Part shown: positions 1 through 60,221 of the stretch, one piece after another | Layout: each line of letters begins with the position of its first letter | Position numbering within the stretch: the first letter of the stretch is position 1 | NCBI GenBank assembly: GCA_903860135.1 | Contig: CAIOPG010000012.1 | Location: 1 to 60,221, forward strand | Source: Candidatus Omnitrophota bacterium | GTDB taxonomy: Bacteria > Omnitrophota > Gorgyraeia > Zapsychrales > Fredricksoniimonadaceae | DNA: 60,221 nt | Reading direction: 5' to 3' | The notes under the pieces: model-generated | The model's input: only the letters and a program-made list of their open reading frames with translations | Database searches by the model: none | Told to the model about the DNA's origin: nothing | Position numbers and translations under genes: made by a program

Positions 1-1
1 C

Positions 2-154
2 CATGTTCCTGATCCGATGGCTAAGATCAGGGAACTCCTGGCCGTGCGCGACCCCCATTACCGCAGGGCAGATCATGTTGTCGATTCAAGTGTGGACAAC
101 ATCCCCGGGGTGGTCAATGAGATCCTTCGTATCTTGCAAACTCACGGAACATGA
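2..154 (+). CDS. aroK: shikimate kinase, C-terminal fragment (gene begins upstream of window)
   Basis: Frame 2 reads ...MAKIRELLAVRDPHYRRADHVVDSSVDNIPGVVNEILRILQTHGT*. This fits the AroK C-terminal pattern L..R.P.Y..AD.v.d......v..I...L. This frame is not in the ORF track because it is under 60 aa and has no start in the window. Confidence 0.45.
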   Translation, partial: HVPDPMAKIRELLAVRDPHYRRADHVVDSSVDNIPGVVNEILRILQTHGT

Positions 155-1292
155 CGCGATCCTTGTTTTAAATGCGGTTAATGGTTTTGGTATCAAACGC
201 ATCCGTACCCTGATCGCACGCTTCGGATCCTTATCGGCGGCACTCCAGGCGCCTGTTGAAGAATTCATCGCTTTCCCCGGGATTCCCCAGGCCTCGCGGA
301 TCAATCTGCAAACGTTTAACGCCCTGGAATTTTTGGATAAAGACCGTGCGGCGTGTAAGGCCTTTGGGGCGCATGCGCTGACGTTTCAGGATGACGCTTA
401 TCCGGCAAGCCTCTGTAATATCCCGGATCATCCGGCGGTGATCTATGTTACAGGGGCATTTCCTTCTAAACTTGATTGCTCGATCGCCATTGTCGGGTCA
501 CGCCGCGCCACCTTGTACGGCTTAAAGATCGCCGGGGATTTTGCGACGGGTTTTGCTGAATTGGGAATTCCTGTCATTTCAGGGCTGGCCCGGGGAGTGG
601 ATGCGGCGGCGCACCGGGGGGCGTTGCGGGCCGGCGGTGCCACGGTGGCCGTGCTTGGTTGTGGGCTCGATGTTGTTTATCCGCCGGAAAATAAAGATCT
701 GCATCAGAGCATCAAAGAAAAGGGCTGTCTTATATCGGAGTTCCCGTTTGGGACATTACCATTGCCGGCGCATTTCCCCCGGCGCAACCGGATCGTGAGC
801 GGTTTATCGCTGGGCATCGTGGTCGTGGAGGCCGGGTTAAAGAGCGGGGCTTTGGTGACAGCCGGTTTTGCCATGGAGCAGGGGCGTGAAGTTTTTGCTG
901 TTCCGGGGCGCATTGACAGTGCCATGTCGGACGGGCCGCATGCCCTGATCAAACAAGGTGCCAAGGCCGTGCTGTCCATACGCGATGTCCTCGAAGACCT
1001 GCCGCTGGAAATATTGCGGCCTAAAGTCGAAGGTGAACCTGCTTTGCCTGATAACAGCATTGTCCGGGGCCTTGGGGGGGATGAACGAACGCTCTTCGAA
1101 CTTATTAAGGAAGGCCTTACAACGTATGAAGCGCTCGAAGCACGGACCGGCTTCGGCACAACATCGCTCATGGCGGCACTTTTAGCGCTTGAACTGCGCG
1201 GCAAGATCATCCAGAAACCGGGCCGGTCATATTCTTTGCGCAAACAGACAGCTTGGCAGGATATGCTCGAGGAAAATACACATGAACGGTGA
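117..1292 (+). CDS. dprA: DNA processing protein DprA (Smf)
   Basis: GSRRATLYG and SGLARGVDAAAHRGAL Rossmann-like core, with a C-terminal winged-helix-like tail. I chose the ATG at 117, which overlaps the aroK end. The track ORF starts at 3, but that extension lies inside aroK. Confidence 0.85.
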   Translation: MRSFVSCKLTEHDAILVLNAVNGFGIKRIRTLIARFGSLSAALQAPVEEFIAFPGIPQASRINLQTFNALEFLDKDRAACKAFGAHALTFQDDAYPASLCNIPDHPAVIYVTGAFPSKLDCSIAIVGSRRATLYGLKIAGDFATGFAELGIPVISGLARGVDAAAHRGALRAGGATVAVLGCGLDVVYPPENKDLHQSIKEKGCLISEFPFGTLPLPAHFPRRNRIVSGLSLGIVVVEAGLKSGALVTAGFAMEQGREVFAVPGRIDSAMSDGPHALIKQGAKAVLSIRDVLEDLPLEILRPKVEGEPALPDNSIVRGLGGDERTLFELIKEGLTTYEALEARTGFGTTSLMAALLALELRGKIIQKPGRSYSLRKQTAWQDMLEENTHER

Positions 1293-1375
1293 AACAATTA
1301 ACGAAAAGTGTTGCAATATTCTTGATTTCGTGGAAAGTATGATAACAACTTTCGTTAACTTATATTACTTAAAAT

Positions 1376-3361
1376 ATGTCTAAAGCACTTGTCATAGTTG
1401 AATCACCAGCCAAGGTCAAGACGATCAACAAGATCCTCGGGGCTCGCTATAAAGTCACCGCATCGATGGGACACCTCATTGACCTGCCCAAGTCAACCCT
1501 GGGCGTTGATGTGGATAAGGATTTTGAGCCGAAACTGATCGTTGTCCGCGCCAAGCAAAAGATCCTGAGCAAACTCAAGAAAGAAGCCGCCGGCAAGACC
1601 GAGATCTATTTTGCGACTGACCCTGACCGTGAGGGCGAAGCGATCGGCTGGAACCTTGTGCCGCATCTGGCGGTGGATAAAAAGATCTACCGTGTTGTAT
1701 TCCACGAGATCACCCGTGACGCTGTCCTGAAAGCGTTTAAAGACAAGCACCAGTTCGATGCCAATAAAGTCAATGCCCAGAATGCGCGGCGTGTCCTTGA
1801 CCGCATCGTGGGGTATTCGATCAGCCCGATCCTTTGGAAAAAGGTGGGGGGGCGTTTGAGTGCCGGGCGGGTCCAGTCGGTGGCCCTGCGCCTGATCGTT
1901 GAACGTGAACGTGCTATCCTGAAGTTTGTTCCTGTGGAATATTGGCAGGTTGCTGTTTTTCTCAAGAAAGACGGTGTTGATGGCGTGCTCGAAGCCCAGC
2001 TCGAGAAGATCAATGGCGTCAAAGCCGATCTGAAGACCGAGGCTGAAACCGCCGCAGTCGCACGCGAATTGGGCAACAAGCTCTTCCGTGTTACGGCCGT
2101 CACGACGCGCGAGGTCAAGCGCAATGCCCTGCCGCCTTTTATCACCAGTACACTCCAGCAGGAAGCTTTCTCGAAACTTGGCTTCAATGCCCAGCGCACG
2201 ATGATGGCGGCCCAGGAACTGTATGAAGGCGCCGAGATCGGCGAAGAGGATCCGGTGGGTCTGATCACCTACATGCGTACGGATTCCGTGAATATTGCCA
2301 ATGAAGCCCTTGGCCGGGTGCGGGATTATATTGTGGCCAAGTACGGCAAGGCGTATCTGCCCGATGTGCCCAATAAATTCAAGTCCAAGAAATCCGCGCA
2401 GGAAGCGCATGAAGCGATTCGCCCGACGGATGTGGAACGTTCCCCGGATAAGGTCAGAAGGTATTTGACGGATGATCAGTTTAAAGTTTACGAACTTGTC
2501 TGGAAACGCTTTATCAGCTGTCAGATGGCTCCGGCTGTCTTTGAGAACAAGAAAGTTGAAGTTTCCGCCGGTGATAAATATATTCTGGGGGCTTCTGGCT
2601 CAACCCTCCTTTTCCCGGGGTGTTTGTCGCTGTACAAGAGCGCGGAGGAGGAGCAGGAGAAGCAGGACCTGGTGCCATACGCCGATCAGGATATCCTTCA
2701 GATGATGGAAGTCAGACCTTCCCAGCATTTCACCAAGCCGCCGGCCCGTTTTTCCGAAGCCAGCCTTGTAAAAACGCTTGAGGAAGAGGGGATCGGGCGT
2801 CCCAGCACCTACGCTTCGATCATCCAGACCCTTGTTTTACGCAATTATGTGACGCGTGAGCGCGGTTATTTTACGCCTACTCAGCTGGGCTGCCTTGTAT
2901 GTGATCTTCTTGTGGCTAATTTTCCAAGGGTCATGGATATTACGTTTACTGCCCAGATGGAAGAGCGCCTTGACCTTGTGGAAGAAGGCACATTGGAATA
3001 TGCCGCTTTGCTCAAAGATTTCTATGGTCCTTTCCGCCAGGAGATCGATGCCGCATCGGGGAATATTGAAAAAACAAATATTGCCTTTGGCAAGCCGTGC
3101 CCTTTATGCCAGGGAGAGATGCTGGTCAAATGGGGCCGCAACGGGCGTTTTGTCAGCTGTGCTGCTTTCCCACGCTGTAAGCATGCCGAGCCATTCCCGA
3201 CGGGCGTTGTTTGCCCCGAGCCAGGATGCGGGGGGGAACTTGTCGAACGCCGCAACCACCGCGGCGGTGTTTTCTATGGCTGTAACAAATACCCTGCCTG
3301 CAAGCACATTTCCAATAAACTGCCCGCCCCATCGGAAACGCCCCCAGCGCCGAGAGCATAA
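1376..3361 (+). CDS. topA: DNA topoisomerase I
   Basis: Toprim start LVIVESPAKVKTI, active-site region GLITYMRTDS, and two C-terminal Cys4 zinc ribbons (CPLCQG...CAAFPRCKH and CPEPGCGG...CNKYPACKH). Confidence 0.95.
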   Translation: MSKALVIVESPAKVKTINKILGARYKVTASMGHLIDLPKSTLGVDVDKDFEPKLIVVRAKQKILSKLKKEAAGKTEIYFATDPDREGEAIGWNLVPHLAVDKKIYRVVFHEITRDAVLKAFKDKHQFDANKVNAQNARRVLDRIVGYSISPILWKKVGGRLSAGRVQSVALRLIVERERAILKFVPVEYWQVAVFLKKDGVDGVLEAQLEKINGVKADLKTEAETAAVARELGNKLFRVTAVTTREVKRNALPPFITSTLQQEAFSKLGFNAQRTMMAAQELYEGAEIGEEDPVGLITYMRTDSVNIANEALGRVRDYIVAKYGKAYLPDVPNKFKSKKSAQEAHEAIRPTDVERSPDKVRRYLTDDQFKVYELVWKRFISCQMAPAVFENKKVEVSAGDKYILGASGSTLLFPGCLSLYKSAEEEQEKQDLVPYADQDILQMMEVRPSQHFTKPPARFSEASLVKTLEEEGIGRPSTYASIIQTLVLRNYVTRERGYFTPTQLGCLVCDLLVANFPRVMDITFTAQMEERLDLVEEGTLEYAALLKDFYGPFRQEIDAASGNIEKTNIAFGKPCPLCQGEMLVKWGRNGRFVSCAAFPRCKHAEPFPTGVVCPEPGCGGELVERRNHRGGVFYGCNKYPACKHISNKLPAPSETPPAPRA

Positions 3362-3409
3362 CTTTATTTTTCGGTTTATTAATTCAATTATTAATATAAT
3401 ATAAGTTAT

Positions 3410-4270
3410 ATGAACTGTCATATTCAGTCTTTCCTTCAGAAATTGGCGGTTGAGAAGAATTATTCCGAGCATACCCTGTTGAATTACAGGCTTGACTTGG
3501 AAGAGTTCTTTCTTTTTCTGAGCCATGATGATGTCAAGGCCGTTGATTATCCGGTGTTGCGTCGTTTCCTTGCGCATTTGCGCGCCAAAGACCTGAAGCC
3601 GCGCAGTGTGGCGCGAAAGCTTTCATCGTTGAGGTCTTTTTTTAAATACCTTCAGCGCGAAGGGGTTATTGAAAAGAATCCGGCGGCGTTGTTGCAGACG
3701 CCCAAGCTTGACAAGACACTGCCGCATTTTATGACCGAACAGGATGCTGTTCGCCTGATGGAGGCACCGGCAGGGGACACGCTTTCTGATCGGCGTGACA
3801 AGGCGATTGTTGAAACGCTGTATTCAGCGGGGATCCGGGTGAGCGAGCTTGTGGGGATGAGTGTCACCGACGTTGACCTGATCAGCAATGTCATCAAGGT
3901 TTTTGGTAAAGGTAAAAAGGAACGGATCGTTCCCATGGGTGAAAAGGCCTGTGCCGCGCTCACGGATTACCTGGCGGCGCGCGGGTCTGAAGCTAAGGCT
4001 ATTTTTTTGAATAAGTCAGGCGGGCGGCTGACAGCGCGCAGTGTGCGCAATATCATTAACAAACATATTACCCGACAGTCTGTGGCGCAAAAAGTTCACC
4101 CGCATATGTTGCGGCATTCGTTCGCCACCCATATGCTCGATCACGGGGCTGACCTGCGTTGCGTCCAGGAATTGCTCGGGCATGTGAATCTTTCAACCAC
4201 ACAGATCTATACGCATTTGACAACTGATCGTTTGCGTCAGGTCTACGCAAAAGCGCATCCAAGGGCGTAA
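3410..4270 (+). CDS. tyrosine site-specific recombinase, XerC/XerD family
   Basis: N-terminal SAM-like domain (TLLNYRLDLEEF), catalytic HMLRHSFATHML and LGHVNLSTTQIYTH with terminal Tyr. I cannot distinguish XerC from XerD. Confidence 0.85.
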   Translation: MNCHIQSFLQKLAVEKNYSEHTLLNYRLDLEEFFLFLSHDDVKAVDYPVLRRFLAHLRAKDLKPRSVARKLSSLRSFFKYLQREGVIEKNPAALLQTPKLDKTLPHFMTEQDAVRLMEAPAGDTLSDRRDKAIVETLYSAGIRVSELVGMSVTDVDLISNVIKVFGKGKKERIVPMGEKACAALTDYLAARGSEAKAIFLNKSGGRLTARSVRNIINKHITRQSVAQKVHPHMLRHSFATHMLDHGADLRCVQELLGHVNLSTTQIYTHLTTDRLRQVYAKAHPRA

Positions 4271-5547
4271 TGATACTCGATCTCTTTTATCTCATTTATT
4301 TTTTCTTTTGCATACCGTTTTTGGTTTTACGCGGGCGTTGGCATGACGGTTTTGCCTTTCGGTTTGGTTGCTTTCCGAAGTCATTGGTCCGGGACCTTGC
4401 CTGGTCAAAGAATATCTGGGTTCATGCGGTTAGTGTTGGTGAAGCCGGTGCGGCCGAAGCGGTCATCAAGGGGCTTCGGGCGCGTTATCCGGATCATCGC
4501 ATTGTCCTGTCTGTTACGACCAGGGCCGGGCACGCTTTTGCCTGCCAGAAATATGCGGTGCTGGCGACGGTCATCTGGTCTCCGCTTGACTTGAGCGGCA
4601 CGGTGCGGCGTTTTATAAATGTTATTCGTCCCTTTATCTATGTGGTGGTCGAGACGGAACTGTGGCCGCATCTTTTTGCCAGGCTCGCCGAGGAGAAAGT
4701 CCCTGTGGTCATTATTAATGCCAGGATATCGGATCAGGCCTACCCGGGGTATTGCCTGGCCAGGCCTGTGATCAAGACGATGCTTGGCAAGGTCAGCCTG
4801 GTGTGTGCCCAGAGCGCGCTCGATGCCGAACGTTTCATCAGTCTGGGGGTGCTGAAAGATGCTGTTAAAGTGGTGGGCAATGTGAAGTTTGATGTTATCG
4901 CCTCTTTGGATTCGGATGGCCCTGCCGCACGCAGCGCTTTTGGCTTTAGCGCCACCGACAAGGTTTGGGTGGCGGCCAGCACACATCCCGGTGAAGAAGC
5001 ACTGGTCCTCGATGTTTTTACAGCCTTGCGCGACACTTTCCCTTGGCTTCGGCTGGTGCTGGTGCCGCGCCACCCTGAACGGGCGGCGGCAGTGGCACTG
5101 CTACTTCGTCAAAAGGGTTATAAGCCGATGTTGTTCACAGACCATGAGGCCAGGGTTGTTGGATCTGAAGAGGTTTTGGTCATCGATGAAATAGGGCATC
5201 TGATGCGCCTGTACGTGGCAGCGGATATTGTGTTGATGGGCAAGAGTTTTGGGATTCCCCGTCGGGGCGGGCAAAACCCGATCGAGCCGGCGGCCTGCGG
5301 CAAGCCTGTGATCACCGGTCCTTTCATGGAAAACTTCCGTGATGTGATGCGCCTTTTTAGGTCTGCGGAGGCTGTGATCGAGATCCAGGATGCCGCGAGC
5401 CTGCGCAAGGCCTTGCAGGAGATACTGGTATCACCGGACAAGTCTAATGGTTTGGCGGCCAGGGCGCGCGCGGTGGTTGACCGCAATCGCGGCGCGGCTG
5501 TCAGGACAGTAGATCTTATCGCGGACACAGGGATAAGGAGGCGCTAG
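4270..5547 (+). CDS. waaA: 3-deoxy-D-manno-octulosonic acid (Kdo) transferase
   Basis: WVHAVSVGE motif near the N-terminus and GT30-like length. TAATG overlap with the preceding stop. Sits in a lipid A context. Confidence 0.85.
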   Translation: MILDLFYLIYFFFCIPFLVLRGRWHDGFAFRFGCFPKSLVRDLAWSKNIWVHAVSVGEAGAAEAVIKGLRARYPDHRIVLSVTTRAGHAFACQKYAVLATVIWSPLDLSGTVRRFINVIRPFIYVVVETELWPHLFARLAEEKVPVVIINARISDQAYPGYCLARPVIKTMLGKVSLVCAQSALDAERFISLGVLKDAVKVVGNVKFDVIASLDSDGPAARSAFGFSATDKVWVAASTHPGEEALVLDVFTALRDTFPWLRLVLVPRHPERAAAVALLLRQKGYKPMLFTDHEARVVGSEEVLVIDEIGHLMRLYVAADIVLMGKSFGIPRRGGQNPIEPAACGKPVITGPFMENFRDVMRLFRSAEAVIEIQDAASLRKALQEILVSPDKSNGLAARARAVVDRNRGAAVRTVDLIADTGIRRR

Positions 5548-5549
5548 TC

Positions 5550-6602
5550 ATGAGCTTCTTTCTTCGACGCGTTATTTCAGGTGAAGATCATTCGTTGGTG
5601 GCACTGGCCGTCAGGCCTGTTTTATGGGTTTTGTCGTGTTTGTATGCGCTGATCGTGGTCATCTTGCGGTGGTTTTATGGGACAGGATTTTTTGGATCCG
5701 TCGCAGAGCGGTATCCAGTCATTAGTGTTGGTAATATTACGGTCGGCGGCGTTGGTAAAACACCGCTGGTCATTTTCTTGGCCAAGACATTGTACGCAAG
5801 GGGGAAACATCCGGTGATCCTGACACGCGGATACATGGCCGCTGAAAATGGCCGCAGTGACGAAGCAGAGATGATGGCAGAATGCCTGCCCGAAGTCCCG
5901 GTGATGGTCAATAGTGACCGCGTTCTGGCGATCAAGCAGGCCAAAGAACAGTACATGCCTGATGTTTTCATCCTCGATGACGGGTTTCAGCACTGGCGTT
6001 TGCAAAGAGACCTTGATATTGTGGCCATCGATGCGACCAATCCCTTTGGTAATGGACATGTCTTGCCCCGGGGGCTTTTGCGAGAGCCGTTGCACGCCCT
6101 CAAGCGGGCAGATCTCTTTATCCTTACCAAAACAGACCTAGGCGCGGCCAATGTTCCGGCTATCAAGGCGGTGCTGATGAAATACAACTTCGATTGTCCT
6201 ATTGTTGAAACGATTCACGCTCCCGTCGGGGTAAAGGATGTTCTGACCGGGAAACGTCAAAGCGGTTTTGATCTATTAAAAGATACAGTTGTCGGCGTGT
6301 GTGCACTGGGATTACCTGGGTCTTTTGAAGCATTATTATTAAGAGAAGGTGCTGTCATTGAGCGCATGTTCCATTTTAAAGATCATCACCTGTATACAAA
6401 AAATGATGTCTGGAAGATCGCGGCATATTGCCGTACAAAAAAACTTAACAAGGTCGTTACAACACACAAGGATGCTGTTAAAATAAGAAATTTTCCGGAG
6501 GCTTTTCAGGGGATAAGCCTTCTTGTCCTGGAGATTGAGATCAAGGTGACCGATGGGAAAGATGAACTCCTTTCAAGGCTCGATAGCCTCTGCTATTGTT
6601 AG
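5550..6602 (+). CDS. lpxK: tetraacyldisaccharide 4'-kinase
   Basis: N-terminal TM segment followed by the P-loop VGNITVGGVGKTP. Typical LpxK length. Confidence 0.9.
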   Translation: MSFFLRRVISGEDHSLVALAVRPVLWVLSCLYALIVVILRWFYGTGFFGSVAERYPVISVGNITVGGVGKTPLVIFLAKTLYARGKHPVILTRGYMAAENGRSDEAEMMAECLPEVPVMVNSDRVLAIKQAKEQYMPDVFILDDGFQHWRLQRDLDIVAIDATNPFGNGHVLPRGLLREPLHALKRADLFILTKTDLGAANVPAIKAVLMKYNFDCPIVETIHAPVGVKDVLTGKRQSGFDLLKDTVVGVCALGLPGSFEALLLREGAVIERMFHFKDHHLYTKNDVWKIAAYCRTKKLNKVVTTHKDAVKIRNFPEAFQGISLLVLEIEIKVTDGKDELLSRLDSLCYC

Positions 6603-8502
6603 GGTATTTGCCGCTGGTGTCCGCGCTTTACCTCTAAAGGCGGCGCTTTGCCTCGGGCGGGGCATCGGGGATATGGTTTGTGCGGTCGGCACGCGTCAGC
6701 GCCGGCTGGTCTGGGGCCATTTAAAGACGGCTTTCGGCAAGACCCGCTCGGCCACGGAACTCCGGGCGATCATGCGTGGGTTTTACCGTTGTTACGGGCA
6801 GAGCATCATTGAACTTGCGCGCCTTCCGTTGATCGCGCGCCATGGGTATACTGCCTGTGTTGATGTGGAAGGCCGTGAACATGTGGATGCGGCCATGAAG
6901 AAGGGTAAAGGCTGCATTTTCCTGTCCATTCACGCCGGGAATTGGGAACTCGCCAATATGATCGGCAGTATGTGCGGTTATCCGTATAATATGGTGGCCA
7001 ATGATCTCAATAACATCAATCAAGTGGCTGAATTTATCAATGGCCTGCGCCGTAGTGCGGGGTGTCATATTATTCATCCAGGCATTGGCGGTCGGGAAAT
7101 TATCCGGCGGCTTAAGCACAATGAGATCGTCACGTTGGTGGCTGATCAGGGCGGGGCAGATGGTTTCATGGTGCCGTTCTTTGGGCGCCAGGCGTCGATG
7201 TCAACAGGTGCGGTCAGGATCGCGTTGAAATATGATGTGCCTATTATTCTTGTTAATATTCACCGTACTTCTGCCGGGCGGCATCATCTCACCGCACTGC
7301 CTTTCGACTTGAAGTCAACTACAAATACCGAAGAAGATATCAAAGATAACCAACGGCGGATGATGCACCAGTTTGAGGTGTGGGTTAATGCCCATCCGCA
7401 GGAGTATGTGTGGTTCTACAAGACATGGAAATATGATAAAACCCGTACGGTCTTGATCCTTGATGATGGGCGTGTCGGCCATTTGCGCCAGTCCCAGTCT
7501 GCGGCCAGAGCCTATACGGCGGTTGCGGTCGAGCGGGGTTTGTCGGTCTTTATTGAAACAGTGAAGGTCGAATTTCGCCGTGATCCGGCGGCTAATTTAT
7601 TTCCTTTATTTTTTCTTTACGGGGGATCTTTTCTTGGTAATTTGTATCGCTTTATCAGTCCGGAAACGTCGCAGGCATTGGCTCGCTTGCGCCCGGATGT
7701 TGTTATTTCATGCGGTGCCCGCAATGCTGCGGTGAATGCGTTTGTTGCCCGGGAAAATGGTGCGCGTTCCGTGGCGATCCTCCGCCCGGCTATGGTTTCC
7801 TTTAAATTCTTTGATCTTGTTATTTTACCTCAACATGACGTGAAAAAGTCTCGTGTGCCAGCGCATGTGGTTGTTACAAAAGGTGCCCCGAACCTGATGG
7901 ACAAGGCGTATCTGGATGATAATGTAAAAGCCCTGCTCCTACGCTACCAGCATTTGCGTCATAATATTCGTGCCAAGATAGCGGTTCTTATCGGTGGTGA
8001 CACCAAAGGCTCTGCCATGCCTGAGAAGCAGGTCAGGCTTGTTTTGCGTCAGGTAAAGTCGGCGGCCATGGAATTCGGGTTTGACATCCTTGTTTCGACA
8101 TCCCGTCGTACCGCGCCTGCCGTTGAACAGACCGTTGCGCGTGAGTTGACGGGTTATCCCAGGACAGCACTGTTGATCATTGCCAATAAAGCCAATGTGC
8201 CTGAAGCGGTCGGTGGCATCCTTGGTCTGGCAGATATGGTCGTTGTTTCAGGAGAAAGTATATCCATGATCTCCGAAGCGTGCACGTCGGGGAAGAAGGT
8301 CATTGCTTTCTCAGTCAAGGCCTCCGGCGACAGCAAACACGCCTTTTTCTGCGAAAAACTTGCGGCACAGGGGCATATCCTCTACACCTCACCTTCCGGT
8401 GTTGCCGCCGCGATCAACAGTATTATCAGGAATAAAATGACAACAAAACCTCTCGATGATAATGATATCCTTAAGGTCGCGATGCGGAGGATCATCCATT
8501 GA
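6553..8502 (+). CDS. fusion protein: lipid A late (lauroyl/myristoyl-type) acyltransferase domain plus an ELM1/DUF1022-like putative glycosyltransferase domain
   Basis: N-terminal ~290 aa carry the LpxL/HtrB hallmarks (HAGNWE, LVADQGG). The C-terminal ~350 aa begin TRTVLILDDGRVGHLRQSQ, typical of ELM1-family proteins. The start overlaps lpxK by 50 nt and is uncertain; 6562 is an alternative. Confidence 0.7.
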   Translation: MGKMNSFQGSIASAIVRVFAAGVRALPLKAALCLGRGIGDMVCAVGTRQRRLVWGHLKTAFGKTRSATELRAIMRGFYRCYGQSIIELARLPLIARHGYTACVDVEGREHVDAAMKKGKGCIFLSIHAGNWELANMIGSMCGYPYNMVANDLNNINQVAEFINGLRRSAGCHIIHPGIGGREIIRRLKHNEIVTLVADQGGADGFMVPFFGRQASMSTGAVRIALKYDVPIILVNIHRTSAGRHHLTALPFDLKSTTNTEEDIKDNQRRMMHQFEVWVNAHPQEYVWFYKTWKYDKTRTVLILDDGRVGHLRQSQSAARAYTAVAVERGLSVFIETVKVEFRRDPAANLFPLFFLYGGSFLGNLYRFISPETSQALARLRPDVVISCGARNAAVNAFVARENGARSVAILRPAMVSFKFFDLVILPQHDVKKSRVPAHVVVTKGAPNLMDKAYLDDNVKALLLRYQHLRHNIRAKIAVLIGGDTKGSAMPEKQVRLVLRQVKSAAMEFGFDILVSTSRRTAPAVEQTVARELTGYPRTALLIIANKANVPEAVGGILGLADMVVVSGESISMISEACTSGKKVIAFSVKASGDSKHAFFCEKLAAQGHILYTSPSGVAAAINSIIRNKMTTKPLDDNDILKVAMRRIIH

Positions 8503-10607
8503 ATATCCTGCAAGTGCTTCCGGAACTGAATGTCGGTGGAGTTGAACGTGGGACTGTAGACCTGGCTGTTTATCTCCTCGATCACGGGCATGCCTCAGTC
8601 GTTGTTTCTAATGGCGGGTCGATGGTGGCGGCATTGCAGGCGCATGGGGTAAAACATTACAGTCTGCCCGTTCATCGCAAAAACTTCTTTATTGCCTGGC
8701 AGTGCGTCAAAGATCTGCGCCGGATCATCCGTGAGGAAAAGATCGATATTGTTCATGCGCGTTCGCGTGTTCCGGCCTGGATCGCCTGGCTGGCTACCCG
8801 TAAGACCGAGGCGCAATTTGTGACGACATGTCATGGGTATTATTCACAGAATGTGATGAGCCGTATTATGGGCTGGGGTAAGAGGGTCATTGTGATCAGC
8901 GAGGTGGTAGGACGCCACATGATAGATCATTTCGGTGTTCACCCCGAGAACATCCGTCTGATCCCACGCAGTGTCGATCTGGAAAAATTTAAATTCCGCG
9001 CCCGTCAGCCGGGTCGTTCTTCTGTTGTGGTTTCTATCATCGGACGTATAACCCCGCTTAAAGGTCATGCCTATTTTTTGCAGGGCATGGCCAAGGTGAT
9101 CCGGCTTATGCCGTTTGTGCGGGTGCGTGTTATCGGTGATGCGCCATCGTCCAAAAAAGATTATAAGAACAGCCTGTTATTGCTGGTACGGCGGCTGGGA
9201 ATAACCGACAATGTGGAATTTATGGGTAACCGCGCGGATATCCCGGAACTCCTGCAGGATACCGATATCCTGGTTCTTTCTACGGTGACCCAGGAAGCTT
9301 TTGGCCGCGTGTTGATCGAGGCCCAGGCCGTCGGTGTCCCTGTGATCGCCACCAAGGTTGGCGGTGTGGTTGATATTGTGACGCATGAACAGACCGGGTT
9401 ACTCGTCCTGCCTCGGGATCCCGAGGGGATGGCCGTTGCCGTTATGCGTCTCATCAATGATGGCAAGCTTGCTGATGCCATGGCCATTGAAGCCCGGCGT
9501 GGTGTGGAGAAGAAATACACGTTGGAACAAATGGCTTCAAAAACCATTGCTGTTTATGACGAGGTGCGTTCTGCGGCGAGTATCCTTGTTATCAAACTGG
9601 GTGCTGTCGGCGATATTATCCTTTCAAGTCCGGCTTTCAAGGCCCTGCGCCAACAATTCCCCCACGCGCGCATTTACTGCCTGACAGGTCAGCCCGGGGC
9701 AGCGCTGATGCATGGTTGTCCTTATGTGGATGATGTGGTGGTTTATGATCACAAAGGTAAAGATAAAGGACCGTCGGGTTTCTGGCGTATGATCAAAGAA
9801 CTTAACAAGTATCATTTTGATAAGGTGATTGATTTCCAGAATAACACGCGCAGTCATCTCTTGGCGGCCCTGTGCTTCCCGCGTTTTAGTTATGGGTATG
9901 CCAATAAGAAGATGGGACGGCTCCTCACGGATGGCATTCCGGATGATCAAACGCATCTGCCGCCGGTGGCGCATCAATTCCGTATCCTTGAGAAACTCGG
10001 GATCATCTATGATGATGATTTCTTGCTTGAAATGTGGCCTCGCCGCGACGACCATGATTTTGCCCTTAAGCTTTTGCATGATCAGTGGATCGATGAAAAG
10101 AATCATATTATCGTCGGCATCAATATTTCAGCATCGGACCGTTGGCCGTCGAAAAACTGGCCGTTGGCGTCGCTGGCGGAACTTTGCGACCGGCTTGCGG
10201 CCGATGGTATCCGGGTCTTGATCACAGGAATGGATAAAGATCGCGCCCTGGCACGCCAGTTGGCACTGAGAACAAAGTCAAAACCGGCCCTGATCATCGG
10301 CAAAACGAACATCCTTCAATTGGCGGCGCTTGTGGCGCGTTGCCGTGTCTTTATCACACCCGATTCAGCACCACTGCATGTGGCGTCGGCCATGAAAGTC
10401 CCTGTGGTCGCTCTTTTTGGGCCTACGGATCCACGGCGTCATATTCCTCCCGGGAAGGTGTCTGTGTTGACTAAGGAGATGTCTTGTCGTCCGTGCTATC
10501 AGTCCCGATGCCGTATGGCCGTGCAGGCATGCCTTAAAGATATCACCGCTTATGAAGTTTATCTTAAGGTCAAGGAAATCCTCAAGGAGTCTGATCCGGG
10601 CGCATGA
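8499..10607 (+). CDS. fusion protein: GT4 glycosyltransferase (N) plus GT9 heptosyltransferase-like domain (C)
   Basis: N-terminal half: ILQVLPELNVGGVE and EAFGRVLIEAQAVGVPVIAT..GG (GT4/GT1). C-terminal half: ILVIKLGAVGDIILSSPAFKAL and DSAPLHVASAMKVPVVALFGPTDP (GT9). TTG start overlaps the previous stop (TTGA). Confidence 0.8.
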   Translation: MNILQVLPELNVGGVERGTVDLAVYLLDHGHASVVVSNGGSMVAALQAHGVKHYSLPVHRKNFFIAWQCVKDLRRIIREEKIDIVHARSRVPAWIAWLATRKTEAQFVTTCHGYYSQNVMSRIMGWGKRVIVISEVVGRHMIDHFGVHPENIRLIPRSVDLEKFKFRARQPGRSSVVVSIIGRITPLKGHAYFLQGMAKVIRLMPFVRVRVIGDAPSSKKDYKNSLLLLVRRLGITDNVEFMGNRADIPELLQDTDILVLSTVTQEAFGRVLIEAQAVGVPVIATKVGGVVDIVTHEQTGLLVLPRDPEGMAVAVMRLINDGKLADAMAIEARRGVEKKYTLEQMASKTIAVYDEVRSAASILVIKLGAVGDIILSSPAFKALRQQFPHARIYCLTGQPGAALMHGCPYVDDVVVYDHKGKDKGPSGFWRMIKELNKYHFDKVIDFQNNTRSHLLAALCFPRFSYGYANKKMGRLLTDGIPDDQTHLPPVAHQFRILEKLGIIYDDDFLLEMWPRRDDHDFALKLLHDQWIDEKNHIIVGINISASDRWPSKNWPLASLAELCDRLAADGIRVLITGMDKDRALARQLALRTKSKPALIIGKTNILQLAALVARCRVFITPDSAPLHVASAMKVPVVALFGPTDPRRHIPPGKVSVLTKEMSCRPCYQSRCRMAVQACLKDITAYEVYLKVKEILKESDPGA

Positions 10608-11713
10608 AGATCCTTCTATTGGCCAATCATTTCAATGCCGGCGGCATAACAACGTGCCTTTTGACGCTGGGGAAGGAATATATCCGCCGCGGGCATCAGG
10701 TTTATATGGCTACTTCCGGCGGAGGGTGTGTGGCCGACGCGCAAAAAGCGGGGATAGTGCATTTGACTGTTCCTGGCCTGGGCGTAAAATGTGAATGTCA
10801 TCCTTGCCTCGTCATGGCTGTGGCCAGGGTCGTACGTTATGTGCACGATGAAGGCATTGATATTTTACATGCGCATACACGGGTAACACAGATCGTTGCG
10901 GCGGCGGCAGGATTGTTCACCGGTCGGCCGTATGTTTCGACGTGCCACGGTTTCTTCAAGCCGCGTCCTTTGCGATTGTTACTGCCTTTGTGGGGGCGAG
11001 GCGTCATTGCCATCAGTCGTTCTGTCGCTGAGCATCTTGTCCTTGATCTGAAGGTGGCACGCGATCGGGTGGTATTTGTTCCCAACGGCATTGACCCTGT
11101 AAGGTTTAATCCGCCGTCTCTGGCAGAAAGACTGAAAGTCAGGGAATGTTTTGGGTTTGAGGCAGGTGTACCGGTGGTAGGAACCATTGCCCGCCTTTCG
11201 GATGTGAAAGGTCTTGATTATCTTATTAAGGCCATGGATTTATTGCGTCACCGGATATCCGGCGTTCGATGCCTTGTGGCAGGAGAAGGACCCATGGAAG
11301 AAGAGTTGAAGTCCATGGTGCGTGCGTTGGGCTTGGAAACAACGGTTATTTTTATGCGCATGACGGGACGGCCTGAGGCACTCCTGCCGGTCTTTGATGT
11401 GTTTGCCATGCCGTCCCTTCAGGAAGGGCTTGGCCTTTCAGCGATGGAGGCGGCGGCCTGCGGTATCCCTGTGGTGGCATCGCGGGTCGGCGGGCTTGTC
11501 GAAGCTGTGAATGACGGCATAACCGGTTTTCTGGTGCCAGCAAGAGATCATCGGGCGTTGGCAGACGCGTTAGAACGACTGCTTCTGGACAAGGTTCTTG
11601 CCCAAAGGTTGGGTTGTGCGGGACGTGCGCGGATAATGGCTGAATTCTCGGCAGATGTTATGGCCGTAAAAACCCTCGAGGTCTATGGTAAAGCAATTAC
11701 GGCCCATGCGTAA
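10604..11713 (+). CDS. GT4 family glycosyltransferase
   Basis: MKILLLANHFNAGGITT start and EGLGLSAMEAAACGIPVVASRVGGL motif. ATGA overlap with the upstream gene. Confidence 0.85.
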   Translation: MKILLLANHFNAGGITTCLLTLGKEYIRRGHQVYMATSGGGCVADAQKAGIVHLTVPGLGVKCECHPCLVMAVARVVRYVHDEGIDILHAHTRVTQIVAAAAGLFTGRPYVSTCHGFFKPRPLRLLLPLWGRGVIAISRSVAEHLVLDLKVARDRVVFVPNGIDPVRFNPPSLAERLKVRECFGFEAGVPVVGTIARLSDVKGLDYLIKAMDLLRHRISGVRCLVAGEGPMEEELKSMVRALGLETTVIFMRMTGRPEALLPVFDVFAMPSLQEGLGLSAMEAAACGIPVVASRVGGLVEAVNDGITGFLVPARDHRALADALERLLLDKVLAQRLGCAGRARIMAEFSADVMAVKTLEVYGKAITAHA

Positions 11714-12722
11714 CATCGTTGTTATTTCCGTCAACTGGATCGGTGATGTTGTTTTCTCAACGCCTGTGTACCGGGCGTTGAAAACAGCATACCCTGGCGT
11801 ACGCTTAACGGCACTGGCCGTGCCCAGGGTGAAAGAGGTGCTCGAGCTGTGCCCGGATGTGGATGAGGTTGTTGTTTATAACGAGGCCCGTCAAGGCGGC
11901 GGTCTTGTTCCCATGCTCAGCGCGGCAGGGGCCTTGCGCCGCCGGCATTTTGATGCCGCCTTTATCCTGCGGCGTTCTTTGTCGCGCTCCTGGATTACCC
12001 GCCTGGCCGGTATTCCTGTCAGGGTTGGTTTCGGTGCCCGAGGTTGGGGAGGTTTATTGACCCATACAGCGGATGATACGGGCTTGGACGTTATCCATCG
12101 CAGTGATGCCTACCTCAGGGTGGTCGAAGCTTTCGGTATCAAGGTGGCAGAGCGGTCTTCGCGCCTTGCCGTAGGGCGTGACACCTGCGAACGTGTCGCG
12201 GCTCTTTTGCGTGGACATGGATTAAAAGGCGATGAACGTATTGTTGTTATGCATACAGGTGGGAACTGGGGGCTCAAGCAGTGGCCGGCGTCGCGCTTTG
12301 CCGCCTTAACGGCCCGGTTGACGCAGGAGTTGGGTTTAAAAGTCGTCCTTTCTGGCGCATGGTCGGATGTTGAACGTGTGCGTGCGATCGCCTTGGAATC
12401 GGGGGTTGCTCCGCTTGTGTTGGCGGGTGAGACCGGATTGAAAGAACTGGCGGCGCTTTTCAAACGTGCCTATATGGTGGTATCCGCAGATTCCGGGCCT
12501 TTGCATGTGGCCAGTGCGGTGGGGGCGAATGTGGTGGGACTTTTCGGCCCAACGACGCCAGAGATCACCGGCCCTCGCGGGCAGGGGCGTATCAGGGTTT
12601 TGACCCGTGACACGCGATGCAATCGCGCGCCCTGTTATTACCTGGAGTGTCCGGATAATCGCTGTATGAAAGCATTGACGGTCGACGATGTTCTTCAAAC
12701 TTTCCAGATCCTTAAAAGTTAA
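11706..12722 (+). CDS. GT9 family glycosyltransferase (LPS heptosyltransferase-like)
   Basis: IVVISVNWIGDVVFSTPVYRALK and DSGPLHVASAVGANVVGLFGPTTP. I chose the ATG at 11706; the track ORF starts at 11685. Confidence 0.8.
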   Translation: MRNIVVISVNWIGDVVFSTPVYRALKTAYPGVRLTALAVPRVKEVLELCPDVDEVVVYNEARQGGGLVPMLSAAGALRRRHFDAAFILRRSLSRSWITRLAGIPVRVGFGARGWGGLLTHTADDTGLDVIHRSDAYLRVVEAFGIKVAERSSRLAVGRDTCERVAALLRGHGLKGDERIVVMHTGGNWGLKQWPASRFAALTARLTQELGLKVVLSGAWSDVERVRAIALESGVAPLVLAGETGLKELAALFKRAYMVVSADSGPLHVASAVGANVVGLFGPTTPEITGPRGQGRIRVLTRDTRCNRAPCYYLECPDNRCMKALTVDDVLQTFQILKS

Positions 12723-13635
12723 CCGCGTCTTGCTGATATCACTGAGCAATATCGGTGATGTCGTCATGACTTTTCCAGTCTTTGATGCCCTTGGGACTGC
12801 GTTCCCGGATGCCGCCATCGACGTTGTTGTGGGGCCTAAAGCGGTGGCTTTCTTTAAAGGCAACCCGTATCTCTCTAGGCTTATTCCTTTTAATAAACGT
12901 ATGCTGCCGCTTGAAACCCTTCAGTGGCTTGCAGAGCTTCGACGCACACATTTCGATCTTGTCATTGATCTGCGCAATACGTTTTTCCCTTTTCTGATTA
13001 GGGCAAAGACGGTGACCAGCCCTTTCTTTCATCCCGATAGAATGCATATGAAAGATAAACATCTTGCGCGATTAACACATGTGCTGGGAAAGCCAGCTTC
13101 CTTTTCTGCCCGTCGTGCCATTGTTCTGGCATCAGAAGACAAGCTTTCTGTGAAGAAATTGCTCGGTGGCTGGCAGGATTATGTTGTTATAGCACCCGGT
13201 GCGGCTGATGCCCGCAAGCGTTGGATGGAGGCAGGGTTCGCGGCTTTGCTGGAATATTTCCATGAACGCGGGCAAGCTGTCGTGTTTGTAGGGGACAAGG
13301 CTGACCGCCTGATCGCCGACAGATTAATGCCGCGTGTGTCCGGCGGTGTTTTGAACCTTTGCGGTCAGACAACGCTCCTTGAACTGGCCGGGATACTGGA
13401 AAACGCCGCTCTTGCGCTGGTCAATGATAGCGGCATTATGCATCTGGCAAGTTATCTGGACAGGCCTGTTCTTGCTTTATTCGGGCCAACAGATCCGTTC
13501 CTTTATGGCCCTTGGGGTTCTTGCCGTGGTGTGTTGCGTCAAGGAACGGTTATGGAAGCCATCCAACCAACGGACGTTGTGGCGGCTCTGCGGTCATTGC
13601 ATTTAAATCTGGACACCGGTCCTGTTTTAGGTTAA
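12688..13635 (+). CDS. GT9 family glycosyltransferase (LPS heptosyltransferase-like)
   Basis: VLLISLSNIGDVVMTFPVFDAL and DSGIMHLASYLDRPVLALFGPTDP. Confidence 0.8.
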   Translation: MFFKLSRSLKVNRVLLISLSNIGDVVMTFPVFDALGTAFPDAAIDVVVGPKAVAFFKGNPYLSRLIPFNKRMLPLETLQWLAELRRTHFDLVIDLRNTFFPFLIRAKTVTSPFFHPDRMHMKDKHLARLTHVLGKPASFSARRAIVLASEDKLSVKKLLGGWQDYVVIAPGAADARKRWMEAGFAALLEYFHERGQAVVFVGDKADRLIADRLMPRVSGGVLNLCGQTTLLELAGILENAALALVNDSGIMHLASYLDRPVLALFGPTDPFLYGPWGSCRGVLRQGTVMEAIQPTDVVAALRSLHLNLDTGPVLG

Positions 13636-13701
13636 GGTTTTGCAAGTTTGTTAATGCTAACCAATAATTACGGCATCCTTTTTGATTAAAGGTAGCTTCA
13701 G

Positions 13702-14760
13702 ATGACACAAGCTGGGTCCTCCCAAAACTTTTCCCGTATTTTAATTATCCGTGCTGACAGGATAGGCGATACGGTGTTATCCACGCCAGTTATCGAGGCC
13801 ATGAGGACGGCCTATCCTTCGGCACATATTGCCGTGATGGTTCAAACCTATGTTAAAGATGTCGTTGCGAACAATCCCTTCCTGAATGAAATCATCATTT
13901 ACAACAAGAAGCAGGTCGAAGGCGACTGGCTGGGTTTTTCTCAGTTCGCGTGGGAAATAAGAAAAAAGAAGTTCGACCTTGCCTTGATCCTTCATCCGAC
14001 GAATATTGTTCATTCCCTTGCTTTCCTCGCTGGCATACCGCGCAGGGTCGGGTACGACCGCAAGATGGCTTTTCTTCTGACGGACACGATCAAAGATACC
14101 AAACACCTCGGGCAGAAGCATGAAATGGAGTATGTCCTGGATCTGGTGCGGCATCTGGGGATCGATCCTGTGCATCACGGGCCGTATGCGCCTTTGGACG
14201 CACGTTCTGAGCAATGGGCGGATGAATTATTGAGCAAGTACGGGCTGACACCCCAGGACAAGATATTGGCGTTGCATCCGGGAACCAGTTGCCGTTCCAA
14301 AATGTGGCCTGCGGCGTATTTTGCGGGAGCGGCCGATGAACTTGTCCGGCGTGAAGGCTTCAAGGTTTTGGTTCTGGGCGGGCCTGATGAAAAAGGAATA
14401 ACACAGGATGTTGTGCGGCGTATGTCTGCACCAGCCATTGAACTGGCCGGCATTTCTGTGAGCCAGGATACCAGTATCCTTAAACGATGCCAGCTGTTGC
14501 TCACAACCGATTGCGGGATCATGCATATCGCGGCGGCGCTGGGGGTTCCCCTTGTTGTTATTTTTGGAAGAAAACAGCCCGGGATCAGCCCGATCCGGTT
14601 CGGCCCCGTGAGCAAGCAAGGCCGGGTGTTGCATAAAGACGTTGGGTGTAGGCAATGCCTTGCCCATGAATGCACCAGGGGTTTTGCCTGCCTGCAGGCT
14701 GTGCGTGTGGACGAAGTGGTTGACGCGGCACAAGCGCTCCTCAAGGAGCCACATGCCTGA
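13702..14760 (+). CDS. GT9 family glycosyltransferase (LPS heptosyltransferase-like)
   Basis: ILIIRADRIGDTVLSTPVIEAMR and DCGIMHIAAALGVPLVVIFG. Confidence 0.8.
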   Translation: MTQAGSSQNFSRILIIRADRIGDTVLSTPVIEAMRTAYPSAHIAVMVQTYVKDVVANNPFLNEIIIYNKKQVEGDWLGFSQFAWEIRKKKFDLALILHPTNIVHSLAFLAGIPRRVGYDRKMAFLLTDTIKDTKHLGQKHEMEYVLDLVRHLGIDPVHHGPYAPLDARSEQWADELLSKYGLTPQDKILALHPGTSCRSKMWPAAYFAGAADELVRREGFKVLVLGGPDEKGITQDVVRRMSAPAIELAGISVSQDTSILKRCQLLLTTDCGIMHIAAALGVPLVVIFGRKQPGISPIRFGPVSKQGRVLHKDVGCRQCLAHECTRGFACLQAVRVDEVVDAAQALLKEPHA

Positions 14761-16174
14761 ACAAAGCCAATCATTCACACGCGAGGCGATCGCCTCGCTT
14801 TGCGCGCAGGCGGTGCATCCGGATGAAGTTGTCAGTAATACTGCGGTGCGCCGTTTATTCGCCGAGGTTGTCGAGGTTCTCAACGATTCTTTCTTGCCCA
14901 GCCGCGCGGCGCTTTACGACAAGATATTCACCCAAGTCATTAATCATTGCCGGCATCTTCCTGAAGGGAAGGGCCTTGATGAGCTTTTAAAGCGTTTTGA
15001 TATCACCGATGAACGTACCATGTTGGCCAGAAAGAAAAAGATACAGGCCGTAGCGGTCTTCTCGCCGACGGTGTTGAAGAAAGTCCGCAAGATCTGTGTC
15101 CTGTCGCGTGTGACGATCGGGGCTGATGTTGCTGTTACCGGTGTTGTCTTGCGCAAGTTGATGACTGTTTTTCCCGGCGTCAGCATCACCCTGATCGGAC
15201 CGAACAAGCTGGCCGAGGTGTTCGGTGGGCATCCTGATATCAGGATCAAGGATGTGCCGTATGCCCGTCGTGGCGGACTGCTGGGGCGGCTTTATGCCTG
15301 GGTCGACCTTGTGTCGATCATTGATGCAGAAAAGCAAGACCTGGAGCCGGAAGAGTTCCTGGTCATTGACCCTGATTCTCGCCTGACCCAGTTGGGGCTT
15401 TTGCCGGTTGTGCCGGAGGATCGAGGGTATTATTTCTTTCCGAGTAGGACGTATACCAACGGGCAGGCAAGTTCTATGGGTGCGCTGACCGCCTGCTGGC
15501 TTGAGGATATCTTTGGGGGTGGCAACAAGAAAATATATCCCGGAATATTTATTAATCAGGATGTGCTGGCGCTGGGCAAGACCTGCGCGCAGAAGCTTTC
15601 CTTGTCAGGCCAACGCCCAGTTGTCAGCATCAACTTTGGTGTTGGCGGCAATGAGAACAAAAGGGTTTCTTCCGTTTTCGAGGAGTGCCTTGTGGCCGCT
15701 ATTATCCAGCTGGGCGCGGCTGTTATCCTGGACAAAGGGTTTGGCAGTGAAGTCGCGCTGACCGATGCCATGCTCGCACGACTGAAATCAAAAGGCTTGG
15801 CTGTTCTTGAGGTCGACCCAGGGAATATTCAGGAGTTATCCCGGCAAAAATCCTTAACATACGATGTTCTGACGTGGGAGGGCGGTATCGGCGTTTTTAG
15901 TGCCATGATCGCGGCCAGTGATGTTTATATCGGTTATGATTCCGGTTTTCAGCACATTGCCGCGGCGCAGGGCATTGCGGTGATCGATGTCCTTATCGGT
16001 GCGGCATCGCCATTATTCGCCCGGCGCTGGACGCCTTACGGAAGGAATAATGTCCTGGTTATCCGTGGCTCACGGGGGCGGCGTGCCCAGCCGTATTCAG
16101 AGGCGATCCTAACCCAGATCACGGCATATCTGGGTAGAAAGTTATTGGCTAAAAATAATAAAAGTAATTCTTGA
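14753..16174 (+). CDS. divergent GT9-like glycosyltransferase with ~125-aa N-terminal extension
   Basis: ICVLSRVTIGADVAVTGVVLRKL and GYDSGFQHIAAAQGIAVIDV resemble the two GT9 signature regions. The ATG at 14753 overlaps the upstream stop (ATGCCTGA). The track ORF start at 14642 lies inside the previous gene. Confidence 0.6.
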   Translation: MPEQSQSFTREAIASLCAQAVHPDEVVSNTAVRRLFAEVVEVLNDSFLPSRAALYDKIFTQVINHCRHLPEGKGLDELLKRFDITDERTMLARKKKIQAVAVFSPTVLKKVRKICVLSRVTIGADVAVTGVVLRKLMTVFPGVSITLIGPNKLAEVFGGHPDIRIKDVPYARRGGLLGRLYAWVDLVSIIDAEKQDLEPEEFLVIDPDSRLTQLGLLPVVPEDRGYYFFPSRTYTNGQASSMGALTACWLEDIFGGGNKKIYPGIFINQDVLALGKTCAQKLSLSGQRPVVSINFGVGGNENKRVSSVFEECLVAAIIQLGAAVILDKGFGSEVALTDAMLARLKSKGLAVLEVDPGNIQELSRQKSLTYDVLTWEGGIGVFSAMIAASDVYIGYDSGFQHIAAAQGIAVIDVLIGAASPLFARRWTPYGRNNVLVIRGSRGRRAQPYSEAILTQITAYLGRKLLAKNNKSNS

Positions 16175-16177
16175 AAT

Positions 16178-16206
16178 TTGACATCATGCCGTTGGTATGT
16201 TATATT
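16178..16206 (+). promoter_or_regulatory. sigma70-like promoter upstream of the secreted-protein locus
   Basis: TTGACA (16178-16183), 17-nt spacer, TATATT (16201-16206). It sits in the 60-nt AT-rich gap between the LPS block and the 16235 gene. Confidence 0.55.
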
Positions 16207-16234
16207 TCAATTAACTCAATAAATAATAGAAAAA

Positions 16235-17593
16235 ATGTTAAAAACACTACTCACACTTTTTTTCGTGGTTTCGATGGTTTCTACATCTTTGGCGGCTGTC
16301 ACGTTAAGTGTGACACCGCTCGATGGTAGCAACAGTTTACGTCTTGATAATGTTACGGCTGGCCTGAATAATCGTAAAGAGATTCGTGTTCAGGTGGCTT
16401 CAACAGATGGTAACCGTTACCAGGTTTTTCAGCGATTGGTCGAGCCACTGATCAATGAAAAGGGTATGGCACTTGATAGCCAAGCGATTGAAACAGCGTC
16501 TTATAATAATACAAATTCTTCAGGTACGCTTTATTTGCAGAACGTTGAACGTGTCAATTTGAGCGAACAGCATCTTTATTCATCCGGGCAGGGTGGCGAC
16601 AGCGATTCGTTCATCATGGGATATTCTATTCGACCGGATCAGGTCGTTGAGGGCGGGCATTACACAGGAAGGCTGGTTTTTATCGTTCGGGCCGTAGGCA
16701 GTGATGCTCAGGATCAGGTGATTGTGAATGTTTCGCTTGAAAGTCAGTCCGTACGGGTGATCAAGGTTGCCGGCGCACATGTGGATGATCGTGTTACAAT
16801 TAAAGATACAGATAATTATAAAACTTTGACAGATTATGTCAAAGTTGCATTTTCAGGCAATGATCGTGATATTCGGATTTATCAGGAGTTTTCATCGTGG
16901 CCTAAAAATGTTAGGGGTGATGAGCTGGGACAGGGGCTTTTGCAGTTTAATGTGTCAAGTCTTTCCACTGATAATGCTATGGATCAAGGTGCGGTTGTGG
17001 CGGGTTTGGACAGGGTTCTTATTTATTCAGGATCGGCGCGTGCAAATGAAATAGCGGTGGCGTGGGTGATCGATCCTGAAAAGGTCAAGGGGCAGGATAC
17101 AGGATCTTATGAGGGAAAGCTGAAATATGTAGTGGAATCATCCGATGGACGCGAAGAATTTTTTGTTAACCTTGAATGTATTATTCAACCAGTTTTCACG
17201 ATCACGGTCGATGTTCCTCCTGGCGGGGTTAATTTTGGCAAGATTTTACCCAACAGCCCTGCTCAAGAGAAATCTGTTGATGTGATCGTTAATTCAAATC
17301 TTAAGAAGCCGTACCAGGTAGTTCAGGGGCTACAGGCGGCTATGACCAACCAGAAAGGAGAGCAGATCAATAATAAATATTTGATGATGAAGGTGGAGTT
17401 GCCGGCAGGACAAAAAGGACAGCCCAGATTCACGGAATTCACCCCTGTAGAGACCGCTGAATATCCAGTTTTTCTTTCCGATGCGCAGGGCAGTCCGGTG
17501 TCTTTTAAAGTTATATATAGTTTACAAGGGTACCCGGGGGTTATGCCTGGGGATTTTCTGGCACCTGTCAGGTTCAGCCTGCAGGAAAACTAA
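16235..17593 (+). CDS. secreted three-domain protein, putative fibre/tip subunit
   Basis: Sec signal peptide MLKTLLTLFFVVSMVSTSLAAV. Three ~140-150-aa internal repeats each carry a [RP]YQV.Q.L...N.KG-like motif. Each ends in a G.Y.G.L-type strand: GGHYTGRLVFIV, TGSYEGKLKYVV, PGDFLAPVRFSL. Confidence 0.6.
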   Translation: MLKTLLTLFFVVSMVSTSLAAVTLSVTPLDGSNSLRLDNVTAGLNNRKEIRVQVASTDGNRYQVFQRLVEPLINEKGMALDSQAIETASYNNTNSSGTLYLQNVERVNLSEQHLYSSGQGGDSDSFIMGYSIRPDQVVEGGHYTGRLVFIVRAVGSDAQDQVIVNVSLESQSVRVIKVAGAHVDDRVTIKDTDNYKTLTDYVKVAFSGNDRDIRIYQEFSSWPKNVRGDELGQGLLQFNVSSLSTDNAMDQGAVVAGLDRVLIYSGSARANEIAVAWVIDPEKVKGQDTGSYEGKLKYVVESSDGREEFFVNLECIIQPVFTITVDVPPGGVNFGKILPNSPAQEKSVDVIVNSNLKKPYQVVQGLQAAMTNQKGEQINNKYLMMKVELPAGQKGQPRFTEFTPVETAEYPVFLSDAQGSPVSFKVIYSLQGYPGVMPGDFLAPVRFSLQEN

Positions 17594-17608
17594 AAAAAGG
17601 AGAATGTT

Positions 17609-18304
17609 ATGAAGAGGATAATGGGGTTAATAGCAACAGCCGTATTTGTGGTAGGGGTTGCCGGGTCAGCGCATGCTATTGTCGCGACGGACACTTTTTC
17701 GCTCACGGCGACCATGCAGGCAGTTTCATCGATTAGTATGAGTGTTAATTCGGTTGATTCAGCCACATCGAAGATTTGGACACCCGTAACAGTCACGGGA
17801 GGAGCTGCAGCGTTGAGTTTCGATCCTATGTCATATAAAACGTTCTATGATACCGTTGATCCAACAAAGGTAGTTGGTAATGCATGGCTTCCCGATCATT
17901 TTTTTGCCATTGATATTGGTTCTCAGGGTTCTGTAACTAACTATACCGTTGCGGTGAAATATGCCGAAACCAATGCGGATAATCCAAACTTTGCTGCGGG
18001 TGGTCATGGTTTGGGTTGGAAATCGACCGTAACGTTTATGCAGGAAACAGGTACTGCTGAAAATGCGATTGTAAGGCATGGTGGCGCGGGCAAGATGTTG
18101 CTTAAAGACATTGCTTTGACAGGAGCTACCGGTCAAGTTGTTACAAAAGCTGATGTAGGTTCCGGTTGGTTAAGATTGTATGTTGGTATCGTGGCTAAGG
18201 CTACGACAGGCATTGCGGATCCGGCGGCAGGCGAAGTGTTCACCAATGCGGATGCTGCTGGTGCTTATAAGGGCACACTGACAATTGTTGCAACAATGAC
18301 CTGA
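17609..18304 (+). CDS. secreted protein, putative major fibre subunit (paralogue A)
   Basis: Strong RBS (AAGGAG) and signal peptide ...VAGSAHA. Shares blocks with the 18422 gene: GHGLGWKSTVTFM, HGG.GKMLLKD, GEVFTN.D..G.Y.G.LTI.AT. Followed by a strong hairpin terminator. Confidence 0.6.
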   Translation: MKRIMGLIATAVFVVGVAGSAHAIVATDTFSLTATMQAVSSISMSVNSVDSATSKIWTPVTVTGGAAALSFDPMSYKTFYDTVDPTKVVGNAWLPDHFFAIDIGSQGSVTNYTVAVKYAETNADNPNFAAGGHGLGWKSTVTFMQETGTAENAIVRHGGAGKMLLKDIALTGATGQVVTKADVGSGWLRLYVGIVAKATTGIADPAAGEVFTNADAAGAYKGTLTIVATMT

Positions 18305-18325
18305 TTAGTGTTGGTTTGATTTCTC

Positions 18326-18393
18326 CGGACACAGCCAGACGATAGTCTTTCTTGGCTTGGAAAGTATCGCTGGCTGTGTCCGTTAGGTTTTTT
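18326..18393 (+). terminator. intrinsic terminator/attenuator hairpin between the two paralogous subunit genes
   Basis: Long near-perfect inverted repeat CGGACACAGCCAG.CGATA..CTTTC / GAAAG.TATCG.CTGGCTGTGTCCG (18326-18382), followed by a T-run at 18388-18393. Confidence 0.7.
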
Positions 18394-18421
18394 AAAACTA
18401 AAATCATACTTTCAGGATACT

Positions 18422-19090
18422 ATGAAAACAATAAAAGGATTACTTTGGGTGTTTCTCGTGATCCTCTTTATGACTAAATCTAGTTATGCCTTTATTATGA
18501 ATAAAGATTTGGGTCTTGTGGCCACCATCGAGGCTGCCACTGGTTTGAATTTCCTTACCTTCTCGGTGACGAACAGCTCGGGTAGTGATGTCCTTTCCCC
18601 GGCAGGTTCAACGTTATCTTTCGGTGATCTTATTTACAGCGCGGTCACGGATCCTTTAACACATGTTGTGTCCACTTCCTGGCGATCGGATCACGCATTT
18701 GCCATTGAGATCGCGCCTGTTGGTGGAACGGCTAGTACGATGAATATTAATGTGCAATATAGTGAATTGACTAATCCAAACAGTACGACGAACGGGCATG
18801 GTTTAGGATGGAAGTCAACGGTAACATTTATGAACATTATAAATAATGTCGAATCACCTATAACTGCTCACGGTGGTACCGGCAAGATGCTCCTTAAGGA
18901 TTTGCCAGAATCAGGTGAGGCGGTAACATCCGCACAGATCATTGCTGGATCGTTGCGGATGTATATCGGGATGGTTGCCAAAGATCCATCTGCCGCCATC
19001 CCGGATCCGGTCGATGGTGAGGTGTTCACCAATTTTGATCAGCCTGGTGAATATACTGGGAAATTAACGATTTCAGCCACAGGTTTTTAA
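18422..19090 (+). CDS. secreted protein, putative fibre subunit (paralogue B)
   Basis: Signal peptide ...MTKSSYA. By eye roughly 40-45% identical to the 17609 product, with the same conserved blocks. C-terminus PGEYTGKLTISATGF. Confidence 0.6.
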   Translation: MKTIKGLLWVFLVILFMTKSSYAFIMNKDLGLVATIEAATGLNFLTFSVTNSSGSDVLSPAGSTLSFGDLIYSAVTDPLTHVVSTSWRSDHAFAIEIAPVGGTASTMNINVQYSELTNPNSTTNGHGLGWKSTVTFMNIINNVESPITAHGGTGKMLLKDLPESGEAVTSAQIIAGSLRMYIGMVAKDPSAAIPDPVDGEVFTNFDQPGEYTGKLTISATGF

Positions 19091-19100
19091 GGATAGACCC

Positions 19101-19922
19101 ATGATAAACGCAGGCAAGATAACTTTTAAAGTCATGTTTGTTACGTTAGTGATTTTTGGCTTAACAGCCAGTCAGGCAAGAGCCCAGTATTTTATTGAGG
19201 GGGGCAAGGAAGTGCTTGCAGTGTCAGGTGGTGAGCGTATTAATAAATCTGTCATCATTCACAATTCAACCGCAGAGAATATTTCCTTGAAAGCTTCGTG
19301 GGAAGATTTTCAGTACGAACCCCCTTTTGACGGCACAAAGTCTTTTGTCCCGGCAGGCACAGGCACGCGCTCGCTCAGCCAGTGGATCAGTTTTTCTTCG
19401 ACTCCATTTATAATCCCCCCCTTTGGACAACAGCAGCTCAATTATACGTTAAGTGTGCCAGCGGTAATCAAGGACGGATATTACGGTGTGCTTTTTGTTG
19501 AAAGAGCAGGTGATCCCGAAAATACAAAGACTGGGTTGCAGATCATTACCCGTGTGGGCAGTCTTTTCTTTGTTGAACCTAAGGATGCGGTGAGAAAGGC
19601 TCAGATCCGTGACATCGCCATTGCGGGCACAACGCTCAAAGGGATATTCCATAATCAGAGTACCGTTGTGCTGATCCCTAAGATGACCTATTATTTTATG
19701 GATGAGCAGGGTGTTGTAGCTGATCGGGGCGATATTAAAGCATTATATCTTCCGCCCGATGGAGCGGGCAATTTTGAGATCGCTTTGCCGGCAGGTTTGG
19801 CCATTGGGAAAAACACGTTGGTCATCAATGCCGAGCTTGAAGACAATAATGTTGTTGTCAAAGAAGTGGAAATAACCAAGGATGCCGCGGCTAATCTGAC
19901 GATTTTAAATACACGGGATTGA
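19101..19922 (+). CDS. secreted protein, putative PapD-like periplasmic chaperone
   Basis: Signal peptide ...ASQARAQ. RINKSVIIHNSTAENISLKASWEDF and PFIIPPFGQQQLNYTLSVP...GLQIITRVGSLFFVEP parallel PapD-family patterns (R.i....k..s+.+.N......+q.W+ ; P.+v.PP...l.p...q.lR+ ; lq.a...riKLfyRP). Two-domain length (~250 aa mature). Confidence 0.45.
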   Translation: MINAGKITFKVMFVTLVIFGLTASQARAQYFIEGGKEVLAVSGGERINKSVIIHNSTAENISLKASWEDFQYEPPFDGTKSFVPAGTGTRSLSQWISFSSTPFIIPPFGQQQLNYTLSVPAVIKDGYYGVLFVERAGDPENTKTGLQIITRVGSLFFVEPKDAVRKAQIRDIAIAGTTLKGIFHNQSTVVLIPKMTYYFMDEQGVVADRGDIKALYLPPDGAGNFEIALPAGLAIGKNTLVINAELEDNNVVVKEVEITKDAAANLTILNTRD

Positions 19923-19967
19923 CCATGAAGGTCATGGATCCTTTCTTATGCCTATGGCCGAGATATT

Positions 19968-22847
19968 ATGACCATAAAACAAGCGTTGATTGTCGTCCTT
20001 TCTGGATTGGTTATAATGATATGTCTGACCCCATCATGGGCCAGTAACGCTAATACTTACAAATATTTTATTAATGAAGGTAAGCACGCCATTGAACGCC
20101 GGGATATTCCTAGGGCGCTGCATTGTTTCAAATGGGCGTATCGGATCAATCCCCAGGCATCAGAGCCACTTGATTATCTCAATAATGTGCCTGGCGGTAA
20201 AGCTGTTTTGGATCAGGAAGTGATTTATGCCTCACTCATGGCATCGCGTATCGCCCCTCCGCGCAAATTTCAAGATACGCAAGCACTCATCGACCATATC
20301 AATTTGGTGAAACGCTCCCTGGACAAGATGATACGGCCTGCGGTGACAGTTCCGCCTGTTGCTATGGTGCCTATATCACATCCTGTTACTGAGGCCGTTA
20401 AAAAAGATGAGCCTACGCTCACGGCCACAAAGACTTATACGCGTCAGGGCAAGAAAGCGGTGGAGGATGTCATCCTCCTCGCAGATATAGTCAAAAGTAC
20501 GATACCCAGGCCAACCCTGCGCCTGGAAATCGGCAGAACCATTATTCTTGAAGGCAAAAATATTCAGAAGTTTTTGGTTGTTTCCGGTGAGATCATCGGG
20601 GTCAAGCGGTTGTCGGCCGATCGCCTTCAGGTGGTGGCTGTTATGCGCGGCAGTACCATATTCCACGTTTGGGATGATGCCGGACGAACAACAATCTATA
20701 TGGAGACACTTTTCCCTGATTCTTCTGGGGACAATGGGAATGTGAGGTCTTCGTCGTTTGAACATGCGGCACCGTTCAGGTTCAGTTATTCCAATAACTG
20801 GAGCGGTTATTATATGGCACCGCGCGGTTCGCGCATGAAGCGTCAGGGTCTATCCTTTAACGAAAACGTTGGGGTTAACGGGGAGACGCCGTATGGGTAT
20901 CTAGATTCCTCGGCTTCTCTGTCCGGTTTTAATCCTGTCAGGGATATTCCTGCCTATACCTTGGGCTTGACCGGTATCCCTGTGCCTGGCACAAGGGCTA
21001 TGAGTGTCCGGCTTTTTGATTCGACAAGGTCTTTGTCGCCGCTGAGTATGCCAGGGGCGCATTTACGTGGTGCGTTTGTGGATCTCCAAGCATTTAAGGA
21101 AGCTGTTGGCTTTTCCGTAACTCACGGGCAGTTACAGCCGACTTTTGGTTTTTCCATGTTATCAAGCGCACAGCAATCTTATCTGGATGCTTTTAAGGTG
21201 GTGCTTTTCCCCAATGACCGGGATCATCATTATGCGTTTAATTATGCCCGAGGATCCGGGGCAGATCGCAATACCGCTCTTACTGCGCAGGCTTACTCGG
21301 TCGAAGGTGTTTACAGGATTAACAAGGTGCTTTTCAATGCGGAGCTGGCTCGCGATAGCCGCAATACCGCTTCTATCGGGGGGATGTCCTGGGGCGGCAA
21401 GGGATGGGATTCAGCCTTGAGTTTTAAGAATATCAACAAGAATTTCACAACCGTGACCAGTGCGCCTTCCGGTCAAGGGACAACCAGTATGCTGTGGACA
21501 TCCAATATCAACGCTGAATCATACTCTGCTGGCACCATGCTGGATGTGACCCGGCAAAGGCTTTACACAAATCCGAATAATCCGGATGCGCTGGATTATG
21601 ATGCCAACGCTAACATAAATATCCCGTTGAGTCCGAAACTTGCGTTTGCCAGCCGTGTGCGTTATGTGGATACCGCCGGAGATATATTGCCCCGCCACAG
21701 CATGGGCCTTAACACCGGTCTTACCAGGAACATAGAGGTCTGGGGGGGGCGGAATGGTTCTGTTTATGTGAGCGGAGGGTATCAGGAAAGCACCTATCCG
21801 GATAATCCGACGTCAGATTACCATTCGTATGATGCAGCGACAGGCGTCAATCTTTCGCTGACAAAAAACCTGTCATGGTATCTTAGTTATCAATATTCGT
21901 GGCTCATTGAGGGGCTTTCAGATTTTATGTCGAATCCGATGGCAACAACAACCGGTCTATCGTATAACAGGCAATTCATGGAACGTCTTTCCGGGAATTT
22001 CAGCCTTTCTTATCGTAATGAACAGAGCACCCAAAGCCTCAACAGTTTCATGGCAGGTGAGGATAGTGTTGGTCTGTCCGGTTCGCTGACGTATAATCCC
22101 AAGAATGACCTGAGCTATTTCATTGATTCGAATGTACAGAATGTTTGGTCAAAGGCCGGACAGAGTACATCCTATACCAGCATGGATCTGCGGATGGGGA
22201 TGCGCGGTATCTGGGGTACTTCTCTTGTATGGGATCCCAAAGGGGCTGTGTCAGGTGTGGTTTATAAAGACAAAAACGGCAATGGGAAGAAAGATGAGGG
22301 GGAACCAGGCCTTCCTGATATCAAGGTCAAAGCTGGTGAGAAGGAAGCGATTACGGACAAGGATGGGCGGTACCGCATTGAAGTCAAGGGGAAAAGGGTG
22401 AACGTGACACCGCTGATGGAAACGATCCCGACAGGTTATATTTTTTCGACGCCTTCATTTTTTAAAGTGGATATTCTTCACGGCATTGCGCGGGTCGTCG
22501 ACTTCGGACTGACAACCCAATCAGGGATTTACGGCATTGTGTTTGTAGATAAAAACGGGAACAACCAGCCTGACAGGGGGGATCAGTTTCTTCAGCACGT
22601 CAAGATTTTGCTTGATGGCAAAAAAACTATCATGAGCGATTCACAGGGTACTTATTTTTTCCAGAAAGTTTCCGAGGGCGGGCATAATATTGCCATAGAC
22701 ATGAAAACCTTGCCACAAGGCCTTATCCCTCTTATTAAGATCAAGAATGACATTGTGGTGACTGAGGGCATCAATTATATATTCCATATCCCCATGAGGC
22801 AGAAGGCTGTCGAGCCTCCTATAGAACCACAACGCTCCGAAAAGTGA
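19968..22847 (+). CDS. large outer-membrane protein: TPR-like segment, CpaC/RcpC-type pilus N-terminal domain, beta-barrel, two C-terminal Cna-B/CarboxypepD_reg-like domains
   Basis: Signal peptide ...TPSWASNA. LRLEIGRTIILEGKNIQKFLVVSGEIIGVKRLSADRLQVVAVMRGSTIFHVWDD resembles the 'pilus formation protein N-terminal' domain. A long region has alternating-hydrophobic strands (LSLTKNLSWYLSYQYSW, LSGNFSLSYRNEQ). Two repeats follow: GVVYKDKNGNGKKDEGEPGLPDIKV...TDKDGRYRIE and GIVFVDKNGNNQPDRGDQFLQHVKI...SDSQGTYFF. Confidence 0.6.
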   Translation: MTIKQALIVVLSGLVIMICLTPSWASNANTYKYFINEGKHAIERRDIPRALHCFKWAYRINPQASEPLDYLNNVPGGKAVLDQEVIYASLMASRIAPPRKFQDTQALIDHINLVKRSLDKMIRPAVTVPPVAMVPISHPVTEAVKKDEPTLTATKTYTRQGKKAVEDVILLADIVKSTIPRPTLRLEIGRTIILEGKNIQKFLVVSGEIIGVKRLSADRLQVVAVMRGSTIFHVWDDAGRTTIYMETLFPDSSGDNGNVRSSSFEHAAPFRFSYSNNWSGYYMAPRGSRMKRQGLSFNENVGVNGETPYGYLDSSASLSGFNPVRDIPAYTLGLTGIPVPGTRAMSVRLFDSTRSLSPLSMPGAHLRGAFVDLQAFKEAVGFSVTHGQLQPTFGFSMLSSAQQSYLDAFKVVLFPNDRDHHYAFNYARGSGADRNTALTAQAYSVEGVYRINKVLFNAELARDSRNTASIGGMSWGGKGWDSALSFKNINKNFTTVTSAPSGQGTTSMLWTSNINAESYSAGTMLDVTRQRLYTNPNNPDALDYDANANINIPLSPKLAFASRVRYVDTAGDILPRHSMGLNTGLTRNIEVWGGRNGSVYVSGGYQESTYPDNPTSDYHSYDAATGVNLSLTKNLSWYLSYQYSWLIEGLSDFMSNPMATTTGLSYNRQFMERLSGNFSLSYRNEQSTQSLNSFMAGEDSVGLSGSLTYNPKNDLSYFIDSNVQNVWSKAGQSTSYTSMDLRMGMRGIWGTSLVWDPKGAVSGVVYKDKNGNGKKDEGEPGLPDIKVKAGEKEAITDKDGRYRIEVKGKRVNVTPLMETIPTGYIFSTPSFFKVDILHGIARVVDFGLTTQSGIYGIVFVDKNGNNQPDRGDQFLQHVKILLDGKKTIMSDSQGTYFFQKVSEGGHNIAIDMKTLPQGLIPLIKIKNDIVVTEGINYIFHIPMRQKAVEPPIEPQRSEK

Positions 22848-23076
22848 TCAATTGATTGTTCCTGACCAGTTGCTGTTCCTGCACCAGCGGAAGGTTCTGT
22901 TGTTGAATCGTACTAATTCCGGTTGATGCCTGTTCCGTTTCCTGCGGTATGGTTATCATGCGTGGGAGTGTGACAGAAAGAATGAATGATTGTGTTTCTG
23001 TTACGCCATTGGCCAGAACGAATGTTGGGAAGGAAATGATGATCAACAGCGCGAGGGGGAGTATTTTGTTTAACAT
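22819..23076 (-). CDS. small secreted protein (85 aa), convergent with the outer-membrane protein gene
   Basis: Signal peptide MLNKILPLALLIIISFPTFVLANG and AAGAGG Shine-Dalgarno 8 nt upstream. Its 3' end overlaps the 959-aa ORF by 29 nt. Confidence 0.45.
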   Translation of the reverse strand: MLNKILPLALLIIISFPTFVLANGVTETQSFILSVTLPRMITIPQETEQASTGISTIQQQNLPLVQEQQLVRNNQLITFRSVVVL

Positions 23077-23080
23077 GTCG

Positions 23081-23130
23081 GGCCTCTTTCTTTCAGTAAG
23101 GTTAAGATGAGCCTGAAAGAAAGGACGGCC
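23081..23130 (-). promoter_or_regulatory. Shine-Dalgarno-sequestering hairpin in the leader of the 85-aa ORF
   Basis: On the minus strand: GGCC-GTC-CTTTCTTTCAG, a 16-nt loop, then CTGAAAGAAAG-A-GGCC. The 3' arm contains the AAGAGG ribosome-binding site. Perfect 11-bp stem plus a 4-bp extension. Confidence 0.45.
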
Positions 23131-23328
23131 ACGAGAAAACCCCGGAGGGATATTCTTGATTTCGGCAACCAGACAACCTTTCTCATTAACAGTATGAGTT
23201 AAGGCTCACGGCTTTGCGTCCTACTCTTTCAAGTAGTTTGCCTTTTTCGGATACAAAGAACAGGAGCTGCATGACACAATCAAAGTATAACATTTGAAAA
23301 ATCAAATTGCTATTTTTTATCGGGGGCA

Positions 23329-24927
23329 TTGTTGAATACAGCAAAAGACGTAATTTTCTTTGGATTTGATCGCAAGATACCTTTTTATCTGATGGGCATC
23401 TTCCTGTTCATGATATCGCTGCTGACGTATATCAATGCGTTCACGAACGGTTTCATGTTCGATGATTTCACCTGTTTATTTGGTCAGTATAGTGTCGCGG
23501 GGAGATCTTTTGCTGATATATTCATGCATAATCAGGCTGGTTTCTACCGGCCGGTGGGGCATCTTCTTTTGTGGATCTCGGCGGGCGTATTTGGGAATAA
23601 TGTTATCGGCTATCATGCGGTTAATTTTTGTCTTTTTCTTTTGATGCTTTTCTTTTTTGTGATCATCGCTGAGAAATTAACGCAGAATAGGATGCTGGCT
23701 TTTATGGCGGGGTTGCTGTATGCGGTACATCCGATCAACGGCATGTCGGTCAATTACATAACAGCCTGTAATAATTCGTCGTATGTGTTGCTGATGCAAC
23801 TTAGTTTAATTTCATATATCTATTATACGGAGTCCAGACGGAAGTATTTATATGTACTCAGCTTCATTGGCTTCATATTGGCGTTCCTTGCCCATGAAAT
23901 TGCCCTCTTATTACCATTCTTTCTTATTGCCTATCGTATTGTTTGTAAAGGCGCCCGCTTGAAGCCATCGTTTTATTCGGTTGCTCCTTTTATTGTATTG
24001 GCAGGCTGTTATTTTCTTTTTCGGTCGAATGGAACGGCGGTTTTTGTTCATAAAATAAATATTCCAATAAGTGCGACCGGCGACCTGATGGCATATTTCT
24101 CGACATGGGTGGATCTTATACGCTGGTATTTTACTCAATTGATTTATCCCGCAAAAGTTGTTTTTTTATGGAGTGCCAAGATGGGATCCGCGCGTTTTAT
24201 CGTTAATGCGGCTATATTTCTTCTGGGATCGATCGGGTTTTGTTACTTTATTATAAAGAACGGGAAGAACTGGAAGTCTTTTGCCTTACTTTTATTTCTG
24301 GGGGGGTGCGCACCTACATTTTATAGTTGTTTTGTGTTTTCACCGAAGGTATGGCCTTATTTTGAGCCGCATTGGATGTATTTTTCTCAAATGGGTTTCT
24401 TTATACTGGCTGGCGCTTTCTTCTACTATATAATCAAGAGAAATAGGTTGGTTGGACATTTGTTGATCGTTGCGGTACTGTGTTTGTTTATTGTTTGCTC
24501 CTGGCAGTATAATTCAAAGTGGCGGACGCAGGAGGAGTACTCTCGTTACTGGTTGTCCGTAAATCAGGGGAATTTAACAGCCTTTTATGGGCTGGGAACT
24601 TCTTTGATGGATAAAGGTGATTATGCCGGGGCAGTTGATGTCTTCAGATCGGCCAATACGCTCCTGGGGAATATTTCTGTGGCCATGGCTGTCGCTCTAG
24701 GGCATTGCTATGATGAGTTGGGTAACGGTACAGAGGCATTAGTAATATTTAATACGGTCACTAAAGAGAATCCCGGAAATGCACTTGTTTATCATTATAA
24801 AGGTTTGTACCTGATGAAACGTGGGGATCATGCTTTAGCCAGAGAAGCTTTTTTAAAATCCGTTAAACTGGATCCTAAATTTTCTTTATCGTATCCCTAC
24901 CTTCAGGATACACGCCTGAAGAAATAG
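23329..24927 (+). CDS. polytopic membrane protein with C-terminal TPR repeats (TMTC/PMT_2-like GT-C glycosyltransferase candidate)
   Basis: About 10 hydrophobic segments, an FMFDDF acidic motif in the first loop (GT-C hallmark), and C-terminal TPR-like repeats (GLGTSLMDKGDYAGAVDVF..., YHYKGLYLMKRGDHALAREAFLKSVKLDP). The start is uncertain: TTG at 23329, with ATG alternatives downstream. Confidence 0.55.
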   Translation: MLNTAKDVIFFGFDRKIPFYLMGIFLFMISLLTYINAFTNGFMFDDFTCLFGQYSVAGRSFADIFMHNQAGFYRPVGHLLLWISAGVFGNNVIGYHAVNFCLFLLMLFFFVIIAEKLTQNRMLAFMAGLLYAVHPINGMSVNYITACNNSSYVLLMQLSLISYIYYTESRRKYLYVLSFIGFILAFLAHEIALLLPFFLIAYRIVCKGARLKPSFYSVAPFIVLAGCYFLFRSNGTAVFVHKINIPISATGDLMAYFSTWVDLIRWYFTQLIYPAKVVFLWSAKMGSARFIVNAAIFLLGSIGFCYFIIKNGKNWKSFALLLFLGGCAPTFYSCFVFSPKVWPYFEPHWMYFSQMGFFILAGAFFYYIIKRNRLVGHLLIVAVLCLFIVCSWQYNSKWRTQEEYSRYWLSVNQGNLTAFYGLGTSLMDKGDYAGAVDVFRSANTLLGNISVAMAVALGHCYDELGNGTEALVIFNTVTKENPGNALVYHYKGLYLMKRGDHALAREAFLKSVKLDPKFSLSYPYLQDTRLKK

Positions 24928-24940
24928 GGGGTATTACCTG

Positions 24941-26122
24941 ATGAAAAAGCTTTTATTTGTAACGCATGAACAGTTTTGGCCTTTAAGCGGCGGTTGTACC
25001 GCCGGTAATTTCCATATCCTGAAATATCTTGCCAGCCATGGCTTTGAGGTGACGATTTCAACGCCTCTTTATACGGATGTTTCATCACTTGAAAAAGAGC
25101 ATGGTTTCAAGTTTAAACCTTTTTCGCCTTATTATATGCATCGCGGCATTAAGTTTCGCATCATCAAATATTTGGGTTACGGGATTTTATCTTTATTTCA
25201 TCTGATTAAGATATTTTTGAATAATAAATATGATGTTGTTTATGTCAATAATGCGGTGTTATCATTTCCTTTTTTATTCCTGCGGCCTTTTCTCAAGTCT
25301 TTGCTTGTTATCCGCTATACCGATTTCTTAAGCGGTTTTTTGCATGAGGATAAGCGTTGTTCTTATTGGCTCATTAAAGTATTAATGTATTATGAGTATC
25401 GTATTGCGGCTCTTTTTGATAAAGTCTTTGTCATAACTCCGGCGATGAAGCGTAGTTTATGCGGTAAAGGCAACCTTCCGGAAAGCAAGGTCATTGTTAC
25501 TTTTGACGGGGTGGATGCCGATGTGTTCAATGTAAACAGCTTTGCCGATGCTTTCCGGCAGGTGATCCGCATGGATTTGAATATCCCTTTGGATGTCCGC
25601 GTTGTCATGTTCCATGGCACCGTTGAGCCGCACCATGGCGAAGATATATTAGCTGGTATTATCCTGGAATTATTAAGAAGGGACTTGTCTGTTCATATTT
25701 TGTTGATCGGTGTTGGCTTTAGTCATTTAAGCATAAGGGATGCGTTGAAGGCAGAAGCGAGGGTGTGTATCCTTGATTTTGTTCCGTACGAAAGGATTCC
25801 GTCTTACATCAATGCCAGTGACGCTGGGATAATCCCTTATCCAAAGAATGAGTCAATGGATATGGTCCTGACATTAAAACTTTTGGAGTATTTATCGTTG
25901 GGGGTGCGTTGTATTACTTTTGACCTTGATAGTATAGAAGAAATCTTCGGGCAATATGATTTTGTAAAGATATCACATAGCAGGGGGGCGTTTGTAGATA
26001 ATATTGCTTTTGTTTTAATGGAGGGCAAGTCAAAAGTATCTCCGGGGATCATTCGCCAGGATTTTACATGGGATAAAGTGGCTGAAAAGATGCGCCGGGT
26101 GCTCAGCAGCTACTCTAAATGA
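24941..26122 (+). CDS. GT4-like glycosyltransferase
   Basis: N-terminal MKKLLFVTHEQFWPLSGG and a GT-B-like C-terminal half (VMFHGTVEPHHG..., LLEYLSLGVRCI). Confidence 0.6.
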   Translation: MKKLLFVTHEQFWPLSGGCTAGNFHILKYLASHGFEVTISTPLYTDVSSLEKEHGFKFKPFSPYYMHRGIKFRIIKYLGYGILSLFHLIKIFLNNKYDVVYVNNAVLSFPFLFLRPFLKSLLVIRYTDFLSGFLHEDKRCSYWLIKVLMYYEYRIAALFDKVFVITPAMKRSLCGKGNLPESKVIVTFDGVDADVFNVNSFADAFRQVIRMDLNIPLDVRVVMFHGTVEPHHGEDILAGIILELLRRDLSVHILLIGVGFSHLSIRDALKAEARVCILDFVPYERIPSYINASDAGIIPYPKNESMDMVLTLKLLEYLSLGVRCITFDLDSIEEIFGQYDFVKISHSRGAFVDNIAFVLMEGKSKVSPGIIRQDFTWDKVAEKMRRVLSSYSK

Positions 26123-26132
26123 AAGGTATCTT

Positions 26133-27101
26133 GTGGGTATTGTCAACAGGCTTAAGATAGCCAGTGCTTTTATAATGCAGCAGCCTGTTGTGGCAGGGTT
26201 CCCTGTTGAGATCGGTATCGAGATGACCAATCGTTGTAATCTCAGGTGCAAAATGTGCGCGCGAGAAGCCATGACGCGGCCGGTAGGCGATATGCCGCTG
26301 ACTTTGTTAAAAAAGATCATTGATGAAGTCAGGGGCTATGTTGAAATGATCTATTTGCATGGTGACGGAGAACCTTTGCTGCACAAAGATATCTTTGAGG
26401 CTATCGCGTATGTCAAAGACAGCGGCGTCAAGGTTGCCCTGTCAACCAATGCGACGCTGCTCAATGAGGAAAAGTCACGTCGATTGATCGCTGCCGAACC
26501 GGATTACCTGATACTGGCGATTGATGGTGCCACCAAGCCAACGTATGAAGGGATACGGATCAACGGCTGTTTTGAGGAAGTCGTTGCCAATGCGGAAATG
26601 TTTCTTGATTTGAAGCGCAAGAGTAACAGCCGTATCCATGTTCTTGTGCAGTTCATTGCGATGAAGGAGAACACAGGAGAAGTTACGGCGTTCATTGATC
26701 ATTGGAAGAAATTTAAGCCGGACTGTATCAGGATCAAATCTTGTGTGGACCTTGTCGGCAAGAAAGGGGTAACAACTTTTCAACACCCTTGTTTTTATTT
26801 ATGGCGGCAGATCATGATCGACTGGGATGGTACGGTGTTCCCTTGTTGCGTGGATACAAATTCTCTTCATCATCTTGGGAACCTGGCAGAAGTTCCACTC
26901 GCCGATATCTGGAATGGCTCTCTGCTGCAGGCCATGAGAAAGAAGCACATTCAAGGCGGGCAGGCAGGCATTGATATCTGCAGAAATTGTGATATGAATC
27001 AGTTCACTATATTCACTATGGCGGTAGCAACGTTGGTTGACGGGTATCAGATCAAGAAATATTTGCCTTATTGGGAAAGATTATTCCCCAAGGCCAGTTA
27101 A
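26133..27101 (+). CDS. radical SAM protein with SPASM/twitch C-terminal domain
   Basis: CNLRCKMC (CxxxCxxC) cluster. C-terminal CFYLW...DGTVFPCC...GN...IW...C.NC auxiliary-cluster pattern. GTG start. Confidence 0.85.
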   Translation: MGIVNRLKIASAFIMQQPVVAGFPVEIGIEMTNRCNLRCKMCAREAMTRPVGDMPLTLLKKIIDEVRGYVEMIYLHGDGEPLLHKDIFEAIAYVKDSGVKVALSTNATLLNEEKSRRLIAAEPDYLILAIDGATKPTYEGIRINGCFEEVVANAEMFLDLKRKSNSRIHVLVQFIAMKENTGEVTAFIDHWKKFKPDCIRIKSCVDLVGKKGVTTFQHPCFYLWRQIMIDWDGTVFPCCVDTNSLHHLGNLAEVPLADIWNGSLLQAMRKKHIQGGQAGIDICRNCDMNQFTIFTMAVATLVDGYQIKKYLPYWERLFPKAS

Positions 27102-27112
27102 TTCATTAAAGG

Positions 27113-27868
27113 ATGCCGATGGCTAAAGCACTGATCATCATTCCGACGTACAATGAAAGCCAAAATATGAAAGAACTGATTCCGGTCATTTTTCATCAGG
27201 TGGCACGCAATGAATTTGATCTGGAGTTTCATATTCTTGTTGTGGATGATAATTCAGCGGATGGGACAGGCCAGGTCATTGAGGCTTTGGCTCATGATTT
27301 TCCGGTTTACCTTTTAAAGCGGGAGAAGAAACTGGGGTTAGGGACGGCGTATATTGCAGGGTTTAAGTGGGCCCTGGAGCGCGATTATCAGTATATTTAT
27401 GAGATGGATGCGGACTGGTCGCATGATCCGGTCTATCTGCTCTCATTTATCCATAAGATGCAGGAGGATAATGCTTCGTGTGTGATCGGGTCGCGTTTTT
27501 ATCAGTGGCGTGTTTCTGTTGTTAATTGGGACATTAAAAGGTTGATCTTGAGCCTTGTGGGGCACAGGTACGCCCGCTTTGTTTTAGGGCAGATGGATAT
27601 TTACGATACCACGTCGGGATTTAAATGTTTCAGGCGGGAAGCCATCGAGGCCTTGGCATTGGATAATATCACCTCCAACGGGTATATTTTTCAACTTGAA
27701 ATTAATTACAGGCTTTTTAGAAAGAAGATGCGGATCGCGGAGATTCCCATCATATTTAAAGACAGGGTTTACGGGGTTTCAAAATTGTCAGCAGGGGTGA
27801 TTTACGAAGGCTTATGGTTACCGCTGAGACTGAAGCTTCTTTTGATGATCCACGGGAATAAATTTTGA
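27113..27868 (+). CDS. GT2 polyprenyl-phosphate glycosyltransferase (Dpm1/Ppm1/GtrB-like)
   Basis: IIIPTYNESQN, ILVVDDNSADGT, GLGTAYIAGF, and EMDADWSH (DxD/ED region). Confidence 0.8.
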   Translation: MPMAKALIIIPTYNESQNMKELIPVIFHQVARNEFDLEFHILVVDDNSADGTGQVIEALAHDFPVYLLKREKKLGLGTAYIAGFKWALERDYQYIYEMDADWSHDPVYLLSFIHKMQEDNASCVIGSRFYQWRVSVVNWDIKRLILSLVGHRYARFVLGQMDIYDTTSGFKCFRREAIEALALDNITSNGYIFQLEINYRLFRKKMRIAEIPIIFKDRVYGVSKLSAGVIYEGLWLPLRLKLLLMIHGNKF

Positions 27869-29367
27869 TGCCTACTAAGATCATCTTGGCGAATTTGAGC
27901 GGGATAAAGTCGATGCCCGACGGCCGTTGGCGGCATCTGGTAAAAGCCGGGTCGCGTTGGCCTATGACGATCGGGTATGCCAGGCATGTTGATTATTATC
28001 CTTTTCCGTTCTCTCTGGCATACGGGACAGCCTTGTTGAAGCGCTCGTTCCCTGATCTCAATGTGCAGGGGATCGATGGTGTTGTCGATGATCTGGATGA
28101 TGATGCGTTGTTCAGACGTTTGCAGTTGTCTCCTCCCGATATTTTTATCAGTGAAGTGACGCTGATCACCCTGAACGATGATCTGGCATTTATTAAACGG
28201 GTCAAGTCATCCTTCAAGTGTATGGTTATTGTTACCGGTGTCTATCCATCTGTATTCCTAGAAAACATATTCTTAAATGATACCCCGATCGACTATGCCA
28301 TTTATGGCGAATATGAGCTGTCCTTGGATAGGCTTGTCAGGGTTGTCGTTGATGGTAATGATCCGGTAGCCGCACGATGTATCCCGGGGATAATCTTCAA
28401 GAACAATGATGGTATCTTTAAACATAAACAGCGTGCGGCGATCCAGGATCTGAATGCGCTGCCTTGCCCTGACAGGCAGGATTTTCCGCCGGATAAGTAT
28501 GCGGATTTTGCTGTTCATTTTCCTTGTGTCAGCATTATGGCCAGCCGTGGCTGTCCTGCTGGTTGTGTTTATTGTGTGGAGCGCCATGTGATCTATGCAT
28601 CGCCAGGTTACAGGATGAGAGATCCTTTGATGGTTGTTGATGAAATGCTTTACTGCCGGGATGTTTTGGGCGCGAAACAATTTTATTTTGATGATCAAAG
28701 CCTAGTGGTGAACAAAGGATATATTACCAGTCTTTGCGCGGAGATGCAGCGGCGGGCGTTGAATACCCCGTGGACCTGCATGGCCGATGCCATGTTCCTT
28801 GAACGGCCTTCGTTGGATATGATGGCGGAGGCGGGATGTATCGGTATCAAATTTGGTGTCGAGTCGGCTAATGAAGCAATATTAAAGCATATCCACAAGC
28901 CACTTGATCTTATAAAAGTTAAAGAAGTTGTTGCCTGGTGCCGTGCGCTCAAGATATCAACGCATGCCACATTCTGTGTCGGGCTGCCGCATGAGTCGGA
29001 ACAAACACTCGGGCAGACAACAAGTTTTATTAAGGCATTGGATGTGGATAGTGCGCAGGTATCACGCGCGGTGCCTTATCCGGGGACGCCTTTTTATACA
29101 TGGGCTAAAGAAAACGGGTTTCTGCGTACAGAGGATCTTGATTTATTTGACGGGATGTCTTCATCCGTTCTTAATTATCCTCAGCTTTCATCAGGGAAGA
29201 TCGATCTGTGGTATGAAAAGATATCCAGGATAGCAGCACGCAGGAAATTGATGAATTATATAAGGCATCCGTGGAGGTCTTTTTTTGTTTTGATTTATAT
29301 GTTAAAGCATCAGGGATTCAAGAAACCATTCAGTGCACTGACTGTATTTCTTGGACGGAGTTATTAA
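27868..29367 (+). CDS. B12-binding-domain radical SAM protein (paralogue 1)
   Basis: N-terminal Rossmann-like B12-binding region and ASRGCPAGCVYC radical SAM cluster. The ATG at 27868 overlaps the upstream stop (TGATG). Confidence 0.8.
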   Translation: MPTKIILANLSGIKSMPDGRWRHLVKAGSRWPMTIGYARHVDYYPFPFSLAYGTALLKRSFPDLNVQGIDGVVDDLDDDALFRRLQLSPPDIFISEVTLITLNDDLAFIKRVKSSFKCMVIVTGVYPSVFLENIFLNDTPIDYAIYGEYELSLDRLVRVVVDGNDPVAARCIPGIIFKNNDGIFKHKQRAAIQDLNALPCPDRQDFPPDKYADFAVHFPCVSIMASRGCPAGCVYCVERHVIYASPGYRMRDPLMVVDEMLYCRDVLGAKQFYFDDQSLVVNKGYITSLCAEMQRRALNTPWTCMADAMFLERPSLDMMAEAGCIGIKFGVESANEAILKHIHKPLDLIKVKEVVAWCRALKISTHATFCVGLPHESEQTLGQTTSFIKALDVDSAQVSRAVPYPGTPFYTWAKENGFLRTEDLDLFDGMSSSVLNYPQLSSGKIDLWYEKISRIAARRKLMNYIRHPWRSFFVLIYMLKHQGFKKPFSALTVFLGRSY

Positions 29368-29393
29368 GTAATGGTGTGTTCACGCTTGAGGCC

Positions 29394-30779
29394 ATGATGC
29401 GTATTGTACTCGTCCATGCACCCGTAGAGCGGATCATTGAAGAATATGATGCGCCCGCGTATCCGCATCTTGGATTAGCCTGCCTGGCGACCTATGCCCG
29501 GCGCAAAGAATTTGACGTCGCTGTGATCGATGCCAAGTTTGAACGCTTGACACTGCCGTCTCTTTTGACGAGGATCAAGGCCTTGGGGGGAGAAAGGCTT
29601 GTCATTGGTTTAACGGCCATGACGCATGACATCACCAGGAATGCTTTTGTTGCCGGGGAATTAAAACGGCACTTCCCCGGGGTAACGGTGCTTATCGGCG
29701 GTGTTCACGTTTCTGCATTGCCACGACAAACCTTTCAGGAGTTCCCGACATTTGATATTGGCGTCATTGGTGAAGGCGAGGTAACATTCATTGAACTCCT
29801 GTCGGCGTTGAGAGATGGAGGTCCATTATCGGCCGTGCGTGGCCTTGTTTACAGGGAAGGCCCTGAAGTCATATTATCAGAGGGCAGGGGCTGGATCGAT
29901 GATCTTGATGTGGTTGGTTATCCTGACTGGGATCTTTTTCCTTCTGCCCAAGAATATCCGGTTAATATTGGCAGGGGATGTCCTGTCCCGTGCATTTTTT
30001 GTATGCGGGCTTCGGGTACAAAAAGCCGTTTCAGGTCAGCCGCCAATATCCTTGAAGAGTTAGATTTGCTCAACAGAAAATACAAGCCGCAGTATGTGCG
30101 TTTCTTTGGTGATGATTTTGCGGCTGACAAAGTGCTTACGCACACCATCCTGGAAGGGCTTTCACAGATCAAACCGGTCTTCAAATGGTGTGCCGGGATG
30201 CGTGTATCTAATATTGATAAAAGCATCCTGCAGGCGATGAAGAGGGCCGGGTGTGAGCATTTTGAAATAGGTGTTGAGTCGGGGAATAAAGACATTTTAA
30301 AGGCGATCAGGAAGGGGATCGCCCTTGAAAAAGTAGAGAAAGCTGTCCGCCTTGCCAAAGAGGTCCGGCTGGATTGTTGGTGTTATTTCATTCTGGGGCA
30401 TCCCCATGAGACAGAAAAGACGGCCCTGGATACGATCAATATCCTTTGTAAGTTAAATCCGACGCAAGCGGCGGTGGGCATTATGGTTCCCTATCCCGGC
30501 ACTGAAATATGGAATATGGCTGTCAGGGGTGAGGGCGGGTATACATTGTTATCCCATGACTGGCAGGACTATAATAAACAACTGGGGAATGCACTGGAAC
30601 TGGAACATCTTTCAAGGCGGCAATTGGAATGCCTGCAAATGCGTGCTTACGTTATGCTCTTTGTATCTAATTTCAGATTTCTTGATTTTTTAAAATTTTG
30701 TTGGCGTTACCGGCGAGAAGCGTATTTCTTCTTGCGGCATTATCTGACCCGGCTGTTCAATCCCAACAGGTTGAAGTGA
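29394..30779 (+). CDS. B12-binding-domain radical SAM protein (paralogue 2)
   Basis: MMRIVLVHAP... B12-binding-type N-terminus (GLTAMTHD, LIGGVHVS) and IGRGCPVPCIFC cluster. The track start at 29271 lies inside the previous gene. Confidence 0.8.
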   Translation: MMRIVLVHAPVERIIEEYDAPAYPHLGLACLATYARRKEFDVAVIDAKFERLTLPSLLTRIKALGGERLVIGLTAMTHDITRNAFVAGELKRHFPGVTVLIGGVHVSALPRQTFQEFPTFDIGVIGEGEVTFIELLSALRDGGPLSAVRGLVYREGPEVILSEGRGWIDDLDVVGYPDWDLFPSAQEYPVNIGRGCPVPCIFCMRASGTKSRFRSAANILEELDLLNRKYKPQYVRFFGDDFAADKVLTHTILEGLSQIKPVFKWCAGMRVSNIDKSILQAMKRAGCEHFEIGVESGNKDILKAIRKGIALEKVEKAVRLAKEVRLDCWCYFILGHPHETEKTALDTINILCKLNPTQAAVGIMVPYPGTEIWNMAVRGEGGYTLLSHDWQDYNKQLGNALELEHLSRRQLECLQMRAYVMLFVSNFRFLDFLKFCWRYRREAYFFLRHYLTRLFNPNRLK

Positions 30780-32533
30780 TGGTTGTCTGTATAAAATATA
30801 ATAGATCGATCGTTGAAGCCATGCTTTTTGTACTAGTGCTTTTGATCGCGTTATTCGTAGGCTTCTTTGATCCACTGCACTTGACACATCCACCTCATGG
30901 GGATCTTTTACTCAATGCGAATGCCGTATTTAATATTCATAATCATATCCCTTATGTGGTCAAAGGGAATTTACAATGGATGAATGAAAGAGAATATTAT
31001 TTTTATGTATCGCCACTGACAGATTATTTTTCGGCTTTATTCTGGGATAACAAGAAAGGCTTGATCGAGAATGCCATTCCTCCTGTAGTTTGGGGTGTTA
31101 TATTTACATACAGCTTGGCGTATTTATTTGCGCGAAGGTATTTCGGGAGAAAAGTTGCTTTTGCCACTATCTTTCTCATGTCGCTTTCTTCCTACTGGTA
31201 TAATTATACGGTCAGAAGCCTTTATGCGCCGTGGGCTTTCCTGCCCGGCTTCTCTGTTTTATTTTGTTGGATATATTTGAAGTTCCGGCAGAGTGGGAAT
31301 CTTTGGTTTATGGTTGTATCCGGCGGTATTGCGGCGATCGCTTTTTACTTTGTTACATGGCCATTCATTGTTTTAGTTATCCCGTCTTTGTTGATCATGA
31401 ACTTCATGCGGCGTGCTGAACCCGGCAAATCTAAATTGATGGCAGGTTTCTTTATCTTTCTGGCCGTGTTCACCGTCTTGGTTGCGATTAAGGAATACCT
31501 GTTTGTGGCAACAGGATTGAGATATCCGGGTGATCCTGGCGGGTTGGAAACATATTTTAAGATCTTTTTTCAAGGGAGGTGGGTTTCCGAGAAAGCAGTT
31601 TCTACTTTCTCATGGGTCAATATTTTTTCAAGTATGGGTGACAACATCGCCAATGTTTTGAAAATGATCTTTATCCCGACAGCTGTTTATCCCGGTGGGA
31701 ATCTTCTCTCTGCCCGCCCCCTTGATGCGGCTTTACCATTAATGACGCCGCTGGTCACCCTAGCGTTTATCCCGGGTCTTGCTTTTATGTTCTTCAAGAA
31801 AAGCAGTGAGGATATCAATAAATTCCTGCCGTGCATTGTTTTACTTACAATCGGTATGCTGGCTTTTCTTCTGGCGGCGCCTGTCCCGAGGTATATGCTG
31901 ACTATTTTCCCTTTTGTCTACATGATCGCGGCTTACTATATCGTCGGTGTTTATAACCGTTGCACGATGAATCAGACAAAACGGATTATATTTTTTCTTT
32001 TGATCTCGGCCCTGCTTCTGTTCAATATCAAGGAAACTGTTCAAGACTATATGGGGAAAGTCTTGCCCGCTTATTCCCGATTTGAACACAATTGTTATAA
32101 CAGTATCCAATGGCCTTTTGAGTCGCTGAAGACGTTTCTAGATGAAAACAAGGGTGATTATGACCTTATTGTTATTCCCAACAATTTTACTTCGCAAATG
32201 ATAACTTATTTAAGATTATGGCCATGGCTGGTCCAGGTGGACGGACACCCAGCGGCGAAGGCGATCGCCAGCTATTCATTGTTTCTCAAGGGCCTGCCTT
32301 TCTTGCGCGCTGAACAATACCCCAACGTGTTGATCATAACTAATGTATATAATAGTTTATTGAATGATGAGATATGCCCCGGGTGGCCTAACTTGATGCC
32401 TTATGATAAAACAGCGCTGACGCCGAATGATGTCGAAGCCTTATTTCCTCAGGCAAAGTTTCTCAGGTATGCCGGCTGTACGGTTTATTCGCAGATGCTG
32501 GCATTGTATGAAGTTGACAGGCGCAAGCTGTAA
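30779..32533 (+). CDS. polytopic membrane protein, GT-C (ArnT/PMT_2-like) glycosyltransferase candidate
   Basis: At least 10 hydrophobic segments over ~430 aa, followed by a ~150-aa soluble C-terminal domain. TGATG overlap with the upstream gene. Sits next to a polyprenyl-P-sugar synthase-like GT2. Confidence 0.45.
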   Translation: MVVCIKYNRSIVEAMLFVLVLLIALFVGFFDPLHLTHPPHGDLLLNANAVFNIHNHIPYVVKGNLQWMNEREYYFYVSPLTDYFSALFWDNKKGLIENAIPPVVWGVIFTYSLAYLFARRYFGRKVAFATIFLMSLSSYWYNYTVRSLYAPWAFLPGFSVLFCWIYLKFRQSGNLWFMVVSGGIAAIAFYFVTWPFIVLVIPSLLIMNFMRRAEPGKSKLMAGFFIFLAVFTVLVAIKEYLFVATGLRYPGDPGGLETYFKIFFQGRWVSEKAVSTFSWVNIFSSMGDNIANVLKMIFIPTAVYPGGNLLSARPLDAALPLMTPLVTLAFIPGLAFMFFKKSSEDINKFLPCIVLLTIGMLAFLLAAPVPRYMLTIFPFVYMIAAYYIVGVYNRCTMNQTKRIIFFLLISALLLFNIKETVQDYMGKVLPAYSRFEHNCYNSIQWPFESLKTFLDENKGDYDLIVIPNNFTSQMITYLRLWPWLVQVDGHPAAKAIASYSLFLKGLPFLRAEQYPNVLIITNVYNSLLNDEICPGWPNLMPYDKTALTPNDVEALFPQAKFLRYAGCTVYSQMLALYEVDRRKL

Positions 32534-32567
32534 CTTTTATTAACATTATTTCTTTTGAGCCATTGAC

Positions 32568-33458
32568 ATGACCTTTGAAAATCCTGCTTTAAGAATTAAG
32601 AATTTACAGGACATTATTTGTTGTCCTGTTTGTAAGAACAGCCTGACTTTTGATGGTAATTCTCTTTGGTGTGCGCCTTGCGGGTTGGCGTACACGATCA
32701 CGGAGGGGATCCCTGACCTTGTTGTTCATGATCTTGAATATTGCGACCAAATACGGGTGGAATGCGAGACGGATTTCTTTAGTTCTCAATTTGGACAACG
32801 GAATGGTTATCAGGTGTATGCCCTGGATGAGTATCCGCGTATCCTTGACGCCATGCAGTTAGGGCATAACAATAACAATGACCGGAAGAAAGTATTAAGC
32901 ATTGGTTGTGCCTCGGGGGTATTTGAACGTGAGTTAATGAAGCGGAATTATCAGGTTGTCGGTGTTGATCTTGTAACGAGTTTACTGCAAAGGTGTGAAT
33001 TCTTAACCGTGCGCGCGGATGCCGTGAGTTTACCGTTTATCATGAATGCCTTTGATCATGTGATCTGTATCGGTGTTTTGCATCATGTGCCGGAGGCCTT
33101 GCATGCCAAGGCGTTGCGCGAGATCCTGCGGGTTTTAAAGCCTGGGCAAACAGCGCATTTCTTTGAACCCAATGCTACAACCCGTAGCGCGATAACGCAT
33201 CCAGCCTCGCAGTTCCTTAAGGCCAGGACATTAATTGAAAAGCCTATTTCTTTGCCGGCCTTCCAGCGGCTGGCAACAGCGCTTTTCTCGAAGGTGAATG
33301 TGTCTTATATAAAAGAAGTCAAACTCGTGAATTTACATAAAATGTATACTTTTTTATATCAGGTTGTTAAAATGATTTTCGATTGTATCCCGGGAACTAA
33401 CAACAAAGAATTCTTTGTTTTAATAGCGCATAAACAGCGCTCTATGACTGGCGGTTGA
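32568..33458 (+). CDS. Trm112-like zinc-ribbon fused to class I SAM-dependent methyltransferase
   Basis: CPVCKNSL...CAPCGLAYTITEGIPDLV (Trm112/YbaR-like), then VLSIGCASGVFE (motif I) and VICIGVLHHV. Confidence 0.75.
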   Translation: MTFENPALRIKNLQDIICCPVCKNSLTFDGNSLWCAPCGLAYTITEGIPDLVVHDLEYCDQIRVECETDFFSSQFGQRNGYQVYALDEYPRILDAMQLGHNNNNDRKKVLSIGCASGVFERELMKRNYQVVGVDLVTSLLQRCEFLTVRADAVSLPFIMNAFDHVICIGVLHHVPEALHAKALREILRVLKPGQTAHFFEPNATTRSAITHPASQFLKARTLIEKPISLPAFQRLATALFSKVNVSYIKEVKLVNLHKMYTFLYQVVKMIFDCIPGTNNKEFFVLIAHKQRSMTGG

Positions 33459-33464
33459 TTTTTT

Positions 33465-34895
33465 ATGGCAAAGATGATTTTCGTTCAAGATGTCGCGTTT
33501 GAAGCTTTTGGTGTGGAATATTTATCTGCTTATGTGAAATCAAAAGGTCATACGGTTGATCTGATCATCCTGAACCAGGAAAAGAACAATTTCAATCCGG
33601 TAGCCTATTTGGCGGATCAAAAGCCTGATGTTGTCGGTTTTTCGATAACGACCATTGATCATCAGTGGTCAACGGCATTGGCGAAGAAAATTAGACAGGA
33701 AGAAAGGCTTGCTGGTACACTCGTTATTTTCGGCGGAGCGCATCCCACCATGTCTCCGTCCATGATCGAAGATGACGGGGTCGATATGATTTGTGTGGGC
33801 GAGGGGGAGTATGCCCTGGCTGAACTTTTGGACCATATCGATAAAGGTGTCCGCGATCACTCCACGATCAAGAATATTTATGTCAAAAAAGACGGGCATG
33901 TTTTCAAGAATGAATTAAGGCCTTTAATCGAGAACTACGATCTGCTGCCTTTTCCTGACAGGGATATTTATTTCAAATATCCTATTTTAAGGGATATGAC
34001 CACGAAAAAATTCTTTTCAGCCAGGGGTTGCCCTTACCACTGTACTTATTGCAATAATCACTATTATCAGAAGTTATTTGCGGGGTTGGGTAAATATGTT
34101 GTTTATCGCCGCCCGGAGCACGTCATTGAAGAAATTAAGTACGTCCGGCAGAAGTACGGATTTAAACATGTTTATCTCGCAGCTGAGACGGTTACAACCA
34201 ATCACCCATGGTTAAAGAAGTTCCTTGAATTATACAAGAAAGAAATAGCAGTTCCCTTCTCTTGTTTATCAAGAGTGAATGAACTTGATGAAGATATCAT
34301 TAAAAATCTGGCTGATGCCGGGTGTTATTTCACATCTTTCGGGCTTGAAAGCGGCAGTGATCGCCTCAGGAATGGCTTGCTTAAGCGTGGAATGTCGCGA
34401 GAGAAATTGCTTGAGGTTGCAGCCTTATTGCATAAATATAAAATCAAGTTCCTGGTGCACCAGATTTTTGCGTTGCCGACAGAAACGATTGAGGAAGCAT
34501 TTGAGACTGTCCATATGTGTGTGCGCATGAAGGCCGATTCAACGTGGAGCACTATTTTTCAACCGTATAAAGGGACCGAGATCTATCAGTATTGTAAAAC
34601 GAACAATTTGCTTGTATCAGAAGAAGTGTCTGAAAATGTGAATAGTTTATATGCGCAGAGCACGCTTAAACAGCCGCATATAAAAGAAATATCGAATTTG
34701 CAAAAACTTGTGTTGATCTGCCTTAAATGCCCGGTAGCCATACCTTTAATCAGAGCCGCCATCAAGCTACCCAATAATATATTCTTTGAATTTATATCTA
34801 AGATCAATATGTTGATCAGTTTCAGGTTAAGGTATCGCCTTGGGTATGTTGAAATGCTGGGGATGTATTTGCGTTCCAAGAAACGTTTCGGTTGA
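33465..34895 (+). CDS. B12-binding-domain radical SAM protein (paralogue 3)
   Basis: DVVGFSITT and IFGGAHPT (B12-binding-type), with the SARGCPYHCTYC cluster. Confidence 0.8.
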   Translation: MAKMIFVQDVAFEAFGVEYLSAYVKSKGHTVDLIILNQEKNNFNPVAYLADQKPDVVGFSITTIDHQWSTALAKKIRQEERLAGTLVIFGGAHPTMSPSMIEDDGVDMICVGEGEYALAELLDHIDKGVRDHSTIKNIYVKKDGHVFKNELRPLIENYDLLPFPDRDIYFKYPILRDMTTKKFFSARGCPYHCTYCNNHYYQKLFAGLGKYVVYRRPEHVIEEIKYVRQKYGFKHVYLAAETVTTNHPWLKKFLELYKKEIAVPFSCLSRVNELDEDIIKNLADAGCYFTSFGLESGSDRLRNGLLKRGMSREKLLEVAALLHKYKIKFLVHQIFALPTETIEEAFETVHMCVRMKADSTWSTIFQPYKGTEIYQYCKTNNLLVSEEVSENVNSLYAQSTLKQPHIKEISNLQKLVLICLKCPVAIPLIRAAIKLPNNIFFEFISKINMLISFRLRYRLGYVEMLGMYLRSKKRFG

Positions 34896-34945
34896 GCAAC
34901 GCCGTTCATTTGAAAATCCAGTGTTAAATCAAGTGTTAAACTTTC

Positions 34946-34974
34946 TTGACGACTCTGGGGTGATAATATATATT
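34946..34974 (+). promoter_or_regulatory. sigma70-like promoter for tRNA-Gly
   Basis: TTGACG (34946-34951), 17-nt spacer, TATATT (34969-34974). The tRNA starts 26 nt downstream. Confidence 0.45.
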
Positions 34975-34999
34975 CATCTGTCTACCTGATTGCTGTTAT

Positions 35000-35073
35000 G
35001 CGAGAGTAGTTCAGTGGTAGAACCTTAGCCTTCCAAGCTGATGACGCCGGTTCGATTCCGACCTCTCGCTCCA
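35000..35073 (+). tRNA. tRNA-Gly (anticodon UCC)
   Basis: Manual fold. Acceptor GCGAGAG/CTCTCGC, D arm GTTC-AGTGGTA-GAAC, anticodon arm TTAGC-CTTCCAA-GCTGA. T arm GCCGG-TTCGATT-CCGAC has one C-A mismatch. CCA is encoded. Confidence 0.85.
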
Positions 35074-35088
35074 TTTTACTGGAATTAA

Positions 35089-35793
35089 ATGAAAATCACC
35101 TTATTGATCCCCACATTGAATGAAGAGACCGGCATGCGTTCTGTCATGCCGCGTGTGGACACGTCCCTTTTTGAGCAGATACTTGTGGTCGACGGGAACT
35201 CTAAAGATAATACGGTCGCTGTGGCACGCAAGATGGGCTATGATGTCGTATTGCAGAAAAGTCCCGGCATCCGCGGGGCGTACATGGATGCCCTGCCGTT
35301 TGTCAGGGGGGAGGCGGTGCTTACCTTTAGTCCTGACGGGAATTCTATCCCCGAGCTGCTCAAGCCTTGTATCGCCAAGTTTGAAGAAGGGTACGATATG
35401 GTGATCGTTTCGCGTTATGCCCAAGGGGCACGCAGTTACGATGATGATGCCGTTACGGCTTTCGGGAACTGGTTGTTTACAGCGAGCATCAATCTTTTTC
35501 ATGGCGGTAAATACACCGATGCCATGGTCATTTACCGCATTTATCGCAAAAGCCTTATCGAGCAACTGGCGCTGGATCAGGATGCGAGCTACGCGTTTGA
35601 AGAAAAACTTTTTCGGACAAATGTCAGTTGGGAACCATTGCTGTCTATTCGCGCCGCCCGTCACAAGCTTAAGGTCGCCGAGATCCCTGGCGATGAGCCT
35701 GCGCGTGATGGTGGCGAACGCAAACTGCAGGTCCTTAAATGGGGTGCCGCGTATTACTGGCAGATCCTGCGGGAAATATTTATCCGTCTATGA
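35089..35793 (+). CDS. GT2 glycosyltransferase (CsbB/GtrB/Dpm1-like polyprenyl-phosphate sugar synthase candidate)
   Basis: LLIPTLNEE, ILVVDGNSKDNT, TFSPDGN (DxD-equivalent). Short soluble GT2 of the lipid-carrier-charging type. Confidence 0.7.
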   Translation: MKITLLIPTLNEETGMRSVMPRVDTSLFEQILVVDGNSKDNTVAVARKMGYDVVLQKSPGIRGAYMDALPFVRGEAVLTFSPDGNSIPELLKPCIAKFEEGYDMVIVSRYAQGARSYDDDAVTAFGNWLFTASINLFHGGKYTDAMVIYRIYRKSLIEQLALDQDASYAFEEKLFRTNVSWEPLLSIRAARHKLKVAEIPGDEPARDGGERKLQVLKWGAAYYWQILREIFIRL

Positions 35794-36791
35794 CAAAACA
35801 GCCCATGGTTATTTCAGTGATTGGTGATGGCGGCTGGGGAACCACGCTAGCGGTTCTTTTGGCGGAGAAAGGGTATGCTGTATGCCTTTGGGGTGCGTTT
35901 GCTGACTATTCGGCAAAGGTGAGTTCAACCCGCATTAATGAAAAATTTTTGCCTGGTATCCGTATTCCGGATCAGGTTTATGTGACGTCAGATCTCAAAG
36001 AGGCGATTGAGCACAGTGAATTGATCGTGTTGGCGGTGCCCTCACAATACCTTGCCGCGACACTGGGGGACATCCGTAAATGTGATTATCAAGGCAAGTC
36101 ATTTGTCAGCGTGGTCAAAGGGATCGATACGCAGACATTCTTGACCATGAGCCAGCTGATCAACAAGGAGCTTGGTAAGGTTCCTATAGCTGTACTTTCC
36201 GGCCCGACGATTGCGATCGAGGTGGCCCGGAAGATCCCCACAACAGCGGTATCAGCGTCTGTTGATGCGCTTCTTGCCAGGCAGGTGCAGGCGGTGTTCA
36301 GCAGTCCTACTTTTCGTGTTTATACCAATCGTGATGTGATGGGGGTCGAGATCTGTGGCAGCGTCAAGAATGTTATTGCTTTGGCGTGTGGCATTTGTGA
36401 TGGCTTGGGTTTTGGTACGAATACCAAAGCGGCCTTGTTGACCCGCGGGCTTGTTGAAATGACACGTTTGGGTAAGATTTTGGGTGCCAAGCCAGGGACC
36501 TTTACCGGGTTGGCTGGCCTTGGTGATCTTGCCACAACGTGCTTTAGCCCTAACAGCCGCAATCGTTTTGTGGGCAACGAACTGGGCAAGGGGCGTTCCA
36601 TCAAGGACATTCTTTCTTCGATGGATGCGGTGGCTGAGGGTGTTGTTACTGCCAAGGCCGTACATGATCTTGCCAGAAAACTCAACGTTGATATGCCCAT
36701 AACAGAAGCTGTTTATGAGGTGGTCTACGGTCATGGTGATCCTCGTAAAGCAGTGGCCGGTCTTATGGGCCGTGCCTTGAAATCCGAATGA
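35790..36791 (+). CDS. gpsA: NAD(P)H-dependent glycerol-3-phosphate dehydrogenase
   Basis: VIGDGGWGTTLA dinucleotide fold, GVEICGSVKNVIA and GLGDL motifs. The ATG at 35790 overlaps the upstream stop (ATGA). Confidence 0.9.
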   Translation: MTKQPMVISVIGDGGWGTTLAVLLAEKGYAVCLWGAFADYSAKVSSTRINEKFLPGIRIPDQVYVTSDLKEAIEHSELIVLAVPSQYLAATLGDIRKCDYQGKSFVSVVKGIDTQTFLTMSQLINKELGKVPIAVLSGPTIAIEVARKIPTTAVSASVDALLARQVQAVFSSPTFRVYTNRDVMGVEICGSVKNVIALACGICDGLGFGTNTKAALLTRGLVEMTRLGKILGAKPGTFTGLAGLGDLATTCFSPNSRNRFVGNELGKGRSIKDILSSMDAVAEGVVTAKAVHDLARKLNVDMPITEAVYEVVYGHGDPRKAVAGLMGRALKSE

Positions 36792-38944
36792 TCAAGATTT
36801 TTTCTACACCTATACGTCGTGAATTTATTTTCTTTGTTATTTTTCCTTTCTTTGTCTGGATGTTCGCTTTTTGGGGTTATCTTTCAGGTCAGCGATCGCT
36901 TGTGGTTGATGCTGTTTCGTATTACGAGCATATCGGCTTTTTTACTGATAATATTATTCGCGGTGTTTATCCGCTGTGGGAACCGTCCTGGTGCGATGGT
37001 TCTCCGTATAATTTCTTCCTGCGCCGTATCGGTGAGGCCAATCCCTTTTACTGGATTCCGGCAGTCCTGAAATTAATCGGCGTTCCCCAGGTGCATGCGT
37101 ATCTTGGCTTCCTTGCATTTTATTACTTCTTGGCCTTGACGGCTTTTTGGCTTATCGCACGTCTTTTGTTTGAGGATCGGCTTACAGCTGCGGGCGCATT
37201 TCTATTGCTGCTTTTCTCGGGGTGGGGAACCCAGCTTTTCTTTAATTACATTATTATTATTTTTGTTCCGCTGGTCTGGTTTTTTTATTTTCTTTTTGCT
37301 TTCTTCAGGGAAGGCAAGAAACATCAGTTCATCGGATGTTTTTTCACACTGGCGCTGGCACTCACAACGTATATTCCTTTCTTCTTCCTGACGATTGCCG
37401 GTTTATTTGTCCTTATGTTTGCCGTAATCTTTTATAAAGATGTCCTGCCTTCCTTCAAACAACTCCTTGGTTTTGTACGTCAGAACAAGTGCCTGGCTTT
37501 CTTATGTATATTATTCATTGCGGTGGCATGTTTACCTGCCGCGGATTTTTATCATGAATCAAAGAAGGGGGAATTTGTCCTGCCTGGCCGTCATGCCGAG
37601 ACGGATAGTTCTCCGGTTGTTGCTGTTGCCCTCAAGAGTGTTGTTGTTGGTGATCTTCTGGCCCAGGGATATTTCGACCGTACATTCATGGATCATGCCA
37701 GCCTTATCAGGGGAGAGTTTTTCATTTCCTATTTCTTTTTTCTGGCCTGCCTGATGACGTTCATTACTCCTTTGACGCGCAGAACAGGCTTTTTATTGAT
37801 CAATATTGTTATTTTGGGTTTGATCTCTTTGACCGAGGCCTCGCCTCTTTACAAGTTTCTTTACGACCATCTTTTCTTTTTTCGTATTATGCGGATGGTG
37901 TCTTATTTCTTCTGGTTGGCTGTATTACCGATGGCCGTCATTTTGGTCATGGATCAGGTGCGTGCGTTCATCAAGGATTATACTGGGCGTCGTCCGGTTT
38001 TATTTTTCGTTATCGCAGGGCACATTGCTTTTGCTGTCTGGGCATTGACACGTGAAGGCGCGGTGTGGACATCCGGGGTTGCTATCGTGTGTTCATTGAT
38101 TTTTTTTACGGCCATTCTGCTGGGGTGCCGGAACAAGAATTTTCTGCTTGTTGTTTTGATGCTGGGTGTTATTGTTCAGCCGTTTCAGCTAGCCGGATAT
38201 GTGGTGGGCAACGGAGAAATCCGGCGTGGCGAGATCGGACGGTATGATCCGTCTGTCCCCCGGGCTTTTGTGTACGGGCGGCCGTTTGTGCCATCGACGC
38301 ATGCGGCGCACAAGGATCCTTTTATCAGAAGCATCCAGGACGGGCTTTATTATGCCACGTCCTGGTTCGCTGATGTCTTCACACATGTTCCATCTGAAGA
38401 CAGGCTTGCGTTTACAGCCAATAAGCTATATCTCATCGATTCTACGGTTGCCTATGATGCGCCCGATGCGGCTTTCTATGGCCGCCTTGCGACGGCCTGG
38501 CGCGGTCAGATGAATGTCGCTTACCTCGCAAGGGCTGAAGTTTCTCCCGGCGCATTACGGCTTTCTTCGGGTACACCATCCAAAGCTGAACCTGTCGGAC
38601 CCGATCATCCCTATGTCAAAGTCCGTGCTTTTGATGTGAACACCGTGCGCTTAACAACTCAACTGGACCGCCCTCGATTCCTTTTATGGAATGACGGTTA
38701 TCATTCCGGTTGGCATGTTTATATTAACGGGCATGATGATCGTGTCTTGCGGGCTGATCATGCTTTTAAAGGCGTTTGGCTTCCAGCTGGTAAAAGTGAT
38801 GTGCTTTTTCGTTTTGCGACGCCCTGGCGCTATGCGGCGGGGTACGGACTTATTCTTCTTTTTGCTATCATTTTTGGTGTTGTTGTTTCTTATGCACGGC
38901 GTGAAGGTTTCTTGATCACCGGGGAGTGCTCCGATGGACAATAG
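36788..38944 (+). CDS. large polytopic membrane protein, YfhO-like GT-C glycosyltransferase candidate
   Basis: DAVSYYEHIGFFTDNIIRGVYPLWEPSWCDGSPY resembles the YfhO N-terminal loop motif. About 14 hydrophobic segments, a ~200-aa extracytoplasmic domain, and a terminal TM. Confidence 0.5.
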   Translation: MIKIFSTPIRREFIFFVIFPFFVWMFAFWGYLSGQRSLVVDAVSYYEHIGFFTDNIIRGVYPLWEPSWCDGSPYNFFLRRIGEANPFYWIPAVLKLIGVPQVHAYLGFLAFYYFLALTAFWLIARLLFEDRLTAAGAFLLLLFSGWGTQLFFNYIIIIFVPLVWFFYFLFAFFREGKKHQFIGCFFTLALALTTYIPFFFLTIAGLFVLMFAVIFYKDVLPSFKQLLGFVRQNKCLAFLCILFIAVACLPAADFYHESKKGEFVLPGRHAETDSSPVVAVALKSVVVGDLLAQGYFDRTFMDHASLIRGEFFISYFFFLACLMTFITPLTRRTGFLLINIVILGLISLTEASPLYKFLYDHLFFFRIMRMVSYFFWLAVLPMAVILVMDQVRAFIKDYTGRRPVLFFVIAGHIAFAVWALTREGAVWTSGVAIVCSLIFFTAILLGCRNKNFLLVVLMLGVIVQPFQLAGYVVGNGEIRRGEIGRYDPSVPRAFVYGRPFVPSTHAAHKDPFIRSIQDGLYYATSWFADVFTHVPSEDRLAFTANKLYLIDSTVAYDAPDAAFYGRLATAWRGQMNVAYLARAEVSPGALRLSSGTPSKAEPVGPDHPYVKVRAFDVNTVRLTTQLDRPRFLLWNDGYHSGWHVYINGHDDRVLRADHAFKGVWLPAGKSDVLFRFATPWRYAAGYGLILLFAIIFGVVVSYARREGFLITGECSDGQ

Positions 38945-39860
38945 AAAAATACTCCCTGCCATGCGATGGATATTTTCAAGGGTAGGTTTTGTTTATATTG
39001 GTTTGTTTGTTGGGCTGGCTTTTATTGTTGACGGCAAAGCGGCAGAATCGCGGGTTAAGATGCGGCGCCTAAATGATGCTAGGCCGCCCATGAACGAACT
39101 GGTGTCTTTGGCCAAAGGTGAAATTCAACCTAAGGACATCCATTGGAAACCATTGCGTCGATATTTTGAGCTTGTGCTGCGTTATATGCCTGACGAATGG
39201 ACAGCACGGATGTTTCAAGGCGTATGTGAGTATTATCAGGGTGATGCTGTCAAAGCACTCATTGATATGCGGTATTCAGCAGATGCGTTCCCCCCTCTTT
39301 TTTGGAATAGCTATAATGCGGCCATTCTGACTTTTCTGCAGGGGGATATGCACTTGACGCTTTTATACATTGAGCAGGCTATGCGGATGCCGCCGCAGGC
39401 CGCTGCCGTGGCGTTACGCTCATCTGTAATATACCGGCAGATCATGTCTTCGGGTAATTTTGATATTGATTCAGGTAAGAATATGGATTTAGCCCGTCAG
39501 GAATTGGCGTTCTTGAGTGTCGCCGCGTATTATTATGCCAAAGATTTTGCGCAATCTCGCACCTGCGCGATGCAGGTTATTGGTACGCCAGGCCGTGATG
39601 AAGCCAAAGAGCCGTTTTATTTTTATGCTGGTGTTGCCAGTCTTGCCTTGGGGGATACCGCCGGGGCGTTATCATTTTTGGGGCATTGCATCAAGTTAAG
39701 ATCCCGCAATCCGTTGGTTTATCGTTACGCAGGTGACATGCTATCTTCTGCCGGGAAGCTTGAAGAAGGGCATGAATGGCAGCGTACAGCGGATATTTTG
39801 CAGAAAGAAAATCCTTCGGGATTTCCTTATGCTGATCGTCTTCGGCTGAGATTTATGTGA
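38934..39860 (+). CDS. membrane-anchored TPR-like protein
   Basis: N-terminal TM segment (VGFVYIGLFVGLAFIV), then helical-repeat-like sequence (FYFYAGVASLALGDTAGALSFLGHCIKL...). Overlaps the upstream gene by 11 nt. Confidence 0.5.
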   Translation: MDNRKILPAMRWIFSRVGFVYIGLFVGLAFIVDGKAAESRVKMRRLNDARPPMNELVSLAKGEIQPKDIHWKPLRRYFELVLRYMPDEWTARMFQGVCEYYQGDAVKALIDMRYSADAFPPLFWNSYNAAILTFLQGDMHLTLLYIEQAMRMPPQAAAVALRSSVIYRQIMSSGNFDIDSGKNMDLARQELAFLSVAAYYYAKDFAQSRTCAMQVIGTPGRDEAKEPFYFYAGVASLALGDTAGALSFLGHCIKLRSRNPLVYRYAGDMLSSAGKLEEGHEWQRTADILQKENPSGFPYADRLRLRFM

Positions 39861-39944
39861 CCTAAAAATGTTTTTACGACATTTTGCTTTTCAAGTCGTT
39901 CATTTTCTGTATAATTAAAAGTCTTTATAAATAATATTTTTTAT

Positions 39945-40018
39945 CGGGGCGTAGCGCAGCTGGCTAGCGCACTTGAATGGGGTTCAAGAGGTCGTGGGTT
40001 CAAATCTCACCGCTCCGA
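39945..40018 (+). tRNA. tRNA-Pro (anticodon GGG)
   Basis: Manual fold. Acceptor CGGGGCG/CGCTCCG, D arm GCGC-AGCTGGCTA-GCGC, anticodon arm CTTGA-ATGGGGT-TCAAG, T arm GTGGG-TTCAAAT-CTCAC. CCA is not encoded. Confidence 0.85.
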
Positions 40019-40101
40019 TTTTATATTTAGTCTGGTTTCTTCAATTCGTATTATCGCGAAATAACGGCTAATGCACAATCCAGGTTTAAGGTAAAAGGAG
40101 G

Positions 40102-40485
40102 ATGTTCCCAATGTCTCCAGACAAGAAATCTGTGAATGAGCGCCGTTTATATGTACGCATTAACAAAAACTTCATTATCCGTTTCTGTCAGAAAGATAAT
40201 TCGATATTAAAATTTGAAGTTTCACAGATTGAAAATATCAGCCGCACGGGGATTTGCTTTACATCAAACAGCTTTTTGGAACCTGGGTGTAATATCTATT
40301 TAGAGCTTCGGACGCCGTATGTGACAGATATGATCTCCCTTGAAGGGCAAGTGCTGGATTCTCATGAGAAGGTAAAAGGCCTTATTTATCAAAATCGCTT
40401 GAAGTTTTTTAATATCTCTTCAGAAGCAGCCGATATCCTTGAAAAGATCGAGAATTATAATCATAACCGGACTGACTATCCATGA
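40102..40485 (+). CDS. PilZ domain protein (putative c-di-GMP receptor)
   Basis: RRLYVR (RxxxR) and NISRTGICF (D/NxSxxG) motifs at PilZ spacing. AGGAGG RBS. ATGA overlap with hom. Confidence 0.7.
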   Translation: MFPMSPDKKSVNERRLYVRINKNFIIRFCQKDNSILKFEVSQIENISRTGICFTSNSFLEPGCNIYLELRTPYVTDMISLEGQVLDSHEKVKGLIYQNRLKFFNISSEAADILEKIENYNHNRTDYP

Positions 40486-41777
40486 AAAACATTACAATCG
40501 GTCTTGTGGGCTTGGGGACGGTGGGGCGGGGTGTTGCGAAGCTTATTACAGCCAGACGTTCATTCGTTCAGGAAAAGTACGGTGTGGATCTCAGGCTGAA
40601 GGCTGTTTGCGATTTGCAGATCGATGCTAAATTCCTTAAGACGCTCGGCGGCGTTACCGCAGAGAAAGATTTCAACAAATTGATCAACGATCCTCAGATC
40701 GATGTGATTATTGAGCTTATCGGCGGCCTTCATCCGGCACTTGAGATCATCAAGGGGGCGCTTAATAATGGCAAGCATGTGGTCACTGCAAATAAGGCGG
40801 TGATCTCCACATTCGGTCAGGAACTTTTTAAACTGGCGCATGCCTGTGGCCGCAGTATTTATTTTGAGACGGCGGTGCTCGCTGGCGTGCCGATCATTAA
40901 AACGCTAACAGAAGGCCTGGCGGGCAATCATTACAACAGCTTGCATGGCATTGTTAACGGCACATGTAATTACATATTAAGTGAAATGGAGTCAACGGGC
41001 ATTTCTTTTGACCAGGCTGTGAAACTGGCTCAGGAGAAGGGCTATGCGGAAGCGGATCCTTCGCTTGACATTAATGGGAAAGATTCAGCCCATAAACTGG
41101 CTGTGCTGGTGATGCTCGCCATGGGCAAATTTGTGAAGGCTTCGGATATTTATACCGAAGGGATCACGCACATTGCCGCTGAAGACCTTCAGTATGCCCG
41201 CGAGATGGACCTGACGATCAAGTTGCTGGCGATCGCCAAGAAAAAAGAAGACGGGATCGAGGCCCGGGTTCACCCGACGCTGATCTCGAGGAAGAAATCC
41301 TTGGCTTCTGTCAACGGTGTTTATAATGCGGTGCTCCTGGAGGCTGATGTGCTCGGCGATGTCCTTCTTGTCGGGCAAGGGGCGGGGGCGATGGCTGCCG
41401 CTTCAGGTGTTTTTAGTGATCTGATCAATCTGGGCATTCATAATGCCGAGCGTGACCGTACCTGGATCGGTGATGACCCTAGGGAAACGACCAAGCTCAA
41501 ACTTCTTTCCATGGATAAGGTCCGTACTGATTTTTATATCCGTCTGATGGTCATTGACCGTCCGGGTGTTTTGTCGAAAATAACTGGGATCTTAGGGCAG
41601 TATGGGATCAGCATTGCTTCGCTCACCCAAAAAGCCGTCAGTCCCGGCGCTGCCGTACCATTGGTCATGCTCACGCATAATGCCCAGGAATCTGACGTCC
41701 GCAAGGCATTGGACAAGATCGGGAAACTCTCTGACATTAAGGCCAAGCCTGTTGTTATCCGGATGGAGCCTTTGTAA
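40482..41777 (+). CDS. hom: homoserine dehydrogenase
   Basis: [15 protein letters not shown]-binding start, central catalytic domain ([11 protein letters not shown]), and C-terminal ACT domain. Confidence 0.9.
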
Positions 41778-41778
41778 T

Positions 41779-42849
41779 ATGGCCGCCCAAGACCGTATGT
41801 ACCAGGGGTTGATCCATCGTTACCGGGCGTATCTTCCTGTTTCTGAGAAAACACCTGTTGTTTCCCTGAGTGAAGGCAATACGCCGCTCATTCATTCAGC
41901 TTGTTTGTCCGAGCGGACAGGGCTTGTGGTCTTTTTGAAATATGAGGGATTAAATCCTACGGGTTCTTTTAAGGATCGCGGGATGACCATGGCCATATCG
42001 AAGGCCGCCGAGAAAGGCGCTAAAGTAGTCATGTGCGCGTCGACGGGGAACACGTCCGCTTCGGCAGCGGCTTATGCCTCGCGGGCCGGGATGCGTTGCT
42101 GTGTGCTTATTCCTGACGGGAATATCGCCTTGGGAAAACTTGCCCAGGCCATGATCCATCAGGCCCAGGTGATCGCGATCGAGGGCAATTTCGACGATGC
42201 CTTGAATCTTGTCCGGGATGTCACGGCTAAATACCCCATTGAACTTGTGAATTCGATTAATCCTTACCGCATTGAAGGCCAAAAGACCGCTGCTTTTGAA
42301 GTGGTTGATGACCTCGGTGAGGCGCCGGTTTTTCATGCTATCCCTGTCGGTAACGCCGGGAATATCACGGCTTACTGGAAAGGTTATAAAGAGTACAAGA
42401 TCGCTGGCAAGTCTGTGCGTTTGCCCAAAATGCTCGGTTTTCAGGCGGCAGGATCGGCGCCGATCGTTCACAACAGGATCATCGAACATCCGGAAACGAT
42501 CGCCACGGCCATCAAGATCGGTAATCCTGCCAGCTGGGCATCGGCGGTAGCGGCACGCGATGAATCGGGCGGACTTATTGATAGCGTGACCGATGAAGAG
42601 ATCATGGCGGCGTATCAGTTACTGGCTGGTCGTGACGGGGTTTTTTGTGAGCCGGCGTCCGCGGCATCTGTGGCGGGGATATTGAAACTTGCGGCGGCGG
42701 GTTATTTTAAAAATGCTCAAGGAGGGACGGTTGTCTGCACCTTGACCGGACACGGGCTTAAGGATCCTTCGAATGCCATGAAGTGCGTCCAGCCGCCTGT
42801 TGTCGTTAAGGCGGACATTAATGCCATCCTCAAAGAAATTGGGCTTTAA
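41779..42849 (+). CDS. thrC: threonine synthase
   Basis: LSEGNTPL and [10 protein letters not shown] (PLP lysine). The ATG lies 1 nt after the hom stop. The track start at 41602 lies inside hom. Confidence 0.9.
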
Positions 42850-43483
42850 AAATCTTCGTGTCCTTGTCACCAGCGGTCCGACGGCAGTGCCTGTTGACGG
42901 GATGCGCGTCATTACCAATCGTTCCACCGGTGAGATGGGGCGCCTTATCGCCGGAGAATTCGTCGTTCAAGGTGCGCGTGTTACCCTGCTCGAAGGGGTA
43001 GCTGTTACAACCACGGTGTCACTTGCCTCGGGTATTTCCCATAAAAAGTTTTTTTTCTACGATGAATTGGCCCGTTTGCTTGATCTGGAGCTCGCGCGCG
43101 GGTATGATATTGTTATCCATGCGGCGGCCGTGTCTGATTATAAATTAGCTACGGTAATCAAGGGGAAGCTGGTGTCAGGCAAGGCCTTGACCCTGGATCT
43201 GGTGCCGACGAAAAAACTTGTTGATCAGATCAAAAAGAAAGCACCTGATGTTATTTTAGTGGGGTTCAAGCTGGAGACACAACTGGCGCGTGCGTTCATT
43301 TTAAGGCGGGTTGATAGCCTTTTCAAAAAGGCGGGTTGCGATCTTGTTGTGGGCAATACCCTTAACGCCGGGCGTTATCAAGCTTGCCTGATCGAGCCTT
43401 CAGGCCGTGTTTCTCCCAAAGTTGCGTCCAAAGATATGCTTGTCAAAAGTCTGGTTGCCTGGATTGACCACAAAATATCATGA
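42821..43483 (+). CDS. coaB: phosphopantothenate-cysteine ligase domain protein (stand-alone CoaB)
   Basis: [27 protein letters not shown] and HAAAVSDYK align with the C-terminal (CoaB) half of Dfp/CoaBC. No flavoprotein (CoaC) half is attached. Start is uncertain. Confidence 0.7.
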
Positions 43484-44685
43484 AATACATTATCCTTGTT
43501 CCTGACGGAGTGGCTGATGAGCCGGTGCAAGAGCTCGGCGGAAAGACACCGCTTGAGGCCGCGCGCACTCCTCATATGGATGCCATGGCCCGCGAAGGCT
43601 TTTCGGCACTGGTGCAGACGATCCCCGAGGGAATGCCGCCTGGCTCGGATGTGGGCAACCTGGCGCTCATGGGGTATGACCCCTGCGGGGTGTTGACGGG
43701 GCGGGCGCCCCTTGAAGCGGCCAATCTTGGGATCGAGATCAACAGCGGAGAAATAGCTTTTCGTTGCAATCTGATCACCGTGATTGATGGTAAAATGATC
43801 GATTACAGCGCCGGGCACATCACCATGGATGAAGCGGCCTGGATCATGAAGGATCTTGCCCTTGCCTTGAATGATCCTCATGTGACATACTTTACAGGTA
43901 AAAGTTATCGCCATATTGCGCGTATTGTTGCGTCGGACGTTGGGGCAATGGAAGCGCTTGCCTGCACGCCGCCGCATGATATCCTTGGACGGCAGATCGC
44001 GGATCATCTGCCGTCTGGTACAGCGCAGGAGCTTATCCGGGATCACATGGAACGGTCGCGCGCTTTTCTGGCCACACATCCGGTCAATAGTGCCCGTGTT
44101 AAGTCCGGAAAACTTCCGGCCAATATGACATGGTTTTGGGGGCAGGGGCGCAGGCCTGCGCTCAAATTGTACCGGGATAAGTTCGGGCTCAGTGGCAGTA
44201 TCATTTCGGCGGTGGATCTCGTTAACGGGATCGGGCGCCTGGCGGGACTTGATGTTATCACGGTACCCGGTGTGACAGGGTATCTCGATACGAACTTTCG
44301 AGGCAAAGCGGATTATGCCCTGGCGTCACTGGCACAGCATGATTTTGTATTTGTTCATGTCGAGGCCACAGATGAGGCCGGTCATAATGGCGACCCGGCG
44401 GCTAAAGTCGAGGCGGTTGAACGGTTTGATGCCGACGTGGTAGGACCTGTTTTAGCATGGGCCAAAGCCCGCGGCGATGTGAGGATCCTGATAGCGCCTG
44501 ACCATGCTACACCTTTGGGCAAGCGGACCCATACCCGCGCCGCGGTGCCGTTTGTGATGTATGGAAAAGGTATTGAATCCAACGGCCTTGACGGGTACAA
44601 TGAAATTTTCGCCGCGCGTGCCGGGCTCAGATTTGCCAGCGGCGAAGCCATGGTGCAATTTTTTACAGGGAATATAAACGTATGA
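43480..44685 (+). CDS. cofactor-independent phosphoglycerate mutase (ApgM) family protein; by context a 'proposed homoserine kinase'
   Basis: [15 protein letters not shown] start and the metalloenzyme-superfamily pattern (FVHVEATDEAGH, APDHATP). Embedded between thrC and lysC with overlapping stops and starts. Confidence 0.75.
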   Translation: MKYIILVPDGVADEPVQELGGKTPLEAARTPHMDAMAREGFSALVQTIPEGMPPGSDVGNLALMGYDPCGVLTGRAPLEAANLGIEINSGEIAFRCNLITVIDGKMIDYSAGHITMDEAAWIMKDLALALNDPHVTYFTGKSYRHIARIVASDVGAMEALACTPPHDILGRQIADHLPSGTAQELIRDHMERSRAFLATHPVNSARVKSGKLPANMTWFWGQGRRPALKLYRDKFGLSGSIISAVDLVNGIGRLAGLDVITVPGVTGYLDTNFRGKADYALASLAQHDFVFVHVEATDEAGHNGDPAAKVEAVERFDADVVGPVLAWAKARGDVRILIAPDHATPLGKRTHTRAAVPFVMYGKGIESNGLDGYNEIFAARAGLRFASGEAMVQFFTGNINV

Positions 44686-45908
44686 AAAGAAAGATCATTG
44701 TTCAGAAGTACGGCGGTTCATCCGTCGCTAATGTTGAGCGCATCAAGGCTGTGGCCGAGCGCGTGACGTCATACAAGAACAAAGGGACGGATGTTGCGGT
44801 CGTGGTGTCAGCGATGGCCGATACGACCGACGACCTGGAAACCCTGGCTTTTCAGATAACCAAGAATCCGGCTGCCCGCGAAATGGACCTTCTTTTATCG
44901 ACGGGTGAGCAGATCAGTTGCGCGTTATTGGCCATGGCGGTGCGTGAGATGGGCTTTGATTCCGTGGCCCTCACCGGTTATCAGGTCGGTGTGCGGACAG
45001 ACAATACGCATCAGAAAGCCCGGGTTGAATTTATTGATGACAAGCGCATTAAAAAGGCTTTCAAGGAAGGCAAGATCGTGATCATGGCCGGGTATCAGGG
45101 CGTTACGTCGGACAATGAGATCACGACGCTCGGCCGCGGCGGTTCGGATCTTTCCGCGGTTGCGCTGGCCAAAGCGATCGGGGCCAGTGTCTGTGAAATT
45201 TATACGGATGTCAACGGGATCTACACCACAGACCCGCGCCTTGTCCCTGAAGCGCAGAAGCTCGATGAGATCACCTTCGACGAGATGCTTGAGATGGCGT
45301 CTCTCGGCGCCCAGGTCATGCAGGCGCGTTCGATTGAAGTGGCCAGACGATTTAATATCCCATTACATGTCCGTTCGAGTTATTCCAAGGAGGAAGGCAC
45401 CATGATCGTGAAAAACACACAAAAGATCGAGGACGTTGCTGTAAGGGGCGTTACCTGCAGTAAAAATGAAGCCAAGATCACGGTTTGCGCGGTTCCCGAC
45501 AAGCCGGGTGTTTCTGCGGAAATTTTCAATGCTATCGCGCGAGCCGGCGTTAATGTTGATGTGATCGTCCAGAATGTCAGCCACACCAACAAGACCGATA
45601 TTTCTTTCACCGTACCCAAGGCCGACCTGTCCAAAGCCCTCAAAGCGGTCGAGGATGTTGCCGCCAGGGTTGGAGCGGGAAGCATTCTTCATGAGAAGAA
45701 TGTGGCCCGTGTATCTATTGTCGGATCCGGCATGCGCTCCCATCAGGGAACGGCAGCGAAAATGTTCCAGGCCCTGGCCGAAGCCAAGATCAATATCGGG
45801 ATGATCGCCACGTCCGAGATCAGCATTTCGTGTATCATCGCCCTCGATAAAGCGGATGCGGCCGTCAAGGTGCTGCACAAGGGGTTCAATCTCGGGAAGG
45901 CAAAATAA
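44682..45908 (+). CDS. lysC: aspartate kinase
   Basis: VQKYGGSSV start, GRGGSD, and tandem C-terminal ACT domains. Confidence 0.9.
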   Translation: MKRKIIVQKYGGSSVANVERIKAVAERVTSYKNKGTDVAVVVSAMADTTDDLETLAFQITKNPAAREMDLLLSTGEQISCALLAMAVREMGFDSVALTGYQVGVRTDNTHQKARVEFIDDKRIKKAFKEGKIVIMAGYQGVTSDNEITTLGRGGSDLSAVALAKAIGASVCEIYTDVNGIYTTDPRLVPEAQKLDEITFDEMLEMASLGAQVMQARSIEVARRFNIPLHVRSSYSKEEGTMIVKNTQKIEDVAVRGVTCSKNEAKITVCAVPDKPGVSAEIFNAIARAGVNVDVIVQNVSHTNKTDISFTVPKADLSKALKAVEDVAARVGAGSILHEKNVARVSIVGSGMRSHQGTAAKMFQALAEAKINIGMIATSEISISCIIALDKADAAVKVLHKGFNLGKAK

Positions 45909-45909
45909 A

Positions 45910-47478
45910 GTGGTCCGCGTTCTTATTTACGATACAACATTGCGTGACGGCTCCCAGGCCGAAGGCATTTCTTTCACCGTCAGTGATAAGGTGAAGATCG
46001 CCCGCAAGCTCGATGAAGCCGGGATCGATTACATTGAAGGCGGATGGCCTGGTTCCAATCCCAAGGACAGGGACTTCTTTGACCTGATGAAGAAAGAGCC
46101 GCTCAAGCATGCCAGGCTGACAGCGTTTTCATCGACGCGCCGCAAGGGTATGACCGCCGCTAACGATCCCAATTATAAAGACCTTATTGCCGCCGCAACG
46201 CCGGTGGTATGTATTTTTGGCAAGACCTGGGATATGCATGTGATCGATGTCCTTAAAACCACGTTGGACGACAACCTTGAGATCATCGGTGATTCGGTGG
46301 CTTTCTTGAAGAAGAAAAAGAAGGAAGTTGTTTATGACGCGGAACATTTCTTCGATGGGTATAAAAGCAATCCTGAATACGCCCTTCTGACACTCAAAGC
46401 AGCCGCAGAGGCCGGGGCGGATATCCTCGTTCTGTGCGATACCAACGGGGGAAGCCTGCCTGAAGAAGTGGCGGGTATTATCGCCGAAGTGCGCGACAAT
46501 ATTGATGCGCCGCTGGGCATTCATACGCACAATGACATGGACCTGGCCGTTGCCAATGCCCTGGCCGCGATCGACGCCGGGTGTGTGCAGGTGCAAGGGA
46601 CATTCAACGGTTTTGGAGAGCGTTGCGGCAACGCGGATCTTTCGACGATCATTGCCATCCTTGCATCCAAACTGGAGTGTAAGACCATCCCTGAAGGGCG
46701 GCTCAAGTCTCTCCGGGATACGGCTTATTATATCAGTGAAGTTGCCAATCTCCCGCTGGCCGACAATCATCCTTTTGTCGGCCATTCGGCGTTTGCGCAC
46801 AAAGCCGGTGTCCACATTGATGCTATTTTGAAGAATCCCCGCGCCTATGAACACATTGATCCGGCACTCTTTGGCAATCACCGCCGTTTTATCACGTCGG
46901 AACTTGCCGGGAAAATGCCTTTTGTCATGAAAGCGGAACAAATGTCCCTGCAGATCGACAAGAAATCTGATGCCGCCAGAGAAATGCTCAAGGCGCTGCA
47001 GCAGAAAGAACTTGCCGGATATCAGTTCGAAGGCGCCGATGCTTCTTTCGAATTGTTCATGAAGAAATTCCTCAAGAAGTACAAGCCGTTCTTTACGCTT
47101 GAAGGTTTCCGTGTGCATACGGAAAAAAGAGCTGACGGGCAGGCTCGGGCGGAAGCAACGCTGCATATTGAAGTCAAAGGGCAACGGCGGTTCAGTTCCG
47201 CGGATAATGTGGGCCCTGTCGGGGCGCTTGACCAGGCCTTGCGCAATGCGCTCACGCCTTTCTACCCGACGTTAAATGATATGCGTTTGACAGATTACAA
47301 GGTGCGCGTGCTCGACACCAAAGAAGGCACCGCAGCCAAGGTGCGCGTCATGATCGAATCGCAAGACGAGCATGATGCCTGGACCACCGTCGGTGTCCAT
47401 GAGAATATCATCGAGGCAAGCTGGGAAGCGCTGGTCGACAGCATCGAGTATAAACTTTTGAAAGATGCCAGGAAATAA
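45910..47478 (+). CDS. cimA: (R)-citramalate synthase / 2-isopropylmalate synthase family
   Basis: IYDTTLRDGSQ, YIEGGWPGSNPKD, HTHNDMDLAVANALAA, and a C-terminal LeuA-dimer-type regulatory domain. The length and the GGWPG motif favour CimA. GTG start 2 nt after the lysC stop. Confidence 0.75.
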   Translation: MVRVLIYDTTLRDGSQAEGISFTVSDKVKIARKLDEAGIDYIEGGWPGSNPKDRDFFDLMKKEPLKHARLTAFSSTRRKGMTAANDPNYKDLIAAATPVVCIFGKTWDMHVIDVLKTTLDDNLEIIGDSVAFLKKKKKEVVYDAEHFFDGYKSNPEYALLTLKAAAEAGADILVLCDTNGGSLPEEVAGIIAEVRDNIDAPLGIHTHNDMDLAVANALAAIDAGCVQVQGTFNGFGERCGNADLSTIIAILASKLECKTIPEGRLKSLRDTAYYISEVANLPLADNHPFVGHSAFAHKAGVHIDAILKNPRAYEHIDPALFGNHRRFITSELAGKMPFVMKAEQMSLQIDKKSDAAREMLKALQQKELAGYQFEGADASFELFMKKFLKKYKPFFTLEGFRVHTEKRADGQARAEATLHIEVKGQRRFSSADNVGPVGALDQALRNALTPFYPTLNDMRLTDYKVRVLDTKEGTAAKVRVMIESQDEHDAWTTVGVHENIIEASWEALVDSIEYKLLKDARK

Positions 47479-47489
47479 TCCGAGATAAC

Positions 47490-50129
47490 ATGCCTGAATT
47501 ATCACCCCGGTATAATCCGCAGGAAGTTGAAGAGAAACGGCTTAAGCTCTGGCAGGAGAAGAAAGCTTTTCATGCGGTGGCGGAGCGTTCGCGCAAGGGG
47601 CCTTTTGCTGTTGTCATCCCGCCGCCAAATGTGACGGGCGTCCTGCACATGGGGCATGCCTTGAACAATACGCTTCAGGATATCCTGATCCGCTATAAAC
47701 GGATGCAGGGCTTTGATGTCCTGTGGATGCCCGGGACAGACCATGCGGGTATCGCGACGCAGAATGTCGTCGAGAAACAAATCGCCAAAGAAGGCCTGAC
47801 CCGTGAAACGCTGGGGCGCGACAAATTCATGGAGCGGCTCTGGGAGTGGAAAGCCCATCATGGGGATACGATCATCAACCAACTGCATAAACTCGGCAGT
47901 TCGTGCGACTGGGACCGCACCCGTTTTACCATGGATGAAGGTTATTCCGAGGCGGTGCGTGAGGTTTTCATCACACTGCATGAGCGTGGCTTGATCTATC
48001 AGGGTTCTTATATTATTAACTGGTGCCCGCGTTGCACCACGGCGCTCGCCGATGAAGAGGCGGAACACAAGGATGCCAGCGGGAGTTTGTGGCATATCCG
48101 TTATGCCTTAAAAGATGATCCATTCCAGAGTGTGATCGTGGCCACGACACGCCCTGAAACCATGCTCGGAGACACCGCCGTCGCGGTTAACCCTTCTGAT
48201 GAACGCTACACGCATCTGATCGGCAAGGTCATTATCCTGCCGCTGATCAACCGGGAGATCACCATCATTGCCGATGATTTTGTTGACCGTGCCTTTGGAT
48301 CTGGCGCTGTTAAAGTGACCCCGGCGCATGACCCTAATGATTTTGCCATGGGGCGTCGGCACAACCTCGAATTCATCAATATCATGCATCCTAACGGGGT
48401 GATGAATGCCAACGCGGGTCGGTTTGAAGGCCTCGATCGTTTTGAGGCGCGCAAGCAGGTCGTTCAGGCTTTGGATGAAGCGGGGATGTTAGTTAAGATC
48501 GAGCCGCACATGAATGCTGTCCGGCGCTGTTACCGTTGCGATACGGTTGTTGAACCGTACCTGTCGCGCCAGTGGTTCGTCAAGATGAAACCGCTGGCCG
48601 AAAAAGCATTGGCCGCGTTCCATGACGGGAAATTGCGTATTCAGCCCAAGCGCTGGGAAAAAGTTTATGAAAACTGGCTGGTCGATATCCGTGACTGGTG
48701 TATTTCACGCCAGATTTGGTGGGGGCATCGCATCCCTGTGTGGTATGACGAACAGGGGAATACCTTTGTCGCCCGTTCCGAGGCTGAAGCCAAGGAAAAA
48801 GCCCGGGTGAAGCATGGTAAAGAGGTCACCCTGTTACAGGATCCGGATGTCCTGGACACATGGTTTTCGTCCTGGTTGTGGCCGTTTGCCACCTTGGGCT
48901 GGCCCAAACCCGGCAAGGATCTGAAATATTTTTATCCCACGGCCGCGCTTTTTACCGCGCCGGAGATCATTTTTTTCTGGGTCGCGCGCATGGTCATGGC
49001 GGGCATTGAATTCATGGGCGAGGTGCCTTTTAAGGATGTGATCTTGCACGGGACTGTCCGCGATGCCAAAGGCCGCAAAATGTCCAAGTCGTTGGGCAAT
49101 GCCATTGACCCGCTGGAAATCATTGGTGAATATGGTGCGGATGCCCTGCGTTTCAGCATGATCCTTAATTCAGGGCAGGACATTTATATTTCCAAAGAGA
49201 AATTCGAGATCGGCCGGAATTTTGCCAATAAACTATGGAATGCCTCGCGCTTTGTGATGATGAACCTGGCGCCTGAAGCCCTGCGGATCGAGGATTTTGC
49301 CGGCATTGATCATGCGGCACTTGATCCGGCATCACAGTGGATCATGGCCCGTTATCAGAAAGCCCTTGTTGCTGTGACCGAAGCTATTGAACAGTTCAGG
49401 TATTCAGAAGCTGAAAATACACTCTATGAGTTTTTCTGGGGAACCTATTGCGACTGGTACCTGGAAATGATCAAAGGGCGTATGGATGATATCAATACAC
49501 AAAAGACAGTATGCCTTATCCTTAAAAACACCCTTAAAATGCTGCATCCTTTTATTCCGTTTGTCACAGAAGAGATTTATTCACATATCACGGGGGTGGA
49601 AACAGTCCTGACGCTTGAAGCCTGGCCCATCCCTGAAGAGAAATATGCGTATGCTCAGGCAGAAGTTGGCATGGGATCGATTGTGGCCATTATCACAGCG
49701 ATCCGCAATGTGCGTGCGCAGTGGAATATCAAGCCGAATGATCCTGTAGAATGTGTGTTTGTGGCGGCGGCCGGGAGTGAGACCGGCTTGCGTACGAATG
49801 AAGCCATGATCAAACGTCTGGTGCGTATGTCGGGGATCCGTTATGCAACGTCGGCCGAGGGCATCACCAATTCTGCTGCCGGGGTTGCCGGTGACATCAA
49901 ATTCTTTATCCCTTTGGGTGACCTGATCGATGTTGCCAAAGAAAAGGCACGGATCACAGCAGAAGTCGCTCAGATGGAAAAAGCGGCTCATGCCATTGCC
50001 GGGCGACTGGCCAATGAAGGTTTTGTCAGCAAAGCTCCGCCGGAGGTCATTGAAAAGGAACGCCAGCGGATGACGGAACTCACATCAAGAGCCTTGGAGT
50101 TTAACAAAGCGTTGGCATGCTTGATATAA
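47490..50129 (+). CDS. valS: valine-tRNA ligase
   Basis: PPPNVTGVLHMGH (HIGH), KMSKS (GRKMSKSLGN), CP1 editing domain, and C-terminal coiled coil. Confidence 0.95.
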   Translation: MPELSPRYNPQEVEEKRLKLWQEKKAFHAVAERSRKGPFAVVIPPPNVTGVLHMGHALNNTLQDILIRYKRMQGFDVLWMPGTDHAGIATQNVVEKQIAKEGLTRETLGRDKFMERLWEWKAHHGDTIINQLHKLGSSCDWDRTRFTMDEGYSEAVREVFITLHERGLIYQGSYIINWCPRCTTALADEEAEHKDASGSLWHIRYALKDDPFQSVIVATTRPETMLGDTAVAVNPSDERYTHLIGKVIILPLINREITIIADDFVDRAFGSGAVKVTPAHDPNDFAMGRRHNLEFINIMHPNGVMNANAGRFEGLDRFEARKQVVQALDEAGMLVKIEPHMNAVRRCYRCDTVVEPYLSRQWFVKMKPLAEKALAAFHDGKLRIQPKRWEKVYENWLVDIRDWCISRQIWWGHRIPVWYDEQGNTFVARSEAEAKEKARVKHGKEVTLLQDPDVLDTWFSSWLWPFATLGWPKPGKDLKYFYPTAALFTAPEIIFFWVARMVMAGIEFMGEVPFKDVILHGTVRDAKGRKMSKSLGNAIDPLEIIGEYGADALRFSMILNSGQDIYISKEKFEIGRNFANKLWNASRFVMMNLAPEALRIEDFAGIDHAALDPASQWIMARYQKALVAVTEAIEQFRYSEAENTLYEFFWGTYCDWYLEMIKGRMDDINTQKTVCLILKNTLKMLHPFIPFVTEEIYSHITGVETVLTLEAWPIPEEKYAYAQAEVGMGSIVAIITAIRNVRAQWNIKPNDPVECVFVAAAGSETGLRTNEAMIKRLVRMSGIRYATSAEGITNSAAGVAGDIKFFIPLGDLIDVAKEKARITAEVAQMEKAAHAIAGRLANEGFVSKAPPEVIEKERQRMTELTSRALEFNKALACLI

Positions 50130-50149
50130 TCCTAAAGAAAGGCCTGCGT

Positions 50150-50461
50150 ATGAAAAAGTTATTAACCGTCTTTGTTTTTCTGGCTGGTTTTATGGCAGTT
50201 TCATCGGTGATGGCCCAGGTTTATGAAAAACAGTATAAGGCTATGACAGGCCCTATGGACCGTGCGGCTGCCCAGAGCAAGGCTGACTGGGAAAATGTAG
50301 CTGAAGTGGGGCATAATGAATGGTCTGACTCGGCTGAAGAGCGTTACACGAATATGACGAGCCGCCTCGATCGGGCCAACACACGCCATTTTGAGGCTGC
50401 TGAGAACTATCAGACCATCAATGAACTCCCCAACGGCGAATTTCAGAACGAACCCTTGTGA
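50150..50461 (+). CDS. small secreted/periplasmic hypothetical protein
   Basis: Signal peptide MKKLLTVFVFLAGFMAVSSVMAQ. The charged mature part has no motif I recognise. Confidence 0.5.
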   Translation: MKKLLTVFVFLAGFMAVSSVMAQVYEKQYKAMTGPMDRAAAQSKADWENVAEVGHNEWSDSAEERYTNMTSRLDRANTRHFEAAENYQTINELPNGEFQNEPL

Positions 50462-50474
50462 GCATGAGCTACGC

Positions 50475-52613
50475 ATGAACATCCAGCACGTTCAGAAAAC
50501 CTCGCGTGAACTGAATATCCGGTCCGCCCAGGTTGAAGCGGTTGTGGGCCTGCTTGAGGGGAGTGCCACGATCCCGTTCATTGCCCGTTACCGCAAAGAA
50601 GCCACGGGGATGCTCGACGAGGTTGTCATCACAGCGATCCGTGACCGCATCAAACAACTCGATGAACTCGACAAGCGCCGGGCCGTCATCGTTGAGTCGA
50701 TCGGGAAGCAGGGCAAGCTGACGCCGGAACTCCAGGAACGTATCAACTCGTCCGGAACCATCACGGAACTTGAGGATCTTTACCTCCCTTACAAACCCAA
50801 ACGTCGTACGCGCGGCATGATCGCCAAAGAAAAAGGGCTGGAGCCTTTGGCCGTTGATCTATTCAAACAGGACATTATTTTTGATCCCGTTAAAGAAGCG
50901 CTCAAATATTTTGATCCTGAGAAAGAAATTGCCACTGTTGATCAGGCGCTGGCCGGTGCCCGTGATATTATTGCCGAATGGGTGAATGAGGACGCTGATG
51001 CCCGCGCGGGGGTGCGTGAGCTTTTCCTTAAGAAAGGCGCATTCCAGTCGAGGATCATCAAGGGCAAGGAAGAGTCCGGCATTAAATTCAAGGATTATTT
51101 TGCCTGGGGAGAAGCGGTGTCGAGCGCGCCGTCGCACCGGGTCCTGGCCGCCCGGCGTGGCGAGAAAGAAGAATTTCTCCTCTTGCGTATCGTGGCTCCT
51201 GAAGCAGAGGCATTCACCCTTCTTAAAGGACGCTTTGTCCGTGACAACAAGTCGCCTGCCGCCGCCCAGGTATCTGTGGCGGTCGAGGATGGTTACAAAC
51301 GCCTGATGGCACCATCCATTGAAAATGAAGTGCGCCTTTTGACCAAGGAGAAAGCCGACGCTGAAGCGATCACCACTTTTGCCACCAATCTTAAACAGCT
51401 CCTGATGGCACCGCCACTGGGTCCCCGGCGTGTGATGGCCATTGACCCCGGTATCCGTACCGGATGCAAGGTCACCTGCCTCGATGCCCAGGGAAAACTC
51501 CTGGAATATCAGACTGTCTATTTACAGCAGGGCGACGCCCGTGAGCGCGAAGGCGCCGAAACCGTAAAATTCCTGGCCAAGAAACATCTCGTGGAGGTCA
51601 TTGCTATCGGCAACGGGACAGCTTCACGCGAGACTGAGGCTTTTGTGCGTGGTTTATCTCTTAAAGATGTTCAAGCCATGATGGTCAATGAAAGCGGCGC
51701 ATCTTATTATTCCGCTTCGGACGTTGCCAGGCGCGAATTCCCCGACCTTGATGTATCGGTACGCGGGGCTGTTTCCATCGGGCGCCGCCTGCAAGATCCT
51801 TTGGCTGAGCTTGTTAAACTTGATCCTAAAAATATCGGGGTAGGGCAGTACCAGCATGATGTGGATCAATCCCGCCTTAAAGATTCGCTCGATGATGTGA
51901 TCATGAGCTGTGTCAACCAGGTGGGTGTTGATATCAATACCGCCAGCCGTGAACTGCTGATGTATGTATCCGGGGTCGGCCCGGCACTGGCGCAGGGCAT
52001 TGTTGATTTTCGCAATCAAAAAGGCCCATTTAAAAGCCGTCATGATATCGCCAATGTGCCGCGTTTTAATGTGAAGGCGTTTGAACAGGCGGCAGGGTTT
52101 ATGCGGGTCATGGACAGCGAGAATCCGCTCGATGCCAGCGCGGTACACCCTGAGAGTTATGGTATTGTTGAAAAGATGGCCCGCGATGCAGCGGCGAGTA
52201 TCCGTGAACTGTTGAACGATGAAAAAACCCGCCAGGGGATAAACCTGAAGAAATATGTGACCGAAAAGATCGGGATGCCGACCCTTAAGGATATCATGGA
52301 TGAACTGGCTCGCCCCGGTCGAGATCCGCGGGCCCGTTTTGAATTTGTCCAGTTCAAGGATGGTGTCAATGCCATCGAAGACCTTGTGCCCGATATGGTC
52401 CTGCCTGGGGTGGTCACCAACATCACGGATTTTGGCTGTTTTGTCGATATCGGCGTGCATCATGACGGTTTAATTCATATCAGCCAGATGTCCGGTAAAT
52501 TTGTCAAACATCCCGCTGATCTCGTCAAACTTCAGCAAAAAGTCATGGTCAAGGTCAAGGAAGTTGACCTTAAACGCAAGCGCATTGCCCTTTCCATGAA
52601 AGATGTTGCCTGA
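50475..52613 (+). CDS. tex: Tex-like transcription accessory protein (YqgF/HhH/S1 domains)
   Basis: N-terminal Tex helical domain (IPFIARYRKEATG), YqgF-like VMAIDPGIRTGCKV, HhH region, and C-terminal S1 domain (GVVTNITDFGCFVDIG...HIS). Confidence 0.9.
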   Translation: MNIQHVQKTSRELNIRSAQVEAVVGLLEGSATIPFIARYRKEATGMLDEVVITAIRDRIKQLDELDKRRAVIVESIGKQGKLTPELQERINSSGTITELEDLYLPYKPKRRTRGMIAKEKGLEPLAVDLFKQDIIFDPVKEALKYFDPEKEIATVDQALAGARDIIAEWVNEDADARAGVRELFLKKGAFQSRIIKGKEESGIKFKDYFAWGEAVSSAPSHRVLAARRGEKEEFLLLRIVAPEAEAFTLLKGRFVRDNKSPAAAQVSVAVEDGYKRLMAPSIENEVRLLTKEKADAEAITTFATNLKQLLMAPPLGPRRVMAIDPGIRTGCKVTCLDAQGKLLEYQTVYLQQGDAREREGAETVKFLAKKHLVEVIAIGNGTASRETEAFVRGLSLKDVQAMMVNESGASYYSASDVARREFPDLDVSVRGAVSIGRRLQDPLAELVKLDPKNIGVGQYQHDVDQSRLKDSLDDVIMSCVNQVGVDINTASRELLMYVSGVGPALAQGIVDFRNQKGPFKSRHDIANVPRFNVKAFEQAAGFMRVMDSENPLDASAVHPESYGIVEKMARDAAASIRELLNDEKTRQGINLKKYVTEKIGMPTLKDIMDELARPGRDPRARFEFVQFKDGVNAIEDLVPDMVLPGVVTNITDFGCFVDIGVHHDGLIHISQMSGKFVKHPADLVKLQQKVMVKVKEVDLKRKRIALSMKDVA

Positions 52614-52701
52614 AGTAAATGACGCGTTTGAAAAATCCTTAAAAATCCCTTGAAAATCCAGCCTTTCTGACCACAATGGGTGGAACGGAGACTCCCTTTA
52701 T

Positions 52702-54237
52702 ATGGCATATCTAGTATTCGCACGCAAGTATCGCCCCCATACGTTCGATGAGGTTGTCGGTCAGGAACATGTGACCGGTGCTTTAAAGAGCGCGATCGCG
52801 GCCAACAAGGCGGGGCATGCTTTTTTGTTCAGCGGCCCTCGCGGCGTGGGTAAAACCACCTGTGCCCGCATCCTGGCCAGGGAGATCAACAAGGCCGCGC
52901 CCCAGGCCGAAGGCTTGATGGAATTTGACGGCACTAACCTTGATATTATTGAAATTGACGGTGCTTCGAATCGCGGCATCGACGAAGCACGCGCCATCCG
53001 TGAGAATGCGATGTTCCTGCCGATGTCGGGTGGGTACAAGTTTTATATCATTGATGAAGTCCATATGTTGACCGAACCGGCATTCAATGCGCTGTTAAAG
53101 ACACTCGAAGAGCCGCCGGCGCATGTAAAATTTATTTTTGCGACCACCGATCCCGAGAAAGTGCCGACGACCATCCGTTCACGTTGTCAGCAGTTCCATT
53201 TTAAACGGCTGTCCATGGAGTTGATCCAGTCTCAGCTGAAAGCCATTTGTAAGACTGAAGGCCTTTCTGTCGATGATGACGCCCTTTATGCCATAGCCAG
53301 GGCGGCGCAGGGAGGGATGCGCGATGCCTTGGGGATCCTCGATCAGCTGGGGGCGGGGGGCGATCATGTGACGGTCGATAGCGCCAATGCCCTTTTGGGG
53401 TTAATTGACGTCAAATATATTTTTGATCTGGCCGACAATATTATTCTCAAAGATGCCGCCTTGGCCATGGGCGGCATGGCAACGGTCATTGATGCCGGCA
53501 AGGATGACAGCCGCCTGAGCCGTGATATGGTCGAGCATTTTCGCCATTTGATGATGATGAAAATTGATCCCGAGAAATTGCAGGGTTTGATCGATTATCC
53601 GGTATTTTATCGCAAACAACTGCTCGATCAGGCCCAACGCCTGACCATGGGCCAGATACTTAAGGTGATGGATATTTTCATCCAGACCCGTGATACGGAA
53701 CGATTGACTGATGCGCCGCGCCTGGCCCTTGAATTGGCTCTGACGCGCGCCATCGTGGCACTTTCAGGGGTAACAGCGGTCGTTGCGCCGGTCTTACAAC
53801 CACAACTTAACCCACAACCACAACCACAATCTGTACCTGTTCAGAAACCGGGCGTCGCGGTTGTCCAGGCCGCTGTGGCATTGCCGAGCGGTCTTGCGCT
53901 CGAAGAGATTCGCCAGCGTTGGGATGCGATGACAGCGGCGGTACAGTCTGAAAAGACTTTTCTGGGAACATATTTGCTCGAGGGCGCACCGGTGTCGGTG
54001 AGCGGGCATACGTTGACCGTGGCACTGCCGACCGAGTTTTCATTCCATAAAGAATGCCTCGAAGAACCTGACGCCATGAACCTTATCCATGATGCCTTTG
54101 CGCGGATCCTGGGTAAGGACGTTCAGGTCAAATTTATCTTGCTGAACGGTGTCGCCCGTGAAGACAGCGCGGCCCTCAAGGACGCTCTGAATATGATGCA
54201 AGGCGAAGTTGTCAACGAATGGCATAATGACCGATGA
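52702..54237 (+). CDS. dnaX: DNA polymerase III subunit gamma/tau
   Basis: ARKYRP..F.EVVGQEH, Walker A GPRGVGKTT, IIDEVHML, and the SRC motif (RSRCQ). A P/Q-rich linker precedes the C-terminal domain. Confidence 0.9.
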   Translation: MAYLVFARKYRPHTFDEVVGQEHVTGALKSAIAANKAGHAFLFSGPRGVGKTTCARILAREINKAAPQAEGLMEFDGTNLDIIEIDGASNRGIDEARAIRENAMFLPMSGGYKFYIIDEVHMLTEPAFNALLKTLEEPPAHVKFIFATTDPEKVPTTIRSRCQQFHFKRLSMELIQSQLKAICKTEGLSVDDDALYAIARAAQGGMRDALGILDQLGAGGDHVTVDSANALLGLIDVKYIFDLADNIILKDAALAMGGMATVIDAGKDDSRLSRDMVEHFRHLMMMKIDPEKLQGLIDYPVFYRKQLLDQAQRLTMGQILKVMDIFIQTRDTERLTDAPRLALELALTRAIVALSGVTAVVAPVLQPQLNPQPQPQSVPVQKPGVAVVQAAVALPSGLALEEIRQRWDAMTAAVQSEKTFLGTYLLEGAPVSVSGHTLTVALPTEFSFHKECLEEPDAMNLIHDAFARILGKDVQVKFILLNGVAREDSAALKDALNMMQGEVVNEWHNDR

Positions 54238-54872
54238 TCTATCCACGTGTAATTGAAAATCTTATTGAACAGCTGACCCGGTTGCCGGGTATCGGGCGGC
54301 GCAGTGCCGAGCGCATGGTATTTTTCCTGCTCAATGCCCCGATGGACAGCAGTCAGCGTCTGGCGCAGGGGATCATTGATCTGCGTGAAAAATTGCGCTT
54401 CTGCCGTATTTGCAATAATTTTACCGAGACGGAATTATGTTCGGTCTGCATGGATCCCGCCCGTGATAACGGGGTGATCTGTGTGGTGGAAACCCCGAAA
54501 GATGTGATCGCCATTGAAAAGACAGGCAGTTTCCACGGGCAGTATTTTGTGCTGTTGGGAACGATCGCTCCTTCCGAAGGGCGGGGGCCCGATGATATTG
54601 ATTTAAACAAATTGATCCGCCGTGTTGAAGACAGTGCCGGGGGGATCCATGAAATTGTCCTGGCCACGGATGCTGACCTGGAAGGTGAACTGACGGCCCT
54701 GCACCTGATAAAGGCATTGCAACCCTACGCCCTTAAAGTTTCACGCATCGGTGTGGGCTTGCCGGCAGGCGGTTCAGTGGAATTTGCTGATATTTCAACG
54801 CTCACCATGTCGTTCAATGCCCGCAGGGATGTGGCACCGCCCAAAGAAGTTTGCGCAGCGTCTATTCATTAA
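54234..54872 (+). CDS. recR: recombination protein RecR
   Basis: HhH LPGIGRRSAERM, C4 zinc finger CRICNNF...CSVC, and Toprim VICVVETPKDV...ATDADLEGE. Confidence 0.9.
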   Translation: MIYPRVIENLIEQLTRLPGIGRRSAERMVFFLLNAPMDSSQRLAQGIIDLREKLRFCRICNNFTETELCSVCMDPARDNGVICVVETPKDVIAIEKTGSFHGQYFVLLGTIAPSEGRGPDDIDLNKLIRRVEDSAGGIHEIVLATDADLEGELTALHLIKALQPYALKVSRIGVGLPAGGSVEFADISTLTMSFNARRDVAPPKEVCAASIH

Positions 54873-54886
54873 CCAGACAGGGATTT

Positions 54887-57517
54887 ATGCCGATAGAGAA
54901 AATCATCAAACGTAATGGGGACATTGTCGACTTTGACACCGAGCGCATTGCGCAAGCTGTAACGCGCGCGGTTCAGGCCACACAGGCGCAGTCCGCCCCG
55001 GGGACTGTGATTGACCTCAAATTTATCCCTACCCTTGTCGTCGACGTCAGGCAAGCGCTTGAAACTGAATTTGCCCATAGCGTACGTGTGCCCAGCATTG
55101 AGCACATCCAGGATATTGTCGAACACAAACTGGTCGAGGCCGGACAGTTCGAGGTGGCCAAGGCCTATATTCTGTACCGGGCCGCGCATGCCCGTCAGCG
55201 CGCCGAACGCCGTATTGAAGAATTGGCCAAGATCGAACGAGGCCTGCTCAAGGTCATCAAGCATACCGGCACGATCGAAGTATTCCGGGTGGAAAAGATC
55301 CGCGCCGCGTTTACCCGCGCTGCCAACGGATTCGAAGCCGCGTGCCCGTTTGAAGCGCTGTATGAACGGCTCAAGCTCATGGTCGTCGACCAGATGACAA
55401 CGGCGCAGATCATGAAGAATATGCGCAAGGTGTGCCTGGATCTTGTGACAGTCCAGAATATCCACTGGCAGAATATCGCCGGGCGCTTGTATATCATGGA
55501 CTTGTATAAACAGGCGTCGCGCAACCGCTCTATTCCCATCAGTGCGGTGTATTCACCCCAGGCATTCCGCGACCATGTCAGTCATTACATCAAGATCGGG
55601 CGTTACACCGCTGATTTTGAGAAATATTACACCGCGGAAGACATCCTCGCCGCAGGCCGCGCGCTCGACCAGGAACGGGACTTTACCTATATTTATTCGA
55701 CGGTACTGGCTTTTGACCGCCGTTACCTGCTCAATCCCAACAAGAATGTGCACGAATTGCCGCAGGAAATGTACATGACCATCGCGCTGTTCCTGGCGAT
55801 CCCTGAACCTGAAGCCCGGCGGCTTGAGATTGCCCTGAAGATCTATGCGGTCATCGCTTCCCAAAAACTGTCCCTGCCGACACCGACACTGCTCAACGCG
55901 CGCACGAATTTTCATCAGCTTTCCAGCTGTTTCAAATTGAATGTCAACGACGATCTCCGGGCTATTTATCATGCGCTTGAGAACATGGCGCAGATCTCGA
56001 AATTTGGCGGCGGGGTAGGGGTTTATCTGGGGCATATCCGTTCCAAGGGGGCCGCGATCCGGGGGCTCAACGGGTCTTCGGGCGGGGTTATCCCGTGGGT
56101 GCGCCTCATCAATAATACAGCGGCGGCGGTCAATCAGCTGGGCGCGCGGCTGGGGGCCATTTCCCCGACGCTGGACATCTGGCATCGCGATATCCTTGAT
56201 TTCCTGAACCTGCAGGTGGAGACCGGGGATATCCGCAGTAAGGCTTTCGATATTTTTCCGGCCATTGCTGTGCCTGACATTTTTATGCGCCGGGTCAAGG
56301 CGAACCAGGACTGGACCCTTTTTGATCCGCACGAGATATTTAAACACAAGGGCGTCCGCCTGGAAGACAGCTACGGCACGGCCTTTGATACACTGTACGA
56401 AGCTTGCGAGAAAGACCCCTCGATCAAGATACGCCTGAGCATGCCGGCCAAAGACCTGATGAAACGCTTCCTCAAGACGGTCGTTGAAACAGGTATGCCG
56501 TATGTGTTCTTCCGTGACACCGTCAATGAACAGAATCCCAACAAGCACGCCGGACGGGTGTATTCTTCCCAGCTTTGCACCGAGATCTGCCAGAATACTT
56601 CTGACAGCACCTTCGCGGGGGAGAAAGGCACCGGGGATCGTATTACCCTGGAATATATCCCCGGAGACACCGTTGTCTGCAACCTAGCGTCGATCAACAT
56701 GGCCAAAGTCCACACGGATGCCGAGATCAAAGAGATTTTCCCGATCGCCCTGCGCGTGCTCGATAATGTGATCACCCTGAATTTCTATCCGATCAAGGAA
56801 TCTGAACTGACGGCGAAGCGTTACCGCAGTGTCGGGCTGGGTTTTATGGGGCTGGCGGAATACCTGGCCTGCAACGGGCATACGTATGGCTCGGCTGAAG
56901 CGCGGGCACACGTCGACGGGCTTTTTGAGAAATATGCCTATGCCACCCTTGAGGCGTCCAATGCGCTGGCCCTGGAGCGCGGGGCGTATGAACTTTTTGA
57001 GGGCAGTGAATGGTCGAAGGGGATCCTTTTCGGCCATGACGCCGCCTGGTTCCGCGACAATTCCAAAGATTCAGCCCGCTGGTTGAACCTTATAGAAACC
57101 ATCAAGAAGACCGGTTTGCGTTTTGCCTATCATCTGGCACCGGCACCGAACACATCGACCGCATCTGTCGCCGGGACAACGGCGGGGCTTCTGCCGATCT
57201 ACAAGAAATTCTTTGTGGAGACCAATGTCATTGCGCCGGTGGTCACGGTGGCGCCAAATTTGTCGACCAGGAATTTCTGGTATTATACGGAATATGTCCA
57301 TATGGACATGAACGATGTCATCGAGATGATCGCGACGATTTATAAATGGATCGACCAGTCGATCTCTTTTGAATGGCTCATAAACCCGGCCAAAACATCG
57401 CCTGCCGAGCTTTATGCCTATTACATCAAGGCCTGGGAGATGAAGATCAAGACGGTCTATTACCTGCGCAGCATGAGCGGCGAGATCAAGGAAGATTGCG
57501 CCAGCTGCAGCGGTTGA
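54887..57517 (+). CDS. nrdA: class I ribonucleoside-diphosphate reductase alpha subunit with two N-terminal ATP-cone-like segments
   Basis: IIKRNGDIVDFDTERI (ATP-cone 1), VIKHTGTIEVFRVEKI (second cone-like), catalytic SQLCTEI and NLASIN, and a C-terminal CASC redox pair. Confidence 0.9.
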   Translation: MPIEKIIKRNGDIVDFDTERIAQAVTRAVQATQAQSAPGTVIDLKFIPTLVVDVRQALETEFAHSVRVPSIEHIQDIVEHKLVEAGQFEVAKAYILYRAAHARQRAERRIEELAKIERGLLKVIKHTGTIEVFRVEKIRAAFTRAANGFEAACPFEALYERLKLMVVDQMTTAQIMKNMRKVCLDLVTVQNIHWQNIAGRLYIMDLYKQASRNRSIPISAVYSPQAFRDHVSHYIKIGRYTADFEKYYTAEDILAAGRALDQERDFTYIYSTVLAFDRRYLLNPNKNVHELPQEMYMTIALFLAIPEPEARRLEIALKIYAVIASQKLSLPTPTLLNARTNFHQLSSCFKLNVNDDLRAIYHALENMAQISKFGGGVGVYLGHIRSKGAAIRGLNGSSGGVIPWVRLINNTAAAVNQLGARLGAISPTLDIWHRDILDFLNLQVETGDIRSKAFDIFPAIAVPDIFMRRVKANQDWTLFDPHEIFKHKGVRLEDSYGTAFDTLYEACEKDPSIKIRLSMPAKDLMKRFLKTVVETGMPYVFFRDTVNEQNPNKHAGRVYSSQLCTEICQNTSDSTFAGEKGTGDRITLEYIPGDTVVCNLASINMAKVHTDAEIKEIFPIALRVLDNVITLNFYPIKESELTAKRYRSVGLGFMGLAEYLACNGHTYGSAEARAHVDGLFEKYAYATLEASNALALERGAYELFEGSEWSKGILFGHDAAWFRDNSKDSARWLNLIETIKKTGLRFAYHLAPAPNTSTASVAGTTAGLLPIYKKFFVETNVIAPVVTVAPNLSTRNFWYYTEYVHMDMNDVIEMIATIYKWIDQSISFEWLINPAKTSPAELYAYYIKAWEMKIKTVYYLRSMSGEIKEDCASCSG

Positions 57518-57548
57518 ATCACATGTTGCCTATAAAGGACAGCGCGTT

Positions 57549-58577
57549 ATGAAAAAAAATCTGATCTTTAATCCCGACGGGAATGATACCCTTGAAGCCC
57601 GTGCGATCATCAAGGGGAATACGACGGGGCTTTTTAATCTCAACACGGTCCGTTACCCGTGGGCTAAAGCCATGTATCAATTGATGATCGGCAATTTCTG
57701 GGTGCCCGAGAAGGTGGGCGGTCTCGGCGAAGATGCCATCATGTACCGCAGTTTGTCGGCGCATGAACAGCGCGCGTACCGGGGGATGCTTTCGTTCTTG
57801 ATCTTTCTCGACAGTATCCAGACGGTGAACTTGCCGAACTTTTCCAATTACATCACCTCGCCCGAAGTGAACCTGCTCCTGTCGATCCAGTCCTACCAGG
57901 AGGCGATCCATTCGCAGAGCTATGCCACGATCCTGGAAACAGTCGTCGAGGCACGCGAACGCGACGAGATCTATTATTTCTGGCAGATCGATGAGGTCCT
58001 TAAGAAACGCAATGAATATATCGGAGAGATCTATCAGGCCTTTCAGGATGATCCGAGCGAAAAGAATTTTTTCCGCGCCCTGATCGGCAATTTCCTGCTC
58101 GAAAGCCTTTATTTCTACAATGGGTTTGCCTTTTTTGATAATCTTGTTTATGCCTCCAAGATGACCGCGACTGGCCGCATGATCAGCTATATCCGCCGCG
58201 ATGAACTGACGCATGTTGTCCTTTTCACCAATATCATCAAAGAGATCCGCCGTGAATTCCCGCATATCTATGATGAAAAAGTTGTCGTCGCCATGTTCAA
58301 GGTCGCCGTCGACCAGGAGATCATCTGGTCAGACCATATCATCGGCGACGGCATCCCCGGGATCACGAAGAAGACAACCAGCCTTTACACCCAATGGCTC
58401 GCCAATGCCCGTCTGGAAATGTTCGGCATCGCCCCTCTTTTCCCCGAGGCCACGATCAACCCGTACAAGCACCTGGAAAGCATGGCCGATAACAACAGCG
58501 AGAAAACGAATTTCTTCGAATCCACCGTCACCAATTACACCCAGTCCAGCTCCATGAACGGATCGTGGGATTTTTGA
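57549..58577 (+). CDS. nrdB: class I ribonucleotide reductase beta subunit
   Basis: Di-metal/radical-site motifs FLDSIQ, QEAIHSQSY (Tyr retained), ESLYFYNGF, and RDELTH. C-terminal acidic/aromatic tail ...GSWDF. Confidence 0.9.
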   Translation: MKKNLIFNPDGNDTLEARAIIKGNTTGLFNLNTVRYPWAKAMYQLMIGNFWVPEKVGGLGEDAIMYRSLSAHEQRAYRGMLSFLIFLDSIQTVNLPNFSNYITSPEVNLLLSIQSYQEAIHSQSYATILETVVEARERDEIYYFWQIDEVLKKRNEYIGEIYQAFQDDPSEKNFFRALIGNFLLESLYFYNGFAFFDNLVYASKMTATGRMISYIRRDELTHVVLFTNIIKEIRREFPHIYDEKVVVAMFKVAVDQEIIWSDHIIGDGIPGITKKTTSLYTQWLANARLEMFGIAPLFPEATINPYKHLESMADNNSEKTNFFESTVTNYTQSSSMNGSWDF

Positions 58578-58601
58578 TTTATATTTTAAATATTCTTTAT
58601 T

Positions 58602-58898
58602 ATGATTAAAGATAAACGCACCTATAAAGATCGTAAAGAATATTTGATCAAGGCCGTTTATGCCCGACGTAAGAAAGTCCGTGAAATGGCAATCTTATAT
58701 AAGGGAGGGAAATGTGAGAAGTGTGGATATAATCGTTGTATTGACGCATTGGAATTTCATCATATAGACCCTACACAGAAAGATTTTAATATTTCCAGCA
58801 AAGGATATACTCGTAGTTGGGAGCGAGTTAAGCTTGAACTTGATAAATGTACCATCCTATGTGCTAATTGTCATAGGGAAACGCATGTTAAAAGTTAA
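58602..58898 (+). CDS. small free-standing HNH endonuclease
   Basis: CEKCGY...LEFHHIDP..K...CANCHRETH (HNH with flanking Cys pairs). GC is visibly lower: hand counts give 33-40% in two 60-nt lines, against 57% in a neighbouring nrdB line. Confidence 0.8.
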   Translation: MIKDKRTYKDRKEYLIKAVYARRKKVREMAILYKGGKCEKCGYNRCIDALEFHHIDPTQKDFNISSKGYTRSWERVKLELDKCTILCANCHRETHVKS

Positions 58899-58936
58899 TA
58901 GCCTGAAATTCTTTCGAAATTCTTTCTTTCTGTTTG

Positions 58937-58964
58937 TTGACAAGATTGAGAATATCAGTATAAT
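58937..58964 (+). promoter_or_regulatory. consensus sigma70-type promoter upstream of tRNA-Asn
   Basis: TTGACA (58937-58942), 16-nt spacer, TATAAT (58959-58964). The tRNA 5' end is 50 nt downstream. Confidence 0.6.
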
Positions 58965-59013
58965 TCATAAGCTTTTATCATCCCGTAAGGGATTTGTTCT
59001 TTAAGAAATTTAT

Positions 59014-59401
59014 TCCCCTGTAGCTCAGTTGGTAGAGCATGTGGCTGTTCACGAGTTCCGACGAATGTCGGAACGAGTGTCCTGAGAAATATTGGCGAAA
59101 GCGAATATCTCAGAAGGTGATTAATATAAGCAATCACCCTAAAGACACTTTAGTTAGCAGCCTCTGGCAGAAATGCCGGAGTGAAAAGCGGGCTAAGTCA
59201 GGAAAAGCCAGAAAATATTTCTGGTCAATCCTGAGCTAGCATCCATCACCGAAAGGTCATGGAGGGCAAGTGCAGAGACTTTACACCCGCCGCCTAAAAT
59301 CAAAACATTTGATCATGGCGAAGAGAAAGTCCGACTCTCCGAGTAATCGGAGTCAGAAAGTAACCACAGTGTCCGAGGTTCGAGCCCTCGCGGGGGAGCC
59401 A
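59014..59401 (+). tRNA. tRNA-Asn (anticodon GUU) interrupted in the anticodon loop by a group I intron
   Basis: Exon 1 (59014-59048): TCCCCTG TA GCTC AGTTGGTA GAGC A TGTGG CTGT. Exon 2 (59361-59401): TAA CCACA GTGTC CGAGG TTCGAGC CCTCG CGGGGGA G CCA. Joined, they form a canonical cloverleaf with anticodon GTT. Confidence 0.8.
59049..59360 (+). ncRNA. group I (IC3-like) self-splicing intron
   Basis: The 5' exon ends in U and the intron ends in G. There are multiple capped hairpins (59055-59074, 59082-59113, 59116-59138). Core-like strings ATCCTGAGCTAGC (59228-59240) and GTGCAGAGACT (59270-59280) resemble, from memory, the cyanobacterial tRNA-Leu and Azoarcus tRNA-Ile intron cores. Boundaries are +/-1 nt because of the T ambiguity. 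Confidence 0.7.
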
Positions 59402-59926
59402 ATGTGGACGGTTGGGCGAAATCCCACCGTTCCCGTTTAACGCCTCGTCGGAAGCAATTCCGGCGGGGCGTTTTTCGTTTATAGGCACCGCTTCGTTGAG
59501 GGCTTCCTTGACGTGCGGTGGTATCGTGTCGGCGATGTATTGGTCGACAAACATGTTGATCTGGAGTTTGTCGTCAAATATCGCGATGTCTTTGATAAGG
59601 GCGCGTATAAGGCCTTTCTGGGCGTCTGGCGGTGCCTTATCGATGTGTTCCATGGCGAAGCGCAGGTTCTGGTGCAGGAATTCACCGGAGTGCGCGGTTA
59701 TTTGAGTTGCTGATTTTTCTGCCTGTAATTTCCCCAGTTTATCTTCCAGCCTTGTTATCTCGGTTTCCAATTCAGTCATTTTTGTTTTATAGGTCACGCC
59801 TTCGGATATTCCTTTGGTGATGGCGAGGTCGATGAGGTTTTGTGCCTGTTTGCGGAATTCCTGCAGGCGGTTTTCAACCAAGGTGATCTGTTCTTCGATC
59901 TGCTTAAGGAGAGCGTTTGATTCGAA
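59402..59926 (-). pseudogene. 3' remnant of a large serine recombinase gene (coiled-coil and C-terminal region only)
   Basis: The minus-strand frame reads ...NALLKQIEEQITLVENRLQEFRKQAQNLIDLA...ELETEITRLEDKLGKLQAE...APPDAQKGLIRALIKDIAIFDDKLQINMFV. This matches the coiled-coil plus 'ekr.llr.li.kI.v.dd.i.I' tail of large serine recombinases. There is no catalytic N-terminal domain: the frame runs upstream straight into the tandem repeats and downstream into tRNA exon 2 without a stop. Confidence 0.45.
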
Positions 59927-60035
59927 AATATTAGTGTCAAAAATATTAGTGTCAAAAAAATATTAGTGTCAAAAATATTAGTGTCAAAAAATATTAGTGT
60001 CAAAAAATATTAGTGTCAAAAAAATATTAGTGTCA
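59926..60035. repeat. tandem array of seven 15-17-bp units with core ATATTAGTGTCA plus an A-run
   Basis: Core copies start at 59928, 59943, 59960, 59975, 59991, 60007 and 60024. Only the length of the A-run spacer varies. Confidence 0.9.
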
Positions 60036-60141
60036 GGTCTCCCGAAAGTCATATGTAACAATAGCTTAAGTCTTAATCCTAAAAATATTAGTGTCAGGTC
60101 TCCCGAAAGTCATATGTAACAATAGCTTAAGTCTTAATCCT
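60024..60141. repeat. two identical 57-bp direct repeats separated by AAAA, each beginning with the short-repeat core
   Basis: ATATTAGTGTCAGGTCTCCCGAAAGTCATATGTAACAATAGCTTAAGTCTTAATCCT occurs at 60024-60080 and again at 60085-60141. Confidence 0.9.
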
Positions 60142-60221
60142 TATTGATGATGTTCCGTAATAGACTTTGCGAAATAGGGTGCGGTATTTTTTTGTTGCGT
60201 CGAATTTGTGGGTAATATAAG

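Follow-up and report, generated by a model that had tools for sequence, protein, structure and literature searches.

What might a set of secreted-protein genes, every one annotated as hypothetical, build at the surface of an uncultured Omnitrophota bacterium? Omnitrophota are mostly ultra-small and apparently host-dependent, and their attachment has so far been ascribed to type IV pili, Tad pili and giant proteins (PMC10066038). The genes lie in a 60,221-nt stretch of DNA (the window; positions 1 to 60,221 of contig CAIOPG010000012.1, assembly GCA_903860135.1), where a first-pass annotation had read them as a chaperone-usher-like surface-fibre locus with an unusual outer-membrane component.

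Organisation and conservation of the module

Five co-directional genes for secreted proteins had been described behind a near-consensus promoter. All five plus-strand ORFs (A to E) were confirmed at the coordinates annotated there (Table 1), and each product begins with a signal peptide, recognised in the sequence by its basic n-region, the hydrophobic stretch that follows and an AxA-like site. The parts list was correct for these genes and lacked three elements: a convergent sixth gene (F), a c-di-GMP-I riboswitch and a strong hairpin after B. F falls within the interval annotated there (16178-23130), and the riboswitch begins a short way beyond it. The promoter is the top plus-strand site across positions 15800-23500, with 11 of 12 matches. 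Promoter-like sites as a class were not enriched (16 found vs 13.7 +/- 4.0 expected), so that it is plausible and not statistically proven.

Table 1. Features of the locus, with positions in the window
Feature	Position	Strand	Description
Sigma-70-type promoter	16178..16206	+	TTGACA-17 nt-TATATT with extended -10 TG; within the 60-nt gap preceding A
Gene A	16235..17593	+	452 aa, secreted; three tandem domains of ~140 aa, each closing in a G.Y.G/A strand; proposed tip or initiator subunit
Gene B	17609..18304	+	231 aa, secreted; N-terminal extension, beta-sandwich body, C-terminal G.Y.G.L.I.AT strand; proposed major subunit
Hairpin	18326..18394	+	stem 18326-18382, then U-rich run; attenuator or terminator after B
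Gene C	18422..19090	+	222 aa; B paralogue, proposed second (minor) subunit
Gene D	19101..19922	+	273 aa (or 262 aa from Met12); two beta-sandwich domains, no membrane anchor; proposed donor-strand chaperone
Gene E	19968..22847	+	959 aa; TPR ~30-145, pil_N 182-241, predicted barrel ~265-750, two SdrD_B ~760-950; proposed assembly and translocation platform
Gene F	22819..23076	-	85 aa, secreted; convergent with E, with a 29-nt overlap at the E 3' end; proposed donor-only subunit for capping or anchoring
Expression platform	23077..23160	-	between aptamer and F start codon
c-di-GMP-I riboswitch aptamer (RF01051)	23161..23252	-	5' leader of F

A-B(-C)-D-E on the plus strand, followed by F with its riboswitch on the minus strand, form a single conserved module. 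HMM mapping found the exact order and orientation A-B-D-E-reversed F in 52 of 85 loci, the remainder being contig truncations or containing additional B copies, and almost all of the loci belong to Omnitrophota MAGs. Co-occurrence of the families was thus borne out: they are found together in fixed order, amid varied flanking genes, in ~80 species-level genomes, and the module is present in >100 species-level genomes overall. Within the window, the locus has heptosyltransferase genes on one side and a low-GC block of genes for glycan synthesis on the other; elsewhere the flanks are unrelated (PseudoU_synth, Thy1, AsmA). One variant locus (L094) holds four ~170-aa stand-alone subunits that are homologous to the A domain and end in G.Y..I...TE, together with a D-like and an E-like gene. 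Its E-like protein keeps the pil_N-barrel-SdrD_B part (E-value 1e-87) and lacks the TPR, and the locus adjoins a GH26-CBM9 glycosidase.

Searches of Pfam and NCBIfam gave no match above threshold for A, B, C or D, and the Pfam families PapD, Usher, Fimbrial and SCPU matched none of the module families. In agreement with the earlier view that the locus falls outside characterised systems, none was matched and no description was found in the literature searched.

Candidate subunits and a riboswitch-led mini-protein

A had been described as a three-domain protein, and its domains are indeed mutually homologous (hhalign 99.2%, 99.2% and 96.4%). It is present in 78 of the 85 loci, always directly upstream of B, and its C-terminal strand stops ~3 residues before the terminus. 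A had no Pfam or PDB sequence match, and none of 26 A-family members matched SCPU or Fimbrial (E-value <= 10) or WxL in Pfam.

B and C, described previously as two paralogous ~200-aa proteins, share 40% identity (E-value 2e-48), and additional B-family ORFs occur in ~13 of the 85 loci. The predicted terminal G.Y.G.L strand was upheld across the B family, where G218 and G222 are invariant, Y220 is nearly so, and the strand always lies 1-2 residues from the C-terminus. At the other end of the protein, the N-terminal extension is conserved with the family consensus TFxVSATIP. In an AlphaFold model of B (pLDDT 81.5), the body was confident and this motif was left unplaced outside the fold: mature residues 24-41 were unstructured (pLDDT <50 at 30-32 and 34-37) and the N-terminus was modelled as a lone helix. 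The unplaced N-terminus could instead reflect the shallow alignment of 18 sequences.

The assignment of the subunits to SCPU/Csu pilins, in contrast, was not supported. None of 21 B-family members matched Fimbrial (PF00419) or SCPU (PF05229) at E-value <= 10, and hhalign against 20 E. coli pilins matched the signal peptide alone. Foldseek searches of the PDB with the B fold returned nothing below an E-value of 1e-2 and no significant pilin match; the best weak matches were CBM15 (0.012), a TasA fibre (0.013), CfaE (0.06) and EcpA (0.7), with TM-scores <=0.39. Nor was a WxL domain found: the B family had no Pfam match to it, and the WxL chain of 9i25 was absent from the top 50 Foldseek matches of B. 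It is by its motifs alone that B may be tied to pilins.

Two expression signals single out B. It has the sole consensus Shine-Dalgarno sequence of the operon (AAGGAG), and the hairpin behind it has a dG of -40.3 kcal/mol (z = -5.05), which none of 200 shuffles equalled. Most loci carry a strong hairpin at this place (median best dG -27.9, 77% at or below -20), compared with medians of -14.3 after A and -15.9 after D; its position is conserved and its sequence is not. An attenuator behind the gene is typical of major pilin genes. The roles previously assigned by gene order are consistent with these signals, and with the lack of the B N-terminal motif in A.

F is found in 76 of the 85 loci, always on the minus strand immediately after E. 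Its mature product of ~60 aa carries the N-terminal motif of B (here SFILSVTLP) without any domain, followed by a variable linker and a C-terminal strand (R..Q.I...VVV) that ends 1-2 residues from the terminus. The 8-residue motif stands right behind the signal peptide in 51% of B ORFs and 78% of F ORFs, compared with 10 of 5101 other ORFs (0.2%), none of D, one of the 79 A ORFs and one of E. On the basis of this one motif, F would be a subunit that donates a strand and accepts none.

The predicted riboswitch upstream of F scored 75.9 bits, where the gathering score is 35, and covers model positions 1-87 of 87. All nine other loci tested with Rfam carry one, eight of them at 71-82 bits and the ninth as the GGC variant RF03167. 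Our own covariance model gave 63 matches, every one on the minus strand, from 62 of 81 sources, and both riboswitch and F are present in 59 of the 69 loci with sufficient sequence after E. In the minimum-free-energy fold of the leader, a hairpin (CCUUUCUUUCAG...CUGAAAGAAAGAGG) spans the F ribosome-binding site; the expression platform also contains a weak stem and U run that resemble a terminator, and the terminator-like site lies at 23151-23139 on the minus strand.

The chaperone-like protein D and the outer-membrane protein E

The first-pass annotation had likened D to PapD-type chaperones and proposed a tandem Ig-like fold. The fold was confirmed: the AlphaFold model (pLDDT 94, pTM 0.83) has sandwiches at residues 30-160 and 167-272, a lone helix at the N-terminus, and confidence that dips in residue blocks 131-150. 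Its top PDB match in Foldseek was WxLIP (E-value 3e-12, TM 0.45), followed by nearly all solved chaperones of chaperone-usher systems (CfaA, FimC, Caf1M, CsuC, EcpB, SafB, DraB and YadV; E-values 1e-9 to 1e-7, probability 1.00). TM-scores for this model were modest at 0.4-0.64, the highest being the target-normalised value for CfaA. The profile evidence points the same way for EcpB, since the D family aligned with EcpB/EcpE over 170 columns (hhalign 90.4%, E-value 1.4e-6), compared with 4% for nine FimC-type chaperones and with only 30% for the control of EcpB against FimC-type chaperones. EcpB was also the top PDB sequence match of the D profile (E-value 0.08), aligned across the F1-G1 region.

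Membership of the Pfam PapD family, in contrast, was not found: PapD_N and PapD_C (PF00345/PF02753) matched none of 54 D-family members at E-value <= 10. WxLIP_PGBD (PF06030, DUF916) matched 23 of the 54 (best E-value 1e-5) and WxLIP_HBD (PF11797, DUF3324) matched six. The PF06030 matches are sub-threshold, with bit scores seen for wider D-family members of 19.9-21.4 vs the WxLIP cut-off of 27.3, and the window's own D matched neither model. Both WxLIP/DUF916 and EcpB, a chaperone of the alternate pathway, are nearer to D than is the Pfam PapD family.

Two basic residues of D, K36 in the first strand and R151 at the start of RVGSLFFVEP, are invariant in the 54 sequences. In an alignment that is non-significant (hhalign 4%) and off register by 2-3 residues, they fall opposite FimC R8 and the RIK of RIKLYYRP (G1 strand). 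In PapD, R8 and K112 are the conserved basic pair of the cleft that holds the C-terminal carboxylate of the subunit. An F1-G1-like hairpin is proposed at residues 127-160 of D. D ends directly behind its second domain (...NLTILNTRD) without a hydrophobic tail and, lacking an anchor, should be soluble in the periplasm.

PapD-like chaperones act by completing the beta-sandwich of a partner, and WxLIP is regarded as a lasting partner at the surface and not as a recycling chaperone. WxLIP is likewise predicted to complete its partner's sandwich, with a hairpin strand (PMC10599100). The locus might therefore encode a WxL-like surface-display complex instead of a polymer, which we regard as unlikely: D would be a permanent partner holding A and B, E an anchor or exit, and the product a fixed oligomer, such as a complex that binds glycans or a host. 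WxLIP heads the Foldseek matches of D and is its most specific Pfam family, WxL clusters too pair small and large partners with one WxLIP (PMC10599100), the best, if weak, fold match of B is a carbohydrate-binding module, and L094 lies next to a glycosidase. However, D lacks the C-terminal membrane anchor of WxLIP, and neither the Pfam searches of A, B and C nor the Foldseek list of B revealed a WxL domain. Furthermore, the attenuator and the strong ribosome-binding site of B imply far more B than D, which argues for a polymer with a recycling chaperone over a 1:1 complex, and a donor-like motif common to B and the domain-less F is hard to reconcile with a fixed complex.

E was correctly predicted to combine a secretin-type N-terminal domain (T2SS-T3SS_pil_N, PF13629; E-value 8e-7) with two CnaB-like SdrD_B domains (1.4e-10); the N-terminal TPR is an addition to that description. 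Across 25 E members, SdrD_B was present in 25, pil_N in 23 and TPR in 13. Residues 270-750 show ~18-20 amphipathic strand signals, and there were weak matches to OMP_b-brl, Opacity, BBP2_2 and DUF5777. The barrel (~480 aa) and a role as a pore are predictions from these signals. The view that E is not a PapC-type usher was supported, as none of the 25 members matched Usher (PF00577), PapC_N or PapC_C at E-value <= 10; Secretin (PF00263) was not matched in these members either.

Could the locus nonetheless be a deep-branching but ordinary chaperone-usher system, with E a diverged true usher (24 strands and a plug) and archaic sigma-type pilins as subunits? The mechanism would then be as we propose below, with nothing new in kind. 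E does have the part order of an usher, in that an N-terminal module in the periplasm precedes a barrel region and a pair of beta-sandwich domains at the C-terminus, and D is linked at profile level to a genuine chaperone, EcpB. The N-terminus of B (F.VSATIP.A.G.S....L.F) presumably resembles the beginning of SCPU pilins. Comparison of E by hhalign with seven ushers (5%) and with EcpC (0.4%) was an insensitive test, given that the control of EcpC against other ushers reached only 11%. On the other hand, Pfam recognises even remote Ecp-type ushers and found none among the E members, and TPR, pil_N and SdrD_B/CnaB-like domains are not usher domains. With SCPU and Fimbrial also undetected in the 21 B-family and 26 A-family members, and no significant pilin fold match, we consider this explanation improbable.

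Exopolysaccharide systems are often under c-di-GMP control, and the TPR-then-barrel arrangement of E recalls BcsC and PgaA, as would suit a channel for polysaccharide export (or nutrient uptake) with A, B and D as accessory periplasmic or surface binding proteins and no fibre; this is the least probable reading, however, because the glycan-gene context of the window is not conserved around an otherwise intact module, TPR is found in only about half of the E members and is missing from L094, which keeps the rest of E, the conserved module contains no glycosyltransferase or synthase gene, and the chaperone-fold protein and common terminal motifs would be left without a role.

A candidate donor-strand assembly pathway and its relation to known systems

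The chaperone-usher-like fibre reading of the first-pass annotation stands in part: the D fold, the co-occurrence and an E without usher domains agree with it, and SCPU/Csu subunits and Pfam PapD membership were not supported. Omnitrophota most likely use the module to build, through a donor-strand mechanism like that of chaperone-usher pili, a fibre or short polymer of protein at the cell surface. Our best reading, which we hold with slightly better than even confidence, is that fibres are assembled by donor strands on a platform other than an usher, with tuning by c-di-GMP; its inferred elements are strand exchange and the role of E as a pore.

In this pathway, Sec would carry all six proteins across the inner membrane, judging by their signal peptides. 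D would cap subunits in the periplasm by placing a strand of its F1-G1 hairpin beside the C-terminal G.Y.G.L strand of the subunit, and the resulting complexes may dock onto E at its TPR and secretin-N-type domains in the periplasm. There, the TFxVSATIP extension of an incoming B would displace the strand of D from the previous subunit, and the polymer would thread outward via the large barrel of E. A probably enters first and finishes at the tip, since its three domains are complete and it lacks an N-terminal extension. B is presumably made in excess to form the shaft, given the strength of its ribosome-binding site and the attenuator hairpin behind the gene. With a donor motif and no acceptor domain, F could only end the chain, and may cap or anchor the fibre. 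Synthesis of F would be set by the riboswitch, tying fibre length or retention to the signal that distinguishes attached from free lifestyles.

The module is a strong candidate for a further Omnitrophota surface appendage, under c-di-GMP control. If this is true, it would represent a chaperone-dependent donor-strand system without a PapC-type usher, making the minimal task of an usher directly testable, and the riboswitch-controlled mini-subunit, perhaps a fibre cap, would link a second messenger to the length or retention of an appendage in a new way.

Among known systems, chaperone-usher pili (Ecp EcpA-E; CFA/I CfaA) are similar in their succession of tip-like protein, major subunit with attenuator, minor subunit, chaperone and large outer-membrane protein. 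They also share the two-domain chaperone fold, with profile similarity to EcpB, subunits with a conserved N-terminal extension and an exact C-terminal strand, and a donor-only candidate terminator, F being like PapH and FimI in logic. In contrast to these pili, the module families lack Pfam PapD, Usher, Fimbrial and SCPU. E brings together TPR and secretin-N domains with an orphan barrel and SdrD_B, B has an orphan fold, and the tip protein A repeats a single domain three times in tandem. As its candidate terminator the module has a 60-aa mini-protein, whose gene runs convergently and is preceded by a c-di-GMP riboswitch, and its host phylum is Omnitrophota.

The WxL clusters of Firmicutes (WxLIP = DUF916 + DUF3324; PDB 9i25, 9i1y) provide the best folds for D and its sole family-specific, sub-threshold Pfam matches, and in them, too, a single WxLIP goes with both small and large partner proteins. 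They differ in that D has no transmembrane anchor and the module has neither WxL domains nor an LPXTG protein; its host is a diderm, with a dedicated outer-membrane protein and expression signals that point to a polymer. E shares its N-terminal pil_N domain with the Tad/Flp secretin CpaC/RcpA, but it lacks Secretin, no ATPase, platform or prepilin genes are nearby, and its membrane part looks like a single-chain barrel and not a multimeric secretin.

Riboswitches of the c-di-GMP-I (GEMM-I) class that regulate genes for pili, adhesins and flagella, as in Clostridioides difficile and Vibrio cholerae, are comparable as full-length, high-scoring aptamers that lead surface-structure genes. Here, in contrast, the riboswitch leads only a mini-protein gene, convergent with and overlapping the structural operon, and read-through would run antisense to E. 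TasA and archaeal bundling-pilus fibres, which use chaperone-free donor-strand assembly, resemble the module in the weak B-TasA fold likeness and the N-terminal donor-strand logic; they differ in that the TM-score is just 0.28 and the module has a dedicated chaperone and outer-membrane protein.

D is placed between the WxLIP of Firmicutes and EcpB-type chaperones, which suggests a common origin of the strand-donating chaperones of monoderms and diderms. More tentatively, and with rather less than even confidence, the module may be a third, previously unrecognised donor-strand fibre machine of diderms, widespread in Omnitrophota. It would combine a WxLIP/EcpB-like chaperone, orphan-fold subunits, a non-usher platform (TPR, secretin-N, a new barrel and CnaB-like domains) and a 60-aa donor-strand-only protein that sets the fibre end or anchor under a c-di-GMP riboswitch, and the WxLIP proteins of Gram-positives and the chaperones of Gram-negative pili would belong to one lineage of strand-donating chaperones.

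The A-B-D-E module and its conservation

The region from 16178 to 23252 of the window is a single compact unit (see table), in which five plus-strand genes for secreted proteins (A to E) are followed by a convergent gene, F. We read it as a chaperone-usher-like surface fibre locus. A near-consensus promoter ahead of five co-directional genes with Sec signal peptides had been described in the first-pass annotation, and we confirmed the promoter, the ORFs and a typical Sec signal peptide at the start of all five proteins; in the AlphaFold models of D and B the N-terminus is an isolated helix. The promoter is well matched and well placed, though not statistically proven, since promoter-like sites are no more frequent at the locus than in shuffled sequence (16 versus 13.7 ± 4.0). 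Within the operon, the consensus ribosome-binding site AAGGAG occurs only at B. The hairpin that follows B is strong in most loci (median best dG −27.9 kcal/mol; 77% at ≤ −20); for the stretches that follow A and D the corresponding values are −14.3 and −15.9. Since it keeps its position and not its sequence across loci, its behaviour appears to be that of an attenuator following the major-subunit gene.

Features of the window and of related loci (window coordinates unless a locus is named)
Feature	Position	Strand	Details
ORF	14642-16174		~470-510 aa; between heptosyltransferase genes and promoter; overlaps end of preceding gene
Low-GC block	16000-42000		GC falls from ~0.53 to 0.41-0.49 over ~26 kb
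Sigma-70 promoter	16178-16206	+	near-consensus TTGACA/17 nt/TATATT, extended -10 TG; in 60-nt gap preceding A
Genes A, B, C, D, E	downstream of promoter	+	ORF calls; 452, 231, 222, 273 and 959 aa
Inter-domain linkers of A	16640-16760; 17090-17200		QVIVNVSLE; EFFVNLECII
Hairpin stem	18326-18382		in 117-nt gap after B; dG −40 kcal/mol, z = −5; U-rich run next
F	22819-23076	−	85-aa ORF with own signal peptide; converges on E, overlaps its last 29 nt
c-di-GMP-I riboswitch aptamer	23161-23252	−	full-length, F leader; Rfam 75.9 bits (gathering score 35)
tRNA-Gly	35000-35073		inside low-GC block
tRNA-Pro	39944-40019		inside low-GC block
Ribonucleotide reductase-like genes	54851-57517; 57549-58577
HNH-endonuclease-like ORF	58602-58898		98 aa; CEKCGY...HHIDP...CANCH
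Group I intron (RF00028)	59112-59353		61.2 bits (gathering score 50)
c-di-GMP-I-GGC aptamer (RF03167), locus L005	12242-12333	−	62.7 bits (gathering score 59)
Two riboswitch copies, locus L013	4194-4285; 5478-5570	−	downstream of E; second ~1.2 kb further on
Four tandem secreted proteins, locus L094		+	~170 aa each; homologous to A domain, ending G.Y..I...TE
D-like gene, locus L094		+	three-domain relative
E-like protein, locus L094		+	867 aa; E-profile alignment from pil_N through barrel into SdrD_B, E 1e-87
Small beta-barrel protein, locus L094			alongside the subunit, D-like and E-like genes

A collection of 5.8 billion proteins held 66 homologues of D, all unnamed, and the few with an organism label were from Candidatus Omnitrophota; searches with B and E gave the same picture. 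In a survey of one genome per GTDB species, D relatives were present in 111 genomes, from which 80 loci were retrieved, nearly all in Omnitrophota MAGs. Some module contigs carry other labels, 'Methanosarcinales archaeon' in the case of L051 and 'uncultured Planctomycetales' in that of L011, L013, L016, L017 and others; these are probably Omnitrophota contigs that were mis-binned or given a placeholder taxonomy. To establish gene order, ORFs were called in 85 loci and family HMMs mapped onto them. The exact order A-B-D-E plus reversed F was found in 52 of the 85, so that the families singled out in the first-pass annotation do co-occur, and nearly all the remainder were contig ends or had extra B paralogues. 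The flanking genes vary from locus to locus, and therefore the unit travels as a module. Two whole copies lie on separate contigs of one MAG (L024 and L034; BWOrgControl_Nextera26_MAG2), so one genome can hold more than one system.

Several loci encode extra large secreted proteins upstream of A (L064, L071 and L078, ~1.5 kb upstream; L077 and L080; L001, 5541-7964). They comprise ~502-aa proteins matching the E profile, probably via SdrD_B domains, ~504-521-aa proteins matching that of B and, in L001, an orphan of 807 aa. They may serve as accessory or as adhesin subunits particular to certain lineages. In the window itself, the ORF preceding the promoter has no Pfam match at E ≤ 1e-5. The low-GC block starts at the fibre locus and extends across genes for glycosyltransferases, radical SAM/SPASM proteins and TPR-membrane proteins; it may be an island of surface-structure genes that is variable or was acquired. 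Elsewhere, the group I intron lies just downstream of the ribonucleotide reductase-like genes and the HNH ORF, and 58602-59353 has the appearance of an inserted homing endonuclease and intron.

Protein D and the subunit-like proteins

The AlphaFold model of D (pLDDT 94, pTM 0.83; 54-sequence alignment) consists of two beta-sandwich domains (residues 30-160 and 167-272), with lower confidence in residue blocks 131-150, preceding the strand RVGSLFFVEP. Foldseek against the PDB placed an Enterococcus WxL-interacting protein (WxLIP) first (9i25, 9i1y; E 3e-12), followed by chaperone-usher chaperones of every class: CfaA (TM 0.64 on target), FimC, Caf1M, YadV, CsuC, SafB, DraB and EcpB. The tandem Ig-like chaperone architecture anticipated for the 273-aa protein was thus recovered. 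Its proposed likeness to PapD-type chaperones stood in the fold and in an hhalign match of the D family to EcpB/EcpE (90.4%, E 1.4e-6, 170 columns), but not in Pfam, where PapD_N and PapD_C matched none of the 54 D sequences. In the same comparison, which drew on nine E. coli K-12 fimbrial operons, D scored 4% against nine FimC-type chaperones, where the control, EcpB against the FimC type, reached only 30%. This non-significant (4%) alignment places the invariant K36 of D on FimC R8, and R151-V-G on the R-I-K of RIKLYYRP, a suggestive but unproven match. WxLIP_PGBD (DUF916) matched 23 of the 54 members (best 1e-5) and WxLIP_HBD 6; among PDB sequences, the best match of the D profile was weak and fell in the F1-G1 region of EcpB (E 0.08).

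PapD-like chaperones complete their partner's sandwich with their G1 strand. For WxLIP, a hairpin strand is predicted to complete the sandwich of the WxL partner (PMC10599100). D carries no anchor, so it is predicted to be a soluble periplasmic protein; its modelled fold is that of the strand-donating chaperones, and it may itself donate a strand. D belongs to a large and mostly uncharted family, since its profile matched 7149 of 1.84 billion representative proteins at E ≤ 1e-3, and 196 at the stricter cut-off of E ≤ 1e-30.

In B-family proteins the signal peptide is followed by a conserved N-terminal stretch (consensus TFxVSATIPxATGV); next comes the body and finally a G.Y.G.L.I.AT strand, whose end lies 1-2 residues from the C-terminus. 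The C-terminal G.Y.G.L-type strand reported in the first-pass annotation is therefore a conserved feature of the family. Its assignment of the subunits to SCPU/Csu-type pilins did not survive, as Pfam was empty at E ≤ 10; the SCPU, Fimbrial and WxL models matched no B-family member. In the B model (pLDDT 81.5, pTM 0.75) the body is confident and mature residues 24-41 are unstructured, with pLDDT < 50 exactly at the conserved motif. Because the B alignment is shallow (18 sequences), we only infer from its likeness that this unplaced segment is a trans-acting donor strand. Foldseek gave no significant solved relative of B and no match below E 0.01, and we rejected B as a WxL domain or known pilin fold; the best, non-significant, matches were CBM15 (0.012), the TasA fibre (0.013), CfaE (0.06) and EcpA (0.7).

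A consists of three mutually homologous ~140-aa domains (hhalign 99, 99 and 96%) and begins directly at the first, without the B motif; kinship of B to these domains was rejected (hhalign 6% or less). Searches of PDB sequences, both by individual protein and by family profile, returned nothing for A or B, and NCBIfam gave no match. The linkers of A are conserved and alternating-hydrophobic and follow the G.Y.G strand of domains 1 and 2, while domain 3 ends without one; they might act in cis to complete the two domains that they follow, so that domain 3 alone would be open to B.

F is too short for any domain. Its signal peptide is followed by an 8-residue B-type motif, which in the window reads SFILSVTLP, and then by a linker that varies and a short strand at the C-terminus. 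The motif pattern [FYLIVMW]x[VLIF][ST][AVLFCI][TSVYI][VIL]P was present in 51% of the ORFs for B and 78% of those for F, in every case a few residues past the signal peptide. Its frequency was 10 in 5101 among other ORFs at these loci, 0/86 in D, 1/79 in A and 1/92 in E. Since A has domains without the motif, B has both and F has the motif without a domain, these sequences suggest a sorting into acceptor-only (A), donor-plus-acceptor (B, C) and donor-only (F) parts, which is the tip/shaft/terminator logic of chaperone-usher pili.

The riboswitch at F and the outer-membrane protein E

F and its riboswitch are two module parts that the first-pass annotation lacked. The 84 nt separating the aptamer from the F start codon form, in a single minimum-free-energy fold, a hairpin covering the F ribosome-binding site. 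Our own covariance model, built on ten riboswitch hits, gave 63 matches in 62 of 81 sources, all on the minus strand, and F with a riboswitch just upstream was found in 59 of the 69 loci having at least 600 nt after E. In L005, the locus most closely related to that of the window, the aptamer scored better as c-di-GMP-I-GGC than as the standard class, suggesting that the ligand may not be the same in all lineages. The F stop codon lies ~30 nt or less from that of E in most loci (typical offsets −28 to +20 nt), so read-through of the riboswitch-controlled transcript would be antisense to E, a possible second, RNA-level route from c-di-GMP to the operon.

Among 25 members of the E family, Pfam matched SdrD_B in all 25, T2SS-T3SS_pil_N in 23, CarboxypepD_reg-like in 22 and TPR in 13, with scattered weak matches to the outer-membrane barrel families OMP_b-brl, Opacity, BBP2_2 and DUF5777. 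An approximate scan of residues ~265-750 found barrel-like composition and alternation with ~18-20 amphipathic strand signals. E would thus comprise a periplasmic N-terminal module, a predicted ~480-aa barrel and two C-terminal beta-sandwich domains. Of the layout first proposed, the pil_N and SdrD_B domains were upheld, but the barrel only as these approximate signals. PDB sequence searches with E (single protein and profile) returned only TPR proteins, at the N-terminus, and nothing for the barrel. Usher, PapC_N, PapC_C and Secretin matched 0 of 25 members even at E ≤ 10, in agreement with the earlier description of a non-PapC-type component. An usher has the same order of parts as E, but the domains themselves differ. 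Comparison with E. coli ushers by hhalign found nothing, and since this test is insensitive (control EcpC versus other ushers, 11%), the rejection of E as an usher leans on Pfam.

L094, a metagenome contig, carries a more distant, three-domain D relative within six adjacent plus-strand genes, and its E-like protein lacks TPR. A single-protein scan of the species genomes found no three-domain D variants; one metagenome scan gave L094. Because L094 pairs D-like and E-like proteins with A-domain-type subunits, the D/E pairing predates the Omnitrophota form, and one subunit type can be exchanged for another.

Proposed assembly and comparison with known systems

In the assembly that we propose, secreted subunits would be capped by D and brought to the periplasmic face of E, where strand exchange would polymerise first A and then many B. 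The polymer would exit through E as a putative pore, with A as tip or initiator. F would cap or anchor the chain at a level set by c-di-GMP through the riboswitch.

We found no description of the module in the Omnitrophota literature or under the related topics searched. Tad secretins have one N-terminal domain in common with it, that of E, and nothing else. WxL clusters share its chaperone lineage, but the module has neither WxL domains nor the WxLIP anchor. In its working it most resembles the chaperone-usher system, although it falls outside the usher and pilin families and, by Pfam, outside PapD. Should E prove not to be an usher, there is a realistic chance that the module is a distinct class.

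Follow-up and report, generated by a model that had tools for sequence, protein, structure and literature searches.

A five-gene cassette conserved in Omnitrophota encodes an usher-like outer-membrane protein and probably a divergent chaperone-usher-type fiber system

Chaperone-usher pili are textbook ATP-independent assembly machines that build surface fibers in Gram-negative bacteria; apart from a few archaic systems, they are not known outside the Proteobacteria. Members of the Omnitrophota are ultra-small, probably host-associated, and are thought to live attached to, or to prey on, other cells. Pili of two kinds, type IVa and Tad, are the only ones that published surveys report for this phylum (PMC10066038). 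The DNA analyzed here (the window; 60,221 nucleotides from a Candidatus Omnitrophota bacterium) encodes a 959-aa protein, g959, in which the original prediction, made from the sequence alone, had recognized an unfamiliar combination of domains arranged in the order of an usher. The question raised by this locus is what such a protein does in the outer membrane. We consider it reasonably probable that g959 is the assembly and secretion platform (“usher”) of a divergent chaperone-usher-type surface-fiber system that is encoded by the cassette to which it belongs.

g959 is the last gene of a self-contained five-gene cassette (g452-g231-g222-g273-g959), which comprises the following features together with its adjoining elements:

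16178..16206, + strand: promoter-like site (consensus match), TTGACA, 17-nt spacer and TATATT with an upstream TG
16235..17593, + strand: g452, secreted 452-aa protein, first cassette gene; proposed tip, adhesin or anchor subunit
17609..18304, + strand: g231, small secreted protein; proposed major fiber subunit
18326..18393, + strand: hairpin with a long perfect stem and a trailing U-run, in the g231–g222 interval; proposed mRNA stabilizer or attenuator
18422..19090, + strand: g222, paralog of g231; proposed second or minor subunit
19101..19922, + strand: g273, periplasmic two-Ig-domain protein (AlphaFold2, Foldseek, Pfam); proposed PapD/WxLIP-like chaperone
19968..22847, + strand: g959, usher-like outer-membrane protein (whole ORF, ATG start, 959 aa)
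22819..23076, − strand: g85, convergent 85-aa ORF with a signal peptide, overlapping the last 29 nt of g959

The order g452, small subunit (one to three copies), g273, g959 is conserved in approximately 22 Omnitrophota loci with unrelated flanks, and it is kept even among members that are 25–30% identical; the cassette has no conserved gene for an ATPase, a platform protein or a prepilin. Signal peptides are legible in the sequences of all five proteins. The scan of genome contigs returned nothing with the single g959 protein and worked with an 8-sequence alignment as the query; the wider g959 family alignment was too divergent for pattern design. Cassette synteny is a source of evidence that the original prediction had left unused. 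Of the accompanying elements, the promoter-like site, 29 nt before g452, is plausible because of its position, the total of such matches in the region being not above shuffle expectation. The hairpin after g231 is very stable (−51 kcal/mol, z −6.3; none of 200 shuffles was as stable), and hairpins of unrelated sequence occur at the same position after a small-subunit gene in loci L002, L004, and L022 (z −3.8 to −5.2). A search for RNA-seq runs that contain the locus found none. The position of g85 is conserved, with called genes of 84–102 aa at the same place in loci L001–L004 and tblastn matches in 10 loci (52–54% identity in L008 and L009, weak elsewhere); a Pfam scan of g85 gave no match.

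The extent of the g959 ORF agrees exactly with the original prediction, and its start codon is credible because approximately 25 full-length homologs can be aligned from residue 1. The family numbers 332 representatives at 50% clustering (E ≤ 1e-3; 208 at E ≤ 1e-30), and its domain features are therefore not due to chance. These domains, all on the + strand, are:

20046..20330, + strand: aa 27–121, TPR-like helical hairpins (family Pfam, profile search, AlphaFold2)
20466..20711, + strand: aa 167–248, beta N-domain of the Tad-secretin N-terminal type, PF13629 (Pfam, AlphaFold2)
20778..22217, + strand: aa 271–750, 26-strand transmembrane beta-barrel (DSSP of the AlphaFold2 model)
22239..22517, + strand: aa 758–850, C-terminal beta-sandwich 1, SdrD_B/CarboxypepD_reg-like, with a DKNGNG motif
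22524..22802, + strand: aa 853–945, C-terminal beta-sandwich 2, SdrD_B-like, with a DKNGNN motif

The TPR-like N-terminus that had been predicted is recognized through the family, of which 12–13 of 25 members match Pfam TPR_1/TPR_2; the region is short (approximately 1.5–2 repeats), and g959 of the window by itself has no Pfam TPR match. The family profile matches consensus-TPR structures (E 9e-15, profile positions 35–131), and the AlphaFold2 model shows helical hairpins at aa 27–121 followed by a disordered Pro-rich linker (about aa 122–166). The TPR region is missing from distant family members and is an accessory of one subclade. The CpaC-type N-domain, expected at about aa 185–250, coincides with a Pfam match to T2SS-T3SS_pil_N (PF13629) at aa 182–241 (E 8e-7; 29.1 bits vs. 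a cut-off of 23 bits) that is present in 23 of 25 family members, and the family profile weakly matches secretin chain 8jvb_A. The Secretin domain itself (PF00263) has no Pfam match in g959 or in family members; for this reason, and because the modeled barrel is monomeric, classification of g959 as a secretin was rejected. Both C-terminal repeats correspond to Pfam SdrD_B (PF17210; two stretches, E 1.4e-10; 25/25 family members), and their motifs can be read directly from the sequence (VYKDKNGNGKKDEGE...TDKDGRY and VFVDKNGNNQPDRGD...SDSQGTY).

An assembly from parts other than those of ushers, as had been proposed, is thus what the Pfam assignments at the two ends of g959 describe: Pfam Usher (PF00577), PapC_N (PF13954), and PapC_C (PF13953) gave no match at E ≤ 1 in g959 and 25 family members, and hhalign of the family profile against E. 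coli FimD was negative (probability 0.8%). Nor does this combination correspond to a described family, in keeping with the original prediction: an NCBIfam scan of g959 gave no match, no description of the family was found in annotations or papers, and its homologs are mostly nameless or “hypothetical protein,” with the sole exception of one partial sequence called “MSCRAMM family adhesin SdrC,” which is a mis-naming.

The large central barrel that had been predicted is modeled as 26 long antiparallel strands with pLDDT mostly 85–96, connected by periplasmic turns of 2–6 residues and extracellular loops of 5–15 residues, with no insertion longer than 15 residues. Strands 6 and 7 are joined by a turn of 4 residues (aa 376–379), so no plug is inserted at that place in g959; the even number of strands puts the N-domain and the two C-terminal sandwiches on the same side. 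In Foldseek searches of the PDB, the top 10 matches of g959 were full-length FimD/PapC ushers (E 6e-20 to 3e-14, approximately 760–810 aligned columns), which accords with the proposed topology of N-domain, barrel and two C-terminal sandwiches; the TM-scores of these usher matches are low (0.29–0.38) and the pTM of the model is 0.54. Usher structures consisting of the barrel only (3ohn_A, E 5e-11; 2vqi_A, E 7e-10) modestly surpass MtrB and TonB-dependent transporters (E ~1e-8, 650–750 aligned columns), as well as unrelated barrels (E ~1e-8), and the full-length signal therefore largely reflects shared domain order. A barrel is thus predicted, and no well-characterized family of unrelated function matches the architecture. 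The term “mosaic” holds for g959 with respect to domain composition, which is drawn from other Pfam families, but perhaps overstates the independence of their origins: descent as a very divergent usher lineage is as possible as a mosaic origin.

The analogy with ushers is strengthened by the genes that precede g959, since a gene directly upstream, whose product is modeled as a PapD-like chaperone, and small secreted proteins are conserved in approximately 22 loci. The chaperone-like protein, g273 (273 aa), is modeled with high confidence as two Ig domains (pLDDT 92.6, pTM 0.81), a PapD/CfaA/FimC-like chaperone fold that, judging from the model, is closest to Gram-positive WxLIP: WxLIP is the top Foldseek match (E 3e-12), and the chaperones CfaA, FimC, Caf1M, CsuC, EcpB, YadV, and DraB follow with E 4e-9 to 1e-7 and TM-scores of 0.5–0.63 (0.63 for CfaA). 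Sub-threshold Pfam matches to WxLIP_PGBD occur in 14 of 37 g273 family members (best 1e-5) and to WxLIP_HBD in 4 of 37, neither being matched by g273 of the window itself. The family has 66 homologs; all that carry a source name come from Omnitrophota MAGs. Internally, the model is of low confidence only at aa 131–150, directly ahead of the most conserved strand, LQIITRVGSLFFVEP; R151, G153, and L155 in this strand are invariant in the family, as is K36 in the first strand. PapD_N and PapD_C (PF00345/PF02753) had no Pfam match in 37 g273 family members, hhalign of the family profile against E. coli FimC was negative, and the top PDB sequence-profile match, the chaperone EcpB, was not significant (E 0.15). 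At the level of sequence, nothing connects the cassette with ushers or PapD chaperones, which counts against the usher reading.

One locus outside the phylum may form a bridge between the g959 cassette and recognized ushers, its usher half being drawn from weak scores. In an alphaproteobacterial MAG (L030), a clear g273 homolog (hhalign 98.6%, E 1e-15) adjoins an outer-membrane protein of approximately 1000 aa with SdrD_B C-terminal domains, and a small secreted protein precedes it. Unlike g959, the L030 outer-membrane protein has a FimD-like plug segment (alignment with the FimD plug region, pairwise E 0.003) and a sub-threshold Pfam Usher match (E 1e-3); it is without PF13629, and its barrel is not detectably similar to that of the Omnitrophota g959 family. 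A homolog search with this protein found two proteins only.

The small secreted proteins of the cassette have features that, as far as sequence can indicate, are typical of pilin genes. The small-subunit family (secreted proteins of approximately 210 aa, including g231 and g222, which are 40% identical) has a conserved mature N-terminus (TFTVSATVP), which is a beta-like segment of alternating hydrophobic residues directly after the signal-peptide cleavage site, and a C-terminus of the form FTNAD.aG.YtGtLtvtATv that carries a G-x-Y-x-G-x-L-x-V strand motif; with the signal peptide, the tandem paralogs and the hairpin, these traits would suit fiber subunits. The small subunits gave no match to Pfam or PDB sequences, including no WxL Pfam match in 26 members, and an NCBIfam scan of the small subunits and g452 returned one FimA match, which was insignificant. 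g452 is syntenic in approximately 22 loci (25–62% identity) and has two G-x-Y-x-G-x-L strand motifs, at aa 141 and 290. It matches neither Pfam nor PDB sequences, save for DUF4402 in 1 of 21 members (1.4e-4); self-comparison of the g452 family found no internal repeats, and hhalign of g452 against the small subunits aligned the 13-column GxYxGxL motif and nothing more, with no demonstrable relationship.

A mechanism along chaperone-usher lines can be proposed for these components. All five proteins would be exported by Sec. In the periplasm, g273 would capture the small subunits (g231, g222) and probably also g452, its flexible hairpin and conserved strand (aa ~131–160) supplying the donor strand, as suggested by the PapD and WxLIP precedents. 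WxLIP is predicted by AlphaFold2 to complete the beta-sandwich of its partner via an inserted strand (PMC10599100); chaperone-usher chaperones work on this principle too, and the prediction counts for the fiber-assembly reading. Chaperone-subunit complexes would then dock on g959 at its PF13629 N-domain and its pair of C-terminal SdrD_B-type domains, the latter acting as usher CTD1 and CTD2, and the subunits would be handed over, polymerized and threaded through the 26-strand barrel with no ATP. The hairpin that follows g231 would shift expression toward the major subunit relative to the machinery, and the TPR region of one subclade perhaps serves in contact with peptidoglycan or a partner, or in self-piloting. 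The resulting fiber may function in adhesion to surfaces or host cells.

The strongest competing explanation is that g452, g231, and g222 do not polymerize but form a surface complex or coat that g273 and g959 export and anchor; such a system would be the diderm equivalent of the Gram-positive WxL/WxLIP complexes, with g959 as both translocon and anchor. By structure and by Pfam, g273 is closest to WxLIP proteins, which form stoichiometric complexes with WxL proteins, not pili (PMC10599100), and subunit-subunit polymerization in the cassette is hypothetical. We nevertheless consider a non-polymeric complex rather unlikely: g273 is modeled without the C-terminal transmembrane helix of WxLIP, 26 members of the small-protein family lack a WxL match, and the tandem subunit paralogs and the hairpin after a subunit gene suggest an abundant structural polymer.

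It is very improbable that g959 is an export porin for exopolysaccharide or LPS-related material, of the TPR-plus-barrel type (PgaA, BcsC, PelB), that serves the glycosyltransferase-rich region around it. The N-terminal TPR ahead of a large barrel would fit such a porin, as would the flanks of the cassette in the window, where five GT9/GT4 genes lie on the upstream side and GT4/GT2/radical-SAM genes on the downstream side; these sugar genes, however, are not conserved beside g959 homologs, whereas the four protein genes are. The absence of TPRs from distant family members, the absence of PgaA, BcsC, AlgE, and Wza from the best 50 fold matches of g959, and the presence of PF13629 and two C-terminal sandwiches, both absent from those porins, likewise argue against this explanation. 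Assignment of g959 as a polysaccharide porin was rejected: porins of the PgaA/BcsC type combine a long TPR array with a C-terminal barrel of 16–18 strands and are encoded with a synthase operon, whereas g959 has a short, dispensable TPR region and a 26-strand barrel with two further domains behind it, and the sugar genes are not syntenic in other genomes. Equally improbable is a gated uptake channel resembling TonB-dependent transporters, with the N-domain as plug, or a 26-strand sheath of the MtrB kind that houses a periplasmic partner, since the fold matches to both (and the 26 strands of MtrB, and the N-terminal domain directly ahead of strand 1 as in TonB-dependent transporters) are outweighed by usher matches 6–12 orders of magnitude better and by the conserved partners, one with a chaperone fold and the others secreted and structural-looking; a TonB-dependent transporter was rejected because Pfam Plug and TonB_dep_Rec have no match in g959 or family members, and a cytochrome sheath because the CXXCH heme motif is absent from all cassette proteins.

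If the preferred reading of g959 as the usher of a fiber system is correct, a sequence-orphan but structurally recognizable Omnitrophota usher would broaden the range of known usher designs: pore gating would differ from that of known ushers because there is no mid-barrel plug, and barrel size and the periplasmic domains that recruit chaperone-subunit complexes would differ as well. A WxLIP-like chaperone would tie a poorly understood Gram-positive surface-protein system to chaperone-usher strand complementation. For the Omnitrophota, a conserved five-gene adhesion or fiber module would be nominated. As a bolder and tentative suggestion, less likely than not, the cassette could be an unrecognized phylum-wide branch of donor-strand fiber assembly that combines a WxLIP-type chaperone with a plug-less 26-strand usher whose secretin-type N-domain is possibly an N-terminal gate. 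It would then be an evolutionary link between Gram-positive WxL/WxLIP complexes and Gram-negative chaperone-usher pili, and the phylum would have, in addition to type IVa and Tad pili, adhesive appendages of a third class not reported before.

Besides the L030 operon, four known systems bear comparison with the cassette. Tad/Flp secretins (CpaC/RcpA) share with g959 the PF13629 N-terminal beta domain but are multimeric and have the Secretin domain that the monomeric 26-strand g959 lacks. WxLIP proteins (DUF916/DUF3324; PF06030 and PF11797), from Enterococcus and other Firmicutes, resemble g273 in being co-encoded with small and large secreted partners; the g273 system differs in its diderm host, its additional outer-membrane barrel gene, partners without a WxL domain and a chaperone without the C-terminal transmembrane helix. 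PapD-like chaperones (FimC, Caf1M, CfaA, CsuC, EcpB) have the same two-Ig fold, periplasmic location and gene position beside an usher or usher-like gene, and the flexible loop and conserved strand of g273 are placed in its model as the F1-G1 loop and G1 donor strand of these chaperones would be; g273 is larger (approximately 250 mature residues) and, unlike them, is not matched by PapD_N/PapD_C. FimD/PapC ushers, finally, share with g959 a periplasmic N-domain, a large monomeric barrel of similar size class and two periplasmic C-terminal beta-sandwiches; g959 also comes directly after a gene for a two-Ig protein of chaperone fold and genes for small secreted proteins that may be pilin-like subunits. 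g959 nonetheless stands outside the classical ushers, which are recognized by Pfam Usher and have 24 strands rather than 26, a plug between strands 6 and 7 that is missing from g959, and a PapC_N domain in place of the secretin-type PF13629; the SdrD_B/CarboxypepD_reg-type C-terminal domains with DxNGNG motifs and the TPR extension are further features of g959 that are unlike FimD/PapC, and its family belongs to the Omnitrophota, whereas FimD/PapC ushers are those of Proteobacteria.

The outer-membrane protein g959 is encoded by the last gene of a five-gene cassette for which the best-supported reading, considered probable, is a divergent chaperone-usher-type system. The genes are closely packed (gaps of 16, 118, 11, and 46 nt), a putative near-consensus sigma-70-like promoter lies 29 nt upstream of g452, and all four proteins encoded upstream of g959 carry signal peptides. 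The cassette comprises the following features.

16235-17593, forward strand: g452, secreted protein, 452 aa
17609-18304, forward strand: g231, small secreted protein, 231 aa
18326-18393, forward strand: hairpin followed by a U-run, directly after g231 and between the small-subunit paralogues g231 and g222
18422-19090, forward strand: g222, small secreted protein, 222 aa
19101-19922, forward strand: g273, periplasmic protein, 273 aa
19968-22847, forward strand: g959, ORF with an ATG start, 959 aa

The same order (a protein of ~410–470 aa, one to three of ~200–240 aa, one of ~265–300 aa, then the outer-membrane protein of ~900–1000 aa) was seen in every long-enough related locus fetched, ~22 in all, with some members only 25–30% identical. 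Genes flanking the cassette are unrelated between genomes; in the window it has LPS-core-type GT9/GT4 genes on one side and a GT/radical-SAM cluster on the other, and because these sugar genes are not syntenic in other loci, the cassette is an autonomous module.

Several features of the surroundings were also recorded. Six glycosyltransferase genes in a row occupy 8499–16174 (forward strand), encoding a 702-aa GT4-GT9 fusion, one GT4, three clear GT9 (heptosyltransferase-type) enzymes, and one marginal GT9, an unusual density of LPS-core-type enzymes. G+C content is 0.41–0.49 over about 16000–42000 and 0.52–0.54 in both flanks; the cassette marks the start of this low-GC block, which also takes in genes for glycosyltransferases, several B12/radical-SAM enzymes, a methyltransferase, and a YfhO-like membrane protein. 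The block may be a cell-surface island that was acquired or is evolving fast. The gene just downstream of the cassette (23329–24927, forward strand) encodes a polytopic membrane protein of 532 aa whose C-terminal part is a TPR array (TPR_1/TPR_2, E 1e-11 to 1e-13); this gene is not kept beside the cassette in other genomes. A convergent 85-aa ORF (22819–23076, reverse strand) with a signal peptide and no Pfam match overlaps the final 29 nt of the g959 gene; a gene for 84–102 aa is found at the same convergent position in four other loci (L001–L004), tblastn detected relatives in 10 loci, and such an ORF usually comes after the cassette. In one genome only (locus L003, 3622–4983), a T2SSE-family ATPase gene lies directly upstream of the cassette; as it is not conserved, it is probably unrelated.

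The domain composition of g959 was examined with Pfam and with an AlphaFold2 model built from an alignment of 25 sequences (mean pLDDT 79, pTM 0.54), in which the following segments are distinguished.

aa 27-121: helical hairpins
aa 122-165: disordered Pro-rich linker
aa 167-248: small beta domain
aa 271-750: barrel of 26 long antiparallel strands (block pLDDT mostly 85-96)
aa 758-850 and 853-945: two beta-sandwiches

The original prediction described a TPR-like part, a Tad-secretin N-domain, a barrel, and two C-terminal sandwiches in an usher-like order, and each of these elements is present. PF13629 (T2SS-T3SS_pil_N), the domain found at the N-terminus of Tad-pilus secretins, matches aa 182–241 above its gathering score (E 8e-7), and SdrD_B matches two stretches within the C-terminal 200 residues (E 1.4e-10). 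The TPR-like N-terminus is established at the level of the family, with TPR_1/TPR_2 matches in 12–13 of 25 homologues, a family-profile match to consensus-TPR crystal structures (E 9e-15), and the modeled hairpins; the call is weaker for the g959 sequence itself. In the strand list of the model, extracellular loops have 5–15 residues and periplasmic turns 2–6, which is the usual signature of an outer-membrane barrel and would place both ends in the periplasm. No inserted domain interrupts the barrel at any point: the turn between strands 6 and 7, which holds the plug in ushers, has four residues in g959. A candidate for an N-terminal gate is the PF13629 domain just before strand 1, by analogy with the plugs of TonB-dependent transporters. 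The system has several unusual design features.

g273 would supply the chaperone. AlphaFold2 models it with very high confidence (pLDDT 92.6, pTM 0.81) as a pair of Ig-like domains; the best Foldseek match is the WxL-interacting protein (WxLIP) of Enterococcus faecium (E 3e-12), followed by the periplasmic pilus chaperones CfaA (TM 0.60–0.63), FimC, Caf1M, YadV, DraB, CsuC, and EcpB, which span all chaperone-usher branches. None of 66 homologues, whose source-named members are Omnitrophota MAG proteins, carries a Pfam annotation, WxLIP_PGBD is weakly matched by 14 of 37 family members, and the best match of the family profile among PDB sequences is EcpB (E 0.15, not significant). WxLIP is predicted to insert a strand from a flexible hairpin that completes the beta-sandwich of its WxL partner (PMC10599100), the same principle of donor-strand complementation as is used by chaperone-usher chaperones. 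The sole internal low-confidence segment of g273 (aa 131–150) lies just ahead of LQIITRVGSLFFVEP, the strand most conserved across the family, in which R151, G153, and L155 are invariant; we infer that this is the donated element. An evolutionary link of the cassette to WxLIP systems is plausible. The WxLIP matches are what a non-polymeric, WxL/WxLIP-like surface complex built with the same machinery has in its favor; that alternative is unlikely, though it ranks next after the chaperone-usher-type reading.

In the chaperone-usher-type reading, g231, g222, and g452 would be the subunits. g231 and g222 are paralogues (40% identity). Across an alignment of 26 sequences, the small proteins share a signal peptide, a mature N-terminus of alternating hydrophobic residues (consensus TFTVSATVP), and a strongly conserved C-terminus (FTNAD-x-aG-x-Y-t-G-t-L-t-v-t-A-T-v); they have no relatives in Pfam or among PDB sequences. 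Pilins of the chaperone-usher, SCPU, and DUF4402 types typically combine a terminal strand of the form G-x-Y-x-G/D-T-L-x-V-x-V with an N-terminal extension. The same short G-x-Y-x-G-x-L motif occurs in g452 at aa 141 and aa 290, and DUF4402 is matched by one of 21 g452 homologues; g452 is otherwise an orphan. Three tandem small-subunit paralogues are found in loci L012 (2731–4574) and L014 (2377–4635), where they precede the g452 homologue instead of separating it from the chaperone gene, and L001 has an additional copy on the opposite strand; subunit-gene position and copy number are therefore variable. The hairpin after g231 (57 nt, perfect stem of ~25 bp, free energy −51 kcal/mol, z −6.3) has counterparts in L002, L004, and L022, just as strong but unrelated in sequence, in the corresponding position after a small-subunit gene; this placement is to be expected where expression of a major structural subunit is raised above that of the assembly machinery. 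In the periplasm, g273 would stabilize g231 and g222 and, probably, g452 as well; the periplasmic domains of g959 would receive these complexes, and the subunits would be polymerized or translocated via the 26-strand barrel, possibly by donor-strand exchange and possibly yielding an adhesive structure.

In a Foldseek search of the PDB, full-length FimD and PapC ushers take ranks 1–10 for g959 (E 6e-20 to 3e-14, 760–810 aligned columns), followed by SdrD B-domains (4e-13) and barrel-only usher structures (5e-11 and 7e-10). The usher-like reading of g959 is supported, and the operon context strengthens it. The TM-scores are low (0.29–0.38 full length, 0.42–0.44 barrel-only), as expected for a multi-domain model of uncertain domain packing, so the match is one of architecture and barrel class, not proof of homology. 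Generic large barrels (MtrB, OprC, Cir, FepA, FadL) also match, at ~1e-8, ranking below the ushers. It is very improbable that g959 is a polysaccharide porin or, equally, a transporter- or MtrB-like channel. An hhalign comparison of the g959 family with E. coli FimD was negative.

A bridge to recognized ushers is provided by a separate usher-like operon found in a genome scan (L030; alphaproteobacterial MAG CAZVXJ010000006.1, 1708–8556), which encodes a 186-aa protein, a 279-aa protein, an outer-membrane protein of ~1000 aa, and a beta-helix protein. The 279-aa protein is a clear g273-family homologue (hhalign, 98.6%, E 1e-15), which points to the existence of g273-type chaperones beyond Omnitrophota. 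Its outer-membrane neighbor has SdrD_B/CarboxypepD_reg C-terminal domains like those of g959, a Pfam Usher match below threshold (E 1e-3, aa 365–495 vs. profile 89–208), and a pairwise alignment with the plug segment of FimD (E 0.003); g273-type chaperones therefore adjoin a protein whose own sequence carries some usher signal. On the usher side the link is weak: the family of this protein is tiny in databases, and no similarity between its barrel and that of the Omnitrophota proteins could be detected.

A search of 1.84 billion cluster representatives with a profile covering the N-domain and barrel returned 332 proteins at E ≤ 1e-3, 208 of which reached E ≤ 1e-30; the most distant members listed retain PF13629, the barrel, and two or three SdrD_B domains, and often have no TPR. 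Among species-representative genomes, the 21 full-length hits are all Candidatus Omnitrophota MAGs, some deposited under the coarse label “uncultured Planctomycetales,” and the DNA of the window is present in lake-water metagenomes. The two surveys of Omnitrophota consulted treat type IVa and Tad pili, never ushers or fimbriae (PMC10066038), and a literature search found no paper linking “chaperone-usher” with the phylum. The system is undescribed and annotated only as hypothetical; as anticipated, the combination of domains in g959 corresponds to no described family, with no NCBIfam model for g959 and no match to Usher, PapC_N, or PapC_C in any family member. Because g959 departs from the definition of ushers in HMM, strand number, and plug, and g273 from that of PapD chaperones in HMM and from that of WxLIP in threshold and transmembrane helix, the system is a member of none of these families; it works like ushers, PapD chaperones, and WxLIP.

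Follow-up and report, generated by a model that had tools for sequence, protein, structure and literature searches.

A conserved radical SAM and glycosyltransferase operon in an Omnitrophota bacterium, probably for making a cell-surface sugar with unusual modifications

The stretch of DNA analysed (60,221 nucleotides, hereafter the window) derives from an Omnitrophota bacterium from lake water. Between positions 23392 and 34895 it carries nine tightly packed genes on one strand (W1 to W9), listed here with corrected starts for ORF1 (23392), ORF6 (about 29397) and ORF7 (30779).

23392..24927, + strand: W1, membrane PMT_2-type GT-C with C-terminal TPR repeats (Pfam TPR; PF13231 in homologues)
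24941..26122, + strand: W2, GT4 (GT-B fold), predicted cytoplasmic, core cassette member (Pfam Glyco_transf_4 and Glycos_transf_1)
26133..27101, + strand: W3, radical SAM enzyme with SPASM/twitch auxiliary-cluster domain, core member (Pfam Radical_SAM 68.5 bits, SPASM 63.3 bits)
27113..27868, + strand: W4, small GT2, candidate DPMS/ArnC-like polyprenyl-phosphate sugar synthase (Glycos_transf_2, 95.6 bits)
27868..29367, + strand: W5, HpnJ/AprD4-like radical SAM enzyme with degenerate B12-like N-terminal domain, core member (Pfam Radical_SAM only)
29397..30779, + strand: W6, B12-binding radical SAM enzyme, class B (Pfam B12-binding 62.2 bits, Radical_SAM 86.9 bits)
30779..32533, + strand: W7, polytopic PMT_2-type GT-C (ArnT/PMT-like), core member (PMT_2 in orthologues)
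32568..33458, + strand: W8, class I SAM methyltransferase with N-terminal Trm112-like zinc ribbon (Methyltransf_11 65.8 bits, Trm112p 31.2 bits)
33465..34895, + strand: W9, B12-binding radical SAM enzyme, class B (Pfam B12-binding 68.9 bits, Radical_SAM 82.9 bits)

The spacing between neighbouring genes is -1 to 34 nt, including two 1-nt overlaps of stop and start codons (W4 with W5 and W6 with W7), and the nine genes form one operon. An earlier sequence-only reading had described nine co-directional genes with this order and these domains; Pfam and the homologues bear this out, with corrections.

The TPR matches of W1 (Pfam) span residues 403-525, and the protein has 7-8 hydrophobic segments with an 'FDDF' motif after TM1. 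PF13231 and TPR are both present in homologues of 42-48% identity. The genomic contexts of W1 homologues are housekeeping or pilin/T2SS ones. The earlier description of W1 as a TMTC-like GT-C with TPR holds for the repeats and the PMT_2 homologues, but DUF1736, the TMTC signature, is absent from both W1 and W7, and the GT-C call for these two genes is drawn solely from homologues carrying PF13231 (PMT_2). W7 itself has no Pfam match and falls below the PMT_2 threshold, which is passed by its orthologues P0001 (57% identity) and P0002 (46%). It has about 11 predicted hydrophobic helices, and D31, H37, H40 and D42 are invariant in its first loop; its AF2 model (pLDDT 48) is too poor to use, and the GT-C fold is thus predicted from homologues only. 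The best solved relative of W4 is the Pyrococcus dolichol-P-mannose synthase (PfDPMS, 5mlz; E 5.8e-27, residues 5-235), followed by ArnC, in agreement with its earlier designation as Dpm1-like, and the DXD motif is present as 'DAD'. For W2 the nearest solved relative, a weak one, is MshA. A DPMS-like GT2 together with two PMT_2-type GT-Cs makes a lipid carrier and periplasmic transfer a reasonable proposal, as had been argued from the sequence.

W3 carries the motif CNLRCKMC and W5 the motif CPAGCVYC. The nearest solved relatives of W3 are BtrN, BlsE, GDGT-MAS and DesII; those of W6 are AprD4, TokK, MgmA and CysS. W5 matches AprD4 (6fd2) with E 2.5e-18 and aligns to class-B radical SAM models over its entire length, and a search among 1.84 billion representatives returned only one cluster above 50% identity to it. 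W9 gave an AF2 model with pLDDT 95.5, for which the best Foldseek matches were MgmA, AprD4, TsrM, OxsB, CysS and TokK (TM 0.62-0.74, 14-18% identity). Sugar-acting enzymes are thus among the nearest solved relatives of all four, namely AprD4 for W5, W6 and W9, and BtrN, BlsE and DesII for W3. W5, W6 and W9 had been called three B12-radical SAM paralogues. Three large radical SAM enzymes are indeed present, but no Pfam B12 domain is detectable in W5 (the cutoff is 32.1 bits, and even its orthologues score no more than 15-21), and the three share 23-26% identity with one another, compared to about 54-70% with their own orthologues; they are therefore ancient subfamilies and not recent paralogues. 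None of the cassette enzymes reached a curated family threshold (NCBIfam models), and every reaction type is therefore extrapolated from relatives at 14-30% identity. Nor did the cluster show genes for Wzx, Wzy or an ABC transporter, and on these grounds it is not a known O-antigen or capsule pathway. No paper describing it was found in the literature.

Comparison of the locus with others recovered the cassette core in synteny in five further metagenomic loci (an Omnitrophota MAG, a hydrothermal-vent contig, one Logan-run contig, one JGI-sample contig and a partial Logan locus), at 44-71% protein identity. The core comprises the GT4, the SPASM enzyme, the W5- and W9-type radical SAM enzymes and the GT-C, with or without the GT2, the W6-type enzyme and the methyltransferase. 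Orthologues were 44-60% identical for W2 (L003, L008, L009 and L010), 52-67% for W3 (39% in Patescibacteria), 64-71% for W4 (L003 and L008), 54-63% for W5, 58-66% for W6 (L003, L004 and L008), 36-43% for W8 (L004 and L009) and 57-73% for W9, the cassette's best-conserved marker. W1 had no counterpart in the other cassettes and is a lineage-specific accessory gene outside the conserved cassette. The L003 cassette contains an 889-aa membrane protein, and in L009 and L010 the cassette has a GT9 gene as its immediate neighbour.

More distant homologues of W9 (38-45% identity) were found in Patescibacteria, Elusimicrobia and a Diapherotrites (DPANN) archaeon, always within GT2/GT4/GT-C loci. Their neighbours encode GT2, GT4, LPG_synthase_TM, MBOAT, methyltransferases and nucleotide-sugar enzymes, along with GT-C-type membrane proteins (PMT_2, YfhO, PTPS_related and DUF2079); no lipid-synthesis genes occur in these loci. 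W5 relatives also occur as fusions with GT4 (P0174), with TPR and GT2 (P0192) and with MT11 (P0196), while other fusions join them to SPASM and further B12-radical SAM modules. The cassette is conserved and constantly associated with glycosylation genes. The same uncharacterised cassette recurs across several uncultivated lineages and is therefore likely to make a cell-surface sugar with unusual modifications.

The surrounding DNA contains the following features:

3410-4270: tyrosine recombinase gene, XerC/D-like, beside topA, 19 kb upstream of the cluster
16235..22847, + strand: five signal-peptide proteins (signal peptides in the translations), function unassigned, low-GC and strain-variable, outside the cassette
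23161..23252, - strand: c-di-GMP-I riboswitch, pointing away from the operon and not part of it (Rfam RF01051, 75.9 bits; gathering score 35)
34946-34974: promoter-like site
35000..35073, + strand: tRNA-Gly(TCC) (ARAGORN; Rfam tRNA 65 bits)
35089..35793, + strand: second small GT2 right after the tRNA, context, possibly another lipid-carrier sugar synthase (Glycos_transf_2, 59 bits)
36788..38944, + strand: 718-aa membrane protein with weakly YfhO-like C-terminus, possible third GT-C, context only (PF09586, 22.7 bits; cutoff 28.5)

The riboswitch is followed downstream by an 85-aa signal-peptide ORF (23076 to 22819). Among the five proteins of 16235..22847 (GC 0.45-0.48) the only Pfam matches were SdrD_B and pil_N, in a 959-aa protein. 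LPS genes lie upstream in the window (waaA, lpxK, an lpxL fusion and five GT9-containing genes, one of them sub-threshold). The cluster had been said to end exactly at tRNA-Gly; that tRNA does lie downstream, but 104 nt past the W9 stop codon and inside the co-directional gene array, in which envelope genes continue with the GT2, gpsA and the YfhO-like membrane protein. The last of these is weakly similar to the 889-aa protein of L003.

The GC content of the cluster is 43.7%, compared to 51.5% in the rest of the window (51-53% in the flanks), the minimum of all windows of the same size (position 23301), and its codon usage correlates with that of the flanks at 0.875, against 0.979 between flanks. 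The deviant composition noticed earlier is therefore real, and the hand counts given for it were exact (36.7% in the line at 24001, 65% at 9301), although the low-GC tract begins upstream of the cluster, at 16235. One possible explanation is recent acquisition of the cluster as a genomic island that integrated at tRNA-Gly. Its GC lies within the range of cassette relatives in lower-GC genomes (0.38-0.45), in the Omnitrophota MAG some 120 nt separate the start of the cassette from a preceding tRNA-Ser, and in the source sample the k-mer depth over 15.5-40.0 kb is 0.65-0.8x that of the flanks. However, the partial tRNA-Gly repeat anticipated near 23.1-23.3 kb was not found, no fragment of this tRNA of at least 11 nt occurring elsewhere in the window, and no integrase or transposase adjoins the tRNA or the cluster, the XerC/D-like gene beside topA being the only tyrosine recombinase in the window. 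The related populations X3 and X6, from other lakes, retain the cluster within the same flanks and at similar divergence (0.8-5.7% in the cluster, 1.5-7.9% in the flanks) while 16.0-22.7 kb is absent; the strain-variable piece is therefore the one upstream of the cluster and not the cluster itself. The continuation of envelope genes beyond the tRNA also speaks against an insertion there, and the low GC stems partly from the amino-acid composition of membrane proteins (GC1 and GC2 are also low, and F, Y, L, I and N are enriched). Surface-glycan loci are usually low in GC. The evidence for a tRNA-borne island is thus weak, and recent acquisition at this site seems unlikely.

We propose, with a probability of about one half, that the operon serves to glycosylate the envelope by way of a lipid carrier, with radical chemistry remodelling the sugar that is transferred. 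W4 would load a nucleotide-activated hexose on polyprenyl phosphate at the cytoplasmic face, and five enzymes (W3, W5, W6, W9 and W8) would tailor the lipid-linked sugar or its nucleotide precursor, the likely reactions being oxidation/epimerisation, deoxygenation/ring rearrangement, and C- and O/N-methylation. After flipping, W7 would pass the product to an envelope acceptor at the periplasmic face; W2 may act in the cytoplasm to build or extend either the acceptor or an intermediate on the lipid carrier, and W1 may be a further transferase specific to this lineage, probably acting on proteins. Substrates, order of steps, reaction types, cobalamin dependence and acceptor are what we infer. 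The synteny, the glycosylation contexts in three distant phyla, the W5-like fusions and the sugar-acting solved relatives lend weight to the suggestion that the sugar chemistry is unusual, whereas C-methylation or epimerisation as such is still extrapolation. Pointing the other way are the lack of a W4-type GT2 adjoining the cassette in L009 and L010 and the unconfirmed fold of W7; the operon in the window also holds no flippase gene of the GtrA, ArnE/F or LPG_synthase_TM type. In this Omnitrophota genome LPS (lipid A or core) is the favoured acceptor because of the neighbouring waaA, lpxK, lpxL fusion and GT9 genes. Patescibacteria and DPANN archaea are not known to make LPS, which therefore cannot be the acceptor across the family.

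Among B12-radical SAM enzymes there are also lipid methylases and cyclases (HpnP/R, Grs, Hgm) and enzymes that act on peptides. The cassette might accordingly belong to a glycolipid or membrane-lipid pathway, its radical SAM enzymes either methylating, cyclising or cross-linking the lipid, as do HpnP/R, Grs, Tes/Mss and ladderane-associated enzymes, or turning a lipid-linked hexose head group into a cyclitol, as do HpnJ and calditol synthase, while the glycosyltransferases merely add the head group. The best curated model for W5 is HpnJ (188 bits; cutoff 577.6), a 'lipid biosynthesis B12-binding/radical SAM' model gives 97 bits, and W3 matches tetraether synthase models (45 bits) as well as GDGT-MAS in the PDB. 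The GT2 gene and W5 adjoin each other in the way hpnI and hpnJ do, HpnI/K/J and Cds use lipid-linked hexoses as substrates (PMC13459092), gpsA lies just downstream, and the lipid enzymes Mss and Hbs were reported in Omnitrophota (10.1101/2023.10.20.563219). All these model scores are nevertheless far under their cutoffs, HpnJ and BchE being generic best matches for W5, W6 and W9 alike; neither the window nor any of nine related loci contains shc/hpn, isoprenoid, fatty-acid or ether-lipid genes, and nucleotide-sugar, glycosyltransferase and GT-C genes dominate these contexts. We regard a lipid product as possible, yet improbable.

A further scenario keeps the modified sugar but has the PMT_2 enzymes attach it to proteins that are secreted or exposed at the surface (pilins, for instance, or the signal-peptide proteins encoded next to the cluster) and not to LPS. 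PMT_2 plus TPR in W1 is an architecture like that of protein O-mannosyltransferases, and some distant homologues are so labelled; one homologue lies among pilin and T2SS genes, the five signal-peptide proteins are directly upstream, W7 orthologues of L004, L009 and L010 bear an F5/8 type C lectin domain, and the wider family extends to organisms that lack LPS. Nonetheless, W1 is not conserved with the cassette, related populations keep the cassette without the upstream secreted-protein genes, and in three loci the cassette adjoins lipid A/core and GT9 genes, so that protein O-glycosylation appears rather doubtful. Least probable is a secondary-metabolite cluster (aminoglycoside-like, phosphoglycolipid-like or RiPP) with a diffusible product outside the envelope. 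Antibiotic-pathway enzymes are among the nearest solved or curated relatives (AprD4, BtrN, TokK, CysS and ApyD, the last a RiPP enzyme and the best NCBIfam match of W6 at 157 bits; cutoff 750), but the cluster has no 2-deoxy-scyllo-inosose synthase, aminotransferase, prenyltransferase, precursor peptide, protease or exporter, and its intergenic gaps are too short to hide a peptide gene. The two polytopic GT-Cs and the DPMS-like GT2 point instead to lipid-carrier glycosylation.

Nine plus-strand ORFs, W1 to W9, were identified by ORF calling within positions 23329-34895. With the true starts of W1 (23392), W6 (about 29397) and W7 (30779), taken from the gene calls of the source scaffold and from the sequence, the intergenic distances range from -1 to 34 nt, with stop/start overlaps of 1 nt at W4/W5 and at W6/W7. 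Because of this spacing W1-W9 is one operon, which bears out the nine co-directional genes of the sequence-only reading. RNA-seq support was sought as well; the runs holding the sequence are DNA runs only, exclusively from lake or freshwater metagenomes. The same reading had the cluster end exactly at a tRNA-Gly:

35000-35073, tRNA-Gly(TCC), 104 nt after W9

The tRNA is indeed near the end of the cluster, but a further GT2 gene starts 16 nt past it, followed by gpsA and by a gene for a 718-aa membrane protein with a YfhO match below threshold. As these co-directional genes continue past it, the tRNA does not close the array of envelope genes but is embedded in it; past 40 kb the downstream genes are for amino-acid biosynthesis and housekeeping. 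The window belongs to a metagenome scaffold of 305 kb, and its homoserine dehydrogenase falls into one 90% cluster with a protein named Candidatus Omnitrophota bacterium. Upstream lie dprA, topA, xerC/D, waaA, lpxK and an lpxL-Elm1 fusion, together with two GT4-containing genes, of which one is fused to GT9, another three GT9 genes and an ORF whose GT9 match is below threshold; this stretch is a lipid A/core region. Its two fusion genes are:

6553-8502, plus strand, LpxL-like lipid A acyltransferase joined to a Mito_fiss_Elm1 domain
8499-10607, plus strand, GT4 and GT9 heptosyltransferase-like domain in a single 702-aa protein

All four radical SAM enzymes of the operon (W3, W5, W6 and W9) carry an intact CxxxCxxC motif, which reads CPAGCVYC in W5, CPVPCIFC in W6 and CPYHCTYC in W9, and the PF04055 (Radical_SAM) scores of the latter three are 52-87 bits. 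These three had been taken for B12-radical SAM paralogues. The B12-binding domain PF02310 exceeds its gathering score in W6 (62.2 bits) and W9 (68.9 bits), whereas in W5, for which Pfam gives Radical_SAM only, it was not matched even at E<=10, and the W5 orthologues, at 15-21 bits, stay well under the cutoff of 32.1. The B12-like domain of AprD4, to which the degenerate domain of W5 would correspond, does not bind cobalamin (PMC12931638), and a B12-type domain alone is thus no proof of cobalamin binding. Nor are the three recent paralogues: W5, W6 and W9 are just 23-26% identical to one another, and because of this low identity they are three old subfamilies.

The three enzymes were placed against known families by curated HMM scores and PDB comparisons. 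No NCBIfam model reached its curated cutoff in any of the four radical SAM proteins. The closest model for W5 is HpnJ (TIGR03471; 188.1 bits, cutoff 577.6), for W6 ApyD (157 bits), HpnJ (143.3) and BchE (140), and for W9 HpnJ (114.0) and BchE (100), the HpnJ and BchE models being generic matches also for W6 and W9. The nearest solved structure for W5, W6 and W9 alike is AprD4, followed by TokK, CysS, MgmA, OxsB and TsrM. An AF2 model of W9 (pLDDT 95.5) was matched by Foldseek to MgmA, AprD4, TsrM, OxsB, CysS and TokK with E-values of 1e-17 to 1e-21, TM scores of 0.62-0.74 and 14-18% identity; in overall fold the model resembles the solved class B radical SAM enzymes, and it is about equally distant from all of them. 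W3 combines Radical_SAM with a SPASM domain (PF13186, 63.3 bits over profile positions 1-67), and its C-terminal domain has six cysteines, including C-x12-G-x4-C and CxxC. This auxiliary domain aligns to that of BtrN (E 1.3e-11) and the core to BlsE, GDGT-MAS and DesII; W3 is a SPASM/twitch radical SAM enzyme with predicted auxiliary-cluster cysteines, which would bind one or two clusters.

Among the remaining genes of the operon, Pfam assigns W2 to GT4/GT1 and W8 to Trm112p plus Methyltransf_11. W4 carries a GT2 domain (PF00535, 95.6 bits) with a 'DAD' DXD motif; its best solved relative is the dolichol-phosphate mannose synthase of Pyrococcus (5mlz; E 5.8e-27, residues 5-235) and its second ArnC (E 2.5e-7), and with about 60 bits each the NCBIfam models AglJ and PpgS stay under their cutoffs. 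The earlier label 'Dpm1-like' is therefore reasonable, and W4 is a putative polyprenyl-phosphate sugar synthase of the DPMS/GtrB/ArnC type. W7, the second GT-C candidate, is polytopic, with multiple hydrophobic segments; it has no Pfam match itself, and its sequence found no relatives in the PDB. A word-indexed search of a 5.8-billion-protein database, which scores solely candidates sharing exact 5-residue words with the query, returned two relatives (57% and 46% identity). Both of these W7 orthologues (P0001, 29.7 bits; P0002, 42.2 bits) exceed the PF13231 (PMT_2) cutoff of 26.1. In an alignment of three orthologues D31, H37, H40 and D42 are invariant in the loop after TM1, which is where GT-C enzymes have their catalytic acids. 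The AF2 model of W7, made from a 3-sequence alignment, was too poor for a fold search (pLDDT 48, pTM 0.39).

W1, in which TPR repeats (residues 403-525) follow a polytopic N-terminal domain, had been described as a TMTC-like GT-C with TPR. The likeness holds for the architecture but not for the defining domain, as DUF1736 (PF08409) was not found and the N-terminal 404 aa match no Pfam family at E<=1; close homologues (42-48% identity) bear PMT_2 and TPR, not PF08409. The PMT/TMTC protein O-mannosyltransferases with TPR (GT39/GT105) likewise join a polytopic N-terminus, which in W1 is PMT_2-related via the homologues, to C-terminal TPR. Protein O-glycosylation by the cluster would fit this likeness; W1, however, is not conserved with the cassette (the conserved core of the cluster), and we consider this reading improbable. 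None of the other cassettes has a counterpart of W1, whose homologues are located elsewhere.

Syntenic cassettes were found in other metagenomic loci. One Omnitrophota MAG (L003) holds an orthologue of each cassette protein (57-71% identity), arranged as GT4, membrane protein, SPASM, GT2, rSAM5, rSAM9, rSAM6 and GT-C (rSAM5, rSAM6 and rSAM9 being the orthologues of W5, W6 and W9). The same core occurs in a hydrothermal-vent contig (L008), a Logan-run contig (L009), a JGI metagenome contig (L010) and a partial locus (L004). It consists of the GT4, the SPASM radical SAM enzyme, rSAM5, rSAM9 and the GT-C, with GT2, rSAM6 and the methyltransferase as frequent extras. L009 and L010, which also hold W7 orthologues at 37-39% identity, have additional genes (GT9 heptosyltransferase-like, MBOAT/AlgX, more B12-radical SAM enzymes and methyltransferases), and their GT-C bears an F5/8-type-C lectin domain. 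The rSAM5 orthologues form one >50% cluster among 1.84 billion representatives. A genome-contig scan with a W9 alignment returned the same Omnitrophota MAG and two matches at 33% identity and nothing else, which is only suggestive of the cassette being rare among GTDB species, because such a pattern-based contig scan is insensitive.

The wider family is large, with more than 1400 relatives of W9. Three of these, at 38-45% identity, were inspected in Patescibacteria, Elusimicrobia and a Diapherotrites archaeon, and all three loci are composed of GT2, GT4, GT-C-type membrane proteins (PMT_2, YfhO, PTPS_related, DUF2079), LPG_synthase_TM and MBOAT, along with methyltransferases, nucleotide-sugar enzymes and more B12-radical SAM enzymes. 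Relatives of W5 at 30-38% identity include single chains fused to GT4, to TPR and GT2, to MT11, or to SPASM and extra B12-radical SAM modules; these fusions reproduce the composition of the operon within one polypeptide. Lipid-synthesis genes were found in no locus inspected. Taken together, the contexts of the W9 relatives, the fusions of the W5 relatives and the lack of lipid-synthesis genes form the strongest evidence that the radical SAM enzymes probably act in a glycosylation pathway. Many W5 relatives (P0168-P0310) are very long, 700-2600 aa, and combine 2-4 radical SAM modules with a GT4, GT2, methyltransferase or SPASM domain in one chain; multi-enzyme giant proteins have been reported for Omnitrophota (bioRxiv 10.64898/2026.06.07.730766), and the long relatives may be such proteins.

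The explanation that we favour for this gene set, and to which we assign a probability of about one half, is that the radical SAM enzymes tailor a sugar linked to a lipid carrier (or to a nucleotide), and that the GT-C would then move the tailored sugar to the envelope, with LPS as the favoured acceptor in this organism. The domains, the operon, its conservation, the context and the fusions are observed; what the enzymes act on, in which order and by which reactions, their use of cobalamin, a flippase and the acceptor are inferred. A more specific version is offered only tentatively: the cobalamin-type and SPASM enzymes might turn a hexose on polyprenyl-phosphate or nucleotide into a sugar that is C-methylated several times, deoxygenated or ring-contracted (cyclitol-like), which the GT-C would place on the envelope. 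This would be an undescribed class of surface-glycan chemistry, widely spread among ultra-small and host-dependent organisms (Omnitrophota, Patescibacteria, DPANN and Elusimicrobia).

Glycosylation by a lipid-carrier GT2 and a GT-C is a known kind of system. As in GtrA/GtrB/GtrC, ArnC/ArnE-F/ArnT and CsbB/YfhO, the cluster pairs a small polyprenyl-P-synthase-like GT2 with polytopic GT-C-type transferases, and it adjoins lipid A and core genes. It differs from them in lacking a flippase gene in the operon, in having a GT4 as a core member, and in the interleaving of a methyltransferase and four radical SAM enzymes; for this interleaving we know of no precedent among the Gtr, Arn and CsbB systems characterised so far. 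Nor is it a known O-antigen or capsule pathway as far as marker genes tell, since no ORF between 12.7 and 39.9 kb has a Pfam or NCBIfam match to Wzx, Wzy, Wzz, WaaL or an ABC exporter.

A second likeness is to HpnI-HpnK-HpnJ, the enzymes of the hopanoid cyclitol ether, and to the calditol synthase Cds, as here too a GT2 gene abuts the gene of an HpnJ-like radical SAM enzyme, and HpnJ is the best curated model for W5. HpnJ and Cds have been proposed to rearrange a lipid-linked hexose via radical chemistry (PMC13459092). A pathway to a lipid or cyclitol head group would be in line with this arrangement, but W5 scores 188 bits against the HpnJ cutoff of 577.6, hopanoid genes and an HpnK-type deacetylase are missing (neither the related loci nor the ORFs annotated in the 60-kb window include shc, hpnH, hpnI or hpnK), and lipid-synthesis genes occur in none of the inspected loci; we regard such a pathway as unlikely. 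A third likeness is to the radical SAM enzymes of aminoglycoside tailoring, AprD4 being the nearest solved structure to W5, W6 and W9 and BtrN to W3. AprD4 (a sugar 1,2-diol dehydratase), BtrN (a dehydrogenase) and GenK/GenD1 (cobalamin C-methyltransferases) each work on carbon atoms of a sugar or cyclitol. On the side of the differences, structural alignment gives an identity of only 14-18%, and the cluster has no aminoglycoside core genes and an envelope-glycosylation context; a secondary metabolite as its product seems very unlikely to us. Hopanoid, RiPP, aminoglycoside and mycofactocin readings were dropped, as the defining partner genes are missing and scores lie under cutoff.

The cluster has a GC content of 43.7%, compared to 51.5% in the rest of the window, the minimum of all windows of the same size, and its codon usage correlates with that of the flanks at 0.875, flank against flank giving 0.979. 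The lower GC claimed from sequence alone was thereby confirmed, and its hand counts were exact on recount. GC1, GC2 and GC3 are all reduced, and an enrichment of the cluster proteins in F, Y, L, I and N accounts for part of the low GC. In other genomes the cassettes have a GC content of 0.33-0.45, at most 4 points off their host, except for L004, where the short flank allows no judgement. The gap of 8 points in the present cluster is in keeping with acquisition from a relative of lower GC. A separate question from the mechanism is whether the cluster is a recent island at tRNA-Gly, as had been proposed. The deviant composition would agree with this, but no tRNA-Gly k-mer of at least 11 nt has another copy in the window on either strand, so that the 3'-end repeat suggested earlier was not found, and mobility genes are absent between 12.7 and 39.9 kb and thus beside the tRNA and the cluster; the sole tyrosine recombinase (3410-4270) adjoins topA and dprA. 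Moreover, in contigs of related lake populations from two other studies (runs X3 and X6, 92-99% identity) the depth is even over the entire cluster and over the flanks on either side, and about zero only over 16.0-22.7 kb. A recent island at the tRNA is therefore unlikely in our estimation. The region missing from X3 and X6 corresponds to the following block:

16235-22847, plus strand, five consecutive signal-peptide proteins, low GC, almost no family matches

With this block, at 16235, begins the tract of low GC and deviant codon usage; a 959-aa protein in the block has SdrD_B and T2SS/T3SS pil_N matches. As X3 and X6 keep the cluster and flanks and lack 16.0-22.7 kb, the variable element is this upstream block of strain-variable surface or secreted proteins. 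Between 15.5 and 40.0 kb the source run has a k-mer depth of 289-351, compared to 459 and 428 in the flanks. The drop ends at tRNA-Pro (39944-40019) and suggests that in part of the population the envelope region as a whole exists in another version. In the Omnitrophota MAG nDJH15bin6 (L005), a tRNA-Ser(CGA) at 2587-2675 precedes the GT4 at the head of the syntenic cassette by about 120 nt; the cassette is thus beside a tRNA a second time, but a different one and on the other side, and we note this as a lead only.

No description of a conserved set with four interleaved radical SAM enzymes was found in curated families or the literature, where coverage of subscription journals was thin, so that a description may still exist. 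Antibiotic pathways and the head groups of hopanoids and calditol offer known cases of sugars tailored by radical SAM enzymes; for envelope glycosylation of the lipid-carrier/GT-C type no case is known to us, and the literature searched likewise gave no example. The candidate phyla with the cassette live as episymbionts or predators and are not yet culturable, and their surface chemistry probably has a central part in host attachment. For enzymologists it is a compact, defined set of 8-9 genes for expression that the cassette offers, and any new reaction types or substrates would join the largely uncharacterised B12-radical SAM superfamily. For geochemists and glycobiologists the prediction is that unusual C-methylated or carbocyclic sugars would occur in anoxic freshwater biomass.

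A scan for promoters and terminators gave hits at chance level (30 versus 28 expected and 18 versus 13), with a plausible tRNA promoter as the exception. In the gap before the operon, and elsewhere in the window, the following features were found:

22819-23076, minus strand, 85-aa ORF with signal peptide, with the riboswitch upstream of it
23161-23252, minus strand, c-di-GMP-I riboswitch (RF01051, 75.9 bits, gathering score 35), in the gap before the operon
59014-59401, plus strand, tRNA-Asn(GTT) with a 312-nt group I intron (RF00028 at 59112-59353, 61 bits; aragorn -i)

The intron-split tRNA-Asn(GTT) had escaped the standard tRNA scan. A second aptamer, similar to that of the riboswitch, is present elsewhere in the same genome, on a 12.3-kb contig in metagenome run X1 that matches window positions 23162-23242. 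Just past tRNA-Pro, at about 40111-40485 (plus strand), the source-scaffold calls include a small ORF with a weak match to PilZ, a c-di-GMP receptor; this ORF and the riboswitch together hint at c-di-GMP control around the envelope region.

Follow-up and report, generated by a model that had tools for sequence, protein, structure and literature searches.

A tRNA-Asn(GUU) gene with an IC3-like group I intron and a neighbouring free-standing HNH endonuclease gene in an Omnitrophota bacterium

We analysed a 60,221-nt stretch of DNA from Candidatus Omnitrophota bacterium (hereafter the window), in which a tRNA-Asn(GUU) gene at 59014..59401 on the plus strand is split inside its anticodon loop by a 312-nt group I intron. 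The comparison with related sequences supports the assignment of the host gene to tRNA-Asn(GUU) and of the intron to an IC3-like type. Upstream of the gene lies an intact gene for a small HNH endonuclease, whose homologues reside within the P1 loop of related introns. Judged from the sequence, the locus probably combines a functional ORF-less intron, in the resident tRNA-Asn gene of an Omnitrophota-like bacterium, with an HNH homing endonuclease that acts in trans.

The split tRNA alone is one more case of a class listed in a 2020 preprint, and the known range of group I introns is unchanged by it. The HNH gene family occurs in three settings, namely in the P1 loop of the intron, beside an ORF-less intron (the window and two sister species), and beside uninterrupted phage tRNA-Asn genes. 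These settings provide a rich natural data set on the joining and parting of homing-endonuclease genes and self-splicing introns, and the question of their association has hitherto been based on few phage examples.

The split tRNA-Asn gene and its intron family

The features of the locus, all on the plus strand, are as follows.

58602..58898: free-standing gene for a 98-aa HNH endonuclease, homologous to the P1-loop ORFs of relatives
58937..58964: sigma-70-type promoter, TTGACA-16-TATAAT, 12 of 12 consensus positions, predicted by consensus match alone
59014..59048: tRNA-Asn exon 1, positions 1-35; the last base, U35, is U-1
59043..59048: P1 5' strand GGCUGU, the last six bases of exon 1
59049..59360: group I intron, 312 nt, compact IC3-like core, no ORF (RF00028, ARAGORN -i, covariation)
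59050..59079: L1 hairpin 1, CACGAG...CGAGUG, which opens the P1 loop on its 5' side and is kept in relatives both with and without the ORF
59080..59153: rest of the L1 insert, two hairpins (59080..59117 and 59116..59138) in the isolated fold
59157..59162: internal guide sequence GCAGCC, the P1 3' strand, from the minimum-energy fold
59163..59180: P2 hairpin with GAAA loop, compensatory changes in 7 of 7 pairs
59188..59192 with 59286..59290: P3, 3 of 5 pairs compensatory; encloses P4, P5, P6/P6a and the P7 5' strand
59198..59203 with 59229..59234: P4, invariant
59207..59225: P5, covaries
59235..59271: P6/P6a; P6 invariant, P6a compensatory in 7 of 7 pairs
59275..59280: P7 5' strand, invariant
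59291..59320: P8 hairpin, CCUAAA...CAUGG, 3 of 4 basal pairs compensatory
59328..59332: P7 3' strand AGUCC, completing the P3/P7 pseudoknot; invariant in 34 of 34 sequences
59337..59352: P9 hairpin with GUAA loop, 5 of 6 pairs compensatory, 100% of cells paired
59360: omega-G, the last intron nucleotide, invariant in the alignment of relatives
59361..59401: tRNA-Asn exon 2, positions 36-76, with encoded CCA
59439..59482: intrinsic terminator-like hairpin with 15 pairs and a T run behind it, 38 nt 3' of the tRNA

Joining 59014..59048 to 59361..59401 gives a 76-nt tRNA-Asn(GTT) with a perfect cloverleaf, in which the 7-bp acceptor stem contains one G.U pair, the D, anticodon and T arms are regular and the discriminator base is G. 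The first-pass annotation, made from the sequence alone, had described this cloverleaf with anticodon GTT, and its coordinates and sequence features for 59014..59401 are as we found them. ARAGORN in intron mode agreed, calling a split tRNA-Asn gene with a 312-nt intron; in default mode it missed the gene and found only tRNA-Gly and tRNA-Pro in the window. The splice is placed at CUGU/UAA, between anticodon bases 35 and 36, because only with exon 1 ending at U59048 and the intron ending at G59360 do both group I boundary rules (U-1 and omega-G) hold, whereas a splice after anticodon base 36 breaks at least one of them. The U and G rules attributed to the insert from the outset are thus borne out, on condition that the splice lies at 35/36. 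The spliced junction reads …GTGGCTGTTAACCACA…, of which GACTGTTAATC is a variant.

In most Omnitrophota relatives (dozens of species), recR lies directly 5' of the tRNA-Asn gene, and dnaX-recR-tRNA-Asn synteny was found across Omnitrophota. Since this recR-linked locus is conserved across the phylum, we take the window gene to be the resident chromosomal tRNA-Asn. An ORF 3' of the tRNA (59300..59881, minus strand) had no Pfam match above the cut-off.

The Rfam model RF00028 (Intron_gpI) matched 59112..59353 with 61.2 bits, above its gathering score of 50 (model positions 1-253 covered; whole-window E = 4e-13), which confirmed the proposal of a group I intron in the anticodon loop. The two core strings quoted in support of that proposal are present, GTGCAGAGACT at 59270 and ATCCTGAGCTAGC at 59228. 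The whole precursor folded with z = -7.4 relative to shuffled sequence. In the minimum-energy fold, GGCUGU (59043..59048) pairs with GCAGCC (59157..59162), so that P1 closes over a 108-nt insert, and U-1 at 59048 can form a U.G wobble with G at 59157, the first base of the guide.

For the covariation test of P1-P9, we wrote the canonical helices by hand on the window sequence and projected them on an alignment of 34 window-like relatives. Standard pairs were formed in 91.5% of the helix cells, compared with 33-47% when the 3' partners were slid by 1-3 columns, and the covariation score was 0.526 versus 0.08-0.13 for the slid helices; no column shuffle out of 500 reached any of the observed pairing or covariation measures. 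Compensatory changes were found in P2, P3, P5, P6a, P8 and P9. P4, P6 and P7 are invariant and hence uninformative by covariation, yet they agree with the universal core. Covariation is likewise uninformative for P1, whose exon strand is part of the Asn anticodon loop and does not vary, and at the variable position flanking P1 no compensation was seen among family members. Of the 111 family members, about 100 keep the guide itself, GCAGC[C/U], no matter how far it lies from the splice site. No core helix and none of the invariant core nucleotides is missing from the window intron. Judged by inspection, its helix inventory fits the compact IC3 subgroup, which lacks P2.1, P5abc and P7.1/7.2 and has GNRA loops on P2 and P9 that dock into P8 and P5; L2 is GAAA and L9 is GUAA, and CCUAAA...CAUGG in P8 resembles a tetraloop-receptor motif by eye only. 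An archaeal-type, protein-spliced intron was dismissed, given the complete group I core and a splice that is not at the canonical 37/38.

The P1 loop of the window intron is itself structured, and the 105-nt insert at 59049..59153 folds at -40.4 kcal/mol (z = -7.5). Among about 17 relatives the base of L1 hairpin 1 is kept, while the distal stem differs in sequence and length with complementarity retained; in ORF-bearing relatives this hairpin is located 5' of the ORF. The remainder, 59080..59153, occupies the place of the HNH ORF in relatives, and in the isolated fold a 7-bp stem reaching back to about 59075 encloses both of its hairpins. We considered L1 hairpins 2-4 as a decayed remnant of the ORF, with no detectable similarity to the HNH ORF, and as a repeated mini-element, with no second copy in the window; neither idea gained support. 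The insert matched no Rfam family and may be either a remodelled remnant or a later insertion. As modelled, a compact fold of the insert would bring the splice site near the guide sequence, and an insert of 108 nt in the P1 loop might slow folding.

A tRNA-Asn host gene has precedent. In a survey of about 80,000 genomes with Rfam and ARAGORN (Williams, bioRxiv 2020, 10.1101/2020.01.27.920355), the four classic tRNA/intron combinations were expanded to 21 classes, and the supplementary seed alignment holds an entry 'Pam37.Asn.4Ug', denoting tRNA-Asn, loop position 4, U-1 and omega-G. The window has tRNA-Asn(GUU), an insertion after the fourth anticodon-loop nucleotide, U-1 and omega-G, and its intron is a new member of this already catalogued class. 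The remark in the first-pass annotation that an Asn host lies outside the classic cases therefore stands with respect to the four classics, but the combination is not new: Asn.4Ug was listed in 2020, and 111 distinct members were recovered here. Other literature on tRNA-Asn group I introns consisted mostly of organelle papers, and the 22-49-nt 'introns' reported in other tRNAs (PMC5733544) are irrelevant to the Asn group I intron.

An exact-pattern scan with the two core strings, covering one genome per GTDB species, returned 49 loci, mostly from Omnitrophota. From public genomes we recovered 111 distinct members of the Asn.4Ug type in many phyla, across which U-1, omega-G and the guide sequence are conserved; a blastn search with the complete element as query found nothing in 50,697 phage records. 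The members fall into three length classes.

Short class: intron 186-225 nt, guide 7-15 nt from the 5' splice site (an ordinary P1 hairpin)
Intermediate class, window included: intron 230-353 nt, guide 28-121 nt from the 5' splice site (108 in the window)
Long class: intron 490-631 nt, guide 300-380 nt from the 5' splice site

There are also two core subtypes, the compact one of the window and one with an extra hairpin after P7 (the Pam37 type, about half of the members). ARAGORN labels would place part of the family in tRNA-Thr(CGT/TGT), Tyr and Ser. We rejected this assignment, since acceptor stems and discriminator base, together with the U-1/omega-G rule, point to tRNA-Asn in every case. 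The mislabelled members have an Asn body with U1...A72 and discriminator G, often with exons identical to those of the window, and all of them permit the splice GGCUGU|...G|UAAC, which for the 'CGT' cases is the sole choice that gives omega-G. The labels are thus boundary mis-assignments, and tRNA-Asn(GUU) is in essence the only host of the family. This reveals an annotation problem, in that ARAGORN intron mode mislabels many such genes as tRNA-Thr, Tyr or Ser and default mode misses them.

The HNH gene inside and outside the intron

The free-standing HNH gene is flanked by the nrdB stop codon (58577) on its 5' side and by the tRNA promoter on its 3' side, and its own stop codon is 115 nt 5' of exon 1 and about 150 nt from the insertion site, near enough for co-conversion. 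Along its full 98 residues the encoded protein shares 78% identity with the intron ORF of one relative (L015), and at the DNA level the similarity to intron-borne copies spans 58600..58904. PHROG families of HNH endonucleases matched the protein with E = 2e-30 and 5.5e-26; the Pfam HNH model (PF01844) scored 18.9 bits, under its cut-off of 21.4, and NCBIfam gave no match. The best match among solved structures was the HNH domain of McrA (E = 0.003), with the motifs aligned. The residues expected of the beta-beta-alpha-metal motif, a catalytic His-Asn-His set with two CxxC pairs of zinc ligands around it, are intact in the window protein (C38xxC41, H53-H54, C86xxC89-H90 and H94, with N88 between the two cysteines of the second pair), and the CxxC..HH..CxxCH..H residues are conserved in 12 aligned relatives. 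At 98 aa, the protein is small for a sequence-specific homing enzyme.

The long introns carry the HNH gene as an ORF of about 95-105 codons within the P1 loop. The 3' end of the ORF abuts or overlaps the P1 3' strand (...AAA AGU UAG CAG CC in L015, L032, L053 and L055), and in three members (L018, L045 and L058) the ORF reads through into P2/P3. It had been suggested that the intron has no room for a homing endonuclease ORF; this is right for the window copy, but not for its relatives, whose P1 loop holds the HNH ORF, and an intact homologue lies upstream of the window intron. A back-translated scan of the genome collection yielded 205 HNH relatives. About 67 of the best 80 of these are ORFs inside the P1 loop of a split tRNA-Asn, and the remaining homologues among the best 80 mostly adjoin tRNA-Asn genes.

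By RecR, the two closest species (L056 and L054) are 76% identical to the window, the next one being 69.5%. Both have the order recR, HNH, TTGACA...TATAAT promoter and tRNA-Asn with an ORF-less intron, to which the window adds nrdA-nrdB between recR and HNH. Among the three species the HNH proteins are about 85% identical, compared with about 76% for RecR; dN of the HNH gene is 0.09-0.12, dS is saturated, and omega is about 0.06 where computable. By these sequence measures the free-standing gene is selectively maintained under purifying selection and is not decaying. Outside these three species, the layout of an ORF-less intron with a free-standing HNH gene recurs in L111, L126 and the viral locus L260.

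As for the direction of movement, we infer from sequence relationships that the HNH gene left the intron in the window lineage. In a neighbour-joining tree (without support values), the window and its two sister species nest in a clade of Omnitrophota intron-borne copies, and the other free-standing cases (L111, L126, L124, L094 and L121) are scattered among intron-borne copies. Two of them, L111 and L126, stand beside ORF-less-intron tRNA-Asn genes in unrelated lineages. The simplest reading of these tree positions is that the gene repeatedly left the intron and came to stand next to the tRNA gene. The opposite order, in which a free-standing HNH gene with an ORF-less intron is ancestral (the Bonocora-Shub pathway), intron copies later invaded the P1 loop and the window represents the precursor stage, would suit the many free-standing homologues in phages. 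We nevertheless think it quite unlikely, since the window and its sisters lie within the intron-borne clade of the neighbour-joining tree with the other free-standing cases at the tips, and since the window intron keeps L1 hairpin 1, which flanks the ORF in ORF-bearing relatives. The DNA homology of the free-standing gene also extends a few bases into a guide-like motif: the 3' flank resembles the guide sequence (TAATAGCC versus TAGCAGCC). The resemblance is short and gives weak evidence, because L056 and L054 have no such motif behind the HNH stop codon. The family, with more than 100 members, may be a natural series in which an HNH gene has repeatedly moved among three positions, inside the intron, beside it and beside an intronless tRNA gene.

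Homologues also occur in viruses. IMG/VR contigs contain 96 HNH relatives, situated in phage tRNA arrays, and none of these 96 is intron-borne. The nearest tRNA within 300 nt is tRNA-Asn(GTT) at 25 of 53 distinct viral loci, against 10.7% expected from the Asn share of the tRNAs around those loci (binomial p = 3e-11), and among homologues that share at least 59% identity with the window protein it is tRNA-Asn in 19 of 27. In the viral locus L260, the HNH gene abuts a tRNA-Asn with a 206-nt intron, which ARAGORN split and whose core strings match IC3 seeds; Rfam did not call this intron at the gathering score. HNH homologues are also found beside uninterrupted tRNA-Asn genes (L121 and many phages), and some viral homologues adjoin other tRNAs. 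Cultured phages carry homologues annotated merely as 'HNH endonuclease', and Aeromonas phage LAh_6 has an unannotated tRNA-Asn whose end lies 15 nt 5' of the HNH gene. RefSeq phage records without annotation of the adjoining tRNA arrays are a second side of the annotation problem.

A possible collaboration of intron and endonuclease

We propose that the tRNA-Asn gene would be transcribed from its own promoter, and that the exon end GGCUGU and the guide GCAGCC would form P1, their strands brought together by the self-contained 108-nt hairpin domain. An exogenous G would attack after U-1, omega-G would dock, and the exons would be ligated to give mature tRNA-Asn. These steps are those of the established group I mechanism, for which our analysis provides the fold. 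The mobile family of this intron normally carries a gene for an HNH protein of about 98 aa in the P1 loop, and in the window lineage the gene would have come to lie outside, upstream of the tRNA. Its product probably acts in trans and would nick or cut uninterrupted tRNA-Asn alleles at or near GGCTGTTAACC; repair of the cut allele would then carry over both the HNH gene and the intron linked to it, in the manner of collaborative or trans homing. Since the intron splits the target site, the host's own tRNA-Asn would be protected. We infer splicing in vivo, nuclease activity and the target site from the sequence.

The putative target GGCTGTTAACC is present, in spliced form, in 92 of 111 intron-bearing genes, and in 3 of 26 uninterrupted phage tRNA-Asn genes beside a free-standing HNH gene, most of which differ at the closing pair of the anticodon stem. 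This contrast (92/111 versus 3/26) fits target-site immunity, although it is confounded by the AT-richness of phages. Uninterrupted alleles with the exact exon sequence of the window were found, among the matches listed, in Planctomycetota, Spirochaetota and a few Omnitrophota; such alleles exist, and potential targets are therefore available.

Several other readings have to be weighed. The intron might be functional while the HNH protein is now unrelated to its mobility, serving as a maturase or as a nuclease that excludes incoming DNA, or being a selfish homing gene with another target. In three species the protein is more strongly conserved than RecR and dN lies far below dS, a pattern unusual in purely selfish chromosomal genes; this speaks for such a role, as do the homologues beside uninterrupted tRNA-Asn genes and other phage tRNAs. 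However, the gene is found tightly linked to tRNA-Asn again and again, in independent lineages and in three architectures, and linkage matters for co-conversion of DNA, not for a diffusible maturase, for which our literature searches found no HNH precedent. This recurrent linkage argues for a role at the DNA level for which linkage is important, namely homing, and we consider the loss of any tie to intron mobility unlikely. One specific variant, in which the HNH protein would be an exclusion nuclease against incoming uninterrupted tRNA-Asn genes (as in phage arrays) and the intron the determinant of host immunity, together a toxin/antidote- or defence-like module, appears very unlikely to us.

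A pseudogene with a dead intron, whose exons are never joined while another tRNA-Asn gene supplies the cell, would accord with the unusual 108-nt insert in the P1 loop, and a second tRNA-Asn gene could lie outside the 60-kb window. Within the window, however, ARAGORN found no other tRNA-Asn gene. The exons show no defect and match those of related species exactly, no core helix or invariant core nucleotide has been lost, a consensus promoter (a TTGACA...TATAAT element also stands between the HNH gene and the tRNA-Asn in L056 and L054) and a terminator are present, and the locus is the conserved recR-linked tRNA-Asn site of dozens of species. A dead intron is thus extremely improbable, and a functional intron with a trans-acting HNH homing endonuclease is the reading that we prefer.

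Comparison with known systems

A close relative is the Asn.4Ug class with its Pam37 member. According to the preprint's seed alignment, it shares with the window the host tRNA-Asn(GUU), the insertion at CUGU/UAA, U-1 and omega-G, and the Pam37 seed contains ...uagcagcc..., the guide motif of the window, at some distance from the splice site. The Pam37 intron has an extra hairpin between P7 and P3', which the window core lacks, and the text of the preprint describes no HNH ORF. The IC3 introns of cyanobacterial tRNA-Leu(UAA) and Azoarcus tRNA-Ile(CAU) have the same P2-P9 helices and compact core of about 200 nt as the window, as well as GNRA loops on P2 and P9, a location in the anticodon loop and near-identical core strings (AAUCCUGAGC, GCAGAGACU and AGUCC). 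They differ in the host tRNA and in the insertion site, which is 34/35 or 36/37 rather than 35/36. In addition, the window intron has the structured 108-nt insert in the P1 loop, where the wider family carries the HNH gene.

I-Ssp6803I, the enzyme of the Synechocystis tRNA-fMet intron, is of the PD-(D/E)XK type, not HNH. [quoted passage not shown] Free-standing homing endonucleases among tRNA genes are known from phage tRNA clusters, where T4 SegB and T5 F-TflI/II/IV occur and the tRNA-Asn gene of T2L is the preferred site of SegB (PMC2330249). In this placement they are like the viral homologues of the window HNH gene. SegB is, however, a GIY-YIG enzyme that recognises the T-loop region, and the SegB and F-Tfl systems, unlike the window, involve no intron.

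The proposed arrangement resembles collaborative homing (Zeng, Bonocora and Shub), as in the psbA intron of cyanophage S-PM2 with F-CphI, and trans homing, as in T4 MobE with the nrdB intron and its defunct I-TevIII (PMC2790892, PMC3984707, PMC6083498). Here too an intron without a working endonuclease gene is linked to a free-standing endonuclease, and the linkage permits co-conversion. A limited literature search for an ORF-less intron and a free-standing endonuclease beside a bacterial chromosomal tRNA found only such phage cases in protein-coding genes, whereas the window concerns a chromosomal bacterial tRNA gene. Unlike the S-PM2 and T4 endonucleases, the free-standing HNH protein of the window has clear intron-borne homologues in sister species.

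Surroundings of the split tRNA-Asn gene

In many of the split tRNA-Asn genes among the relatives (loci L004-L132; for example L005, L021 and L048), the intron mode of ARAGORN moves the boundary. The resulting labels tRNA-Thr(CGT/TGT), Tyr, Ser, Phe and Asp were corrected to tRNA-Asn on the basis of acceptor stem, discriminator base and the requirement that the intron end in omega-G.

In the window, the 3' end of the tRNA gene overlaps an opposing reading frame that has a longer counterpart in relatives:

Window 59300..59881, minus strand, coiled-coil-like ORF of 193 aa
L056 (a closest relative by RecR) 3647..5290, counterpart of this ORF

The final ~34 codons of the window ORF cross intron helix P9 and exon 2 in antisense, and a search of the ORF against Pfam returned nothing above the cut-off. 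At the same position, relatives carry an ORF of 547-549 aa, which also enters the tRNA 3' end, and compared with it the window copy looks truncated. One contig's copy of the longer ORF contains Resolvase, Recombinase and Zn_ribbon_recom domains and is thus a large serine recombinase. Since a recombinase ORF at this position runs into the tRNA 3' end, tRNA-Asn looks like an integration site.

On the other side of the tRNA, the two closest relatives (L056 and L054) have recR followed directly by the HNH gene and then the tRNA, whereas in the window alone nrdA-nrdB (54851..58577) lies between recR and the HNH gene. This difference in gene order suggests that the ribonucleotide reductase operon was inserted in the window lineage.

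Farther away, the window contains the following features:

23161..23252, minus strand, c-di-GMP-I riboswitch aptamer (RF01051; bit score 75.9, gathering score 35)
~16000..42000, GC of 0.41-0.49 against 0.52-0.54 on either side, including tRNA-Gly (35000) and tRNA-Pro (39944)

The latter region may be an acquired island.

Peripheral RNA modules of the intron

The first hairpin of the P1 loop L1 (window 59050..59079) has a conserved base, CACGAG / CGAGUG, from which tandem G.A pairs with C-G pairs on both sides are expected. An equivalent hairpin is present in about 17 relatives, and the base is retained with or without an ORF. Protein binding, a tertiary contact and translation control are candidate roles for this hairpin.

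Similar hairpins of the form UCCUGAG...GAAGGA are repeated as peripheral insertions in different family members, and could represent a small RNA module, either mobile or structural:

Window 59080..59117, in L1
L052, L055 and L007, in P5
L036, L038 and L027, in P8

HNH genes within and outside introns

In three introns that carry the HNH gene (L018, L045 and L058), the frame passes the guide sequence without a stop and extends across P1 and P2 to enter the ribozyme core, so translation would compete with ribozyme folding.

HNH homologues also occur beside uninterrupted or fragmentary tRNAs. In one bacterial MAG (L121), an intact homologue (3001..~3310) precedes an uninterrupted tRNA-Asn (3321..3393) by 11 nt; the anticodon arm of this tRNA is GACTGTTAATC, not GGCTGTTAACC. 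In Acinetobacter phage Aci05 (NC_048080.1), 3'-half fragments of tRNAs and a degenerate, Asn-like anticodon arm come after the HNH gene, and a downstream tRNA is labelled 'tRNA-Val-GTT'. In Aeromonas phage LAh_6 (NC_048774.1), the HNH gene lies inside a 12-tRNA array without annotation, part of which is overlain by 'hypothetical protein' CDSs.
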